From NCBI GenBank assembly GCA_002269645.1, contig NIVC01002637.1, positions 1 to 64,000 on the forward strand: a stretch of DNA of 64,000 nt, written 5' to 3'. The notes below the pieces were generated by a model. It saw only the letters and a program-made list of their open reading frames with translations. It was not told where the DNA came from and searched no databases. A program made the position numbers and the translations under genes. Source of the DNA: Macrostomum lignano. Lineage: Eukaryota. Each line of letters begins with the position of its first letter. Position 1 is the first letter of the stretch. This document shows positions 1 to 64,000 of the stretch, piece after piece.

Positions 1-3000
1 GATGGCCTGGGCCCGCATGTCCCGGTGGCACTGCAGGATGTCAAACACCTTCACAAGAGAAGAGGGGAGAGAATAACTGTTTCTTAGAAACGAAATAAAA
101 TATTATTAGAAATAAAAAACCGATTCTTAGAAATAAATGAAAGTTTCGTAGAAAAAAAACCGATTCTTAGAAATGAATAAAGGATTCTTAGAAATAAAAA
201 ACCGATTCTTAGAAATGAATAAAAGATCGTAGAAAAAACCGATTCTTAAAAAACCGATTCTTAGAAATGAATAAGATTCGTAGAAAAAAAAGAACCGATT
301 CTTAAAAAAACCGATTCTTAGAAATGAATAAAAGATTCGTAGAAAAAAAAGAACGATTATTAAGAAACCGATTCTTAGAAATGAATAAAGGACTCTTAGA
401 AATAAAAAACCGATTTTTAGAAATGAACAAAATATTATTAGAAGTAATAAATAACCGATTCTTAGAAATAAACGATAAATTTTTAGAGACACGTAAATAT
501 TTGATTATTTAGACACGAATTGTCATTTCGAAGAAAGAGATGATGATGCTAATTCTACATGGGCATTTCTGTAATTGAAATACTACTAGTATATAGCCTC
601 ACATCTACTGACTACTACCTTGATCCGATCCTCACATCTACAGACTCTAGTCACCTTGATCTATCCGCACATCTACAGATGTCACCTTGATCTGATCATC
701 ACATCTACAGATGTCCCTTGATCTGATCATCACATCTACAGATGGTCACCTTGATCTGATCCTCACATCTACAGATCTAGTCACCTTGATCTACATCACA
801 TCTACAGATGTCACCTTGATCTGATCCTCATATCTACAGAGGTCACCTCGATCTGATCCTCATATCTACAGATGGTCACCTTGATCTGATCCTCACATCT
901 ACAGATGGTCACCTTGATCTGATCCTCATATCTACAGAAGGTCACCTTGATCTGATCCTCATATCTACAGACTCTAGTCACCTTGATCTGATCCTCACAT
1001 CTAGACTCTAGTCACCTTGATCTGATCCTCACATCTAGACTCTAGTCACCTTGATCTGATCCTCACATCTACAGACTCTAGTCACCTTGATCTGATCCTC
1101 ACATCTACAGACTCTAGTCACCTTGATCTGATCCTTACATCTACAGACTCTAGTCACCTTGATCTGATCCTCATATCTACAGACTCTAGTCACCTCGATC
1201 TGATCCTCATATCTACAGATGGTCACCTCGATCTGATCCTCACATCTACAGATGGTCACCTTGATCTGATCCTCATATCTACAGATGGTCACCTTGATCT
1301 GATCCTCATATCTACAGATGGTCACTTTGATCTGATCCTCATATCTACAGATTCTAGTCACCTTGATCTGATCCTCATATCTACAGATTCTAGTCACCTT
1401 GATCTGATCCTCATATCTACAGAGGGTCACCTTGATCTGATTCTCACATCTAGATTTTCACCCAGATTCACCTTAATATGAGTTCCCGGATAGATTTTGT
1501 GCACAACATCGCCGGGCGGGCGGCCGGCCTCCCGGTCCAGATAGAAGGTGCCAACAAAGACGGAGTGGTCGGAGAGCACTTCCAGCCACACGTTGCCCTC
1601 GTCTCGCATAGTCAGCTTGACGCCTTTGCCGATGTGCAGCCTGGCTCGCTCGGAGACCTCGCTGCGGTGAACGTTGCTCAACTGGCCGAGGCAGAAGCGA
1701 TGACTGGACGAAGGGTCAGTGTAGCCGTCAATGATCACCTTGGATTGCTGGTAGGGCACCTTGAACATTTCGCCAACCTGCTCGGCTTGCTCATAGTAGG
1801 TGATGGTGCACCAGTGCACCGGGTGAGGCTGCCTGGTTAGCGGCTGCTGACAAGAGACGCTGCGTTCAACCCAGGGAGTGGCCACTGACAATGGCGGCAG
1901 CTGGTGATGCTGCAGCTGCTGATGATGAATGGGCGGAGGCGGCGGCATGGCTTGAGCTCCCCAGCTTCCGTGATGCTGTTGCTGCTGCTGCTGCTGCTGG
2001 TTGTGATGATGCAGATGATGCTGCGGCGGCGGCTGCTGTTGCTGCTGCTGATGCTGGCCAGGATGCAGCTGGTGCGGATGCAGCTGAGACTGAGGCTGGT
2101 GCTGAAGGTGCTGCTGCTGGTGCAGCATAGGGGAAGCATAATCAGGCTGAGAGGTGGCGTCGTCATCATCGCCAAGGCTGAGAGTGGAGAACTCCAAGCC
2201 GGGCTGACCACGCGCTCGTAATGATACGGATTGACGCAGACTGCGTCCTGCTTGAGCTCGAACGCGTACTGGCACTGGCGGGTGTGCTTGAGCTCGTTCT
2301 TGTGCAGGTCCGGCCAGCGCCAGATCTTCGCGTACACCACGTGGGAAAGCCTTTACGACCGGCCACCTGGAGTGTTTGGGGATCACAGGCTGATAATAGT
2401 GGGATCAGAGGGTGATAATAGTGGGATCAGAGGGTGATGATAGTGGGATCAGAGGGTGATAATAGTGGGATCAGAGGGTGATAATAGTGGGATCAGAGGG
2501 TGATGATAGTGGGATCAGAGAGTGGTAATGTGGGATCAGAGGGTGATAATAGTGGGATCAGAGGGTGATAATAGTGGGATCAGAGGGTGATAATAGTGGG
2601 ATCAGAGGGTGATGATAGTGGGATCAGAGGGTGATAATAGTGGGATCAGAGGGTGATGATAGTGGGATCAGAGAGTGGTAATGTGGGATCAGAGGTGATA
2701 ATAGTGGGATCAGAGAGTGGTAATGTGGGATCAGATGATAATAGTGGGATCAGAGAGTGGTAATAGTGGAATCACAGGGTGACAAACAGTGACATTACAG
2801 GATGACAAACGGTGGGATCACAGGGTGACAAACAGTGGGATCACAGGGTGACAAACAGTGGGATCACAGGGTGACAAACAGTGGGAGCACAGGGTGACAA
2901 ACGGTGGGATTACACGGTATCAATCCAAATCAAAGCGCCAGTCATTACCTGCAGCCGGCCGTCAAGAGTCCTGGGTATGGTGACGCACTTTGTAGGCTGA

Positions 3001-3326
3001 TTACCGTTGCTGGTCACAGCTTGAATCAGCGCGTCCAATTCGTCGCGCTTATCTTTCAGCTTCTTCACCAGCGACTCGATAGCCTTCTTGCTGAACCCCT
3101 CGGACTCGCCGCCCTGCCTGTGGCACATCAGCGAGTGCACAATTGACAGGCAGGCGTCGGAGGACGTGACGGAGGAGGCGGCGCCAACTGAGGCGGGCGA
3201 CTGAGGCGGGTGCTGCATTGCCATGGCGGCGCTGCTGCTGGCGGCCGAATAGGCGGGAGACGGCGCCGCCGCGGGCGGATTGCAGACCGCAGGCGGATTG
3301 CTGCTGTTCATGTTTAGGGACAGCAT
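1..3326 (-). CDS. SMAD4: SMAD4 / Medea (co-Smad), 3'-partial; exons 3326-2949, 2366-1472, 48-<1; two apparent 1-nt deletions in exon 2
   Basis: MH1 [41 protein letters not shown]|[35 protein letters not shown]2 [54 protein letters not shown]|[13 protein letters not shown] junctions read at 2949/2948, 2367/2366, 1472/1471 and 49/48. Exon 2 is 895 nt and needs +2 nt (897) to keep phase 0. Confidence 0.96.
110..510. repeat. AT-rich degenerate tandem repeat (core AAAAAACCGATTCTTAGAAAT) in SMAD4 last intron
   Basis: Repeated AACCGATTCTTA motif visible directly. Confidence 0.85.
600..1455. repeat. 33-36 bp minisatellite (~24 copies) in SMAD4 intron; unit resembles the exon-end/5' splice site
   Basis: Unit GTCACCTTGATCTGATCCTCACATCTACAGACTCTA; minus strand contains GATCAGATCAAG|GTGAC. 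Confidence 0.95.
2385..2910. repeat. 22-23 bp minisatellite filling SMAD4 intron 1
   Basis: GTGGGATCAGAGGGTGATAATA grading into GTGGGATCACAGGGTGACAAACA. Confidence 0.95.
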
Positions 3327-3499
3327 TGACTGGGAAGTCTTTTATAGAGGCTAATAATCTTTTTTGACAGAAGCTTCTTCGGTTGTTGAAATATGACACC
3401 GCGCTCAGCGCTGGCGGCTGGAAATTTATTAACAAGCTGGATTTATTACTGGCAGCAGTCTGTCGTCAAGCATGCTGCGGTTTCGTTCAGACACAGTCC

Positions 3500-5512
3500 A
3501 TGAGTCAGTGAGTCAGTCAGTCACCCCCTCACTCAAGTCAGTCAGTGAGTCAGTCTGTCCGTGAGTCAGTGAGTCAGTCAGTGAGTCAGTCGGTGAGTCA
3601 GTCAGTCAGTGAGTCAGTCAGTGAGTCAGTGAGTCAGTCAGTGAGTCAGTCAGTCCGTGAGACAGTGAGTCAGTGAGTCAGTCAGTCCGTGAGTCATTGA
3701 GTCAGTCACCCACTCACTTAAGTCAGTCAGTGAGTCAGTCAGTGAGTCAGTCGGTGACTCAGTCAGTGAGTCAGTCGGTGACTCAGTCAGTCAGTGAGTC
3801 AGTGAGTAAGTGAGTCTGTGAGTCAGTCAGTCACCCCCTCACTCAAGTCAGTCAGTGAGTCAGTCAGTCCGTGAGTCAGTGAGTCAGTCAGTCCGTGAGT
3901 CATTGAATCAGTCAGTGAGTCAGTCACCCACTCACTTAAGTCAGTCAGTGAGTCAGTCACCCACTCACTTAAGTCAGTCAGCGAGTCAGTCAGTGAGTCA
4001 GTCGGTGACTCAGTCAGTCAGTGAGTCAGTGAGTCTGTGAGTCAATCAGTGAGTCAGTCACCCACTTCAAGTCAGTCAGTGAGTCAGTCAGTCACTCAAG
4101 TCAGTCAGTGAGTCAGTCAGTGAGTCAGTGAGTAAGTGAGTCAGTCAGTGAGTCAGTGAGTAAGTGAGTCAGTCAATGAGTGAGTTCAATGAGGAGTCTG
4201 TGAGTCAACGAGTGAGTCAGTTAGTCAGTCAATGAGTGAGTGAGTCAGTCAGTCAGTCAATGAGGGAGTCAATGAGGGAGTCAGTCAATGAGGGAGTCAA
4301 TGAGGGAGCCAGTCAATGAGGGTGAGTCAGTCAGTCATGAGGGAGTCAATGAGGGAGTCAGTCAATGAGGGAGTCAATGAGGGAGTCAGTCAATGAGGGA
4401 GTCAGTCAATGAGGGAGTCAATGAGGGAGTCAGTCAATGAGGGAGTCAGTCAATGAGGGAGTCAGTGAGTCAATGAGGGAGTCAGTCAATGAGGGAGTCA
4501 ATGAGGGAGTCAGTCAATGAGGGAGTCAGTCAATGAGGGAGTCAGTCAATGAGGGAGTCAGTCAGTCAATGAGGGAGTCAGTCAATGAGGGAGTCAGTCA
4601 ATGAGGGAGTCAGTCAATGAGGGAGTCAGTCAATGAGGGAGTCAGTCAATGAGGGAGTCAGTCAATGAGGGAGTCAGTCAATGAGGGAGTCAGTCAATGA
4701 GGGAGTCAGTGAGTCAATGAGTGAGTCAGTGAGTCAATGAGGGAGTCAGTCAATGAGGGAGTCAGTCAATGAGGGAGTCAGTCAATGAGGGAGTCAGTGA
4801 GTCAATGAGGAGTCAGTCAATGAGGAGTCAGTCAATGAGGAGTCAGTGAGTCAATGAGGGAGTCAGTCAGTCAATGAGGGAGTCAATGAGAGTCAGTCAA
4901 TGAGGGAGTCAGTCAATGAGTGAGTCAGTGAGTCAACGAGTGAGTCGGTCAGTCAGTCAATGAGTGAGTCAGTGAGTCAATGAGGGAGTCAATGAGGAGT
5001 CAGTCAATGAGGGAGTCAGTCAATGAGGGAGTCAGTCAATGAGGGAGTCAGTCAATGAGTGAGTCAGTGAGTCAATGAGGGAGTCAGTCAATGAGGGAGT
5101 CAGTCAATGAGGGAGTCAGTCAATGAGTGAGTCAGTGAGTCAATGAGGGAGTCAGTCAATGAGGGAGTCAGTCAATGAGGGAGTCAGTCAATGAGTGAGT
5201 CAGTGAGTCAATGAGGGAGTCAGTCAATGAGGGAGTCAGTCAATGAGGGAGTCAGTCAATGAGTGAGTCAGTGAGTCAATGAGGGAGTCAGTCAATGAGT
5301 GAGTCAGTGAGTCAATGAGGGAGTCAGTCAATGAGGGAGTCAGTCAATGAGTGAGTCAGTGAGTCAATGAGGGAGTCAGTCAATGAGTGTCAGTGAGTCA
5401 GTGAGTCAATGAGGGAGTCAGTCAATGAGGAGTCAGTCAATGAGTCAATGAGTCAGTGAGTCAGTGAGTCAATGAGGGAGTCAGTCAATGAGGGAGTCAG
5501 TTAGTCAGTCAG
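3500..5512. repeat. Compound TCAG/GAGTCAGT microsatellite and GAGGGAGTCAGTCAAT minisatellite upstream of SMAD4
   Basis: About 2 kb of GTGAGTCAGTCA and GAGGGAGTCAGTCAAT units. Confidence 0.95.
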
Positions 5513-5912
5513 TCAAATTGGACAAAAAGAGACAATTAAAAAGATTTATAAAAAAGATAAATTATAAAATAAATGATCAGATTTATTTATTAACAAGGCA
5601 CCTAAAAACAAGAACGCACACGCATTATCACAGAGGGGTTTTGTACGCTCGTACTGATGCAGAAAAACTGTTCGTTAGCCGAATCCATGACCGAAATCTG
5701 CCCATTCCGGTGAGCACTCTCTTGAGCACACACATACAAGCGCGCCAATATAATACGCAGGCACGCACTCATACGTGCTTTGGGGTTTGGCCCTCATGGC
5801 TGAGAGCCGCACGACAGCCCCATGGCCAATTCTATGCACCATAATGAATGCCCAGAATCCAACCAGAGGGCCCTGACCGCAATATACTACAGAGACGTTT
5901 ACAGCCGAGCTG

Positions 5913-8900
5913 CTATGGCTCTCCAATTGCTTCTAAAGCAGCTACAGCTCGATCTCGCATAGCCTCAGCCAGGCTGGCATTGGCACCCAGCCGCAGGCGG
6001 CTGAGCAGAGCCGCTAACCTATCGAAATACTCAGGCAGCCGGCGGCCGGACAACAGGACAGTATTAGCAGAATCCGGACTGACTATTGAGCACAGCTTCC
6101 GCAGATCTACCGGGCAGATCAGCAGGGCAGGCAGAGAGGCTTCGTCGAGCAAGCCGCTGTCGTCGCTGTAGGCATTCAACACGCAGCTGGCGTAGGGGCA
6201 ATGATCCAGACCGAAGCAGTGCAGCAGTTCGTGCAGCGATGTGCCCAACAGGTGGTGCCGGGACATCATCGGGTCCACGGCCGAGTTCAAGGAGGCTGCT
6301 GATGCGGTTGAAACTACGCAGCAGCGGTCCCCGGTGCCGCGGCCGTAGATTGGCTCGGAGATTGCACGCTCGAACAGGCCGTTAGAAAGCAGAGCCACGG
6401 TGACGGATTCAGTAGACGGATTGTGCACAGCGTCTGACAGAGCCGCTATGAGGTCCATGGCCTGGTGTACGCGAGCGAGGGGCGAATCATAGGACTTGTG
6501 TGTGTGCGTGTTTTACTCGTTATTTTGCAACTTAAAAAACTCTTATTTTTACTCTCAGTAGCTAGTTTAATATATAAAAATGCTTACTATAATTTTATTA
6601 GCTAATTGCTTACATTTTTACTAACAGTAGAGTAGGAATGTCTATGACTTTTTATTATTAAAAAGCTACTGATGTGTGTCTTTGGGCAAGGACTCTTTGA
6701 TCTACATATAGCTGCAATTTTGCACAAATTCGAAGTACACATACTCAGGCTGTGACTCGATCTACTATGCCCCATAATTTAGACTGGCATCTAGATGGCT
6801 TGTTGAATTGGTGATAGAAGATAGGAAAAATATGTTTTCAATGAATCACATAGAATTCATCAACGCGTAGCGAACTTTCCACGACCGAAACTGTCGCGTA
6901 GCGAAACTTTCTATGACCCAAACTGTCTATGACCCGCACTGTCTATAAACCAAACTGCCTATGATCCAAACTGTTCATGACCCAACTATCTATGATTCAA
7001 ACTGTCTATGACCCAAACTGTCTATGATTTAAACTGTCTATGACCTAAACTATATCACTCAGGCTGTCTATGACTAGACTGCCATGACCCTAACTATCTA
7101 TGATTCAAACTGTCTATGACCCAAACTTTCTATGACCCAAACTGTCTATGACCCACACTGTCTATGACCCAAACTGTCTATGATTTAAACTGTCTATGAC
7201 CCAAACTGTCTATGATTTAAACTGTCTATGACCTAAACTATATCACTCAGGCTGTCTATGACTAGACTGCCATGACCTTAACTATCTATGATTCAAACTG
7301 TCTATGACCCAAACTTTCTATGACCCAAACTGTCTATGACCCACACTGTCTATGAGCCAAACTGTCTATGACCCACACTGTCTATGAGCCAAACTGCTTA
7401 TGATCCAAACTGTTCATGACCCAACTGTCTATGATTTAAACTGTCTATGACCCAAACTATATGACTCAGGTTGTCATGACTGCCATGACCCAAACTGTCC
7501 ATGACCCAAACTTCCAACGGTACAAATCAGAGCATCTGACCTCCAGATAGGCTCGACCGCCCCGCCTGCGCAGTCCAATATCGTAGTCGTACTGCCCTAC
7601 GCGAAGCCGGGCCAAAGACTTTCCAGCCGGCCGCCAAGTCAGGAGGCAATCGCGGCCGCTGCTGCCGGAGCCAGAGCCAAAAACAACGCTACAGCCAGTG
7701 GAGGCGCGAAGGAATTCAACCAAATCGCTGTTCGCGGCCACCTGCCCGCTCTCCCCAGTTGTCGGATGCGAATCAGTCGCAGCACCGAGGGCGATTCTCC
7801 TCGTTGAAATCGGTCGGGAAAGTCGAGAAACTCGGCGTAGCACTGCGGCTGGCACTGCGACTCCAGCAGGTTGGGAAGCGGCCGGGGCCAGGCCGGTAGG
7901 AGAGAGGCCAGACAGGCCGCTAGGGCCGAGTCTTCACTGCTGCCCGATGCGGGTGGAGATTAGGCAGATTAGAGCTGCTACTCTACCCACCCTCCCCCCA
8001 ATCTCTCAGGGGGCTGCTACTCCCACCCCCAGTATCTCAGGGAGCTGCTACTCCCACCACCCTCCCCCCAGTATCTCAGGGAGCTGCTACTCCCACCACC
8101 CTGCGCCAGTCTCTCAGGGGGCTGCTACTCCCACCACCCTCAGCCAGTATCTCAGGGGCTGCTACTCCCACCACCCTCACCCCAGTATCTCAGGGGGCTG
8201 CTACTCCCACCACCCTCCCCCCAGTATCTCAGGGAGCTGCTACTCCCACCACCCTCCCCCCAGTATCTCAGGGAGCTGCTACTCCCACCACCCTCCCCCC
8301 AGTATCTCAGGGAGCTGCTACTCCCACCACCCTCAGCCAGTATCTCAGGGGGCTGCTACTCCCACCACCCTGCGCCAGTCTCTCAGGGGGCTGCTACTCC
8401 CACCACCCTCAGCCAGTATCTCAGGGGGCTGCTACTCCCACCACCCTCCGCCAGTCTCTCAGGGGCTGCTACTCCCACCACCCTCCGCCAGTCTCTCAGG
8501 GGCTGCTACTCCCACCACCCTCCGCCAGTCTCTCAGGGGGCTGCTACTCCCACCACCCTCCCCCAGTATCCTAGGGGGCTGCTACTCCCACCACCCTCAG
8601 CCAGTATCTCAGGGGGCTGCTACTCCCACCACCCTCCCCCAGTCTCTCAGGGGGCTGTTACTCTACCCACCCTCCCCAGTCTCTTAGGGCCAGGGGGCTG
8701 CTACCCTCCCCCAGTCTCTCTGCCACTCTCTCCTCTCACCGGTCATCTCCGTCTTCGCCCAGCCACCCAAGCGCGTGAAGTCGGACATCGAGCAGGCGGC
8801 CTCTAGCGGCGCACTGCAGCACATAGTCGGCCGGCACCGTGTTGTCCGAGCGCGCACCAATTGCCTCGTTGAATTTGTCATCGAATTCGCAATTGTAGCT

Positions 8901-9170
8901 CTGCACAAAAAAGTCGATATTAGGCGGGTCGGACTGATAACGACGGCTAAAATCGTTGACAGCGACCACAGCTCCGCCATGTCGGCGAATACAGTCGGCA
9001 AGGCGGGTGCGGCGCGGTTCGTGCTTCGATAAAGCGAAGCTCATGCCGGAGAATACGTGGGTGGCGGCCGTTTGGCCTCTGCGTGATTTTACATCGCCGG
9101 CATGGCCCCATGGCTCCGCTTGACGGTGGCGACGACTGGCGCTAGCTGCTGAGCGGCGGCTTTTCAGCAA
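5913..9170 (-). CDS. BRCT-domain + archaemetzincin-like zinc metalloprotease; exons ~9170-8740, ~7919-7541, 6461-5913 (5' end uncertain)
   Basis: Exon 1 has the BRCT pattern VFSGMSFAL..LADCIRRHGGAVV..IDFFV..VPADYVLQCAARGRLL. Last exon has HELLHCFGLDHCPYASCVLN (HExxHxxGxxH-C-x4-C) and ICPVDLRKL. Donors CG|GTGAGA (phase 2) and GAG|GTCAGA (phase 0) match acceptors CTAG|C (7920/7919) and CAG|GCC (6462/6461). Confidence 0.72.
6880..7510. repeat. 16-bp minisatellite (CTGTCTATGACCCAAA) in last intron of the BRCT-protease gene
   Basis: Direct reading; same family as 9255-9755. Confidence 0.92.
7975..8720. repeat. 38-39 bp C-rich minisatellite in intron (G-rich on the transcribed strand)
   Basis: CTACTCCCACCACCCTCCCCCCAGTATCTCAGGGAGCTG units. 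Confidence 0.95.
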
Positions 9171-9254
9171 AAATTGACGCGATAAATATGAAAAAATTAT
9201 TGACAGTGCTTAGCTGTATAGATTGTGCTGTCGCACAAATGCCTATCAAATGCC

Positions 9255-9755
9255 TATGCCCCAAACTGTCTATGAACTAAGCTGTCTATGACCTAAACTG
9301 TCTATGGCCTAAACTGTCTATGACCTAAACTGTATATAGCCTAAACGGTCTATGGTCTAAACTGTCTATGGCTTAAACAAACTAAACTGTCTATGACCTA
9401 ACCCAAACAGTATTTGACCTAAACAGTCTATGACATAAAGTGTCTATGGCCTAAACTGTCTATGGCTTAAACAAACTAAACTGTCTATGACCTAACCCAA
9501 ACAGTATTTGACCTAAACAGTCTATGACATAAAGTGTCTATGGCCTAAACTGTCTATGGCTTAAACAAACTAAACTGTCTATGACCTAACCCAAACAGTA
9601 TTTGACCTAAACAGTCTATGACATAAAGTGTCTATGGCCTAAATTGTCTATGGTCTAAACTGTCTATGGCTTAAACAAACTAAACTGTCTATGACCTAAC
9701 CCAAACAGTATTTGACCTAAGCAGTCTATGACATAAAGTGTCTATGGCCTAAATT
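9255..9755. repeat. 16-bp-based minisatellite (CTGTCTATGACCTAAA) with longer higher-order blocks
   Basis: AAACTGTCTATG core; block CCCAAACAGTATTTGACCTAAACAGTCTATGACATAAAGTG repeated four times. Confidence 0.9.
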
Positions 9756-10264
9756 AAACTTTCTGCTTATTCATTAACTAACCTGTCTAACTAAAACCTT
9801 TAAACCATCTAACTATCCTGATTTAGCAGTGCCTAGCAACTAGTCAACCAATAGTACCTAGTAGAAAGTTATACTCAATAGAGAAAAAAAGAGACGTTCT
9901 TACACATTTATGAAGTAAATAAAGCGTGCAACGATGCGGTTTAATTAAAAGGGAACAGAATCGGTCGCGACTCGCGAAGCACATTATTTTTGTTCAATTT
10001 GTTACCAAGATACACCTATCGGCTGTGCAAGCAAGACAATTTGGAGAAAGCGTAAAAATGACAGAGGAAGAGTTTTATTGAAAAAGTTCTCTGTGAGACA
10101 AAATATTCGATCGATTTTGTGTGAAACGTGGTGGAAACACATCAGTCAATATTTACCGATCTACTTGATAATTCTATTCTATCTGGAAACGTGCACTAAG
10201 ACCGTAAATCGTGTGAATAAATTTCGCAAAGATATTCATCTTTGTGTATATTAGGGTAGAATTT

Positions 10265-10560
10265 GACAAGATGGCATTGTGCGTACATTGGGGGCAGGAG
10301 TTGGCGAGTTGCTGTGTACATTGGGGGCAGGAGTTGGCGAGATGGTGCGTACACATTGGGGGCAGGAGTTGGCGAGATGGTATGTACATTGGGGGCAGGA
10401 GTTGGCGAGATGGTGCGTACACATTGGGGGCAGGAGTTGGCGAGATGGTGCGTACACATTGGGGGCAGGAGTTGGCGAGATGGTGCGTACACATTGGGGG
10501 CAGGAGTTGGCCAGATGGTGTGTACATTAGCAGGAGTTGGCCAGATGGTGCGTACATTGG
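10265..10560. repeat. 35-bp minisatellite (~8 copies)
   Basis: TACACATTGGGGGCAGGAGTTGGCGAGATGGTGCG units. Confidence 0.93.
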
Positions 10561-11325
10561 GTATAGTAATTGAATCCGACAGTCGATTTAATTATGGGTG
10601 TGTGAAGCCGGTGTAACCTGAAAGTAGTGCGTCATTGAGTACATTTTAACTACTCAAAGACGCCATCACAATTCATTAAAAATTTTAAAAAAACAACTTA
10701 ATATGTTTAGTGGCATAGAAGAATATTTAAAAAGGAACTCGTCGGGGAAAACTTATTTACTCGTAGATAAGGTTACTTAGAACACTACCTGCAACATATT
10801 TATATATGTATATAGGTTGATATAATAGATATACAGTCAGAAATAGCGTAAATAAAATATAAAGTGACCATAAAATTGGAATGTAGCAATCTCGCAACAC
10901 AGATGCAGCTGTGAAAAAGAGCTGTTAAAAAACTTAACTATATTTTATTAAATTATAGGCTAAATAAGAATGAATGAAGGCACAGGCTGACTAGCAGACC
11001 CTTTTTGGACCTACTTCCAGAAAGTTGTTTACAAGTAAAAAAAGAGTTTGTAATGATGGGGCAAAACTGTGTAAGGACACTGAGAAGGAAAGATTGAATG
11101 AATGTTTAATAAAAATCAGGACGGAATTCCGCTTTACGAAAGAAAATTAAAAAAGCACGGTGCAGTGACGAACTAAACCAGAATAAAAATGTACACAATT
11201 TACTTCTTTATCAAAACTGATTCTATAGGAAAAGGTCTTAGTTCAGTCTCAGTAGAGTCATTTTCTACACATTTCTATATAGGCATTGTGGTTAGAGCTT
11301 GATAAATCAATTTATAGCAAAACAA

Positions 11326-13744
11326 CTAGCTGTCATCTGCCTTCACTTCTTCATCGGCGACAATTTCGCCGTTCGACTGCTGCTCGCGCGACTTCACATC
11401 GGCTGGTGCGGAATTGGGCGAAACCTGCGCATGCAAGTTGTTAACACGCGAATGTCAATACTTGTAGTAGCATTTAATGATTTTGTTTGTACTAAAGTAT
11501 TATATAAGACTGGTCTGCATTTTTATCAATGGGTTGCCACTCTTTTATTAATGGGTTGTCGCTACCCTCCGGTCTTTATCAATGGGTTGCCGCTACCCTC
11601 CGGTCTTTATCAATGGGTTGCCGCTACCCTCCGGTCTTTATCAATGGGTTGTCGCTACCCTCCGGTCTTTATCAATGGGTTGTCGCTACCCTCCGGTCTT
11701 TATCAATGGGTTGCCGCTACCCTCCGGTCTTTATCAATGGGTTGTCGCTACCCTCCGGTCTTTATCAATGGGTTGTCGCTACCCTCCGGTCTTTATCAAT
11801 GGGTTGCCGCTACCCTCCAGTCTTTTACCAATGGGTTGCCGCTATCCACTTGTAACATTACCAGAATAGTTCAGCACTTCCACTCTCACCTCCTTCTCGT
11901 GGTTCTGAACAGCAGCGCCCGCCGCCTCCGCGTCGCTACTAGTCGCAGCCTCCTCAAAGTCGTCGGCGTAATCTTCCACAGCCTTCGCCGACGCCGTTTC
12001 AGCTTCCGATTCTTCTCCATCTCCGCCTTCGGTTTCTTCTCCATTGTCTGGCTCTTCTTCATCTTGACCGGCGTCTTCATTTTCAGCTTTGTTGGCAGCG
12101 ACATCTTCGGTGGCTACGCTGTCCGTATCGCCGCCGGCAGCGGCCGGTACATCATCGTTACTAATGTCCAGATTGTTGACTAATCTAAAGAAGGCCAATT
12201 CGTTGAACAGCAGTTCGCTCAGATCCACCAGCATGTCCTCGGTGCAGTCGGCCAAACGATGACCGCGAAATCTGGCCAGAGAGTCGGCCAGCAGGCTGGA
12301 CAGCTGGCGGGCAAAGAACTGATCGAATTCGCTGTCCTTCGATGCCGCCGAGGCTGTGGACGCGGCGCTGCTGCCGGCTTCGTCGCCGGTGGCGGAAGGA
12401 TCCTAAGAAGAGTGTTGATTGAGTGAGGCACTGGAAGATTGAGAGGGGCACTGGATGACCAAGTGGGGCACTGGATGACCAAGTGGGGCACTGAATGACC
12501 AAGTGGGGCACTGAATGACCAAGTGGGGCACTGAATGACCAAGTGGGGCACTGAATGACCAAAATGGGGCACTGAATGACCAAGTGGGGCACTGAATGAC
12601 CAAGTGGGGCACTGAATGACCAAATGAGGCACTGAATGACCAAGTGGGGCACTAGAGCTGGAAACGGTTACAGCTGGCACACGCACTCACCAGGATCAAT
12701 TTAACCCGTTGCAGAGCCAAATCAGCCACCCATTTCAGCAGTTGCGGTGTGGCCACCTCCTGGGCGCGCGCCCGCAGAGCCGGTATAAGATGCCGCACCA
12801 CGGACTTCACCTGGCGGTCCAATTGTTCGGCATCGATTCTACCGCTGGCCGAAGCTCCGGCAGCGACGGCGGCCCGTCCGCCCGAAGATGACGATGATAG
12901 AAGGTGCTGACGCTGCTGCTGCTGATGCTGACGGACCTGGCGCATCGCCCGGTCCAGATTAATAGCAGTGTCGCCAAGAGAGTCCCGAGCGAAAGGCGCT
13001 TCGGCAGTCGCCTCCTCTGCGGCCGCCGATGTTGTCGTTGTTGCGTAGCTTTCCGATGGAGTTTGTTCGACGTCGACAACTACAGCTACGGCGCCTCTAT
13101 CGTAGTCGCCCTCGCCGTCGCCATCGTCGCTATCTCGCAGCCAAGGCGGCCGGGAAGCCAGATAGCCGTTCACCAATCGCTGCAGCTGCTGCAGAGCCCG
13201 CTGTCGAAGCCTGTCAGTAGACAGCAGCTGCAGTTCGCGGAACAGCTCAATCAGGTAGTGCGGCCGCGACTCGTTCTGAGAGATCACGGCGGCCACCTCG
13301 GAGTAGATGCTGCTGCGTAGCCGATCGAATCCCTGCTGGCTATGGGCTTCGGAGTTGTCCGTCTCGGACTCGGCGGCTGAGAATGCAGACTGCTGAGCCA
13401 GGTCAGTCTGGGAGCCGATGGTGGCTCGAGTTGTAGACATGGCCGCCTGTCTCTGAGCTGCCGTGTCAGCGCATGAGCAGCACGGCACCTGCTGCTGCTG
13501 CTGCTGCTGATAAGGATGATGCTGGCCCCAGAATCCCCACCAATATCCGGGATAGCTCTGATACAATGCAGCCGGCTGCTGTTGCTGCTGTCTCTGCTGC
13601 AGGTCGTTCACCTGCTGCGTGAGGCGGTGCAGCTGCTGCTGCTGGGCGGACAGCAAGGCGCAGCACTGCTGCAGGCACACGGCAATCTGGGCCGCTCCGG
13701 CGCCGAACTCGGCCGATCCCAACTGCTCCGCTGAAATCTGAGAT

Positions 13745-13787
<43 letters not shown>

Positions 13788-14633
13788 GCTCTCGCGCCTC
13801 CAGGCCAGCCGGGAACGTCGCCGAGTCGCCATCGTTGTAAGCGTCATCATCGCCGTCTTCATCGTCTTCGTCATCGTCAGCATCGGCCTGTTCCTCTTCT
13901 TCTTCCTCTTGCTGGCCCGCGGCCTCCTCGTCGTTGTCTTCTTGTTCGGCAGCGGCAAGAGCGGCCGCCGCCGCCGCAGCGTCTCGACCAGCGGCAGAGT
14001 GCAGCAGCTCCAGCTGGGTTTGCAGATCCACCAGGCGCTGTCGCTCCAGCACCAGCTGGCGCAGCTCCCGCTCGGCAGCCGAAGCTTCCGCGTTGCCTCC
14101 ATCACCATCGTCATCGCCATTCTGGCCGCCGCCGCCGCCAGACTGGTTAGTCGACAGCGAGGTCCCCGATCGTCGATAGTCGTCAGCCAGTTGGCGAACG
14201 CTTTCCAAACGATCGCGGACGGAGCGGAGGCGGTCCAGGCGGGCCTGCATCGTCTCCATGGCTCCCAGCAGCTGGGCGGCTTCGCCCGCCGTCTGTCTGG
14301 CGCTGAACGAACCGGCCGCCGCCTGCACCTCCGTGCTGGTTGTGGACGCGTCGGCACGCAAGTCGGCCAGCTCCTCTAGGGTCTGGTCTAGGCGGGCTCG
14401 GCGCGATTCCAGATCCATTAGGCGCTTGACCAGGGCGTCTTCAGATGGTGCGCCGGCACTGGCGACTTGCTGATTGCTTGCTGGAAGTGCTGGCAGCTGG
14501 CGATGCTGCTGCGGCTGCTGACTGCCTGCGGGCTACGGATGAAAGGAGGGTGACGTTTGGGCATCAGACAGACAGACACAGACAGATAACAGACAAGTAG
14601 ACACTAAGACAGACAGACAGACAGACAGACACT

Positions 14634-14693
<60 letters not shown>

Positions 14694-14695
14694 CT

Positions 14696-14731
<36 letters not shown>

Positions 14732-14752
14732 CTGACAGACAGACAGACAGAC

Positions 14753-14783
<31 letters not shown>

Positions 14784-15476
14784 CTGACAGACAAACAGAC
14801 AGGCAGACAGACAGACAGCAGACAGACAGACAGACAGACAGACACAGACGGACAGACAGACAGACACAGACGGACAGAGACGGACAGACAGACAAACTAC
14901 CTGCAACATCCGCCGCAGCAGGTCGCGCTGATTCCGCAGAGCCTCCAGCTCCTCGCCACTGTCAACATCAACGCCCCGTTCGCTGTCATCTTCGCCGCAC
15001 TGGGAAGTGTCAGCCGTGTCCGGGTGCCGGCCAAGCTTCGACTCGATGGTCGGTCGGCCCTTGCTCTCCACTTCGACATCCTCGTCTGCGTCTCCATCTT
15101 CATCAGCGTCGTCCTGATCTCCGACGTCCTCGCTGTCCCTCTCGCCGTCGGACTGTTGATCCGCCGCCATGTCAATGCCAGCATGGCGTCGGAGTCGGTC
15201 TTCGAGCGCCGCGGAGCAGTGCCGTTCCTGCGCGGCCAACTGCTGCATCAGACTGTCCAGATTGCGGCCCTGCCGGCCGCCGACAGATCGGCGAAGCTGA
15301 GCGGCCTGCCGCAGGTAGTGCCGGATCTGCTGCAGCCGGGCCGACAGGCTTTTAATATCGGACGCGTAGCCGTCTACGTCGGAATTGGCGGAGCCGTTGA
15401 CCGCCGCCTCCCGACGCTTGGTTTCCGAGCGCAGCATGATTTTGATGTTGTTTTCGCGAATTAGCTCAGAGATGAG
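11326..15476 (-). CDS. PCM1: Pericentriolar material 1 (centriolar satellite scaffold), compact ~1000 aa; exons 15476-14901, 14532-12691, 12402-11890, 11424-11326
   Basis: PCM1 C-terminal motifs [94 protein letters not shown] and [18 protein letters not shown]; N-terminal [14 protein letters not shown]. All four exons are multiples of 3 with phase-0 GT-AG junctions (3030 nt total). First in-frame ATG at 15437. Confidence 0.9.
11515..11845. repeat. 31-bp minisatellite in PCM1 last intron
   Basis: CTACCCTCCGGTCTTTATCAATGGGTTG(T/C)CG, about 10 copies. Confidence 0.95.
12425..12660. repeat. 20-bp minisatellite in PCM1 intron
   Basis: GGGCACTGAATGACCAAGTG units. Confidence 0.95.
14565..14895. 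repeat. (CAGA)n microsatellite in PCM1 intron
   Basis: Direct reading. Confidence 0.95.
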
Positions 15477-15547
15477 CTGCAGGTTTGTTTGATGGGTAGC
15501 TGGTTGTATTGTGCATCGTTGTGTACATTCTACTTGCGAATTGTATA

Positions 15548-17740
15548 TCCCACACTGTATTTCACTCAGATCCCACACTGTATTACACTCAGATCCCACA
15601 CTGTATTACACTCAGATCCCACACTGTATTTCACTCAGATCCCACACTGTATTATACTCAGATCCCACACTGTATTTCACTCAGATCCCACACTGTATTA
15701 TACTCAGATCCCACACTGTATTTCACTCAGATCCCACACTGTATTATACTCAGATCCCACACTGTATTTCACTCAGATCCCACACTGTATTATACTCAGA
15801 TCCCACACTGTATTTCACTCAGATCCCACACTGTATTACACTCAGATCCCACACTATATTACACTCAGATCCCACACTGTATTACACTCAGATCCCACAC
15901 TATATTACACTCAGATCCCACACTATATTACACTCAGATCCCACACTGTATTACACTCAGATCCCACACTGTATTTCACTCAGATCCCACACTGTATTAC
16001 ACTCAGATCCCACACTGTATTTCACTCAGATCCCACACTGTATTATACTCAGATCCCACACTATATTACACTCAGATCCCACACTGTATTTCACTCAGAT
16101 CCCACACTGTATTTCACTCAGATCCCACACTGTATTATACTCAGATCCCACACTGTATTTCACTCAGATCCCACACTGTATTTCACTCAGATCCCACACT
16201 GTATTTCACTCAGATCCCACACTGTATTATACTCAGATCCCACACTGTATTATACTCAGATCCCACACTGTATTTCACTCAGATCCCACACTGTATTATA
16301 CTCAGATCCCACACTGTATTTCACTCAGATCCCACACTGTATTATACTCAGATCCCACACTGTATTTCACTCAGATCCCACACTGTATTACACTCAGATC
16401 CCACACTATATTACACTCAGATCCCACACTGTATTACACTCAGATCCCACACTATATTACACTCAGATCCCACACTATATTACACTCAGATCCCACACTG
16501 TATTACACTCAGATCCCACACTGTATTACACTCAGATCCCACACTGTATTACACTCAGATCCCACACTGTATTTCACTCAGATCCCACACTGTATTACAC
16601 TCAGATCCCACACTGTATTTCACTCAGATCCCACACTGTATTACACTCAGATCCCACACTATATTTCACTCAGATCCCACACTGTATTTCACTCAGATCC
16701 CACACTGTATTTCACTCAGATCCCACACTGTATTATACTCAGATCCCACACTGTATTTCACTCAGATCCCACACTGTATTTCACTCAGATCCCACACTGT
16801 ATTTCACTCAGATCCCACACTGTATTATACTCAGATCCCACACTGTATTATACTCAGATCCCACACTGTATTTCACTCAGATCCCACACTGTATTCACTC
16901 AGATCCCACTGTATTTCACTCAGATCCCACACTGTATTACACTCAGATCCCACACTGTATCACACTCAGATCCCACACTGTATTACACTCAGATCCCACA
17001 CTGTATTACACTCAGATCCCACACTGTATTTCACTCAGATCCCACACTGTATTACACTCAGATCCCACACTGTATTTCACTCAGATCCCACACTGTATTA
17101 CACTCAGATCCCACACTATATTACACTCAGATCCCACACTGTATTACACTCAGATCCCACACTATATTACACTCAGATCCCACACTATATTACACTCAGA
17201 TCCCACACTGTATTACACTCAGATCCCACACTGTATTACACTCAGATCCCACACTGTATTACACTCAGATCCCACACTGTATTTCACTCAGATCCCACAC
17301 TGTATTACACTCAGATCCCACACTGTATTTCACTCAGATCCCACACTGTATTACACTCAGATCCCACACTATATTTCACTCAGATCCCACACTATATTAC
17401 ACTCAGATCCCACACTATATTTCACTCAGATCCCACACTGTATTACACTCAGATCCCACACTATATTACACTCAGATCCCACACTGTATTACACTCAGAT
17501 CCCACACTATATTACACTCAGATCCCACACTATATTACACTCAGATCCCACACTGTATTACACTCAGATCCCACACTGTATTACACTCAGATCCCACACT
17601 ATATTACACTCAGATCCCACACTGTATTACACTCAGATCCCACACTATATTACACTCAGATCCCACACTATATTACACTCAGATCCCACACTGTATTACA
17701 CTCAGATCCCACACTGCTTTAGACTCAGATCCCACACCCA
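15548..17740. repeat. 23-bp satellite (~95 copies) upstream of PCM1
   Basis: CACTCAGATCCCACACT(G/A)TATT(T/A) with a C/T variant; 23-aa periodicity in all three plus frames. Confidence 0.97.
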
Positions 17741-18299
17741 CCATGAATCTTAGACAATTGTCCGAACTTAACCTCACTGTGAATCCCACAAAACCAAAGT
17801 GTGAATTTTCATGAAACAGCAACAAGAAACGCCTATGTTTATTTATGTATACTATTACTTCATTAATATTAAACAAATACGAGCAATGATAACTATAAGA
17901 GTCCATAAGCACTAGTACTGATTTGATGAAAAGCAAAAGCATACATCAATCGGGTTGGGTGCACGTGTAGCTATAAGCAAACAACAGTACATTAATATAA
18001 TATTTAAATACTGTGAATTGCTGTACTAAGTACGTTACTAAAATTGGACAAGTTAATTTCGCGTCTTTGCAGTCAGAATAATTGAAAGACCCAAAAACTG
18101 TTCATAGTACACTTTAATGTGCAAATTGCTAAGCTGTTAAGATCTTTACATTCAGTCCGTTAGTCTTAAAGATCAGAAACAGACACGAGTGTCTGTTTTC
18201 ATAACTCATTAAATTTTGCTATGGATAAACTTCGTGTCTGCTAGGTTTCAATAATTTTCGAAGCAACAACTGCTATTAACTACTTTTCATATGGCCGTT

Positions 18300-18580
18300 G
18301 GTTAGAGATCATAGGGTGGATTGCCGGCTGGATTCCACTTCGGTCATGGGGTGATTACACCTCGGTCATAGGGTGATTCCACTTCGGTCATAGGGTGATT
18401 CCACTTCGGTCATAGGGTGGATTGGTGGGTGGATTCTACTTCGGTCATAGGGTGATTCCACTTCGGTCATAGGGTGGATTGGTGGGTGGATTCTACTTCG
18501 GTCATAGAGTCGGATTGCTGGGTGGATTCCACTTCGGTCATAGGGTGGATTGCTGGATGAATTCCACTTCGGTCATAATG
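18300..18580. repeat. Short tandem repeat (GGATTCCACTTCGGTCATAGGGTG variants) downstream of GTF2F2
   Basis: CTTCGGTCATAGGGTG recurs about 8 times. Confidence 0.88.
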
Positions 18581-18633
18581 TGAAAATGCTAATTATTACT
18601 AATAACTGTAGTCCTGATTGTAATTAGGCCCAA

Positions 18634-21132
18634 TCAGACCACTTGCAAATCGTCAGTGCCGTCAGCGGCATCGCCATCTCCATCGTCCATCGATGTGGAC
18701 GCGTTGCCGGCAGCGCCGCCGATTTTAGCGTCAGCATCTTCAATAGACTGCTTCCGCTTGTAGTGCCTGTACTCCGGTTTGAGCTCCCACATATTCTTGT
18801 GCGGTCCCTGATTGTTATGCACGGCAATCTCTTTGAGAATCTCTTTAAGGAATGGCAGCGGCTGCTTGGTGATGTCCACCAGATCTCGCACGGTGTAGTA
18901 CTGGTGCTTCTCGAACGCCACAAATAGCCTGGCCTGGACTTCTTCAGGCGTGTTGCGCAGCTTCTTGCCTTCATCTTTGCGCATCCGCTTCATTTTGTCA
19001 ATGCCGGCGTGAGATTCCATGGGCTTGCGCGGCTGCACCTGACAACGGGGGTGTCGGGAGGGGAGGTGGTGGAGCAGCTGGAGCTGCCAGCCAACATGTC
19101 TGCCTATCTCTCTGTGTCTGCAGTCCATATCAACTGCGTATGTCTATCTCTGTGTCTGTGGTCCATATCAACTGCGTATGTCTATCTCTTGTGTCTGGAT
19201 GCCTATCTCTGTCTGCTTGTCTATCTCTCTGTGTCTGTGGTCCAAATCAACTGCGTATGTCTATCTCTGTGTCTGTGGTCCATATCAACTGCGTATGTCT
19301 ATCTCTCTGTGTCTGTGGTCCATATCAACTGCGTATGTCTATCTCTGTGTCTGTGGTCCATATCAACTGCGTATGTCTATCTCTGTGTCTGTGGTCCATA
19401 TCAACTGCGTATGTCTATCTCTCTGTGTCTGTGGTCCATATCAACTGCGTATGTCTATCTCTCTGTGTCTGTGGTCCATATCAACTGCGTATGTCTATCT
19501 CTTGTGTCTGGATGCCTATCTCTGTCTGCTTGTCTATCTCTCTGTGTCTGTGGTCCATATCAACTGCGTATGTCTATCTCTTGTGTCTGGATGCCTATCT
19601 CTGTCTGCTTGTCTATCTCTCTGTGTCTGTGGTCCATATCAACTGCGTATGTCTATCTCTGTGTCTGTGGTCCATATCAACTGCGTATGTCTATCTCTGT
19701 GTCTGTGGTCCATATCAACTGCGTATGTCTATCTCTGTGTCTGTGGTCCATATCAACTGCGTATGTCTATCTCTGTGTCTGTGGTCCATATCAACTGCGT
19801 ATGTCTATCTCTTGTGTCTGGATGCCTATCTCTGTCTGCTTGTCTATCTCTCTGTGTCTGTGGTCCATATCAACTGTGCATGTCTATCTCTGTGTCTGCC
19901 TGTCTACTCACTGTATCTGCCTATCTGTGTCTGGATGTCTATCTGTGTCTGGATGTCTATCTCTGTGTCTGGATGTCTATCTCTGTGTCTGGATGTCTAT
20001 CTCTGTGTCTGGATGTATACCTCTGTGTCTGCCTATCTTTCCTCTGTGTCTGGATGTATATTATTCAGACCCTTCTTTAAATTTCTACCTACCTATTTCC
20101 CGTTATCAAGCTACGTGTCTTTTTATCTGTCCTCTGTCTGTGCCCTATATTTTGTTATGCAAACGTATCCGTACCCATCTATCCCATCTACGTATCTCGT
20201 GTATTTTATCTATCTAATTAAGTTTTCTGTGGACAGACGACAACGAGCGTACTGTTTTTACGAGCTTATATTTATTACTCCAATTTCCTACCCGCGTTTC
20301 TAGCTGAGAAGCCTGAAACTTAGAGCTGCGATTCTGCTCCATCTGGTGCCGCTTCAAGCGCATATGAGCGGCCGGATTCTGCGGCCGGCATTCCACACGG
20401 CGTTTAACAGTGCCGTAAAGGGATGCCTTCGACTCCAGCTGGCCGTCTGGCTGTCCGGGCCGCCGGCTGAACTCTTCCTGAGTGAGCAGATAGGCATCAG
20501 CTTTTGTGTGTTAGGGGCGATTCTCATGGCTGTGTTGGGGGCGATTCTCATGGCTGTGTTGGGGGCGATTCTCATAGCTGTGTTGGGGGCGATTCTCATG
20601 GCTGTGTTGGGGGCGATTCTCATAGCTGTGTTGGGGGCGATTCTCATGGTGTGTTACGGTTGATTGCCGTGACTGCCTTAGGGGGGTTGACATTATTCAA
20701 CTGCGTACTAACCATAACGAATCCTGCTTAACTTTCAGCTCTAGCAGTACAGCCATGGCCTACCTGGAGCACAAGCAGCGTCTGCTGATTTCGCCCTCCA
20801 CCAGACGGTTCAATAATAAAGGAGTGATCGCGCGGTATAAGGTCTGGCCGCTCCGCCATGGCCAGAGCCGCCTCGGACGGCCTCAGGCTGACGCCTTTGC
20901 CGGTGCCGCCGGCGCTGCTGGAACCGGCGCTGTCGCCGCCGCCGTCGCTAGTAACTAAATAACCAACTTCCTGTTTGTCGCGAGCCCGACGCCACAGTTC
21001 GTCAAGATATTTTGGCACCTTGACTAGCCAAAGAGGCTGTTTAGCCTTGCTTAGATCTAAATCCTTCAGATTGTAGGAGTCTACTAAGTCTACTTGCTCT
21101 GAGAGTTGGTAGCGGGTGAGCACAGGCTGTGC

Positions 21133-21168
<36 letters not shown>

Positions 21169-21183
21169 TTGTTGTTGCTGCAT
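18634..21183 (-). CDS. GTF2F2: General transcription factor IIF beta subunit (RAP30), 336 aa; exons 21183-20764, 20477-20292, 19038-18634
   Basis: DLDLSKAKQPLWLVKVPKYLDELW; VECRPQNPAAHMRLKR; LFVAFEKHQYYTVRDLVDITKQPLPFLKEILKEI..HKNMWELKPEYRHY. All junctions are phase-0 GT-AG. Confidence 0.96.
19095..20060. repeat. 38-40 bp minisatellite in GTF2F2 intron 2
   Basis: GTGTCTGTGGTCCATATCAACTGCGTATGTCTATCTCT units interspersed with GTGTCTGGATG units. Confidence 0.95.
20505..20655. repeat. 24-bp minisatellite in GTF2F2 intron 1
   Basis: GTGTTGGGGGCGATTCTCAT(G/A)GCT, about 6 copies. Confidence 0.93.
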
Positions 21184-21364
21184 TTTTGAGGCTGAGGGAT
21201 TATTGCTTTAACTTCAATACACTGCATGAATATAGTTTATTTACATGCATAGAGATCTAAATTTATGTACGAGTATTCAAAACAATAAATTTATTAGAAG
21301 AGAAACATTGTATAGGATAGATATAATCTTACGCTACATACTATTTTACAAAGTTATGAGTTGT

Positions 21365-21952
21365 CACGAGGGAGCTGCTGAGATGCCGAGGCTCATGGAA
21401 GTGATATCTAAGCTTATGGGGGAGTTGCTGAGATGGCTAGGCTTATGGGGTTGCTGAGATGCCTAAGCTTATGGGGTTGCTGAGATGCCTAAGCTTATGG
21501 GGGAGTTGCTGAGATGCCTAAGCTTATAGGGGAGTTGCTGAGATGCCTAACCTTAAACCTTATGGGGTTGCTAAGATGCCTAAGCTTATGGGGGAGTTGC
21601 TGAGATGCCTAAGCTTATAGGGGAGTTGCTGAGATGCCTAAGCTTATAGGGGAGTTGCTGAGATGCCTAAGCTTATAGGGGAGTTGCTGAGATGCCTAAG
21701 CTTATGGGGAGTTGCTGAGATGCCTAAGCTTATAGGGGAGTTGCTGAGATGCCTAAGTTTATGGGGAGTTGCTGAGATGCCTAAGCTTATGGGGGAGTTG
21801 CTGAGATGCCTAAGCTTATGGGGGAGTTGCTGAGATGCCTAAGCTTATGGGGGGAGTTGCTGAGATGCCTAAGCTTATGGGGGAGTTGCTGAGATGCCTA
21901 AGCTTATGGGGGAGTTGCTGAGATGCCTAAGCTTATGGGGGAGTTGCTGAGA
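21365..21952. repeat. 29-30 bp minisatellite upstream of GTF2F2
   Basis: GGGGGAGTTGCTGAGATGCCTAAGCTTATG, about 20 copies. Confidence 0.95.
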
Positions 21953-24629
21953 GGTTTTGTCTGCACACCTACTGCACACTATGCTTGCCAACTATACACT
22001 ATGCATACTATTGTTTTCCTTTCTATAAGTTTTTATATTGACAATAATTTACAAAATGAACAAAAGCTAAAAATATAAGCAACATTGTTTAAAAAATGCA
22101 CAAGAAAAAAGAAATTTTAAAATTTATTATAACCATATGCATAATATATTAAAATATTTTTTGACACAAAAATATTTTTTATGTAGCAATAAAATAAATA
22201 TGATAAAGTAGATAACTTACAACAATAACTATTTTCAAAAACTATGGTATGTTATATAATATAGAATTATAATATCCCATGCCATGCTTTAAGACATGTC
22301 TTACTATCATGCTAAATTTTATATTATCAAGCTATTCTATACCATAGCATATTACCTTTGCCAGGCAATATCCAAATGTATACCAATGCAAGCGCATAGT
22401 CATTTTGTCTGCTAGCAAAAAAACTTTAAAAAATTTAAATTTAGCTGCATATATTATAAAGCTTTTTTTCATGAGATTTATAAGTCAAAAAAATTTATGG
22501 TGAGATAACATGTTTGTATCTGTACCTTGTTTGTTATAATAGTTCAGAGAAATATGATAACCTATATTATATAATATTTAAATATCTAATAAGAAAAAGA
22601 TTTTAATTTTAATTTAACTATCTTTTAGTTAGGATGATTTATGATTTATAGTTTATCTATTATATATTCTATCATACATGCGCAATCTCCAAAATTTGGT
22701 CGGCCATAGGACTTAGTTTTAACAGAAATGCAACATAGTTTTTGGCCAAAAATGCGACTTACATGGAAAAAAACCTAAAGCAAAATTAACGCAACTTTGG
22801 GTAAACGGCAGGAGTAACTATGACTGTCTTATTAAGTCAAAATGCCTTGTCAGCTACTTAGTACTACACTTTGATATTTTTGGGTGGGCATTTTTGTGAC
22901 TTCCTTGATTGGCTGCCAAATTGGTCAGCCAGATTGGCCAACTCGGCCAACTGTTGCCCATGTATGTATTCTATAAATGATAAACAGATAGATAGGTAAT
23001 TATTAATTAAATAAAAAATATAGGAATTATTACTTTTATATATGCTTATGTCATATCTCTAATAGCCTAACATTAGTTGAGCACAAGCAGTTGACATTAG
23101 TTGAGCACAAATGATTTTGTTATTTAATTACTATCTTATTATAATATTATAACATTGACTTCAAATTTAATATTTTTAAGCAAACAAATTGTCAATAGAT
23201 AAAATAACTATCAACCCTTATACCATAGTCCAGATCATGCTAGGCCTAGATGCATACCTAAACAAAAATTGATAATTACAAATGCACGCTAAAAAAATGG
23301 AGTATATGCCTATTCTCAAAACTATGCCAGTATTGCAACAATAAATGACCTTTTTTACATTGTGACAATAAATGACACTTTTTACATTATGACAATAAAT
23401 GACCTTTTTTGAATTGCATAATAAATCTTTTTGGCAAATGACTTGGTTCATTTTTTGCTTTTTTGACAATACCATTTACAGTGGAAAATTAATATATGCA
23501 AAGATTTGTTTAAATGCTTTATTATGAGCTTCAAAACCTGGAAGCCTAGAAATTTATGCTTAAAATAAACCTATTTTCATCCTTTTTTCTACTTTACGAT
23601 AACTTTTTGGCATGATTCTATGAAGTGCATACCAGGTATATACCTACACTATTTCTTAGGAATGATATATACTAACTTTGCACACTTATTTTTGGTATGC
23701 AAGGCCAATGCACATATAAATTTTTGGGCGTATGCTATATGATCCAGAGTATGGCCCTCTAATATAGCAATGTATACCAATATATTTAGCCAAATAAAAT
23801 GCATGTTTGAATTTTCTATCATGATGTATGGCTTTTTAGAATATAGATAATAAGTATAGGCAAGGCAAATAAATTTATGCCTAAATAAACTTTTATTTTA
23901 AATTCATTGATATATGAAATAAGATTAGGCCAGCTATAGTTAAAATTAAATATAGGCCTATATAGGCCTATTAGGCACAACCTTAAGAATCACTTTGCCA
24001 TTTCTATTGGCAATATACATATATAAGTCACTATGGGCTAAGAGCAGTCACCTGACTACTATTCTGTCCAATAGCAACTTACATGTATGTGTTGCCAATA
24101 GAAATGGCCAGGTGAATCCCTAGGTTGTGCCCAAGCATGTAGGCCTAGAAGCTTTGATATCAAAGTTATTAAAAGATAGGCTAGGGCCTACTAATATTTT
24201 ATTATTAGATATAGATAAGATAGTAAATTTAAGCAATTAAGGAATACTTTCTGCTTCTAAATATAGGCCTAATTTTATTTAAAATATTACTATAAATAAT
24301 AATAGTAGAAAGTAGAAAGCTATAATATAGTTTTTTTTCTTAGTTGGCAATAGCCTTTATATATTTATATTCAATAAAAATATCAGGCCTATGCCTATAT
24401 ATATAGATTGTGATGGCTAGGGTCTAATATTAAAAAATTGCATCTTTAAATTAGACCTTGGATTGGATATAATTTTGTATCCTAGGGGCCTATCTTAGTG
24501 CCCCCAAAAAAACCCAAGGCTATATTCTAGTACTACCATTACTAGGCCTAGCCTAGAGTCTAGAGATGCTATATAATATCCTAACTTTCTAGTTTCCAAA
24601 TCATATCTTGAAATTAGGCGGCACAGGAC

Positions 24630-24987
24630 CTCCAGCTAGGGGGGGGGGGCGGTGGTTGGATGGTCACCCCCAGAAAAAATTATCAAAAAAATAATTACAT
24701 TCCAGCTTTCCAAAATCGTTAGGATTTGTTATCGCCCAGGCCCAGTTTGCAGTTCGCCCTCAAAGGGTGACCACCCTTACAGCCTACAGGCCCTACCGGG
24801 TGACCACCCCCCTGAGGTCTCAGGTGACCACCCCCATGCCCCATGGGGTGACCACACTTTTGAAAAAATATGGTAAAGTACCAATTTTTTTAAGTAGTGG
24901 GTGGTCACCCCCTGGGGGTGGTCACCCCGAGGGTGGTGAGGGGTGGTCACCCGGGGGCAGCCTGCCCCCCCCCCTGCGCCGCCACTG
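24630..24987. mobile_element. Probable solo DNA-transposon end (hAT-like CAGTGGCGG terminus) with GGTGACCACC subterminal motifs
   Basis: Ends GCGCCGCCACTG (rc CAGTGGCGGCGC); repeated GGTGACCACC/GGTGGTCACC motifs in both orientations. Partner terminus not found. Confidence 0.45.
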
Positions 24988-27145
24988 ACCCTGAATGCAA
25001 TTTTGCATTTTAGCACTAGCAAAAAATCTAGAGACTTCTCTGCTTAGACCTTATATTTGGCAATTAGTGCTCAGCCTAGAGACTATGCTATGTCCTTGCC
25101 TCTATGGCTCTATTCTTAGGTCTATTGCTAAGGTGTGGTCTGTGGAGACTATGGAGTATGGCTCATGGCTTATGACGAACTAGGGGCCTATCTTTGTGTG
25201 CCACTGTCATTGGCATAGGGCCTAGCATATAGTAGGCCTAGCTAGTTATAGACCTAGGCCTAGTCAATGGACTGTTATCACTGTACTCGTAATCCCCTAA
25301 TGTAGCTAGTTATGCTAGGGCCTATTTTGGCCTTGGGGCAAGGCCTACCCTACTATTACTACTTTTTGCTGCGTATCTTGTATTTAACTGAGCGGTACCA
25401 CACCAGTTTTGATTGTGGACAGCTAGGCCTATAACTTGAAGATGATAAAAAATTATTCCTCTCTTTCAGTCTTTCTTAGTCCTGGCTTAAATATTTATTT
25501 ACACATCTGGCTTTAAAACATTAACACATTAACACAATACTAGGCTTTGGCAAGGTCTAGGGGCCTATTGTAGCATAAAAACCAGACATGCCAGAGCCAG
25601 ATTGCCCTAGCCCTGCAACTTGGCATCGTGACGACGTACCCACGTAAAGCTGTCGGCAAATTCATAAATAGAGCATGATCGATGATCGATCGGCAAAAAT
25701 ATCAGAAGTTCTTTAAATTAAAATTGCACAGAAGCTTACTTTAAAGAAACAAATGTTCAAAACTAATAGGTTTTAAAAAAAAATTTAAGTACCACCGCCT
25801 GAACTTTGTTTCTACCAGTTTAAAAAAAGTAATATAACTAGAAACTATTTTCAGTAATTTTAGTCTTTCCGATAACTTCTGCCAGAGAGGCCTATACGCT
25901 TCTACAGCCTCCGAGCCTCGCGCCGTCGGAGTTGCGGAAGCCGGTTTTGGACCCTATTGCTTCATCGGTGCATCCTCCAGAGAGCCCTAAAAGTTAGGCC
26001 ACTGGCCCGCGGGTCCCACAGCCAGCTGGCCGCCTGCAGACCCCTAATTTCTCTCTCAGGAGGGATATTTTTGCACTGTGTAAGTGTCACTTAGATGCTG
26101 CACCCTCAGTTCGCGGGCCATCAGTAGTAATTTTTTACATGTTTTGGGCCCCGACTATAGGCTCCCATCCGGAATAATTAAGACGCATTCATTCACTGCT
26201 CTACCAAAAAACTGACTTCACTGTTTCTCACCGCCACGATACTACATATGTATACTGATCCATACACTGTTGATAAGATTTTGCATGTACACTCATGTAC
26301 TTGTTGGTAGTGTGTTTTTTCATGCAGCTATAAGTCGCTCTAGCCGCGTAATGCGCGCCATACAGTTAAAGTAGCATCGGAGTGTAAATGTAATGAGAGC
26401 CGTAAATACATGTTTTTTCTTAGTTTAATTAATCCTAATGTACATGTACACTTGTAGTTTATGTACTTGCCATAAGGGCTAAGATGCGGAGCCTTCTCTC
26501 TCTCCAATTATTACCGCGTAGTACACTACGTATATTCTTAGCGTGACTTGTAACTTTCAGTGACGACATATAAACGACACAGTCCGTGAATGGTAAGCAA
26601 CGCTTAGCTATTAACCAAACAGCGCACTGCTCTTACTTCTTGTAGAGAATCATGCAAATCACTGCTGACATAACCAAATCATATATACGCTCGTATATTG
26701 ATTGATTAAGAGTTAAGACGATGTCCGACAGCATCTCGTTTTAGCTTAAAGTTTAGCTACTACAGTAAGGCCGTATATTACAGGTTTTAGTTGACAAAAT
26801 TGAGAGACAAAAATATTCTGCTTGCATACATTCAGTACTGCATTTGAGTACATGTTCAATACAAATTATTACATATGTGTATTCAACGCAGTATCCAAAA
26901 AGTGGATCATAAATTAGTATTTCAGAGTCTTACCAATAATACAATTTTTACAGCTCTACAGTTATTCACTGCACCACAAAATTGACATCAAGGCGACTTG
27001 CAAAAACATTCTCGGCATTTCATGCAGCCTGCATTGCTCCAAACTGTAAAAGCTGGCATCTGAGGATATTTAAAGGCATTTTCACATCAATTTAAATGAA
27101 AGGCACGGCATGGATGCGGTAATAAATAAAATTCGTTTCTTTATC

Positions 27146-30100
27146 TCATTTGTAAATCTTAGCAATATTTCGCCGGGCCAGTTCCGGCTCCTCGGAGCTG
27201 AACACCAGGCCGAAGTCCTGCCTGGTGACCAGGTGCTGCTCGGCCACCGGCAGGCGGCTCCGGAAGCGAATCGCCACCTCGCTGGACAGGCAGACGGCCT
27301 CGCGCCACAGGCTGGGCTTCAGCGCGGCAAGCACGGAGGTCTGGCAGCCCCAGGCCGGGTAGGCGTTGAACTCCAGCAGGTAGACTCGGAGCTCGTCGTC
27401 AATCAGAAAGTCGACGCCGAGGATGCGAAACGCGTTGCTCGGACAGTCGCGATCGTCGAGGAAGTAGCGGAACACGGCCGACACGTAGCCCAGCAGGGCG
27501 CCGATCTTCGGGTACAGCTCCCGCTTGGCCCAGTCGCGATCCCGCAGCCGGTGCCGCTTGTTGAAGTAGTCATTGAGCTCGTCCGGAAACCAGGTGGTGA
27601 CCTCCTTGAGCTGGCCGAACGTCCTTGTCTGCTTGGCCTGCACGCTCTGGTTGGTGAGGTGGACGGCCAGGTCCGGCGAGGCGGCATTGTAGGGCAGCGA
27701 GCTGAGCCGCACGAAGCCCGGGTGCATGAACACAAAGTAGCCCATCTCGCAGTCTGCAAAAAGTTATTTACAAGCGATTATTGGTTTCAAAGTACATGCA
27801 ATGCAAATACGCTCGTAGTTAAATTCATCGGTAATGCTACAGAATCTACTTTGCTGTGTATTGAGATTTCTCGAAATGATGCAACCCGAGTTTACACAGC
27901 TCAGCAGTGCATGCGGGGGCGTCACCATGGATTTTTTGGTGGTGTACATTTTTTCCAGAATAGGCGTTGTCAGCGCTCATTTGGTGCCGCAGACACTCAT
28001 TTTGGCGCCGCAGGCACTCATTTGGGCGCCGCAGGCACTCATTTTGGCGCCGCAGACACTCATTTTGGCGCCACAGGCACTATATTTTGTCGCCCTGAAG
28101 CAAAGTTATTGATTTCCATAATGGGTCACGAGGTTTGGTGGGGGGGGACAAAGCACTGGCATGTCCGTCCCCCCTGCCCTCGGTGCATGGCGACGCCCTT
28201 TGAGTGCATGCACACGAAACTCCACAAAATTTTTCGATATTTTGCTCCAAAAATTTAAGTCCCATTCACACCATTTAAATAGCTCGTATAAGGTTGATTT
28301 TGCGTGATGTACATACGTACATGTACTTTCGTCCCTTTGTAAATCAATCATGCGCTTTTCGATGGCTCTATTGATGACGGTGTGAACGCGAGTTCGCATC
28401 CATTCCGAAAGTATCTCTGGTCTCATCATCAGCCTTGAGGGAAGTACAGACTAAAAATATAGAGTCGGTTAAAAAATACCCAGCACTTAACCTAATGAGC
28501 GTCTCACAGATTAATGCCAATCCAACAAGCAATATATTTTCTGTGCGGAACAGGCCAGTAAATTTCTACCATGGCAGACACACAGGATGGCAATGAAATT
28601 TCAGGAGCATTTTAACGCTAAAAGATAGAGGCTTCAGACTGGGCACTCAGCACTCACCCTCAGTGCAGCCAGATGGATCGGTCCTGGCCCGCTTGGGATT
28701 GACCACCAGCATGTAGACTCTCAGGTCGAACTTGCGCTTGTCGGCCACCAGCGGCCGCTCAATGTACTGCTGCATAATAACCTGAGCGCTGGACATCTTC
28801 TGAAACTCGCTGTTGGTCAAAAAGTTGAGCAGGTCTTCCCGGACGTGGTCCCGTCTGATCTTAACCAGCTGCATCTTGTCGCCCATGCTGCCGCTGAAAT
28901 TGACGGCGCTTAGCCACGGGTAGAGCGCAAACTCTCGTGACTTGGATGCTTTATCAGATTCAGGCTTGGTGCTTAGAGGCGGGCAGTGCTGCCGATAAGT
29001 GCGTGTCTACTGCACCCAAACGCTGCACTAAAGCCAAATACGAGCGTAACTAATCCACTAAAGTGCCCCAGCTCCCGTTGAGGATTTTTTACTTGCCCTC
29101 AGCCAGTTTGCAAAAGCATCATGGAAAAAATTGCCAACTACTCAAGTCAGAAGCATGCTTAGCAGAGTTTTTTGTGACAAAATGTTTAGTTCGCTGGGAA
29201 CGTGAATAACGACAGGGCTCTTACCCGACTGGTTTAGCCAGATATCTGCCTGGATGAACGGCTGAAATGTAAATAACGAGTGTTGAGAGCACTCATGCAG
29301 AAGAATGGTAGCAAATATTGAGAGCTGTGAAGTATTCTTTCTTTTCTGAACAATATTACAATAATTGTTCTATGATCTTAATACTTTTTCCTCAAAAGTA
29401 GGGCCGCGCTAAACAGAAATAAAGTGCCGAGTCCTGCGAGCCTTGATTACCTAGCACAGACTCCAGATTCGGATTTGCCATGCAAACTGTAAACGGCGTG
29501 AACTCCTCGTGGCTGAAGACGGCACCGGATCCAGTGAGGAAGCTGGTGCCCCGCTGTCGCATTTGTTCCTCTGCGTGGCGCAATGAGATCACCAGGCGCC
29601 ACTTGCTGCACATCTGGTACATCCGGTTGGTGTACGGCCGGAGTGTCAGGTAGCTTGGACCGTCTGATGGCGGAGAGGGACAGGTGCGAGGCTGAGTCAA
29701 GTAGTTGGGACACCAGCTGATAGCGGAGAGGGACAGGTGCGAGGCTGGGTCAGGTAGTTGGGACATCAGCTGATAGCGAAAAGGGACAGGTGCGAGGCTG
29801 GGTCAAGTAGTTGGGACACCAGCTGATAGCGGAGAGGGACAGGTGCGAGGCTGGGTCAGGTAGTTGGGACACCAGCTGATAGCGAAGAGGGACAGGTGCA
29901 AGGCTGGATCAGGTAGTTAGGACACCAGCTGATAGCGGAGAGGGACAGGTGCAAGGCTGGATCAGGTAGTTGGGACACCAGCTGAGATCGAGACAGAAGG
30001 AAGAGCCACTCACATAGCAGGGGGTGGCTGTTTCCTGTACTGGTAATAAGAATGCTCAGCTTTCGCCCATTTGCAGCAATCTTTGCGTCCGCGATGTTCT

Positions 30101-33100
30101 CTTGGATTTTTTTGAAGCCGAGACATTCAATGGGTTTATGAATTCTGCGGGAGTAGGGCGGGAAGCTTTTGCTGTACAAATTCACTTACATGTAGTCATT
30201 TGTACCGATCTATAACCAACCCAAAAAACGATCTGGGTTATTCTAACCGACCCCCACTGCCGGAAGTCCCGCGCTGCAGGTTCCCGTCCCTCACTTCATT
30301 TGTGAGTGCCTCACCTTTACTCAGGACAGGCTCACCAGGGGAGTACGAGATCTGCTAGCAGGAAATCTGCTAGCCGAAGTTTGCTAGCCGAAATCTGCTA
30401 GCCGAAATCTGCTAGACGAAATCTGCTAGACGAAATCTGCTAGACGAAATCTGCTAGACGAAATCTGCTAGACGAAATCTGCTAGCCGAAGTTTGCTAGC
30501 CGAAATCTGCTAGACGAAATCTGCTAGACGAAATCTGCTAGACGAAATCTGCTAGACGAAATCTGCTAGACGAAATCTGCTAGACGAAATCTGCTAGACG
30601 AAATCTGCTAGACGAAATCTGCTAGACGAAATCTGCTAGACGAAATCTGCTAGACGAAATCTGCTAGACGAAATTTGCTAGCCGGAATTCGCTTGCCGAA
30701 ATCTGCTAGCCGAAATCTGCTAGCCTTTGATTTGTACGAGTAAATATATAACTTATACTGCCACTGCAAGCTATTTAGACTGAAAGTTGTTCGTAGATAT
30801 GTTTAAATTTAACTACGTGAACTACCTGCTTTTAGCGCTAAAACATTATCAATGTCTAAAAAAGATTATCTACGAAAGCACAGTTTTCACTGTTACCACG
30901 AATCACATATCACTGAATGCGTAAAAATATTACATAAAAATTTAATTTGCATATTGCATGTAATCATGCACAGCTAATTCAACTAGATAAACTTTGCTGG
31001 GAACACAGCTGGAAAGTCAGCATCAAAAACAGCAATTACATGTGTATTCTTTACATGTATTTTATGCTTCTATAAAATATGAGGTAGGAAAAAATTTTTA
31101 AATGATTTTGTCGATTTCCAAGTACTTTAGCATACAGTAACACACAGTTGGTGTACAGTATCTATAGCTAGATACATGTATGTCCAAAGTACAATTTACT
31201 ATAGCTGTATGTATCGTAAATGTATACATGTAGATATTTTCCATCGATTACGGTACACTGTACATAGTAAAAACTCTAAAGTAAAGTAATTAGAGCAATT
31301 AAACGCAAATTTATTTGTCCGGCATTAATACGTCCTGCAAAGTTTCTTGCGAAATCGGACAAGAAGAATTGTCTCTAGCAAATTGCAACTTCGTAAATTG
31401 CTGCTCGCCGGTTTTGGTTAGCAAAATTCCTGCTAGCAGATTTCGGCTAGCGGATTTCGGCTAGCAGATTTCGTCTAGCAGATTTCCTGCTAGCAAATTT
31501 CATAGACCCGCTCACCAGCTCCAGTCACACACTGAGGACTATCACCAGCCCCAGTCACACACTGAGGACTATCACCAGCTCCAGTCACACACTGAGGACT
31601 ATCACCAGCCCCAGTCACACACTGAGGACTATCACCAGCTCCAGTCACACACTGAGGACAATCACCAGCTCCAGTCACACACTGAGGACAATCACCAGCT
31701 CCAGTCACACACTGAGGACAATCACCAGCTCCAGTCAAACACTGAGGACAATCACCAGCTCCAGTAACACACTGAGGACAATCACCAGCTCCAGTCACAC
31801 ACTGAGGACAATCACCAGCTCCAGTCACACACTGAGGACTATCACCAGCTCCAGTCACACACTGAGGACAATCACCAGCTCCAGTCAAACACTGAGGACA
31901 ATCACCAGCTCCAGTCAAACACTGAGGACAATCACCAGCTCCAGTCACACACTGAGGACTATCACCAACTCCAGTCACACACTGAGGACAATCACCAGCT
32001 CCAGTCACACACTGAGGACTATCACCAGCTCCAGTCACACACTGAGGACTATCGCCAGCAGCCCCCAATCACACACTGAGGACTATCGCCAGCCCCCAAT
32101 CACACACTGAGGACAATCACCAGCTCCAGTCACACACTGAGGACAATCACCAGCTCTAGTCACACACTGAGGACAATCACCAGCTCCAGTCACACACTGA
32201 GGACTATCACCAGCCCCAGTCACACATTGAGGACAATCACCAGCTCCAGTCACACACTGAGGACTATCACCAGCCCCATTCACACACTGAGGACTATCAC
32301 CAGCTCCAGTCACACACTGAGGACTATCACCAGCTCCAGTCACACACTGAGGACTATCACCAGCTCCAGTCACACACTGAGGACTATCGCCAGCCCCCAA
32401 ACACACACTGAGGACTATCGCCAGCCCCATTCACACACTGAGGACTATCACCAGCTCCAGTCACACACTGAGGACAATCACCAGCTCCAGTCACACACTG
32501 AGGACTATCACCAGCCCCAGTCACATATTGAGGACAATCACCAGCTCCAGTCACACACTGAGGACAATCACCAGCCCCATTCACACACTGAGGACTATCA
32601 CCAGCTCCAGTCACACACTGAGGACTATCGCCAGCCCCCAAACACACACTGAGGACTATCGCCAGCCCCCAATCACACACTGAGGACTATCGCCAGCCCC
32701 CAATCACACACTGAGGACTATCGCCAGCCCCCAATCACACACTGAGGACTATCACCAGCTCCAGTCACACACTGAGGACTATCACCAGCCCCAGTCACAC
32801 ACTGAGGACTATCACCAGCTCCAGTCACACACTGAGGACTATCGCCAGCAGCCCCCAATCACACACTGAGGACTATCGCCAGCCCCCAATCACACACTGA
32901 GGACAATCACCAGCTCCAGTCACACACTGAGGACAATCACCAGCTCCAGTCACACACTGAGGACTATCGCCAGCCCCCAAACACACACTGAGGACTATCG
33001 CCAGCCCCCAAACACACACTGAGGACTATCACCAGCCCCCAATCACACACTGAGGACCATCACCAATCCCACCAAACACTCGTACGAGTGTACTATGGCC

Positions 33101-33472
33101 CAAAAAATCTAAGCAAGATCTTATTTAGTTTTTCACCATTACCAGTTACAGTGTGAGGGCCGTAACTAGGCTCTCATCTTGCAAATATTGATCTAATATA
33201 GAAATTAAACTACAGAAATCAAAGATTCAATCGTCTCAGCCGCAGACTCACGCGTTTGCATTCATGCCTACAACAGTGCCGGAGGCGACTTGCTGCCGCA
33301 GGGCCACTGTGTAGCCAACCTGGTCTTCGTAGGTGCAGCGGAACAGCGCGCTCCGACCAGCCAGTTGGTAGGGCAGCGACAGAATTGTCGGCTTCTCAGG
33401 TGAGCAGTTCGCCTTCAACTGGTCCCGACTATCTCCAGCCGCTGTTACGGTTCCGCCATTGGCTACTGCCAT
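27146..33472 (-). CDS. TTLL10: Tubulin-tyrosine-ligase-like protein, TTLL10-like (polyglycylase family), 486 aa; exons 33472-33252, 30171-30014, 29663-29451, 29249-29225, 28893-28658, 27753-27146
   Basis: YLAKPVG|GSMG, IMQQYIERPLVADKRKFDLRVYML, GFVRLSSLPY, HLTNQSVQ, FRILGVDFLIDDELRVYLLEFNAYP. Six exons with matching phases (2,1,1,2,1) sum to 1461 nt = 487 codons. The TTL family call is secure; the TTLL10 subfamily call rests on recalled motif similarity. Confidence 0.82.
27914..28202. mobile_element. 289-bp hAT-type MITE in TTLL last intron
   Basis: 8-bp TSD AGTGCATG at 27906-27913 and 28203-28210; imperfect TIRs CGGGGGCGTCACCATG / rc CAAAGGGCGTCGCCATG; internal 21-bp repeats CACTCATTTTGGCGCCGCAG. 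Confidence 0.8.
29645..29985. repeat. 53-bp tandem repeat duplicating the TTLL intron-2 3' splice site and exon-3 start
   Basis: Minus-strand unit CCTGTCCCTCTCCGCTATCAG|CTGGTGTCCCAACTACCTGACCCAGCCTCGCA versus real junction CCTGTCCCTCTCCGCCATCAG|ACGGTCCAAGCTACCTGACAC. Confidence 0.93.
30339..31509. mobile_element. 1171-bp non-autonomous Mutator/foldback-like element in TTLL intron 1
   Basis: 9-bp TSD GCTCACCAG at 30330-30338 and 31510-31518; GGG..CCC termini matching 30/35 as inverted repeats; arms built from 14-bp GAAATCTGCTAG(A/C)C units (about 26 left, about 6 inverted right). Confidence 0.88.
31510..33065. repeat. 30-bp minisatellite (~50 copies) in TTLL intron 1
   Basis: CCAGCTCCAGTCACACACTGAGGAC(T/A)ATCA units. 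Confidence 0.96.
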
Positions 33473-34104
33473 TTTGTTGGGCTGGGATCTGACTGGCACT
33501 GACCTGAATTTATGGTGCCACGCAAGCAAGTCTGAAGTTGTTATTGTTCATTCTGAAACATTTTAAGCTAGATATTTCTAATTTCAGTCTTTATACCACC
33601 AGTGGCATTGAACATCGCTCTAGCAGGAAGTTGGACCACAGACAGTTAAGTGGTTAATGGGCTTGGGTTACTAAAAGCTTGGCCTAACCATATATCTCTA
33701 TACCATTTTAGTGTAATTTAGCTCGTATATTTCAACTGACCTACATAAATCCTTTTATGGCCTAGGCCAATCAAATACCAAGCTTCATCCAGAAGATAAC
33801 GCATGGGGGTGGGGTAAGGTGCCTCTTATCATAGCATTTCCATACAAATGGCAACAACAATAGCTTAAATAGGCACAGCAGCGAGGCTGATTGGCTGTGC
33901 TCAATTCGCATATCACAGTCATTATTTGCAGGTTGGCGTGCTCACCTGGCATAAAAACTGTCCAGCCTTGGCGCTTGTTGGAATCCCGAGACGAATTCTC
34001 CTCAGCAATGCTTCTGTGCCAAGTGGTCTACAGTTTTTTGTTGTAAGTCATTCATGCTTTCGGTATTTTGAGTTGACTTTCTGGAGCTCACTCTAACTTC
34101 TGAG

Positions 34105-34755
34105 CTCACTCCGAATCTCCCACTCCGAATCTCCCCCACCGAATCTTCCCACTTTGAATATCAAATTCCGAATCTTCCCACTTTGAATCTCAAATTCCGA
34201 ATTTCCCCACTCCAAATCACCACACCCGAATCTCCCTATTCCGAATCTTCCTTCTCCGAATCTTCCCACTCCGAATCTTCCCACTCCGAATCTTCCCACT
34301 CCGAATCTTCCCACTCCGAATCTTCCCACTCCGAATCTTCTCATTCCGAATCTCAAATTCCAAATCTCCCCACTCCGAATCTCCCCACACGAATCTCCCA
34401 CTGCGAATCTCCTCCACCGAATCTCCCCACCGAATCTCCCCCACCGAATCTCCCCCACCGAATCTCCCCCACCGAATCTCCCCCACCGAATCTCCCATTC
34501 CGAATCTCCACACTCCGAATCTCCACACTCCGAATCTTCCCACTCAGAATCTTCTCACTCCGAATCTCCCCACACCAAATCTTGGTGATCCCCCATGAAG
34601 ATTTCCCACTCCGAATCTCGCCACCGAATCTTGGTGATTCCCTATGGAGATGGAGATTCCCCACTCCGAATCTCCCCATCCCGAATCTCCCCACCCCGAA
34701 TCTCCCGATTCCCAATCTTTCCACTCCGAATCTTCCTACTCCGAATCTCCCCATT
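34105..34755. repeat. ~15-bp minisatellite (CCGAATCTCCCCACT)
   Basis: Direct reading. Confidence 0.92.
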
Positions 34756-35524
34756 CTAGACTCTGATGAGTATAGAAGATGCAGAATGCAAAACTAGGTG
34801 TCTGATTGACGCACATGGAAGGAATTTGTAGGCAACTATTGGCTTCAAACACTCGGCATTTCTGAGCAATTCTCTCTTTTAGTGAAGGAACTTACAGTAT
34901 TTCGCAATGGTAGCAGCGGAAATATGTAAATATTGACAAAGTATCTAGGAATCGAAGTCAAACAAAGCACTAGCCACTGGAGCAGGCAGCTGGGTATCTT
35001 ATTTCATTGCTTGCACTCAACCATCAACGGGAGGCCTCGGGCAACAATCCAGCTGAGTCGCTTCTTGAGTTCACATTTGCTATTCAAACAGATGACTCTG
35101 CTAGAGAGGACTCGCCCTGGGGGGATTCCTTGTGGCAGGCCTCTTTGTTGCATTAACGACCATTAATGAGTTGGCTTTGATGCATGCTAGCTATTGGCAG
35201 AAAATTTTGTTTTAATGAAAATTATCGAAGACATGGCACTTAGTGCGATAAGTTACAGTAATGATTCGGTATAACTAGTCACTATGCTTAACTCTCAGTA
35301 TACTCATAATAGCATGACATTATAATGCAGCTAAACTGCTAAATATTTATACTGCCAAGTTCTTAAGGAACGAGCTCATGACAGTTGGTGGGGGGAGTCA
35401 AGCCATGTAGGAACTATGAAACTATGACCTGCAATTAAGTGACAACCGGAATTTCCTACAAATACTTTTCAATACTATGAAGTTGTGAAAATGAAAGGTG
35501 CTCTGAAGAATCCGATAAGAGTTG

Positions 35525-35720
35525 ATCCTCACTCAGAATCTCAATCTTACAGAATCTCACAAACCTCACAGAACCTCAAATAATCTCGTAGATTCTCATA
35601 AAATTTCACAGAATCTCACAGAATATCACAGAATCTCACAGAATCTCACAGAATCTCACGGAATCTCACAGAATCTCACGGAATCTCACGGAATCTCACA
35701 GAATCTCACAGAATCTCACT
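35525..35720. repeat. 10-bp tandem repeat (CAGAATCTCA)
   Basis: Direct reading. Confidence 0.88.
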
Positions 35721-36083
35721 CTCAATTTTCTAAGAAAATTGCGCAACAGACTCGACTCGACTTTGCAGGCGCTCCGAGCTGCCTTCCCTTGCTCATAGGA
35801 CACACAAGCCGCTCTTGGATTAGGACACTCTTGACTCATAGCACTTGACTCTTGGCGACTCCTATCATAGGCTCATAGTGTTGAGCCCTTGGGGAACCGG
35901 TGTCCGGTGTCAGCCAGCAGGCAGTCGAAGAAACGCCGAATGCGCGCCTGTACGACCGGTAGGGTGCCTGCAACGTCAGCAGAGCACCTCCCTATAGTGG
36001 GCTTTGGGCTAAGTGGTAGACAACAATAATATGGCTCCTCATCCAAACGTCTCCGCGATCCTCAACCATGCAGCTTCGCTCAG

Positions 36084-36992
36084 CGGGAGCTTGTAGCAGC
36101 CAGCAGCCAGCGGGTGTCCTTCCGAGCCGTGCCAACCGCGCTGCCAGCCGCTGTCCGCAACGCCACCGCCGGCGTCCGCCTGATGACGGGCGCGTCAGCC
36201 CCGGCCAGCTGCCAGGTCGAGTGCGCCGCCGACCCGGACTGTCGGGTGGCTCAACACGTCGCGCCGCACTGCTGGCTGGGCAACTCGACAGCCTGGTCTG
36301 CCGGCTGGGTCGCCCAGCCCGGTGCCGTCAGCCACCTCAAGCTGGCTGTGGACGACGGGGACACGCAGCTGCTGCTCGGCTTTGACCAACGATTTCTAAC
36401 AGGCCACTCGATCACCAATTCAACGGATGTGAAGTACGTCGGCGTAGATCAGATCGACGGCGTCGGGCTGAACTTTCTCGGCAAGTTCAGCTCTTACATT
36501 GACTTGCTCGGTCTGGGCACCTTTCTGGCCGCTCCGCCGCAGAATCTGACCTTCTTTGTCAAGGTGCAGCGAGCCTACCCGGACTCAGCTAGCAACAACC
36601 GGGCGTTCTTCAGCGTCTACAACTTGGCCAAGGGGCCGTCGGTCGATCGACCCGGTTTCTTCTACGAGAACTCCGGCATTGTGCACTTCTACTTCGTCTG
36701 GCCCTGCTCGTTCCGTTCTAAAGAGAGCGTGATGCCCATTGGCACTAGCGAGCAGTCGGTGTCGCTCGCTTTCGTGCTGAACGGCTGCAACGGAGCCAGG
36801 CTGTTCGTGTCCGGCGCTGAGCAGGAGGTCACTTCCAACGCGCGGGGAACCTCGGCTTACACGCCAGACGCCATTCGGCTGGGCTACGCTATTGCCGAGG
36901 GCAACACGTTCAACGGAGTGTTCCAGTGCTTCGCCATAGTAAAACGGGCGATGACCGCTGAGGAGATCCGCGCGATGGACGGCGTCTGCTGA
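36084..36992 (+). CDS. PAN/Apple-like + concanavalin A-like (LamG/pentraxin-type) domain protein; 5' end uncertain
   Basis: GC-rich open frame; CQVECAADPDC..HCWLG (PAN-like cysteine spacing); C-terminal ARLFVSG..IRLG..FNGVFQCFAIVKRAMTAEEIRAM typical of LamG-3 folds. No in-frame ATG before the PAN-like domain; candidate acceptor CTCAG at 36083. Confidence 0.65.
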   Translation, partial: RELVAASSQRVSFRAVPTALPAAVRNATAGVRLMTGASAPASCQVECAADPDCRVAQHVAPHCWLGNSTAWSAGWVAQPGAVSHLKLAVDDGDTQLLLGFDQRFLTGHSITNSTDVKYVGVDQIDGVGLNFLGKFSSYIDLLGLGTFLAAPPQNLTFFVKVQRAYPDSASNNRAFFSVYNLAKGPSVDRPGFFYENSGIVHFYFVWPCSFRSKESVMPIGTSEQSVSLAFVLNGCNGARLFVSGAEQEVTSNARGTSAYTPDAIRLGYAIAEGNTFNGVFQCFAIVKRAMTAEEIRAMDGVC

Positions 36993-39557
36993 TGATGAGG
37001 CTTTGGGCAATGAATGATTACAGTTTTACTGGCTGCTGAAATCAAAATATCCCCACTTAGCTGCCGCTAAAATTTTAGCCGTGGGGGACGAAAAGTTTTC
37101 GAGGCTCGGTTGATGTTTTTTATTTGTCGTGTTCCGGCTTGTCAAATTGCGTTAATGGAATTTCTGATCCTCGGAAGCTTCTCGTTTCTCGTTTCTGGTA
37201 GTTTTTACTAGTCTCGGATTCCTCTTCTTGGGAACTTTGTTAAACTACACAACCAATTTGGTAACTAAGAGCTTTGGAAAAATCTTAACAATGTGGTTTC
37301 AAGTTGCATCGAGTTTATGAGGCCAGTTCAATGAAGCGTGGACTACCGGAAGTTTATCAACGAACCAGTGGTTTTGAATAAACAATCAAAATTGGTAGTC
37401 GGCTGTCTATCAGTGGTTTCTGACCTCCGATTTGTTACCATTGCTTCGAAAAAAATCTTTGAAGTGTAAAAAAAGGTTGCTATTACAGGTGACCAGCAGC
37501 CATGTCCATTGCCCACTCAACTTACCCTTTAAAACGCATGCAGATACGTACGCAGACACAAACTCACACAGGATGTACAACCTGTGGGGTCGAATCATCC
37601 GACAAGCCCGAGACCTATTTTTGTGCATGCTGGTGGAACTGTTTTTTAGCTGCTGTACAACGGAGCAATGCAGGTACACGGAATTCAAGAATTAAATACA
37701 TCTGTTCCTGCACACCTTCTCAAACAAGAATCAAGTCACCAAACCTCCGGATATTCAACGATTCTTCCAGAGGGACGGATTTTCCCATAAGCCTTGCCAA
37801 GCCTCCAGATTTAACCAGCACGTCGACTACGTGTGTCTGCATCAGCCCTGACTTCGGTGGTCACTGGTCTTCTCCCGGGTGGAGCTCCGCCACCAGGTAA
37901 CTATGGACATCCTGTTTCTGTCTAGGTCTGATATCGCTGACCATGCCAGTGGACAGTGGGCAAACCTTGACTGCTGGACATCCTCAACTAGCCTCTCAAG
38001 CAACCTTACGGCTGACGGTATTCCTACTGTAAACCAACATACTTTGGCCATCCTGGGCAGTCGTTTCCTTTAGTATGGTTTAATCGTATTCTTGAACATC
38101 TAGCTCGCATTGGGAACACATTCCTGCCAGAAATATGCCTCACCCCCGTTGGGACTATCGCGTTTCAAGAACGTGCCTCTCAGCTTTTCAGATGTTTTCA
38201 TTTTTTGCACTATTTGCTCAGTTTTTACGTGCGCCTGCATGGACTTAAGGCGGCATGAATCCGGTGCGGTGGGTGCGTTGAATGCAATGGATTAAACCAG
38301 CTTGAGCAATATTTGCTCAGGATAGCTAGCTATTGACAATAGAAGCTGGAAGATTTCTCCTCAATAGTAACGGCTTGGCTAGCGGAGGCGTAATCTTTTC
38401 AAGGCTACGGTTAGTAGGTTGTTGGTGATTTTTGCTTGCCGCTTGTCACGCTTGCTGATGTCTGGACCATAGACAACTCAAGTAAAATGGGTGTAGGCTG
38501 AAAGATGCATTTGCAAGATTGAAGGTTCTCCGTTTATGGCAATAAAAGTCTTGCGGAGGAAACAGAGAAAGGAATAAAATTTTTTTAACAAACTACATGT
38601 AGGTTTTGACCTTGTGCAGTCTACGAGTTCAGTATCCTAAGGAAAATGATGTCTAAAGCAAAAAAAGTATCGCCCCCCTGCGAATTGTGGCACCAAAGCC
38701 CTATAACTCTCCCTTTGATGCCTGGCCTACCAACAACTCTGAGAACCCCCCCCCCCCTATGAGCCACAGCATTTTAGCAATCCCCTCATGAGTCTTGATA
38801 TCTCAGTAATTTCCCACATGAGCCACAGCATTTCGCTGGGTCCAGAATATCAAGCGCTAATAGACTGAAAAATCAATAATTAATTTGCTAAAAATATGGT
38901 TAAAGATTTAGCTGACAACTTTAATTTCAGTATAAGACAGATCCCCCATTTTTTCTGCATCCACAAAAAACTGAACGCGCTGGGCAAACTTTTAGTTGAG
39001 CCCCGTCTGGATTGGTGTTGAATATCAGAGTTTGCAGTTGCCAAGATAAATGCTTACATGTCGCACCAACCCGATGCCGGAAGCAAACACTCGCAAGTAC
39101 CGATGAGGCATGATGGCTGCCACATGTTGATTTCTTATTTGAGTTTCACCACCGGATGTGGATTTCGCTCAAATAATGATGCCTAGCCCAGGTACGGATA
39201 GGGAACACATGAATATAACATTGGGGAGTACAAAACTTATTGTTGGATATACTTTTTTCCAGGAATTAAAATGACTTCTCTAAATTCGAAAAAGCTCTAC
39301 GAAGTCCGCATGCTTGACATCAGTGTGATTTTATTTCACAGAAGCGAAGCTTTCCGGGAATTTTTCAAACCTTTTCCAATGCAGAAAGGCGAACTATATA
39401 TTTTTGGGATAGCAATCAAGCAAGCTTAGAGAAGGTAGTTTTCAACTGTAATATAAGCTCTAAACAGTTTTAAAAGATAGTTGCCATTCTGTGCGATTAA
39501 ATCGTTTTGACGATGAAAACTTCTGTGCCACCCATTTGTTATTAAAGACATGGAGCT

Positions 39558-39903
39558 GTGTGCACCCTGGCGCACTTTAACCGACATTGTCACACAACCG
39601 GCGAGAGGCATTGCTGCCCATTCCGCCGACTCCCCTGAGCAGGCACACAAGCGCGCGGATACGTACGCAGTCATACGCACAGGCACACACTCACACAGGA
39701 GTGCACAGCGGCCCTAACTTTATTTATCGCTAGGCATGTACACTTCACTGTGCCTTGGGGGCTGGCCCCTCAAGGGCGTTGATTGCACGAGCAGAGCCAA
39801 GCCGAGATTCCAATTTAGCCCCGAATTAATATCTGACTGCACTTGGAATCGAGCCTGGGCCGCTGTACGTGAGACCCCTGCGCTAGACCACATGGTTACG
39901 GCC
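39558..39903 (-). mobile_element. tRNA-derived SINE, family A copy 1
   Basis: tRNA-like head with B box GGCTCGATTCC; about 300 bp body nearly identical to the reverse complement of 47058-47360. Confidence 0.8.
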
Positions 39904-40699
39904 TACGGCCCACTATGTAAAGTCCCACTATAGACCATAGTAGTCCACTAGCAATCTGCGCTCCCTCCCAATGTGGAAGCAACAAGGAAATGAATAAAAT
40001 AGTTTAAATAGCTTCTGACCTTGTACAGTCACTATTGTTCTTTCTTAAGGAAAATAATATCTAGATATCCACAACTCATTTTTAGTATAGCGGACTTCTT
40101 GTACTTCTTAATGGCTACTATGCATGAATTATATATTCTTCTTCTGGAGGCATGAATTAAAATTGAAGTCGGTCGGTCCCTAATTGTCCCTTTCAATTGT
40201 TTACTTTTCTTTTTAACTTTATGGGAGTTACCATATATTAATAATGACAATCGACAAAAAGCAAAAGCAAGTATTAAATGACGGGCAAAGGTAAAGATTA
40301 CACCCTGTGAAATTCAAACACTGTCTAGCCAGTGCCTGTCGGAAATTCTAAACAATTTGAATAGTAGGAGAGAAGCAAGTTATGAAATCGCATTATTGTA
40401 TTAAAGCAGAGAAAACAAGACGTCAGTGTTTAACAGACGCAGTCTATCTTGCAACAGTGCAGATGAAAAAGCCGCGCAATGTACAAGTGTACACTGTAGC
40501 ATTGTGCACATAGCTGCAGTAATTCTCGCTTTCGTCTCACACCCAGCCTTGCTGGCTGTGCAGCAATACGTGCATGCCACTACGCAAGGCTCTGCGACTC
40601 TCGCTTCGGCTGTTTCCAGTGCCTACTTGACCAGGCGCCGAAGCCCCAAACTGACACAAGAAAGTGCGCAAGCAAAGCTAGCCAGCCTCGCAACTAAAG

Positions 40700-43600
40700 A
40701 TGGAGGAGACAGCGCAGAAGCTTGACCGTGCCGACTATGAAGTGCGCTTTCAGTCCTCCAGACGCGATCTGGTGGCGGCGCTGCGGTATCGCGAGTCCCG
40801 GTTTGTCCGCCTCGCTGAGTATCTTGGCGAGCTCAGGCGACTGATGTGTGACTTGAAAATCGAATGCGAAGCGACCGATGAAGACACGAAGCTGGACGAG
40901 CTGGACGAGCTGGACGAGATCTTGCAGAGCCAGCTCACTCTGTCCTTGATCGTGTTCGGCCGCAGCAACACGGGCAAGTCGACACTGCTAAACCAGCTGC
41001 TGCGGGATTGGCAGGAATCTCCGGCAAGCAGCCGAATAACCGGTCTGTTTCCCACCGCTGAGCACACCTGCACCGCCAGACTCACCTGCACTAGCCACGG
41101 ACCGAGCAGGACAGTGTCAATTCAGGACGTAATAACTAGTCAGGCGATCGTTGATACGACAGCCTTCGAGGATAGCAGGGAGTTACGAGAGTACATCGAC
41201 CTTAAAGGGAACGAGCGGGAGGATCGAAACACTGCGATGCTGGTGAAGGTGTCGTTGCCCAATGAACTACTTCGATACAACCTTCAGCTGGTGGACAGTC
41301 CCGGCATGGGCGAGAATGCTCAAATGAATGAGACCGTTCGAAATTTTTTGAACGGGGCCAAGTCGGCCATAGTCGTGTACACTGTTAATGGCACGGAAGG
41401 ATACAAGCCAGAGCCTGTAAGTTTGTGATGCCTAGAAGGTACATTTTCGAATGCCTGTGTAAGAAAGTTAATCTCAGTTATAAAATGTGAAGTAGGCGGC
41501 TCCTATACGAGCGAATTGCATTCTAAATTGATTAATTGACAGTTGAAAGTTGCAGACTTTAGATAGGTTCTTTCTAGCATTATCAACAAGTGTATCAACA
41601 TTTAAAAACTTGCAGGACACTGAGAACATCCGGTTCTTGATGGAGGAGCACAGCAGTATGCAAAAAGTGTTCGTTGCCAACCGGATTGATTGCTGCATAA
41701 AAAGTTACTACAAAAACTTGTGCGAGGAAGTTCAATGCGAGGACTCTAGCGACGAGGAGGAGGTAGTTAAAAGCCTGGAGAATGATATTGAAGGATTTCA
41801 GTACTCGGCGCACTGCCAAGAGCACATGCTGAAGCGCATGGGAAGCGTCATGGAGTCATTCAGCCAGTACCATCCAGGTTGCATCACCCCCGGCAGCGAA
41901 ACCGCTCTGCTCGGCGTGTCGGCCAAGTCAGTGGAGAATTTTTTATCGAACAATTGGCCCGTGCCGCACCCGCCATACCTGGACTCATTCCTGGAACTAG
42001 AGGCTCGAATTGCTGCGCTGGTTTACGCCAACGCTCGGCAGAAGCTTACAGATGCGATGGCCATTATGAAGCGTCTATTGATGCTGGCCTCCGTTCACCT
42101 GCTAGCCTTCAAGTTGTCCTCCGTTGTGACCTCCAGCCTTACCGAGATGCCAATGGAGCTGATGTCCCGGGCGCTCCGCGTAATTAAAGACACCTACGAA
42201 AGAATCAGCAAGGCTCTGCTGTTAGTGGCAGCGGAGGACTCGCTGCTGGACCTGAGCGACCCCGAGAGTGAGCTGAACGTCCTAAAGAACCAATTTGCTC
42301 GCGACGGTGCCAAAATGCAGGCCGCCGCTGACGTAAGCCTTGTGATGCGCCAAGCTGAGGCCAAGCTCATTGCTAGTCTGACTCAAGGCAAAAACAGAGA
42401 ATTTCAAGCAGCCGTCAGACTGCTATGCAGCTTCAAGGATATCTTAGTTAGCCACCTGAAAGCTGAGCTTCGATCCAAATATAAAGAGGTCCTTGCTAGG
42501 TCAGTATTGTCGCACACAGCTCACAGTGTCATGGAAGGCTTGTGCAGCTCCGCGGAAGAGTTTCATAATGATCTGGCAATAATAAAATGCACCTTTGAGC
42601 CAAATGATACCGAGTTCGGTGACCTTTGTGCAAGCCATCTAGTCGATGGCATGCGCCAGGCCCTGCCCAGACTTGTCCGCACAGCTGAGTTCGCCCAGCT
42701 AGTGGCCTCCAAATCTCCGGACAAGCGAACCCGACAGCTCGACTACTTCCTGGCCGGCATTGACCTTCGAAAGCTGACTGGCGAAGCCATCGAACTCTAC
42801 TGCGCCCAGCTGTGCCAGAAGAAGACGGACATCGAGGATCGGCTGACCGTTCAGCTCGACGAGTTGCGGCAGAGAAGTTTCGACAGTGTCGAAAAGAAAC
42901 TGCGCCTGAAGCCGCTGAAGCGGGATCTGACAGTTCTGCTCTTCAAGCTCACTGGGATGGATACGGAGCTGCGCTGGAATGCTTCCAATGTCACTCGCGA
43001 ATGTGAGTATGGCCAACCCTGGTGGGAGATCTTAGAAGTCTGAAATTTAGCTCAAATACACGTATATTTCTATTATATGTAGAACGGTTGCTGAGAAATG
43101 GAAACTCATCACTCAAAACTCGATCATAAAAATAAGGTCTAATAAATGCAAGTATGATAGCCTCGGTTTAGTGTGCTGTCAATAGCTCGTAATAATAATA
43201 ATTGATTACACCTGCCCCAATTGAGCCAGATGTGCAACCGACAGCTCAGCCGCATCATCTGAAGGCTGCGTACGGCTGTTCAGTGCATGGACTGGGGGGG
43301 GAGGGGGTCGCCACACACCCTCAATTACCCCAGCTAATGCTGGCACCCATTTTACAGCTGGGTGAACTGAAGCAATGCAGAGTTAAGTGTCTTGCTCAAG
43401 GACACAAATTGTTCCAGTCGACCTTCAAGTCGTGAGTCCGACTAGGCTATAACCCTTACGAATCTGTCAAGGATCTGGTCAAAGGTTTGGCGATGATTTC
43501 CATGTACATGTAGATTAGGATTTAGGGTCAGGTCTAGTAGACAATTTGTTGGAGTTAAATTACGGCAGTATGTTGACGTGAACTCATCTATGTTGTTAAG

Positions 43601-46420
43601 TCGCTTCAATCATTTTGAAATTTTTTATTCATAAATTCACTGCTATCTTACAGGCGAGCAGGTACGGCAGTGCCAGCAGGAAGTCTCCAATCTCCGCTGT
43701 CCCCAGCTTGGCAGTCGAAGACGCTGCATCCTGAGACCGCGGATCAGTGGAGGCCGAGCTGCGGACCTGCTCTGCCGCTGTCTCCACCTGCCCGCCGACT
43801 GTCTGAAGCGGATGGCGAGCAGCGCGATGCGGCTGAGGTGAGTAAGGCGGATGAAGGTTGCCTAGCACAGGTTGTGGGGCTCTATAGGGATAACTTGTCT
43901 GTGCCTTAAGTTATAATGCTATGCGTGTAAATAAGCTCAAGATCCTTCAATGCCTACTTCAGCAGTAGTTTATACCATTTTTACCTTATTCGTTACGCAT
44001 ACTTTTATACTACCTAAATACCGTAGTAGTCAAAGTAGCGCATTTCTAAAAACAACGTCAAACGTCAACGTCAAATAGACTGCAGAAAAGTATTTTTTTG
44101 GCCTGGCCCAAAAAACACCAACCAAATACGTTTGTTTATTCTTGGGCCGGGCCCACGTGGGGAATAAATACGTTTCTGTAGTCTATTGCCGGGCCCAAGT
44201 GGGGAATAAATACGTTTCTGTAGTCTATGGCTAGGCCAAAGTGGGGAATAAATACGTTTCTGTAGTCTATGGCTGGGCCAAAGTGGGGAATAAATACGTT
44301 TCTGTAGTCTATGGCCGGGCCCAAGTGGGGAATAAATACGTTTCTGTAGTCTATGGCCGGGCCCAAGTGGGGAATAAATACGTTTCTGTAGTCTATGGCT
44401 GGGCCCAAGTGGGGAATAAATACGTTTCTGTAGTCTATGGCTAGGCCAAAGTGGGGAATAAATACGTTTCTGTAGTCTATGGCTGGGCCAAAGTGGGGAA
44501 TAAATACGTTTCTGTAGTCTATGGCTGGGCCAAAGTGGGGAATAAATACGTTTTCTGTATTCTATTGCCAAGTGGGGAATAGGTTAGCAAAACGTTGGAT
44601 GCATAAGCCATTGACTCGATCTTCTCTCTGAAAGAATTCGTACGAATATGCGATATCATGCTGAAAAAGTTGCACCTCTTACAACTATATTGTCAGATCA
44701 AAGTTGCCCAGCTCAGTGCAGTTTGCCTGGTTCTTTCTTGACGAGCCCGACTGTGACAGCGGCACTACGGAAACAGCGGCTACAGACAAGGCTGACGACG
44801 TTCAACTGCTGCTAGGAGTGCTCACTAACGAAGCCAGTTGCAGGTTTCTATCAGAACTGCATCCGCATTCCATTACAGATGTTGATAGGCTTGTCTGGAT
44901 GCGCAGTCTGCTGATGTGCCAGGCGAACTTTGCCTCTGCCGAGTTGCACTATCGGCCAATGGACTACAGGCCCTCAAATGTGCTGGTGAGGCTCCAATCT
45001 CTTCCTAGCTGGGATTCTGATTGTTATCGTGAACTTGAGTGCTGTTTCTTAATCAATGAGCTTTAGTTCCTGTCTGGTTATTCAATGAGCTTCAGTTCCT
45101 GTCCGGTCATTCAATGAGCTTCAGTTCCTGTCCGGTCATCAATGAGCTTCACTTCCTGTCCGGTCATTCAATGAGCTTCTGTTCCCGTCCGCTCATTCAG
45201 TGAGCTCCAGTTCCTGTCCGGTCATTCAATGAGCTTCACTTCCTGTCCGGTCATTCAATGAGCTTCTGTTCCCGTCCGCTCATTCAGTGAGCTTCAGTTC
45301 CTGTCCGGTCATTCAATGAGCTTCACTTCCTTTCCAGTCATTTAATGAGCTCCAGTTCCCGTCCAGTCATTTAATGAGCTTCAGTTCCTATCCAGTCATT
45401 TAATGAGCTTCAGTTCCTATCCAGTCATTTAATGAGCTTCAGTTCCTATCCAGTCATTTAATGAGCTCCAGTTCCCGTCTAGTCATTTAATGAGCTTCAG
45501 TTCCTATCCAGTCATTTAATGAGCTCCAGTTCCCGTCCAGTCATTTAATGAGCTCCAGTTCCCGTCCAGTCATTTAATGAGCTTCAGTTCCTATCCAGTC
45601 ATTTAATGAGCTTCAGTTCCTATCCAGTCATTTAATGAGCTTCAGTTCCTATCCAGTCATTTAATGAGCTCCAGTTCCCGTCTAGTCATTTAATGAGCTT
45701 CAGTTCCTATCCAGTCATTTAATGAGCTTCAGTTCCTATCCAGTCATTTAATGAGCTTCAGTTCCTATCCAGTCATTTAATGAGCTTCAGTTCCTATCCA
45801 GTGATTTAATGAGCTTCAGTTCCTATCCAGTCATTTAATGAGCTTCAGTTCCTATCCAGTCATTTAATGAGCTCCAGTTCCCGTCCAGTCATTTAATGAG
45901 CTTCAGTTCCTGTCCAGTCATTAAAGAAAATCTAAAATGAAGCTTAAAAATCTTTCCATCAATGACCGGACAGGAACTGAAGCTTTTTGAACGAATGACT
46001 GTATTCTCAAATGTGCCTCAAACAAATGCTCAGATAGTTGATATGACGAGCGACCCAGCGGGAGGCGGCGACGGCGCCGGCAGCGGAGCCATGCCGGACC
46101 CGACCCACTTGCTGGCCGAGGCGGGCCAGGCGGCCGAGTCAGCCTCGCTGGCGGCCTGCATCGTGACTCTATTTGGTTACACTAGCAACACGGCTGAGCA
46201 CAGTCCAGCTGGCTGGAATGAGCACTATGAGGCCCAGCTGCAGCGAGCGGTGAGCAATCCGGAGACTTTCCTGACCTACCTGCCCAGCTGCTTGGGCGGA
46301 CGCCAGAATCGCAGCCTCATCAGCTGCGTGTCCGACTGCGTCTCAGCTTGTTTGGCCGGTTTGGATTCAGCGAAGGTCGAGGCGCTATCGAAGAGTGTGC
46401 AACGGCTGCTACCCGTTTGA
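40700..46420 (+). CDS. DSTYK-like protein: dynamin-like GTPase + helical region + degenerate kinase, ~990 aa; exons 40700-41416, 41616-43002, 43654-43837, 44697-44985, 46034(or 45974)-46420
   Basis: G1 GRSNTGKS, G2 TCTAR, G3 LVDSPG, G4 NRID. C-terminal kinase-like remnants DRLVWM..HYRPMDYRPSNVL, IVDM, DPTHLLAE. Junction phases 0,1,2,0 are all consistent with GT-AG sites and give no stops. Confidence 0.7.
43192..43445 (-). mobile_element. CORE-type tRNA SINE, family B copy 1 (head partly deleted), in DSTYK-like intron 2
   Basis: rc contains CCTTGAGCAAGACACTTAACTCTGCATTGCTTCAGTTCACCCAGCTGTAAAATGGG (CORE-like); matches 48262-48535; (AAT)n tail. Confidence 0.8.
44140..44580. repeat. 42-bp minisatellite in DSTYK-like intron 3
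   Basis: GGGCCCAAGTGGGGAATAAATACGTTTCTGTAGTCTATGGC(C/T), about 10 copies. Confidence 0.95.
45050..45922. repeat. 29-bp minisatellite (~30 copies) in DSTYK-like intron 4
   Basis: TT(C/T)AATGAGCTTCAGTTCCT(G/A)TCC(G/A)GTCA units. Confidence 0.95.
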
Positions 46421-47017
46421 ATGACTTACTAAGGCTTTCTGGATGCTCTGATACCCCGTCGTTACCACTAGAAACCGTTGGAAAATAGTTGTATTGTTCT
46501 TGTGTTCTTGTAAAAGTATTTTTTATTTAACGTAGATTTTTAAGCCAAATCAATCCGCCGGAGCAAGAACCAAAAGAATTAGCTTGAGATTACTCAAATA
46601 GCTAGCTAGCTAGAATAGGTAGAAGCACGCCTGAGCCACAGCAAGGCGGCCAGGTGTCAACGTCCCTACCGAGACTGCCTCTTGGATTATCCCATTTACA
46701 TGTAGCACGTAGCACCCTCGTAGCACTTAACACTACTAACCACGTCCAAATTAGCTTAACTTTCAAGTCTAAGAAAGCCATCGCCATCGCCAGCATTCTC
46801 TTCTTATCTTTGATATGATAAGTATAGCAGCTTCAGCTCTAACAGGGTTCATTATACCTTACTTTTTATATCCGTCTGACATTTTTACGAATTATCATTC
46901 ATTGCAGTTGTTCCTCCAGTACGGGGTGCCAAGATTATGCGAGCGCGAAGATGGCTCTGCCGCTGGAACAGGGATGGGTGCTCCAAGAGTCAGTGCTCGG
47001 GCCACCTTCAGTGGGAG

Positions 47018-47362
47018 GGCCGTAGCCCAGTGGTCTGCCGCGGCGCTCTGATGTGCCAGCGGCCCAGGCTCGATTCCAAGTGCAGTCACATTAATTTGGG
47101 GCTAAATTGGAATCGCGGCTTGGCTCTGCTCGTGCAATCAACGCCCTCGAGGGCCAACCCCAAGGCACAGTGAAGTGTACATGCCTAGCGATAAATAAAG
47201 TTAGGGCCGCTGTACACTCCTGTGTGAGTGTGTGCCTGTGCGTATGACTGCGTACGTATCCGCGCGCTTGTGTGCCTGCTCAGGGGAAGTCGGCGAAATG
47301 GGCAGCAATGCCTCTCGCCGGTTGTGTGACAATGTCGCTTAAAGTGCGCCAGGGCGCACACA
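47018..47362 (+). mobile_element. tRNA-derived SINE, family A copy 2
   Basis: A box TAGCCCAGTGG and B box GGCTCGATTCC; body is the inverse of 39558-39863. Confidence 0.8.
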
Positions 47363-48261
47363 GTCCCCTGCCTCCAACTAAAAGATCACAGCCTTCAGTG
47401 GAGCTATAAGGGGCACCTCTCTGCAAAGGCTCACTATCATTTGCATGGCTTGGCTCCGCCAATCCAGCTTAGGGAACCCGCAGCCTCAGCGAGACACAGG
47501 TGCAAATCTACCCATCACGGAAGGGTGGACTGTGTGCCTGTACGTGCTCAAGGGTCAGCGGAACGGGCATGGTGGGGCTGTCGCCAGAGCGAATGCAAGG
47601 TCGCTATGAAAGACTGGCTTTGCTAACAGTTATAGCATCTGCGCAGTTGAGCCAGGGGCTGTGCGCTCAATGTTTTATGACCCGCAAGCAATCACGAGAG
47701 AAACTGCGCCATCTCCTCTCCTACACGAGAGCAAACAGCTCAGAAGAGGCCAACTCTCTATTAATTCTATTGGCAGACTCAGTATAGAGTTCGGTGCTTG
47801 CCGTCAAGTGAGAGTTTTTTTGGTGAGCTTTTTCTTTTCAGTTAAGCTTTCTAGCGTCTTGCATTTCATTTCAATTAAAAGTTTTCAACACAAAGTTCTC
47901 AACTGCTAGCAGTCCGGCTCCACTTCATCAACGCTCATTGAGAATAATTCAGAAGCTGTGACCCTATAGGCATCTTCAGTCTCTCTCTTCATCGACGTTA
48001 ATTGTCTTTGAACAAGAGAGGCTGGCAGGGCCGTGAGACTGCAAGGGCTAGGATGGAGCTGCTGGGGAATGGGCAGTGTTTGCCAACGCAGCGGGGGGGG
48101 GCTTAGCTGGGGTTGGACTGTTTACTACAGAACCGTCTCTATCCCAGTTTTCAGGCCTGCGACTACCAAGGAGGCCGGGAGTGTTAGTCTGGAATACAGA
48201 ATTTACTGAAGTATCGCAGCTTTCTATTTGGTCTCACATTAAGACTGGTGATTGATAAAAA

Positions 48262-48535
48262 AATAATTGATTACACCTGCCTTAATGGGCAGATGTGCAA
48301 CCGACCGCATCTGAAGGCTGCGTACGGCTGTTCAGTCTCAAGACTGATGGGTCGCCACACACACACCCTCAATTACCCCAGCTAATGCTGGCACCCATTT
48401 TACAGCTGGGTGAACTGAAGCAATGCAGAGTTAAGTATCTTGCTTAAGGAAACAAATTGTTCCAGTGGGATCGGGAATCGAACCCCCGACCTTCAAGTCG
48501 TGAGTCTGACGCCCTAACCACTGGGCTGGAACCCC
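48262..48535 (-). mobile_element. CORE-type tRNA SINE, family B copy 2 (full head)
   Basis: rc head GGGGTTCCAGCCCAGTGGTTAGGGCGTCAGACTCACGACTTGAAGGTCGGGGGTTCGATTCCC with A and B boxes, followed by a CORE-like block. Confidence 0.82.
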
Positions 48536-49152
48536 TATAAGACAGAATGAATTCTCTCTGTAGTTCTCACAGGATATAGAGCCTATTAAAGACAGCACAA
48601 CCTTTGAAATTTGACGTCTATCTCAGGATGGCATTTTTGCGAAAATTTTGTCTAAAAAGAGCTCATAATATTTAACTTGAAATTATTGATTATTCAACTT
48701 TAAAATCACACCAAGTTTATAGAACTCGGTTCGACCAAACAGAAGTTATGATAACTTCGGTAACAGATGACGCAGCAGCTCCACTATACGAGTAGAACAA
48801 TCCAGATTCTTCGTTTATCGCGGTCTCCATGGTTCTGATCTCCGTCTCTAGTCGCCTCCACCTGATTTTTCTAAACGCTCTGACCACGCACACACACAAA
48901 CACACGCACACAATGGGCGGCCTTGAGTGGAGGCTGGGCAGGAAGGGAAGAGAAGATGGCAGGACGAACCAGATTGAACCGGTTCCATATGCTGAGACCG
49001 CGCGGTTAACCAACGATAGGCCGATAAGGCCGGCAGAAGGAGGGAATGGAGTAGAGAAAATGGAGCACACAAAAAGCTCGCACGCTGGGTCTGCCCGCCC
49101 TGATTAAAAAGAACGCCAAACTCCAAGTGTAACGGTCAGCTGTCCTGTCCAG

Positions 49153-49695
49153 GTGAGCATGACAACCAGCCTGAGGATGAGGCGCGCAGTCTCAGCTGAC
49201 CGATTGAACTCCAGAAAGTCGGAGTCACTTTCCGACGAGCTGGACGGAGGCGGCATGAATTTCGCCTGCAGTTTGGCCGGCTTTCCCTACTGCTGCACTA
49301 AGCACTACTATGAGTACAGGCGCTGGCCCTACTACCTGGAGCCGCCGCCAGCTGCTGCCTACCCGACCTACCGGACCAGCCGCTACTACCTGGACTGGAG
49401 CCGCTACCCGAACGGCTACCCGTTCAGCAGCTACTACTACAACTACTACTACGGCGACTACAGGCGCTACAGGCCCTGGTACAGCGGCTACTACAGCTAC
49501 AACGATTATTACGGCGATTATCTGCGCGGCTACGCCGAGGGGATGCGCAAATACGGCGACGGCGAGTTGGCGACAAAACGACTACTGCGGAGTCGGCGAG
49601 CTTCGGCCGCCGCGACTGCCGCGGTTGACGAACTGCTGGCTGAAGGCGCTAGGACCAGCTGTTACTACCGACCGTACACCAGCCGCTACCTGTGA
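49153..49695 (+). CDS. Tyr/Arg-rich low-complexity protein exon (ATG at 49159 or spliced to an upstream exon)
   Basis: GC-rich frame with almost exclusive TAC codons; acceptor CTGTCCTGTCCAG at 49152; central YY/YxxY-rich tract. Confidence 0.65.
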   Translation: MSMTTSLRMRRAVSADRLNSRKSESLSDELDGGGMNFACSLAGFPYCCTKHYYEYRRWPYYLEPPPAAAYPTYRTSRYYLDWSRYPNGYPFSSYYYNYYYGDYRRYRPWYSGYYSYNDYYGDYLRGYAEGMRKYGDGELATKRLLRSRRASAAATAAVDELLAEGARTSCYYRPYTSRYL

Positions 49696-49839
49696 TAGGA
49701 CTGTCAATCAATATCTATACTCGAATGGGCGAATAACTTCCACTATGAAATACTCGTAAAAATCTGTAGGTTCCCGTATCGCATGATTCGCTTTGATCCA
49801 CAAATTATTCCGGCTAACAGATAGTGGGATACATCATTT

Positions 49840-50010
49840 GATTATCCCGTCGGGGATTATTTAAATATCCCATAATTATCCCATCGGGGATTGTTTAAAT
49901 ATCCCATGATTATCCCATCGGGGATTTTCTAACATCCCATGGTTATCCCATCGGGAATTGTTTAAATATCCCATGATTATTCCGTCGGGGATTGTTCAAA
50001 TATCCCATGA
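49840..50010. repeat. 36-bp tandem repeat with internal dyad symmetry (~5 copies)
   Basis: ATTATCCC(A/G)TCGGGGATTGTTTAAATATCCCATGAT units. Confidence 0.88.
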
Positions 50011-50964
50011 TGATCAAATCTATCAGGTGAGCCGAAAAAACCCCAAATTTATCTGATCGGGCATCGGTAAAGTCGAGTTTTCACCCCACAGTTCCGAAAT
50101 TATATACATGTACTTTTAGTTAAGCCTATTATACAGACAGTCCGCCAGGTAGACAGAACAACTGACATAATGTATATTGAGAAGGTCAGGCAACCTTGTT
50201 TCAATTCACCCCAATTTCGATTGCTATTCCGAGTCGAAACACATTTTACGTACTGCAAGTAGCCATTAATGGATATTCATATATTGTAGCCATGCATATT
50301 TTTTATGAGGTAGCTCGTATTGATTCAGCAAAGTGTTTTACCAACACAAACGGCCATTTAGAGGCAAATATTCACGCAGTTTAGCACTTTCTATTTTTGT
50401 AGCACTAGTTAATTTGCAGAAAGTTATCTGTATTAAACTACTTGTAGCAGTAATTAAGCGCGGCTAACTATTTGTTTATTATTTAATTCTCAACAACTGC
50501 GATAAATATATAGTGTAGCGGCGCCCTTGGAGTCTCTGATCAACGCCGTTAAAGCACGTGTATTAGGGACATTGTACCATAGATACCTAAGCTACACTTT
50601 TTGAATGAGGGTGGGGTGTGGCGGCGAATTCCCCACTTGAGGCCATAGACTATGTTTTCTATAAAGAAACTGTGGGCGGTTTGCGGGCGGTTAATAGAGT
50701 TTTGGCCATAGACAGCTATAGTTGCATCAACTGCTTTTCTCTGCCGCTCGTTAATGGGTCTGTGGCTATTAACAGACACAGGTATTCCCCCCACGCAGAA
50801 AGCCATGGTACAAGCCATATGTGCTACACAAGTATATCCAATCGAATTGCAAGCGTTGACCCCCCCCCCCCCGAAGAATTGTATACGTAATTATATGTAA
50901 TTATTTCCCCATTGGATATACTTTGTGACTGCCTCAGTGACACCTCAGATTCATGTTAACTGCC

Positions 50965-51095
50965 CATCACCGATGTGACCCATCCAAGACCGATGTGACC
51001 CACCCAAGACCGATGTGACCCACCCAAGACCGATGTGACCCACCCAAGACCGATGTGACCCATCCAAGACCGATGTGACCCACCCAAGACCAATG
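50965..51095. repeat. 20-bp minisatellite (~6 copies)
   Basis: GATGTGACCCA(C/T)CCAAGACC units. Confidence 0.9.
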
Positions 51096-51489
51096 TAGCC
51101 AGCTCATAAAAAAGAGAAAATAACCTTACGCTCGTACTTAACATTCCTCATTAAAGGAATTTTTTAACCGTTTCCACGGATAATTAAACGGCTGTGTGTC
51201 ATAAGACGCTTGGTATTATACTTAAGTAGCAGCAAGCGATGCGAAATCGCAAACAATTATTACACACCTCTTTCGAAGTTGAGCAGTTCAGTGTAACTAA
51301 GGAACTATTCCTTGCATTATCACAGTGGTGTTGCTCTGAAACCATAGATTTTCAATAAAATTGTTTCAAATTCCAAACTCTGTACAAGGATAACCAAAAT
51401 TTAACATAGTGAAAACGACAGAGGGTTGATAAAGTTATTGAACTTATTGTACCATTATACACAACAAACTTGTAGAGCCTGTCGGGTGT

Positions 51490-52135
51490 GCAGGGAGGGT
51501 GAGGCACTCTGCCAGAAGGACCTGGTGGGGAGGATGAGGCATCCTACAAAAGGACCTGAAGGGAGGATGAGGCACTCTGCCAGAAGGACCTGGAGGGAGG
51601 ATGAGGCATCCTACAAAAGGACCTGAAGGGAGGATGAGGCACTCTGCCAGAAGGACCTGGAGGGAGGATGAGGCATCCTACAAAAGGACCTGAAGGGAGG
51701 ATGAGGCACTCTGCCAGAAGGACCTGGAGGGAGGATGAGGCATCCTACCAGAAGGACCTGGAGGGAGGATGAGGCATCCTACCAGAAGGACCTGGAGGGA
51801 GGGTGAGGCATCCTACCAGAAGGACCTGGAGGGAGGGTGAGGCATCCTACCAGAAGGACCTGGAGGGAGGGTGAGGCATCCTACCAGAAGGACCTGGAGG
51901 GAGGGTGAGGCATCCTACCAGAAGGACCTGGAGGGAGGGTGAGGCATCCTACCAGAAGGACCTGGAGGGAGGGTGAGGCATCCTACCAGAAGGACCTGGA
52001 GGGAGGGTGAGGCATCCTACCAGAAGGACCTGGAGGGAGGGTGAGGCATCCTACCAGAAGGACCTGGAGGGAGGGTGAGGCATCCTACCAGAAGGACCTG
52101 GAGGGAGGGTGAGGCATCCTAGTTAAGGACCTGCA
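51490..52135. repeat. 34-bp G-rich minisatellite (~19 copies)
   Basis: GAAGGACCTGGAGGGAGGGTGAGGCATCCTACCA units. Confidence 0.95.
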
Positions 52136-52247
52136 AGCTACCCAGAGCACCAGCACAGCCAGCTCTCATCAATGAACCCATGGGCATGGAAGCCAATACT
52201 CTAGTAACAACTAAAACTACAGTCGCACGCAGCGCGCTAACCACCAG

Positions 52248-53445
52248 CTACACCAGGGTTCTGACGGCGCCTCTGCCGACGCTGCCAATAGCGCTGAATG
52301 ACTTCCGGACCTCGCCAGCTGGGTTGCCAAGGCGGTCGGGTCCGCCACCGAATCGCAGGAACAGCTGCATCCGAGGGCGCTGATGCTGCTGCTGCTGTCC
52401 ATCAGGCAAGGCTGCCGCGGCGACCTGCTGCTGACTCCGACGCCACAGAACATCCAGATCGGAGCCGCTGACTGCCACCAACTGGTGCGGCGACCGGCTG
52501 AGCCGGCGGCTGCCGCTGAGTTCGCCGCCGACAACAGTTGCCGATTCGGTGTGATGCCGGCGGCGCGGCTGCGGCTGCTGCTTTGGACCGGCGACTCTGA
52601 GGAGGGTTGGGCAGCGCGGAGAGGGACGCTAATGATTTTTGGGTCTCTCGAGAGAAGAGAAAGAGGAGGGGAGAGGAGAGGAGAGGAGAGGAGAGGAGAG
52701 GAGAGGAGAGGAGAGGAGAGGAGAGAAGAGGAGAGGAGAGGAGAGGAGAGAAGAGGAGAGGAGGGGAGAGAAGAAGAGAGGAGGGGAGAGGAGGAGGGGA
52801 GAGGAGAGAAGAGGAGAGGAGAAAAGAGGAGAGGAGAGGAGAGGAGAGGAGAGGAGAGGAGAGGAGAGGAGAGGAGAGGAGAGGAGAGGAGAGGAGAGGA
52901 GAGGAGAGGAGGGGAGAGAAGAGGAGAGGAGGGGAGAGGAGGAGGGGAGAGGAGAGAAGAGGAGAGGAGAAAAGAGGAGAGGAGAGGAGAGGAGAGGAGA
53001 GGAGAGGAGAGGAGAGAAGAGGAGAGGAGAGGGGAGGAGAGGAGAGAAGAGGAGAGGAGAGGAGAGGGCAGGAAAGGAGAGGAGAGGAGGAGAGGAGAGG
53101 AGATCTAACTAGTCAATCAATTCATGTCCGAGCATAACACCAACGATCGACTCCATAGCCGATTGAATGAGTTGAGGCATGACTCAAAACTCATGGAGCC
53201 GAAAATAAAAAAGAATGGGACAGTGGACAGACAGAATCCAGAGCATATCTTTACCTTACAGGTTGTTGTTGTTGCTGTTGTTTTTGCTGCTGCTGCTTCT
53301 GTTTTTGCTGTTGCTGCTGCTGTAGCAGTTGATGAGGCATCGGAGGCTGGCAGTGTCGATGCTGCATCGGCTGCTGCGGAGGCTTCAGGCAACTGTGACG
53401 GAGCGAACTCGACTGTAGAAATTGATCACTGCGCAGCTGCTGTCT

Positions 53446-53482
<37 letters not shown>

Positions 53483-54375
53483 TGCTGCTGCTGCTGCTGC
53501 AACTGTTTGCGACTCTCCGCCTCCCGCTGAGGCCGCGGTGGCTCGACAGTCGGAGGAGGTGCAGCCCCAACCGCCGTCTGCAGGGCCCGAATCTGGCCGG
53601 CCACGCGGCTGCAGGCCCGCAGCTGGCGGAGCAGGTCGGCGCCACTGGCGCTGAGCTCGCGCTGGAAGAAGCAGCGGAGGTCGGGTGAGCACTGCTCAAG
53701 TGGAGGGAAATGATACTTCGAACTCGTAGCCATTCTAGAGCCAATTAATTTGCACAAAATCCCATTAATCCTTGGATAGTTGGCTTGGTTCCGATTCCGG
53801 CGCTTCCTCTCTGCACTACTTGTAGTAATCGACCTTCAAATGTCTTTCTGAAATTACGGAAGCCAAATGTACATAAAATACGACCTTTGACGATATTGAC
53901 AGAAGTAAGACTTTAAAACTTTATTTACTGAGTGGCTTCTTTGCCCTTAAGCTTTTGTCTGTCTACATGTATTGGTTACTGCAACTTTCTCTGATGGAGA
54001 ATGCTTTTGGGAGCATATATGCCTTTTCTTTGGTCTGGAGCAAGCTACAACACAGAATGCCTACTTTTGCATTTTTACTGCGTTCTCTAAATAACTGCAG
54101 GACAGCATGTCCTAAAGGAATAAACTCTGAGAATTCCAATTTTAAAAAAACCCGGCAGCACGCACCTTCTGCTCCATCAGCCAGGCTAAATTAGCTTCAA
54201 TCCGAGCCAGTTGCTTCCTTCCAGCATCCCGCGTCATTGCCTCGTCAATGACAGGTCCCGAAGCCGCCGCCCGCTTCACCTCCAGCAGGCTGTCAATGCA
54301 GGTGTCAACGCAGCAGGACAGGCAGTCGTCCGGCTGCACCGATGGTGAAGCGGTTTCTTGTTCGACAGTCTCCAT
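52248..54375 (-). CDS. Unidentified multi-exon protein gene; probable exons ~54375-54166, ~53734-53255, 52596-52248
   Basis: GC-rich open frames METVEQ..LMEQK, MATSSKYHFPPL..poly-Q and ..EVRKSFSAIGSVGRGAVRTLV*. Phase-2 junction AG|GTAAAG to CCTCAG|A is consistent; the link between the first two exons is unresolved. Confidence 0.5.
52660..53102. repeat. (GGAGA)n polypurine microsatellite in intron
   Basis: About 440 nt of almost pure G/A on the plus strand. Confidence 0.96.
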
Positions 54376-55254
54376 GCTGCTACTGTATCTGTCTGTGTCT
54401 TAACTATAGGGAAACAGCGTATTTAGTAAGCAGAGCCACTTGCCCAGCCATTAATAATATCTGCAAGTGCGCAATTGCGGAAGTGAACGAGAGAGTAGGG
54501 CCGCAATTCCCCCCAATGGCCAGCGCAAACTGTAAAAGAAGCAATTAGCTGAGCTGAAGGCTGAGGCAAAACAGACACAAAGCTCCCGAAGCTTCTGTTG
54601 GCCTTTTTTGCCGCCTCCCCACCCCAAGCAGATATGAGATTCCATTGCATTGTGCAGCCAAATCCCTGGCCGGTAGAAGAGCGAAATGCTTCGCTTCTCT
54701 TCGGTGAGAAACGAGAGGAGAGAGGGAGATTAAAAGTGCGGATTAAAGTCCTTCAGCTGACGCAATTGCAGTTGACTGTAAATTCCGAGGCAGTCAAATG
54801 TACAGCCTTGACAATTAATTTAGCCTTGCTCAAGTGTACCTAGTGGCCGTTGCACTGCAGTTGATGAGAATACCGCGTGTAAGCAATCGAAATTTCAATG
54901 CTGTCTCATTCACTATTGTAGCTGCTCAATATGTACGTATACTGAGTCGAATGTCGCATTAAAATATAAGACAAGAGCATTTTGCACCGAGCGAACTGTC
55001 TGAAAATGTCTATCAAAGCTAAATATTGATTATATAGATAACTGATTCCCACTACCACACTACACTACTAGCTTGTTTACACTAATAGTTTACACACAGC
55101 CTATAGTGTAATAGCTTACGCTAATAGCTTACGTACACTAATCCTAATAGGGTTCGAATTTCGAGAGTGTAAATGTTGTTTTTATTAAAAGTTCTTCATG
55201 TAAAGAAGTCAGAAAAGAAGAAAACATAAAAGAATTTTCATGTCAAACATAAAA

Positions 55255-55735
55255 TTGCTGAGATGTCAAGGCTGACGGGGGAATTGCTGAGATGTCAAGG
55301 CTGACGGGGGGAATTGCTGAGATGTCAAGGCTGACGGGGGGAATTGCTGAGATGTCAAGGCTGACGGGGGGAATTGCTGAGATGTCAAGGCTGACGGGGG
55401 AATTGCTGAGATGTCAAGGCTGACGGGGGAATTGCTGAGATGTCAAGGCTGACGGGGGGAATTGCTGAGATGTCAAGGCTGACGGGGGGAATTGCTGAGA
55501 TGTCAAGGCTGACGGGGGAATTGCTGAGATGTCAAGGCTGACGGGGGGAATTGCTGAGATGTCAAGGCTGACGGGGGGAATTGCTGAGATGTCAAGGCTG
55601 ACGGGGGGGAATTGCTGAGATGTCAAGGCTGACGGGGGGGAATTGCTGAGATGTCAAGGCTGACGGGGGGGGAATTGCTGAGATGTCAAGACTGACGGGG
55701 GGGGGAATTGCTGAGATGTCAAGGCTTACGGGAGG
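55255..55735. repeat. ~30-bp minisatellite (~16 copies) with variable G-run
   Basis: GGGGG(G)AATTGCTGAGATGTCAAGGCTGACG units. Confidence 0.95.
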
Positions 55736-56712
55736 CGCTGTTTGCTTCGAGTAGTTAGTTTACACCAATCGCTTACACTAATAATCTCGCTCTCACAAAT
55801 GCATGATAAATAGACACATTTCATCATTCCCAGCCTTTGCCAATGGCACGTTCGCTCGTAGTCCTCTAATGAGAACGGGCAACCTGAATGCCTCAGTAGC
55901 TATGCAGTTAACACGAGTCCCACCCTTGCGTCACAGCCTCAGGCCACCCTAATTTGGTGTTGGGGCTTGTCGCGCGGTTAACAACCCATGGCACAGACGG
56001 GGTACATGATGTGTCTGTGCGTGCTGAGGGGTCAGCAAATCTGGGTCCCCACTCGAAGGCTCTTCAGGCTGGTGATCAAGGACAAATACGAGTATATTAT
56101 CCACTATACTAAAAATAAAAAATCTTCTTAAAGGAATACTTGCTTGTTTGCTGATAATTTGGCGAGAAAAAAGAAACTAGGAGAAATCTCGTGGAGATGT
56201 CTGCACTGTAAATAAAAAGTAGCCGAAAAAGTAGCCTGAAGGGTGCCGGTTGTAAGTAGCCGGATAGGTGCCGAAAGTGTCCAATTTTCGGCGCCTTTTT
56301 CAATATTAGGGTGCCGCAAGCGGCTAATTCTAGGCTTTAAAAAGTGCCGCATGCAGCCACTTTTAGGTTAAAAAAGTAACCGCTTGTGACACTTTTTTGT
56401 AGAAAAGGGCGCCGAAAATTAGACACTTTCGGCACCTATCCGACTAATTACAACCGGCACCCTTTAGGCCACTTTTTGATGATTAAAATATGGCCCTTCC
56501 AAGAACTTACTCCTTCAATATCCTGAGCGTTTCAACTAACCAGCTTTCTTTCGGTCATTTGATGTATGTAGTTGGTTAGTTAGTTAATAATAGTGAAAAA
56601 AAATCATTCAGTGGCAAATCTTGAGTGCATAATTTTTAAGGTTTGAAAAAAATAATGTAATTTTGAAGTTAAGCATATATTTAAAATTAGACACTGTTTT
56701 CAGCAAATTGGG

Positions 56713-57777
56713 TTAGCTAGTAGCATGAAAAATTGCACAGAGAGCATGTTTAGCACCTTAAAAGAGTCAAGCAATGAAAATAAGAAATAGTACTTTAATT
56801 TTAGTCAGTGAACAACAAGGTTTAGCTAGTAGCATGAAAAATTGCACAGAGAGCATGTTTAGCACCTTAAAAGAGTCAAGCAATGAAAATAAGAAATAGT
56901 ACTTTAATTTTAGTCAGTGAACAACAAGGCTTAGCTAGTAGCATGAAAAATTGCACAGAGAGCATGTTTAGCACCTTAAAAGAGTCAAGCAATGAAAATA
57001 AGAAATAGTACTTTAATTTTAGTCAGTGAACAACAAGGTTTAGCTAGTAGCATGAAAAATTGCACAGAGAGCATGTTTAGCACCTTAAAAGAGTCAAGCA
57101 ATGAAAATAAGAAATAGTACTTTAATTTTAGTCAGTGAACAACAAGGTTTAGCTAGTAGCATGAAAATTGCACAGAGAGCATGTTTAGCACCTTAAAAGA
57201 GTCAAGCAATGAAAATAAGAAATAGTACTTTAATTTTAGTCAGTGAACAACAAGGTTTAGCTAGTAGCATGAAAAATTGCACAGAGAGCATGTTTAGCAC
57301 CTTAAAAGAGTCAAGCAATGAAAATAAGAAATAGTACTTTAATTTTAGTCAGTGAACAACAAGGTTTAGCTAGTAGCATGAAAAATTGCACAGAGAGCAT
57401 GTTTAGCACCTTAAAAGAGTCAAGCAATGAAAATAAGAAATAGTACTTTAATTTTAGTCAGTGAACAACAAGGTTTAGCTAGTAGCATGAAAAATTGCAC
57501 AGAGAGCATGTTTAGCACCTTAAAAGAGTCAAGCAATGAAAATAAGAAATAGTACTTTAATTTTAGTCAGTGAACAACAAGGTTTAGCTAGTAGCATGAA
57601 AAATTGCACAGAGAGCATGTTTAGCACCTTAAAAGAGTCAAGCAATGAAAATAAGAAATAGTACTTTAATTTTAGTCAGTGAACAACAAGGTTTAGCTAG
57701 TAGCATGAAAAATTGCACAGAGAGCATGTTTAGCACCTTAAAAGAGTCAAGCAATGAAAATAAGAAATAGTACTTTT
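56713..57777. repeat. 109-bp tandem repeat (~10 near-identical copies) inside the transposon
   Basis: TTAGCTAGTAGCATG anchors spaced 109 nt apart (one 108). Confidence 0.96.
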
Positions 57778-57945
57778 GATTTTGATTGATAATCAGTTGC
57801 TTTCAGTCCTTGTCAGTCAAGAAATTATTTTTATAGTAGAATATGTATTTACCTAATGAATTTTTGCATACATTATTCTATGAAAGCAACCTGCTATCAA
57901 TCACATGATCAGTCACAGGTTCAAAAGTCCTTCATTCAGTCACCT

Positions 57946-59628
57946 TCACGGAAGAATTCGTGAAACATTTTTCACGGTGGCATTGCGGGTCCGCTTGGGG
58001 TTTCGAAGTCCCATGAAAATTTCAATTAGTTGAACTGCATTCTCAGTTTGGCAGTCATGCTTAAGATTTAGTGCCGGAAACACGAGTACATAAACTAAAA
58101 TTGCTTCCAGTGCGGTGTCAGTTTTCACCAGATGGCCAGGCACAGCAACACCAGTCCAACGAGCATCGAAGTTCTCAGCCTGAATGCTGACAAGGCGCTT
58201 AGCATTGAAGAAGCCATCCAAAGACACAACTTTTGCTTTGATTGACAGCAGCATTAGGCCTCTTTTGACATTTGTATCAGAGTCATCACTGGACTCAAGA
58301 TAGGGCCCGGCACGCTTGCACCTAGCAAACAAAGATGCACTGCGACCAAACCAAAGCAATAGAAATTTTAGGCGCTCAAATAAATATTCAACAGATGTGC
58401 TTGACTGTGGCAAGTAGTCACTGGACTTGGCAGAGGTGTACAACTCAATGACGCGGAGTGCCTCATCACACAAAAGTTGAGGATGGCCCAACAATGGGTA
58501 ACGTGACAGTTGCTGAGCAACTGTCATGTACTGAGCAGCTTGCACACGGTGTTGGAAAGTTGTCTTCATCAGCTCAGATGCCGTCCCAATAGGAACAGTT
58601 AACTCGCCATTTGTAATCATCTCCTGCATTGCTGATTCAGTTGCATCACCATCCAGAGTCCCTTCTGGCCCATGATCTTCTATCATTGATGCCAGATCAC
58701 TAGCTCGAACTTCGGACTCATCATCATCATTGTTGTCATCGTCCTTATCATTGTCACTACTTTCAGATTGGCCAGCAGAAGGCAAATTTTCTTCAGCAGA
58801 TTCAGGATCCAATTGAGGTGGCCGGCGGCGCTTAGATCCAGAGGCACAAGCCTCACCTTGTGATTCAGTGGCAGCAGCAGCATCAGAGCTTTTCCTCCCA
58901 AACTTTTCACGCATCTCCAAAATTTTTGGTGGCAGGTCAGAAGAATTGGTAAATGTGGTTTCACGCCAATTCCTGATGCGACGCCGAATTCCAATCCGCC
59001 AGAAGGTATGACCAAGTCCACCTTTGACAGGATTCCACCGTTCTGCATCAGCAAGATTAGGAAACTGTCCAACAATTGCACTTGAAAAGACTTTCATCTC
59101 TTTTGAGCTTAAGTGTGGTTTTGTTGCATTGATGTACTTTGTTGTGATGTCATTCATAATTGGCCTGAGCAGTGCATTCACAAAACCTTGATCATTCTTC
59201 AATACAGCAGCCTTCTCTTTTGTGTTTGCCTGGCTTATTTTCTGAACAAATGTCTCTGGATAGCTAGGCAGCTCATAAGTGGCAGGGACTTCTTGGACTT
59301 GAACCTGTGAACTACTGGAAGTGTTTTCCTTATCAGGTCCCATTTCCTTGGAAACTGTTGATGGCTCAGGCTCTACATTTGAGGCTTTAAAAAGGAAGAC
59401 CTGGCTGCTTGGATTATCGGCAGTGATTGCTTTCCAAGTGTCAGAATCTGCAATTTCGAAGCCATCCTCTGTGCAAACAAGTGGGCTTGGCACATTGCTG
59501 ATTCCTAGGGCTGTACATCCAGCAGTTACAAAATTGTCAAAGTCAGAATTTTGCAGGTTGATCAGAACTTTCTTCTCCTTTCCAACTGCAGAAATTTTGT
59601 ACAATGGCATGAATTCAGCTGCGGGCAT
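57946..59628 (-). CDS. EnSpm accessory ORF2 (560 aa) with N-terminal CIDE-N/ubiquitin-like domain
   Basis: Uninterrupted ORF inside the TIRs; LYKISAVGKEKKVLI..ALGISNVPSPLVCTEDGFEIADSDTW resembles the CIDE-N LVLEEDGTxVDSEDFF pattern; acidic linker. Confidence 0.8.
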   Translation of the reverse strand: MPAAEFMPLYKISAVGKEKKVLINLQNSDFDNFVTAGCTALGISNVPSPLVCTEDGFEIADSDTWKAITADNPSSQVFLFKASNVEPEPSTVSKEMGPDKENTSSSSQVQVQEVPATYELPSYPETFVQKISQANTKEKAAVLKNDQGFVNALLRPIMNDITTKYINATKPHLSSKEMKVFSSAIVGQFPNLADAERWNPVKGGLGHTFWRIGIRRRIRNWRETTFTNSSDLPPKILEMREKFGRKSSDAAAATESQGEACASGSKRRRPPQLDPESAEENLPSAGQSESSDNDKDDDNNDDDESEVRASDLASMIEDHGPEGTLDGDATESAMQEMITNGELTVPIGTASELMKTTFQHRVQAAQYMTVAQQLSRYPLLGHPQLLCDEALRVIELYTSAKSSDYLPQSSTSVEYLFERLKFLLLWFGRSASLFARCKRAGPYLESSDDSDTNVKRGLMLLSIKAKVVSLDGFFNAKRLVSIQAENFDARWTGVAVPGHLVKTDTALEAILVYVLVFPALNLKHDCQTENAVQLIEIFMGLRNPKRTRNATVKNVSRILP

Positions 59629-59864
59629 TAATAATAAAATTTTGAAGTGATTAATTTCAGAGTTCAGACATTACTTAGACATTGGACATTAAGTAGACAT
59701 TATATTGAAACAATAGTCTTAGGTCTTTCTTAGGAATTGTGGCCAGCAGTTTTTTAAGATTTTTCTTATAACAAATTCATAATCTTGCTATATATCAAAA
59801 CCATGATTCAATGCATATTCTTTTTCCACATTTAAAAACATAGTTTTAAGATTATGGACACTGA

Positions 59865-62489
59865 TTAGAAGGGCAAAAAGGAAGATAAAATAGCATAGTG
59901 TTTACCTGCAATTATGTCTACAAATACTGGTGGATGGAGAAATTTGTGTACTGGATCAATAATATTAACTTGTGATGTTGGTTTACAATAAAAAGTAAAG
60001 TATGATGGCAAAAAAATGGAATTGTAATTTTTTGTTACCAAAAGCCACTTGCCCTTAATGCATATAATTTTAAAAAGTGATGATAGGGTTAGATCATAGC
60101 AATCATCAAAGTCTTGATGTTTACTTTGAAAAATAATCATTGACTTGTACTTAGTTGGAGCTTTAAACTCTAATGACCCTATTTTTAAACTACTTGCTAC
60201 AATACAATCCTTAGGCATATCATTTATACTAGGCAACTGCAAATAACTAGCAATGGTTTCGATTGTTTGAAAATCAAAAAGATTAACAAGTGATACTTGC
60301 TGTAAATTTGAAGCCAATGGAACATCAAATTCAACAGTAGACATTGTAATAGCTTGATGCAGTTGAAACCTTTGTGCTGCTGTTGCACATACATTTTTAA
60401 AGCAACGTACTATAGGTATTATTTTTTTAAAGTACTGATGGATTGACTCAAATCTCATTGTCCATGCTACTTTCAATCCATTATACATAGGGATTAGGTC
60501 TGGATAATGCAACATATAATGGAGTTTACATTTTTTTGATAATTGATTGTTTGATACTTTGTATATTAGGTTATTATGTTCATTTATTAAGGTAGCAATA
60601 TAGTCTGAATTGTGTTCTTCTTCATCTAAAGTTGATAATAAAATGGCCAGAACTTCACAATGTATTAATAGAAGATTCATGATATCATACTTAATTGGAT
60701 TATTACTGGAAAGAACATAAGGCCCAAAATATAGAGGCATTCGATGGATAATGTGAATCATATCTGCTGCACAGAATGGCAATCTATTATTGTTGATGTG
60801 TGCTGGCAAAAGAGAAGGCATTGAGACAGGGAAAAGTTTGAAAAGCCTTTTGATATTATCAAAATTTAGGATTTTGTGCCTTAATAAGAATTTAATAGCA
60901 AGACAAGCAACGAAGTGTGATGTACCTTCTAGTAAATCATGAAAAAAATCTGGGGGGAAAAAGTAAGGCATGGTAACATATCCAAGACCATTGAATGGAC
61001 AGTTTTGCTTAATTCCAGTTTGAATGCTAATGTCCCAGCTATCATCTCTACTTAAGTCATCATGCTTAGTTAGACAAAAATCAATGTCAGTAGCCTTTGC
61101 AATACAAAATCTACATGCTTGGCCTGATACAAAATTTGTCCCAAGTCCAACAAGTGAATTAATTGATAGGTTGTCACCAGTACATAAACATGCAATAACT
61201 GGAACATTTATTTTTTCCCCATTTAAAGCTTCAAATGTAATTCCATAGTCATACAGATTATTCAATTCTTCAATCAAAGGAGAATATAGCTCTTCAAGGT
61301 TGAGGATATTATCTTGAATAATTTTATATTTTACTAAGCAAGCTAAAAAGAAACACTTTTCTTGAGATGCAATTTCCTTTGGCAGATTTAAAATTCGATA
61401 GTAAATTGCATAAATTTTATGCTTACACCTAGCTTTACCAATTGGGTTTGCCACTTCAAATTCATCTGTATATAGTGCAAGATAAATAGCATCTTTAGGG
61501 TCATTTTCAATTAATGGTTTGATATAATTTTCAAAGTATGGACTAGAAAAGAAAGGTGATTTTTCCTTTAATTCCCCAGTAAAAATCATAGATTGAAAAT
61601 ATTTATTTTGTAAAACTGAAGAAATATTGCTTTTGATTGGAATATAAACAATACTATTCCTATTAAATAATGGTACTTCAATAGGTTCAACAAATTGATA
61701 ATGCCCTTTAATAAAACTTAACAACTGTGAATCACTTTCTAATATTTCAAGGCAAGTATCAAAGAATGATTCTAATTGCAAGAAATCTTGGACCCCTTGG
61801 ATGGTTTTATTTGGAATACCTTTTTCTTTCAGGAATTGACAAATGGTTGATAGATATAATATACTAAAGGAAGAAAAAATGCCTTTTACTTGTAAACTTA
61901 ATGACCTTGCTGTACTATTTGGTAAGCTGAAATAATCTCTAGCTTGAAAATAAAACTTTGCCATGTTGCAACCACTGTTTGATTTTAACTTTTCTTTCAA
62001 TTCCCATGCAGATGATTCTGGCCTGGCTAGTGCTAACATAGAAACAGGAGGCCTAACTAGGTTTGATAAATCTCTAGACCCTTCTTGGTTTTTAAATTCA
62101 GCATGTACAAGCTGGTTTTGCTCAATGTCAGTAGGCATATTTATTGTAGAAGATCCAGTCAGTAAGTGTTCATTCATATGCATATCATTGGCACTGGCTT
62201 GATTGCTAGGACTTATGTCTGTAACATCAAATTGAAATGGCTCAGTTAAGCTTTGACTTAGGATAGTATCACTGTGGAACCTAGAAATATGCTTGATAGT
62301 GGCTTCTTTCGAGGATGAAAATACAAAACAATTCTGTAATGGACACTGAAACTTCAGTTGAATTTCAGCTGACCTAGTGGACAAGAGAGGACAATAATGG
62401 CGATAATGCTTTAAAAACTGGGATAAAGAAGTGCTCTTACAACCACATTTACATGTGAACATGGACAAGGAGTTATGACTTGCCATCAT
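59865..62489 (-). CDS. CMC/EnSpm DDE transposase (874 aa) with N-terminal C2H2 zinc fingers
   Basis: LYTDEFEVANPIG..HKIYAIYYRILNLP (D1), CTGDNL (D2), CRFC, FPPDFFHDLLEG, KLHYMLHY, WTMRFESIHQYFK (E); CPLQNC..HISRFH zinc finger. Confidence 0.92.
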   Translation of the reverse strand: MMASHNSLSMFTCKCGCKSTSLSQFLKHYRHYCPLLSTRSAEIQLKFQCPLQNCFVFSSSKEATIKHISRFHSDTILSQSLTEPFQFDVTDISPSNQASANDMHMNEHLLTGSSTINMPTDIEQNQLVHAEFKNQEGSRDLSNLVRPPVSMLALARPESSAWELKEKLKSNSGCNMAKFYFQARDYFSLPNSTARSLSLQVKGIFSSFSILYLSTICQFLKEKGIPNKTIQGVQDFLQLESFFDTCLEILESDSQLLSFIKGHYQFVEPIEVPLFNRNSIVYIPIKSNISSVLQNKYFQSMIFTGELKEKSPFFSSPYFENYIKPLIENDPKDAIYLALYTDEFEVANPIGKARCKHKIYAIYYRILNLPKEIASQEKCFFLACLVKYKIIQDNILNLEELYSPLIEELNNLYDYGITFEALNGEKINVPVIACLCTGDNLSINSLVGLGTNFVSGQACRFCIAKATDIDFCLTKHDDLSRDDSWDISIQTGIKQNCPFNGLGYVTMPYFFPPDFFHDLLEGTSHFVACLAIKFLLRHKILNFDNIKRLFKLFPVSMPSLLPAHINNNRLPFCAADMIHIIHRMPLYFGPYVLSSNNPIKYDIMNLLLIHCEVLAILLSTLDEEEHNSDYIATLINEHNNLIYKVSNNQLSKKCKLHYMLHYPDLIPMYNGLKVAWTMRFESIHQYFKKIIPIVRCFKNVCATAAQRFQLHQAITMSTVEFDVPLASNLQQVSLVNLFDFQTIETIASYLQLPSINDMPKDCIVASSLKIGSLEFKAPTKYKSMIIFQSKHQDFDDCYDLTLSSLFKIICIKGKWLLVTKNYNSIFLPSYFTFYCKPTSQVNIIDPVHKFLHPPVFVDIIAGKHYAILSSFLPF

Positions 62490-64000
62490 AAAAAAATGAA
62501 GCCAAAGTAAAGCTTAATAGCTTTGGAACTATACAAGTAAAATTCAGGAGCCATTGATTACAGTACAGTACAGGCAAAAATTAAAACGATAAGGATGGCT
62601 TACTAAATATTAGGACAGAAATAAAAACTATCAGTAGCTAAAATACAAAGTTTCTACAAAGAGCAACGAGACAGTCAGACACTGTTATTCACAAAGAAAT
62701 AATTGTAGCAAGTTAGTTGTCTGAAACTGAAAACGAATATTCGACAAATTTGACAATTAGGAGATTTTAAGCATGCAATAATCACTCTGCTCAAGCAAAA
62801 GTGTTTGATTTTTAAAAAGAAATCATTATAAGAAAACATACAAGCATCTTTTTTCAATTATAAAACTATCAAGCTTCAAGTTATTTATATGCTATTCATA
62901 AAGCACATGCATTTAGATACTTTGCTTTACAGACTTTTGTAAATGAATTCCAATCTTAAGTATAGGTACTTTGTACGTTGTACAACTGGCTACTTTTTAA
63001 TTATGCAGCTCCCATGGCTTTGTCAGGATTCCCTGCGGATTTTTTCAGTATGAAAAATACCTAGCAGGTTGCAGATAATGAAAACTAAATATATGTAACT
63101 ATTTTTGAAGTGATTTAAGAAATTCAACAACCGGCTACTAAAGACTATTTTACAACCGGCTACTTCTGCGGCCACTTTTAATTTACAGTGTGGGTTTTGC
63201 TAAAGCAAAAGGCAGTCGTTAAATTAAATAGAGGATCCCGCCCAAAGCAACTATTTCTACAGCAGCTAAACAGCTGGAATCACTGGGGCTGCTGCCTAAC
63301 CACAGCCATCTCTGCTTAACTTACAGCGCTAGATTTGAATGCACTAACGCACTGGACTGGCGACCCGAGCTATAATAGAAATAAATAAGAAATACATAGA
63401 GACGAACAAGCCAATGTTAACACTGAAACTGGATGACACACAAAGGTCAAAATAGCCTGTTATAATCTCTCTGTATATAATTGTTAAGCTTATGGCGGTT
63501 AAACAGTTAAACAAATTTATTATTCAAATATACGTGAATAACTTTACAAGAAATGAACAGCTAGGAAGCATTACATAAAAAAGCAACAGAGCACATCGAA
63601 TACTAAGAAAATTTGTAGAGTTAAAACGCGAAAGCTACACAAATGGCGGCACATTGAAGGACAAAGAATCGAACAGCAAAATCCATTGTAACAAATAACT
63701 GCACAGAACAGCTGAACACATCTAATTGAATAAAGCAGCAACTCCATACGATTGGCGCAGAATATGTGCAAACAAACTACTGACATTAGTAGGCAGTGAC
63801 CGCACTTGCTTTTGGCTTTTTCCCAAGAGTGTTGCAAGCGAAATCGTCCCACATCGCCCAGTCCGCTGACTCCTGAGCTTGGGAGCTGGCCTTCATGGCT
63901 GTGAATCTAATTGGCTCGAGAGCCAGACCGCTGGCTGCTCTGCCCCCCTCCAATAGTGTTAGCAGAATGCCGCAACTGTAATTGTTAAGTCAAGTAAAAA

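Follow-up and report, generated by a model that had tools for sequence, protein, structure and literature searches.

Relatives of the DSTYK type and comparable proteins

Vertebrate DSTYK (RIPK5, 'Dusty'; 929 aa in human) shares its family and overall layout with the protein described here. The vertebrate protein is catalytically active as a kinase, and in mammals it is membrane-associated and found at late endosomes (PMC11933320); in zebrafish, dstyk is described as required for notochord vacuole biogenesis (PMC7012607, PMC6981171). Invertebrate DSTYK and DSTYK-like proteins, exemplified by those from Lingula anatina (XP_013414082.1), Nematostella vectensis (XP_032222785.1), Ptychodera flava (XP_070553789.1), Tubulanus polymorphus (XP_074648888.1) and Branchiostoma belcheri (XP_019629705.1), resemble the Macrostomum lignano protein in combining a Dynamin_N GTPase, a helical stalk of about 350 aa and a C-terminal kinase-type domain, and in the G-domain signatures GxxNxGKS, PCT[AS]R, D[ST]PGxxEN and Y-V-I-D-G. 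Many of them lack the alphaC Glu, HRD and DFG and keep the G motifs, as does the Macrostomum protein. On the other hand, the latter is only 14–19% identical to these relatives, HMMER detects its GTPase region only, its C-terminus is unseen by Pkinase profiles, its G4 motif is NRID, and it differs further by an additional intron at the stalk/kinase boundary and by insertions between alphaC and beta4 and within HRD.

In the presumed human DSTYK sequence, which serves as a lead only, the G motifs are degenerate and read GQDCNVKC, CKLR and VVAPCQG; the same presumed human sequence aligns end to end with the DSTYK proteins from Lingula and Tubulanus (E about 1e-72). Relative to this presumed human sequence and the active vertebrate kinase, the situation in the Macrostomum protein is reversed. 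Proteins of the BDLP/mitofusin/IniA class likewise consist of a G domain followed by long helical bundles, but the Macrostomum protein lacks a conserved transmembrane or paddle segment and carries a kinase-derived domain fused to the C-terminal end. A GTPase and a kinase-type domain also reside on a single polypeptide in ROCO proteins such as LRRK2. Their GTPase (Roc-COR, Ras-like) belongs to an unrelated class, the domains are arranged in another order and with other partners, and no homology is claimed; the comparison is helpful for thinking about GTPase-kinase coupling because both domains are united on one polypeptide.

Gene model, GTPase domain and family affiliation

The analysed window comprises 64,000 nucleotides of M. 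lignano contig NIVC01002637.1 and contains a real gene of five exons with a predicted product of 987 aa (Table 1). The exons, five in number as originally predicted, are joined by canonical GT-AG splice sites with consistent phases, and the predicted product differs in a single residue (L442S) from an independent database model, UniProt A0A1I8G8J1 from M. lignano, listed there as 'Dynamin_N domain-containing protein'. When exon 2 is read through past its donor, a stop is reached at 43043. Splicing to another in-frame acceptor, at 41556, would lengthen the protein by 20 aa (TLDRFFLALSTSVSTFKNLQ); the acceptor at 41616 is the one used by the database model (P0001) as well as by a Macrostomum paralog (P0003).

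Table 1. Positions of exons, sequence motifs and repeats of the DSTYK-like gene of M. lignano.
Feature	Positions	Strand	Residues (aa)	Remarks
Exon 1	40700..41416	+	1-239	N-terminal helix and GTPase domain to G3; donor GTAAGT, phase 0
G1 / P-loop	40958..40981	+	87-94	GRSNTGKS
Switch I / G2 region	41063..41083	+	122-128	HTCTARL; T125 fits family signature PCT[AS]R
G3	41294..41305	+	199-202	DSPG, inside family signature D[ST]PGxxEN
Exon 2	41616..43002	+	240-701	Remaining GTPase domain including G4, then long helical stalk; donor GTGAGT, phase 1
G4	41679..41690	+	261-264	NRID, Lys-to-Arg variant of family [NST]KxD; same NRID in paralog
Exon 3	43654..43837	+	702-763	Kinase N-lobe remnant; donor GTGAGT, 3' intron phase 2, within Arg codon
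Minisatellite, intron 3	44124..44565			42-bp unit, 10.5 copies
Exon 4	44697..44985	+	763-859	beta4-beta5 with insertion, helix alphaE (DRLVWMRSLLMCQANFAS), catalytic-loop remnant; donor GTGAGG
Catalytic-loop remnant	44947..44985	+	847-859	HYRPMDYRPSNVL
Minisatellite, intron 4	45055..45922			29-bp unit, 30 copies
Exon 5	46034..46420	+	860-987 and stop	Remnant of activation segment and C-lobe helices

In the N-terminal part, Pfam Dynamin_N matches residues 84–229 with 44.1 bits (gathering threshold 27; E 3e-11), and the G, G, K and S of the P-loop are invariant in 20 out of 20 aligned DSTYK family members. The intact motifs G1 to G4 proposed initially were all found and are also kept in the paralog, at 36–47% identity. 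AlphaFold modeling of the full-length protein returned pLDDT values of 80–89 for the GTPase and about 60–80 for the stalk, the helices of which extend over residues 302–693. In a Foldseek comparison of the model comprising GTPase and stalk, BDLP ranked first (E 4e-15, 748 columns), IniA (1.6e-11), mitofusin 1/2 (about 1e-9), Drp1 and OPA1 were also matched, and dynamin-superfamily proteins accounted for all of the best 50 matches. BDLP was also the top match (3e-5) when the PDB was searched with the protein sequence. No conserved transmembrane, paddle or membrane-insertion segment was found; the sole hydrophobic stretch (residues 386–411) is without conservation in the paralog.

Sequence comparison assigns the gene to the DSTYK family as a very divergent member. 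An exhaustive HMMER search yielded best matches outside Macrostomum at E 8e-19 and weaker, and the ten among the best of these that were looked up by name were without exception annotated as DSTYK or DSTYK-like, as were most of the further matches that were checked. These ten relatives are about 890–955 aa long; all contain Pfam Dynamin_N and seven a C-terminal Pkinase domain. With hhalign, the full-length protein aligned to DSTYK-like proteins over 825 collinear columns (probability 99.9, E 5e-33), and the GTPase region gave an E value of 1.5e-33 against such proteins. The middle region alone offers modest support (score 36.3, P 1.1e-3, 292 collinear columns; shuffle maximum 18), and the scores for GTPase, stalk and C-terminus all exceed those of reversed and shuffled controls.

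Intron positions point in the same direction. Three of the four introns (1, 3 and 4) match all three introns of Lingula DSTYK (XP-model P0261) in column and phase, and two of the shared introns match Branchiostoma DSTYK also. Intron 1 coincides in both respects with intron 1 of the Lingula and Branchiostoma genes, intron 3 interrupts an Arg codon in phase 2 exactly as in Lingula (R678), and intron 4, in phase 0 after NVL, occupies the column that follows KPENVL in Lingula and KPQNIL in Branchiostoma. In a rough neighbor-joining tree, the gene was placed, with uncertainty, outside the group formed by those family members that retain intact kinase motifs. The resemblance to DSTYK in architecture and length that had been noted at the outset is thereby substantiated by named relatives, the collinear alignment and shared introns. 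Altogether, we consider it likely that an intact gene with spliced exons encodes a highly divergent member of the DSTYK family here, in which a GTPase of the dynamin superfamily is followed by a long helical stalk and by a C-terminus descended from the DSTYK kinase.

The kinase-derived C-terminus

According to sequence comparison, the C-terminal domain descends from the DSTYK kinase domain. The stretch leading from DRLVW to HYRPMDYRPSNVL was placed by hhalign on helix alphaE and the catalytic loop of a DSTYK kinase alignment (score 25.3, P 0.0077), a score reached by none of 200 shuffles. Two of the introns shared with Lingula lie inside this domain, one of them being present in Branchiostoma as well, and in the alignment, equivalents of APE (THLLAE, residues 883–888), alphaF (SLAACIVTLF) and the CW...R helix (LISCVSDCVS) follow the catalytic loop in order within exon 5. 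The C-terminus gave no kinase match in Pfam and no match in a PDB profile search, both at E<=10, and a DSTYK kinase HMM did not match it at the right place; identity to kinase domains amounts to 10–16%. When AlphaFold was provided with a kinase-domain alignment, which biases the outcome, the cropped domain adopted the strand and helix order of kinases (pLDDT 58.6), and Foldseek matches of this alignment-driven model were exclusively kinases among the top 50 listed (IRAK4, E 2.7e-4, TM 0.43–0.49). This model does not constitute independent evidence because it is driven by an alignment of kinases. Of the kinase fold originally assigned by eye, homology is thus backed by hhalign and introns, while a fold resembling kinases appeared only when the kinase alignment was supplied.

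The functional product may alternatively stop at 43043 and comprise GTPase and stalk only (about 715 aa), exons 3–5 representing a decaying kinase remnant joined on by predictors. The very low AlphaFold confidence for the C-terminus (pLDDT below 50 for residues 696–987 in the full-length run) is in line with this, as is the paralog locus, where two frame changes are needed in the C-terminal exons and the NCBI model ends early; these frame changes could reflect either a domain that can be spared or indel errors in the assembly. Exons 3–5, however, have open frames, their phases fit together and their splice sites are canonical, and they are included in two independent database models. Moreover, the intron between exons 2 and 3 is found in phase 1 at the equivalent place of the paralog and is spliced in its annotated model. 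The conceptual C-terminus of the paralog is 34% identical to that of our protein, similar to the stalk with 36%, which indicates at the level of sequence that the domain is under constraint, and the catalytic-loop remnant, RP.DYRPS.VL, is its best-conserved stretch. We therefore regard truncation at 43043 as improbable.

With respect to catalytic residues, the full-length reading leads to a domain from which the Gly-rich loop, the Glu of alphaC and DFG have disappeared, and in which the beta3 Lys has become Arg. The aligned kinase positions read S.G..R, R, S and an interrupted H-Y-R-P-M-D, with no DFG. In exon 3, LGSRRRC and LLCRCL stand at the aligned places of GxGxxG and VAIK, both of which had rightly been reported missing, and DCLKRMASSAMRL occupies alphaC without the Glu. 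HRD is split by an insertion, HYRPMD here and HRPSD in the paralog. In the catalytic loop, equivalents of the Asp (D852) and the Asn (N857) are kept and Arg replaces Lys; the paralog counterpart of HYRPMDYRPSNVL is LAHRPSDYRPSCVL, and the paralog has Cys for the Asn. Placement of this loop and of APE (HLLAE) by eye agrees with the alignments, and the notion of a dead kinase is borne out at the motif level. The proposed reading of DFG as DMT, on the other hand, is probably wrong, as D862 follows N857 by only 5 residues, compared with about 13–15 in kinases. The place aligned with DFG is a GGGDGAG stretch (D872), nothing of which is conserved in the paralog.

Retention of the Asp and Asn equivalents (D852 and N857), with Arg for Lys, in a loop that is the best conserved part of the domain between the paralogs could be taken to indicate an atypical active kinase or another nucleotide-using enzyme rather than a dead scaffold, and some proteins classed as pseudokinases do show activity. 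This appears unlikely given the losses and the Lys-to-Arg exchange in beta3 listed above, the extra residues separating His/Arg from Asp of HRD, the replacement of Asn by Cys in the paralog and the lack of a match to any kinase profile. Finally, we deem it very unlikely that the C-terminal 290 aa form an unrelated helical domain resembling kinases by chance: the silent sequence profiles, the low identity to kinase domains and the dependence of the kinase-like model on the supplied alignment would fit, but two internal introns have counterparts of identical column and phase in the Lingula DSTYK kinase domain, hhalign sets alphaE and catalytic loop collinearly (P 0.008, 0/200 shuffles), the APE, alphaF and CW-helix equivalents come in order, and the domain corresponds in place and approximate length to the kinase domain that the closest relatives carry.

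Predicted function and significance for the family

Among the 16 invertebrate DSTYK-like proteins sampled, nine keep the G motifs and lack both the alphaC Glu and DFG, and most of these nine lack HRD as well. Loss of catalytic residues does not exclude membership in the DSTYK family because these relatives fail likewise. The original prediction had described the Macrostomum protein as a mirror image of vertebrate DSTYK; the combination of an intact GTPase with a degenerate kinase was confirmed, but it is not peculiar to this gene. Judged by its motifs, this state is interesting, yet it is not unprecedented because many invertebrate DSTYK-like genes share it.

Following the interpretation as a divergent DSTYK member, the protein would most likely resemble BDLP and the mitofusins in its action, as a large GTPase driven by GTP in which nucleotide-dependent dimerisation of the G domains would bring about a rearrangement of the stalk. 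The C-terminal pseudokinase may have a binding or regulatory role that involves no catalysis. A point counting against the proposed GTP-driven action is the G4 motif, a conservative variant which reads NRID and not NKxD. An immune GTPase, as also suggested initially, found no support in the analysis. By analogy with vertebrate DSTYK, the protein would probably act at endolysosomal membranes, and the late-endosomal site of the mammalian protein as well as the role of zebrafish dstyk in notochord vacuoles agree with a membrane-remodelling ancestry.

Gene organization and the dynamin-like part of the protein

Five open segments of this eukaryotic DNA, located on the plus strand between 40700 and 46420, are joined by canonical GT-AG introns with consistent phases (199, 651, 859 and 1048 nt for introns 1 to 4) and encode a protein of 987 aa. 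The five-exon structure of the original prediction is thereby borne out, and the product differs by a single residue (L442S) from UniProt entry A0A1I8G8J1, annotated as a "Dynamin_N domain-containing protein" of Macrostomum lignano. An alternative in-frame acceptor at 41556 would add 20 residues within the GTPase domain; the acceptor at 41616 is used by both the database model and the paralog. Minisatellites reside inside the last two introns (42 bp in 10.5 copies; 29 bp in 30 copies). Among 5.8 billion proteins, close relatives are restricted to A0A1I8G8J1, the near-identical A0A1I8HDE4 and the paralog BOX15_Mlig020050g2 (ca. 36-38% identity). The C-terminal exons of this paralog (NIVC01004419.1, 12580-14225) are homologous to exons 3-5 of the gene studied here. 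They require two single-base frame changes, the equivalents of exons 4 and 5 are contiguous with intron 4 absent, and the NCBI model stops early in the wrong frame. The frame changes represent either an assembly indel error or a decaying copy.

Pfam Dynamin_N matches residues 84-229 (3e-11, 44.1 bits with a cut-off of 27), and the best PDB sequence match of the protein is the bacterial dynamin-like protein BDLP. The four G motifs originally read from the DNA are all in place and align with invariant columns of the family, G4 being a conservative variant of the family consensus [NST]KxD. The paralog has identical G motifs despite only 47% identity in the G domain, which argues for selection on nucleotide binding. 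A full-length AlphaFold run on a 20-sequence family alignment yielded pLDDT values of 80-89 in the G domain; residues 302-693, predicted to be entirely helical, reached 60-80. The top 50 Foldseek matches in the PDB all belong to the dynamin superfamily, with BDLP in first place (E 4e-15, 748 columns), followed by IniA, the Campylobacter DLP pair, SynDLP, mitofusin 1/2, Drp1, OPA1 and Mx. Comparison of the two paralogs did not reveal any conserved membrane-insertion segment. Residues 386-411, the sole hydrophobic stretch, were rejected as a membrane paddle or transmembrane helix because the equivalent stretch of the paralog is not hydrophobic.

Positions of exons, sequence motifs, compared introns and further features of the window
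Feature	Position	Strand	Motif, phase or match
Exon 1	40700-41416	+	
Exon 2	41616-43002	+	
Exon 3	43654-43837	+	
Exon 4	44697-44985	+	
Exon 5	46034-46420 (incl. stop)	+	
G1	aa 87-94		GRSNTGKS
G2	T125		Thr of HTCTARL
G3	aa 199-202		DSPG
G4	aa 261-264		NRID
Gly-rich loop position			LGSRRRC (MAFFT)
VAIK position			LLCRCL (MAFFT)
APE position			THLLAE (MAFFT)
alphaF DxxxxG helix			SLAACIVTLF (MAFFT)
CW...R helix			LISCVSDC (MAFFT)
Lingula DSTYK intron 1	before conserved Asp after YVVDG...		phase 0
Lingula DSTYK intron 2	within Arg codon of EIHYT-R-S, past alphaC		phase 2
Lingula DSTYK intron 3	after KPENVL, catalytic-loop end		phase 0
SMAD MH2 domain, long ORF	1427-2386	-	Pfam 2.9e-38
PCM1 C-terminus, 588-aa ORF	12652-14418	-	Pfam PCM1_C 2.8e-34
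Laminin_G_3/concanavalin-like domain ORF	36114-36992	+	1.7e-8
Transposase_21 (tnp2), 874-aa ORF	57946-62489 region	-	1e-8

With regard to the surroundings, two inverted copies of a 350-nt element (39556-39903 and 47018-47363) flank the whole gene at a distance of ca. 7.1 kb from each other. They are 92% identical, rising to 99% over 130 nt, and the window contains no further copies. An interspersed repeat could have inserted twice, or the copies could be the termini of a larger, gene-carrying mobile unit. The ORF with the MH2 domain is probably an exon of a SMAD gene. The transposase ORF is adjoined by a 560-aa ORF lacking any Pfam match, and this AT-rich region (GC 0.31-0.42) is probably a DNA transposon. 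Between 15489 and 17814 (+), all three forward frames are open, giving three overlapping ORFs of more than 730 aa, and the strongly negative GC skew at 16-18 kb (-0.58) suggests a long low-complexity or repeat tract.

Relationship to the DSTYK family

A profile of the two Macrostomum paralogs, searched exhaustively with HMMER against 1.84 billion representatives, retrieved only two proteins below 1e-30, both from Macrostomum. The next tier consists of proteins of ca. 875-960 aa that align in the GTPase region only (E 8e-19 to 1e-10). Ten of the best matches, looked up by name, stem from Lingula, Ptychodera, Saccoglossus, Glandiceps, Nematostella, Tubulanus and Branchiostoma and are all annotated as DSTYK or DSTYK-like. 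Further matches are alike, with the exception of one bacterial dynamin, three uncharacterized Tubulanus proteins and one unnamed protein. Pfam detects an N-terminal Dynamin_N domain in all ten named relatives and a C-terminal Pkinase domain that is strong in those from Tubulanus (1e-41) and Branchiostoma (5e-33), weaker or partial in five and absent in three.

Compared profile to profile, the Macrostomum pair and 18 DSTYK-like proteins match with a probability of 99.9 (E 5e-33) over 825 collinear columns, from end to end. When the comparison was performed region by region, with reversed and column-shuffled profiles as controls, the GTPase region matched at 1.5e-33, the stalk at P 1.1e-3 (292 collinear columns, score 36 vs. 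at most 18 for shuffles) and the C-terminal 287 aa at P 8e-3. The architecture recognized in the original prediction, i.e., dynamin-type GTPase, stalk and kinase, is thus that of the DSTYK family itself, and the nearest relatives are DSTYK-like. The gene adds a new, very divergent member to a known family and does not represent a novel type of system. A neighbor-joining tree of GTPase and stalk is star-like and does not fix its position within the family. Homologue searches with the family alignment brought up generic kinases of bacteria and plants but no DSTYK-like protein; Branchiostoma DSTYK retrieved nothing except itself and one Lingula protein.

Among the GTPase matches, database proteins of 1000-1800 aa (e.g., P0044, P0019, P0083, P0078, P0123 and P0053) are recognized by the DSTYK-type kinase HMM as well (E 1e-30 to 1e-8); two Tubulanus members of this set are annotated merely as "uncharacterized". 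The variety of fusions between dynamin-like GTPases and kinases may therefore exceed that of the DSTYK family proper.

Descent and catalytic state of the C-terminal domain

By ordinary profile methods, the C-terminus would not be taken for a kinase. Pfam searches with the C-terminal 287 and 318 aa were negative even at E<=10, no PDB sequence was matched at that threshold by a two-sequence C-terminal profile, and hmmsearch with DSTYK-like kinase-region and stalk HMMs produced only insignificant or misplaced matches in the Macrostomum proteins, except at the stalk start in the paralog. Global-mode hhalign of the C-terminus ended in a meaningless terminal match.

Nevertheless, three lines of evidence, i.e., a profile-profile match, landmark order and intron positions, show that the C-terminus descends from the DSTYK kinase domain. 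First, hhalign places ITDVDRLVWMRSLLMCQANFASAELHYRPMDYRPSNVLIVDM on helix alphaE and the catalytic loop of the DSTYK kinase alignment (...RL.IA.DVA.GL..LH..G.I..DLKP.NILI) with a score of 25.3 (P 0.0077), reached by none of 200 column shuffles (mean 13.0, maximum 22.3); the catalytic-loop part of this placement agrees with the earlier assignment by eye. Second, in MAFFT alignments of cropped C-terminal domains the remaining kinase landmarks fall in order, including the APE region, previously read as HLLAE. The third and strongest line comes from exon mapping of Lingula P0261 and Branchiostoma P0014, two DSTYK genes whose products retain both domains. Lingula's three introns are matched in column and phase by introns 1, 3 and 4 of Macrostomum (YKPEP|D, AMRL-R-SK and RPSNVL|I). 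In Branchiostoma, the first and third introns coincide exactly, while the second lies one to two codons off in phase 0. We estimate that the chance of one exact coincidence is of the order of 0.1% (three introns, about 900 codons, three phases); three coincidences are not plausibly due to chance. Only intron 2, which lies where stalk and kinase meet (phase 1, codon 702), is specific to Macrostomum; the paralog carries it in the same phase at the corresponding position.

The fold of the C-terminus is less certain than its descent. Full-length AlphaFold gave no usable model for residues 696-987 (pLDDT <50). The cropped domain, modeled with an alignment of 18 DSTYK-like kinase domains (pLDDT 58.6, pTM 0.58), follows the element order of a kinase (three strands, alphaC, two strands, alphaE, four or five C-lobe helices), and protein kinases make up all of the 50 top Foldseek matches listed, headed by IRAK4 (E 2.7e-4, TM 0.43-0.49). 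As the input alignment was made of kinases, this indicates compatibility with a kinase fold and is not independent proof.

At the level of motifs, the kinase is dead, just as originally proposed: neither GxGxxG, of which at most one Gly is left, nor VAIK is present, with Arg replacing the beta3 Lys and Ser the alphaC Glu. The HRD motif is interrupted (H-Y-R-P-M-D; H-R-P-S-D in the paralog), and in HRDxKxxN Lys is replaced by Arg, while Asn is retained in the protein studied here and is Cys in the paralog. The aligned motifs do not include any DFG. The earlier reading of DMT as DFG was abandoned: DMT follows the Asn by only five residues, and the alignment points to GGGDGAG (D872), which is not conserved by the paralog, so that DFG is taken as lost. 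Within the domain, the paralogs are most alike in the catalytic-loop remnant RP.DYRPS.VL, and the domain as a whole is 34% identical, like the stalk (36%), which points to a constrained, non-catalytic role.

Proposed reciprocal domain decay and possible function

Motifs were surveyed in 16 family members outside Macrostomum. G1-G3 are kept in all of them and the kinase motifs in seven (with Arg at beta3 in one), which form one clade in a rough neighbor-joining tree. In the remaining nine, the alphaC Glu and DFG are missing, in most of them together with HRD, and Arg takes the place of the beta3 Lys in four. An intact GTPase combined with a degenerate kinase is therefore a common state among invertebrate DSTYK-like paralogs, with Macrostomum at the extreme as the most decayed member sampled.

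The original prediction saw a mirror image of vertebrate DSTYK. Its Macrostomum half holds, with G motifs intact and kinase motifs lost; the vertebrate half agrees with a human DSTYK sequence that serves as a lead and not as a database result. At 929 aa this sequence is of the expected length, and it can be aligned with Lingula and Tubulanus DSTYK over its whole length (E ~1e-72); its G motifs (GQDCNVKC, CKLR, VVAPCQG) are presumably degenerate. We lean slightly toward a scenario in which a dynamin-like GTPase and a kinase, both working, were fused at the origin of the family, a condition that persists in Lingula, Tubulanus and Branchiostoma, and one or the other activity was later lost in different lineages. 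The GTPase-like domain would have died in vertebrates, which retain the kinase, and the kinase in Macrostomum and many invertebrate paralogs, which retain the GTPase. If true, each half could function by itself, the other then serving as scaffold, and in human DSTYK the unexplained N-terminal two thirds would consist of a pseudo-GTPase and a dynamin-type stalk, which would account for the membrane localization of the protein. Such reciprocal decay may be worth a study of its own.

The Macrostomum protein would be a BDLP/mitofusin-like large GTPase with the pseudokinase as a putative binding or regulatory module. Mammalian DSTYK is located on late-endosomal membranes (PMC11933320) and zebrafish dstyk mutants are reported to show fragmented notochord vacuoles and disturbed mTORC1/TFEB signaling (PMC7012607, PMC6981171); endolysosomal membranes are therefore our best guess for its site of action. 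Nothing in the analysis speaks for the immune role once considered.

Human DSTYK is a disease gene (kidney and urinary tract malformation; spastic paraplegia type 23), and we found no assigned function for its large N-terminal region in the searchable literature. Searches combining DSTYK with dynamin, GTPase, pseudokinase or AlphaFold found no paper calling this region dynamin-like or connecting DSTYK with dynamin in the searchable literature, and a review of RIP kinases deals with DSTYK solely via its kinase domain (PMC9573974). GTPase and stalk remain constrained after the loss of the kinase catalytic signatures, which suggests that the GTPase is a functional core of the family outside vertebrates. 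This bears on human DSTYK; the family, in which a dynamin-type GTPase is joined to a kinase, has been little studied. Macrostomum lignano is amenable to RNAi and transgenesis, and a GTPase-only function would be testable in this animal.
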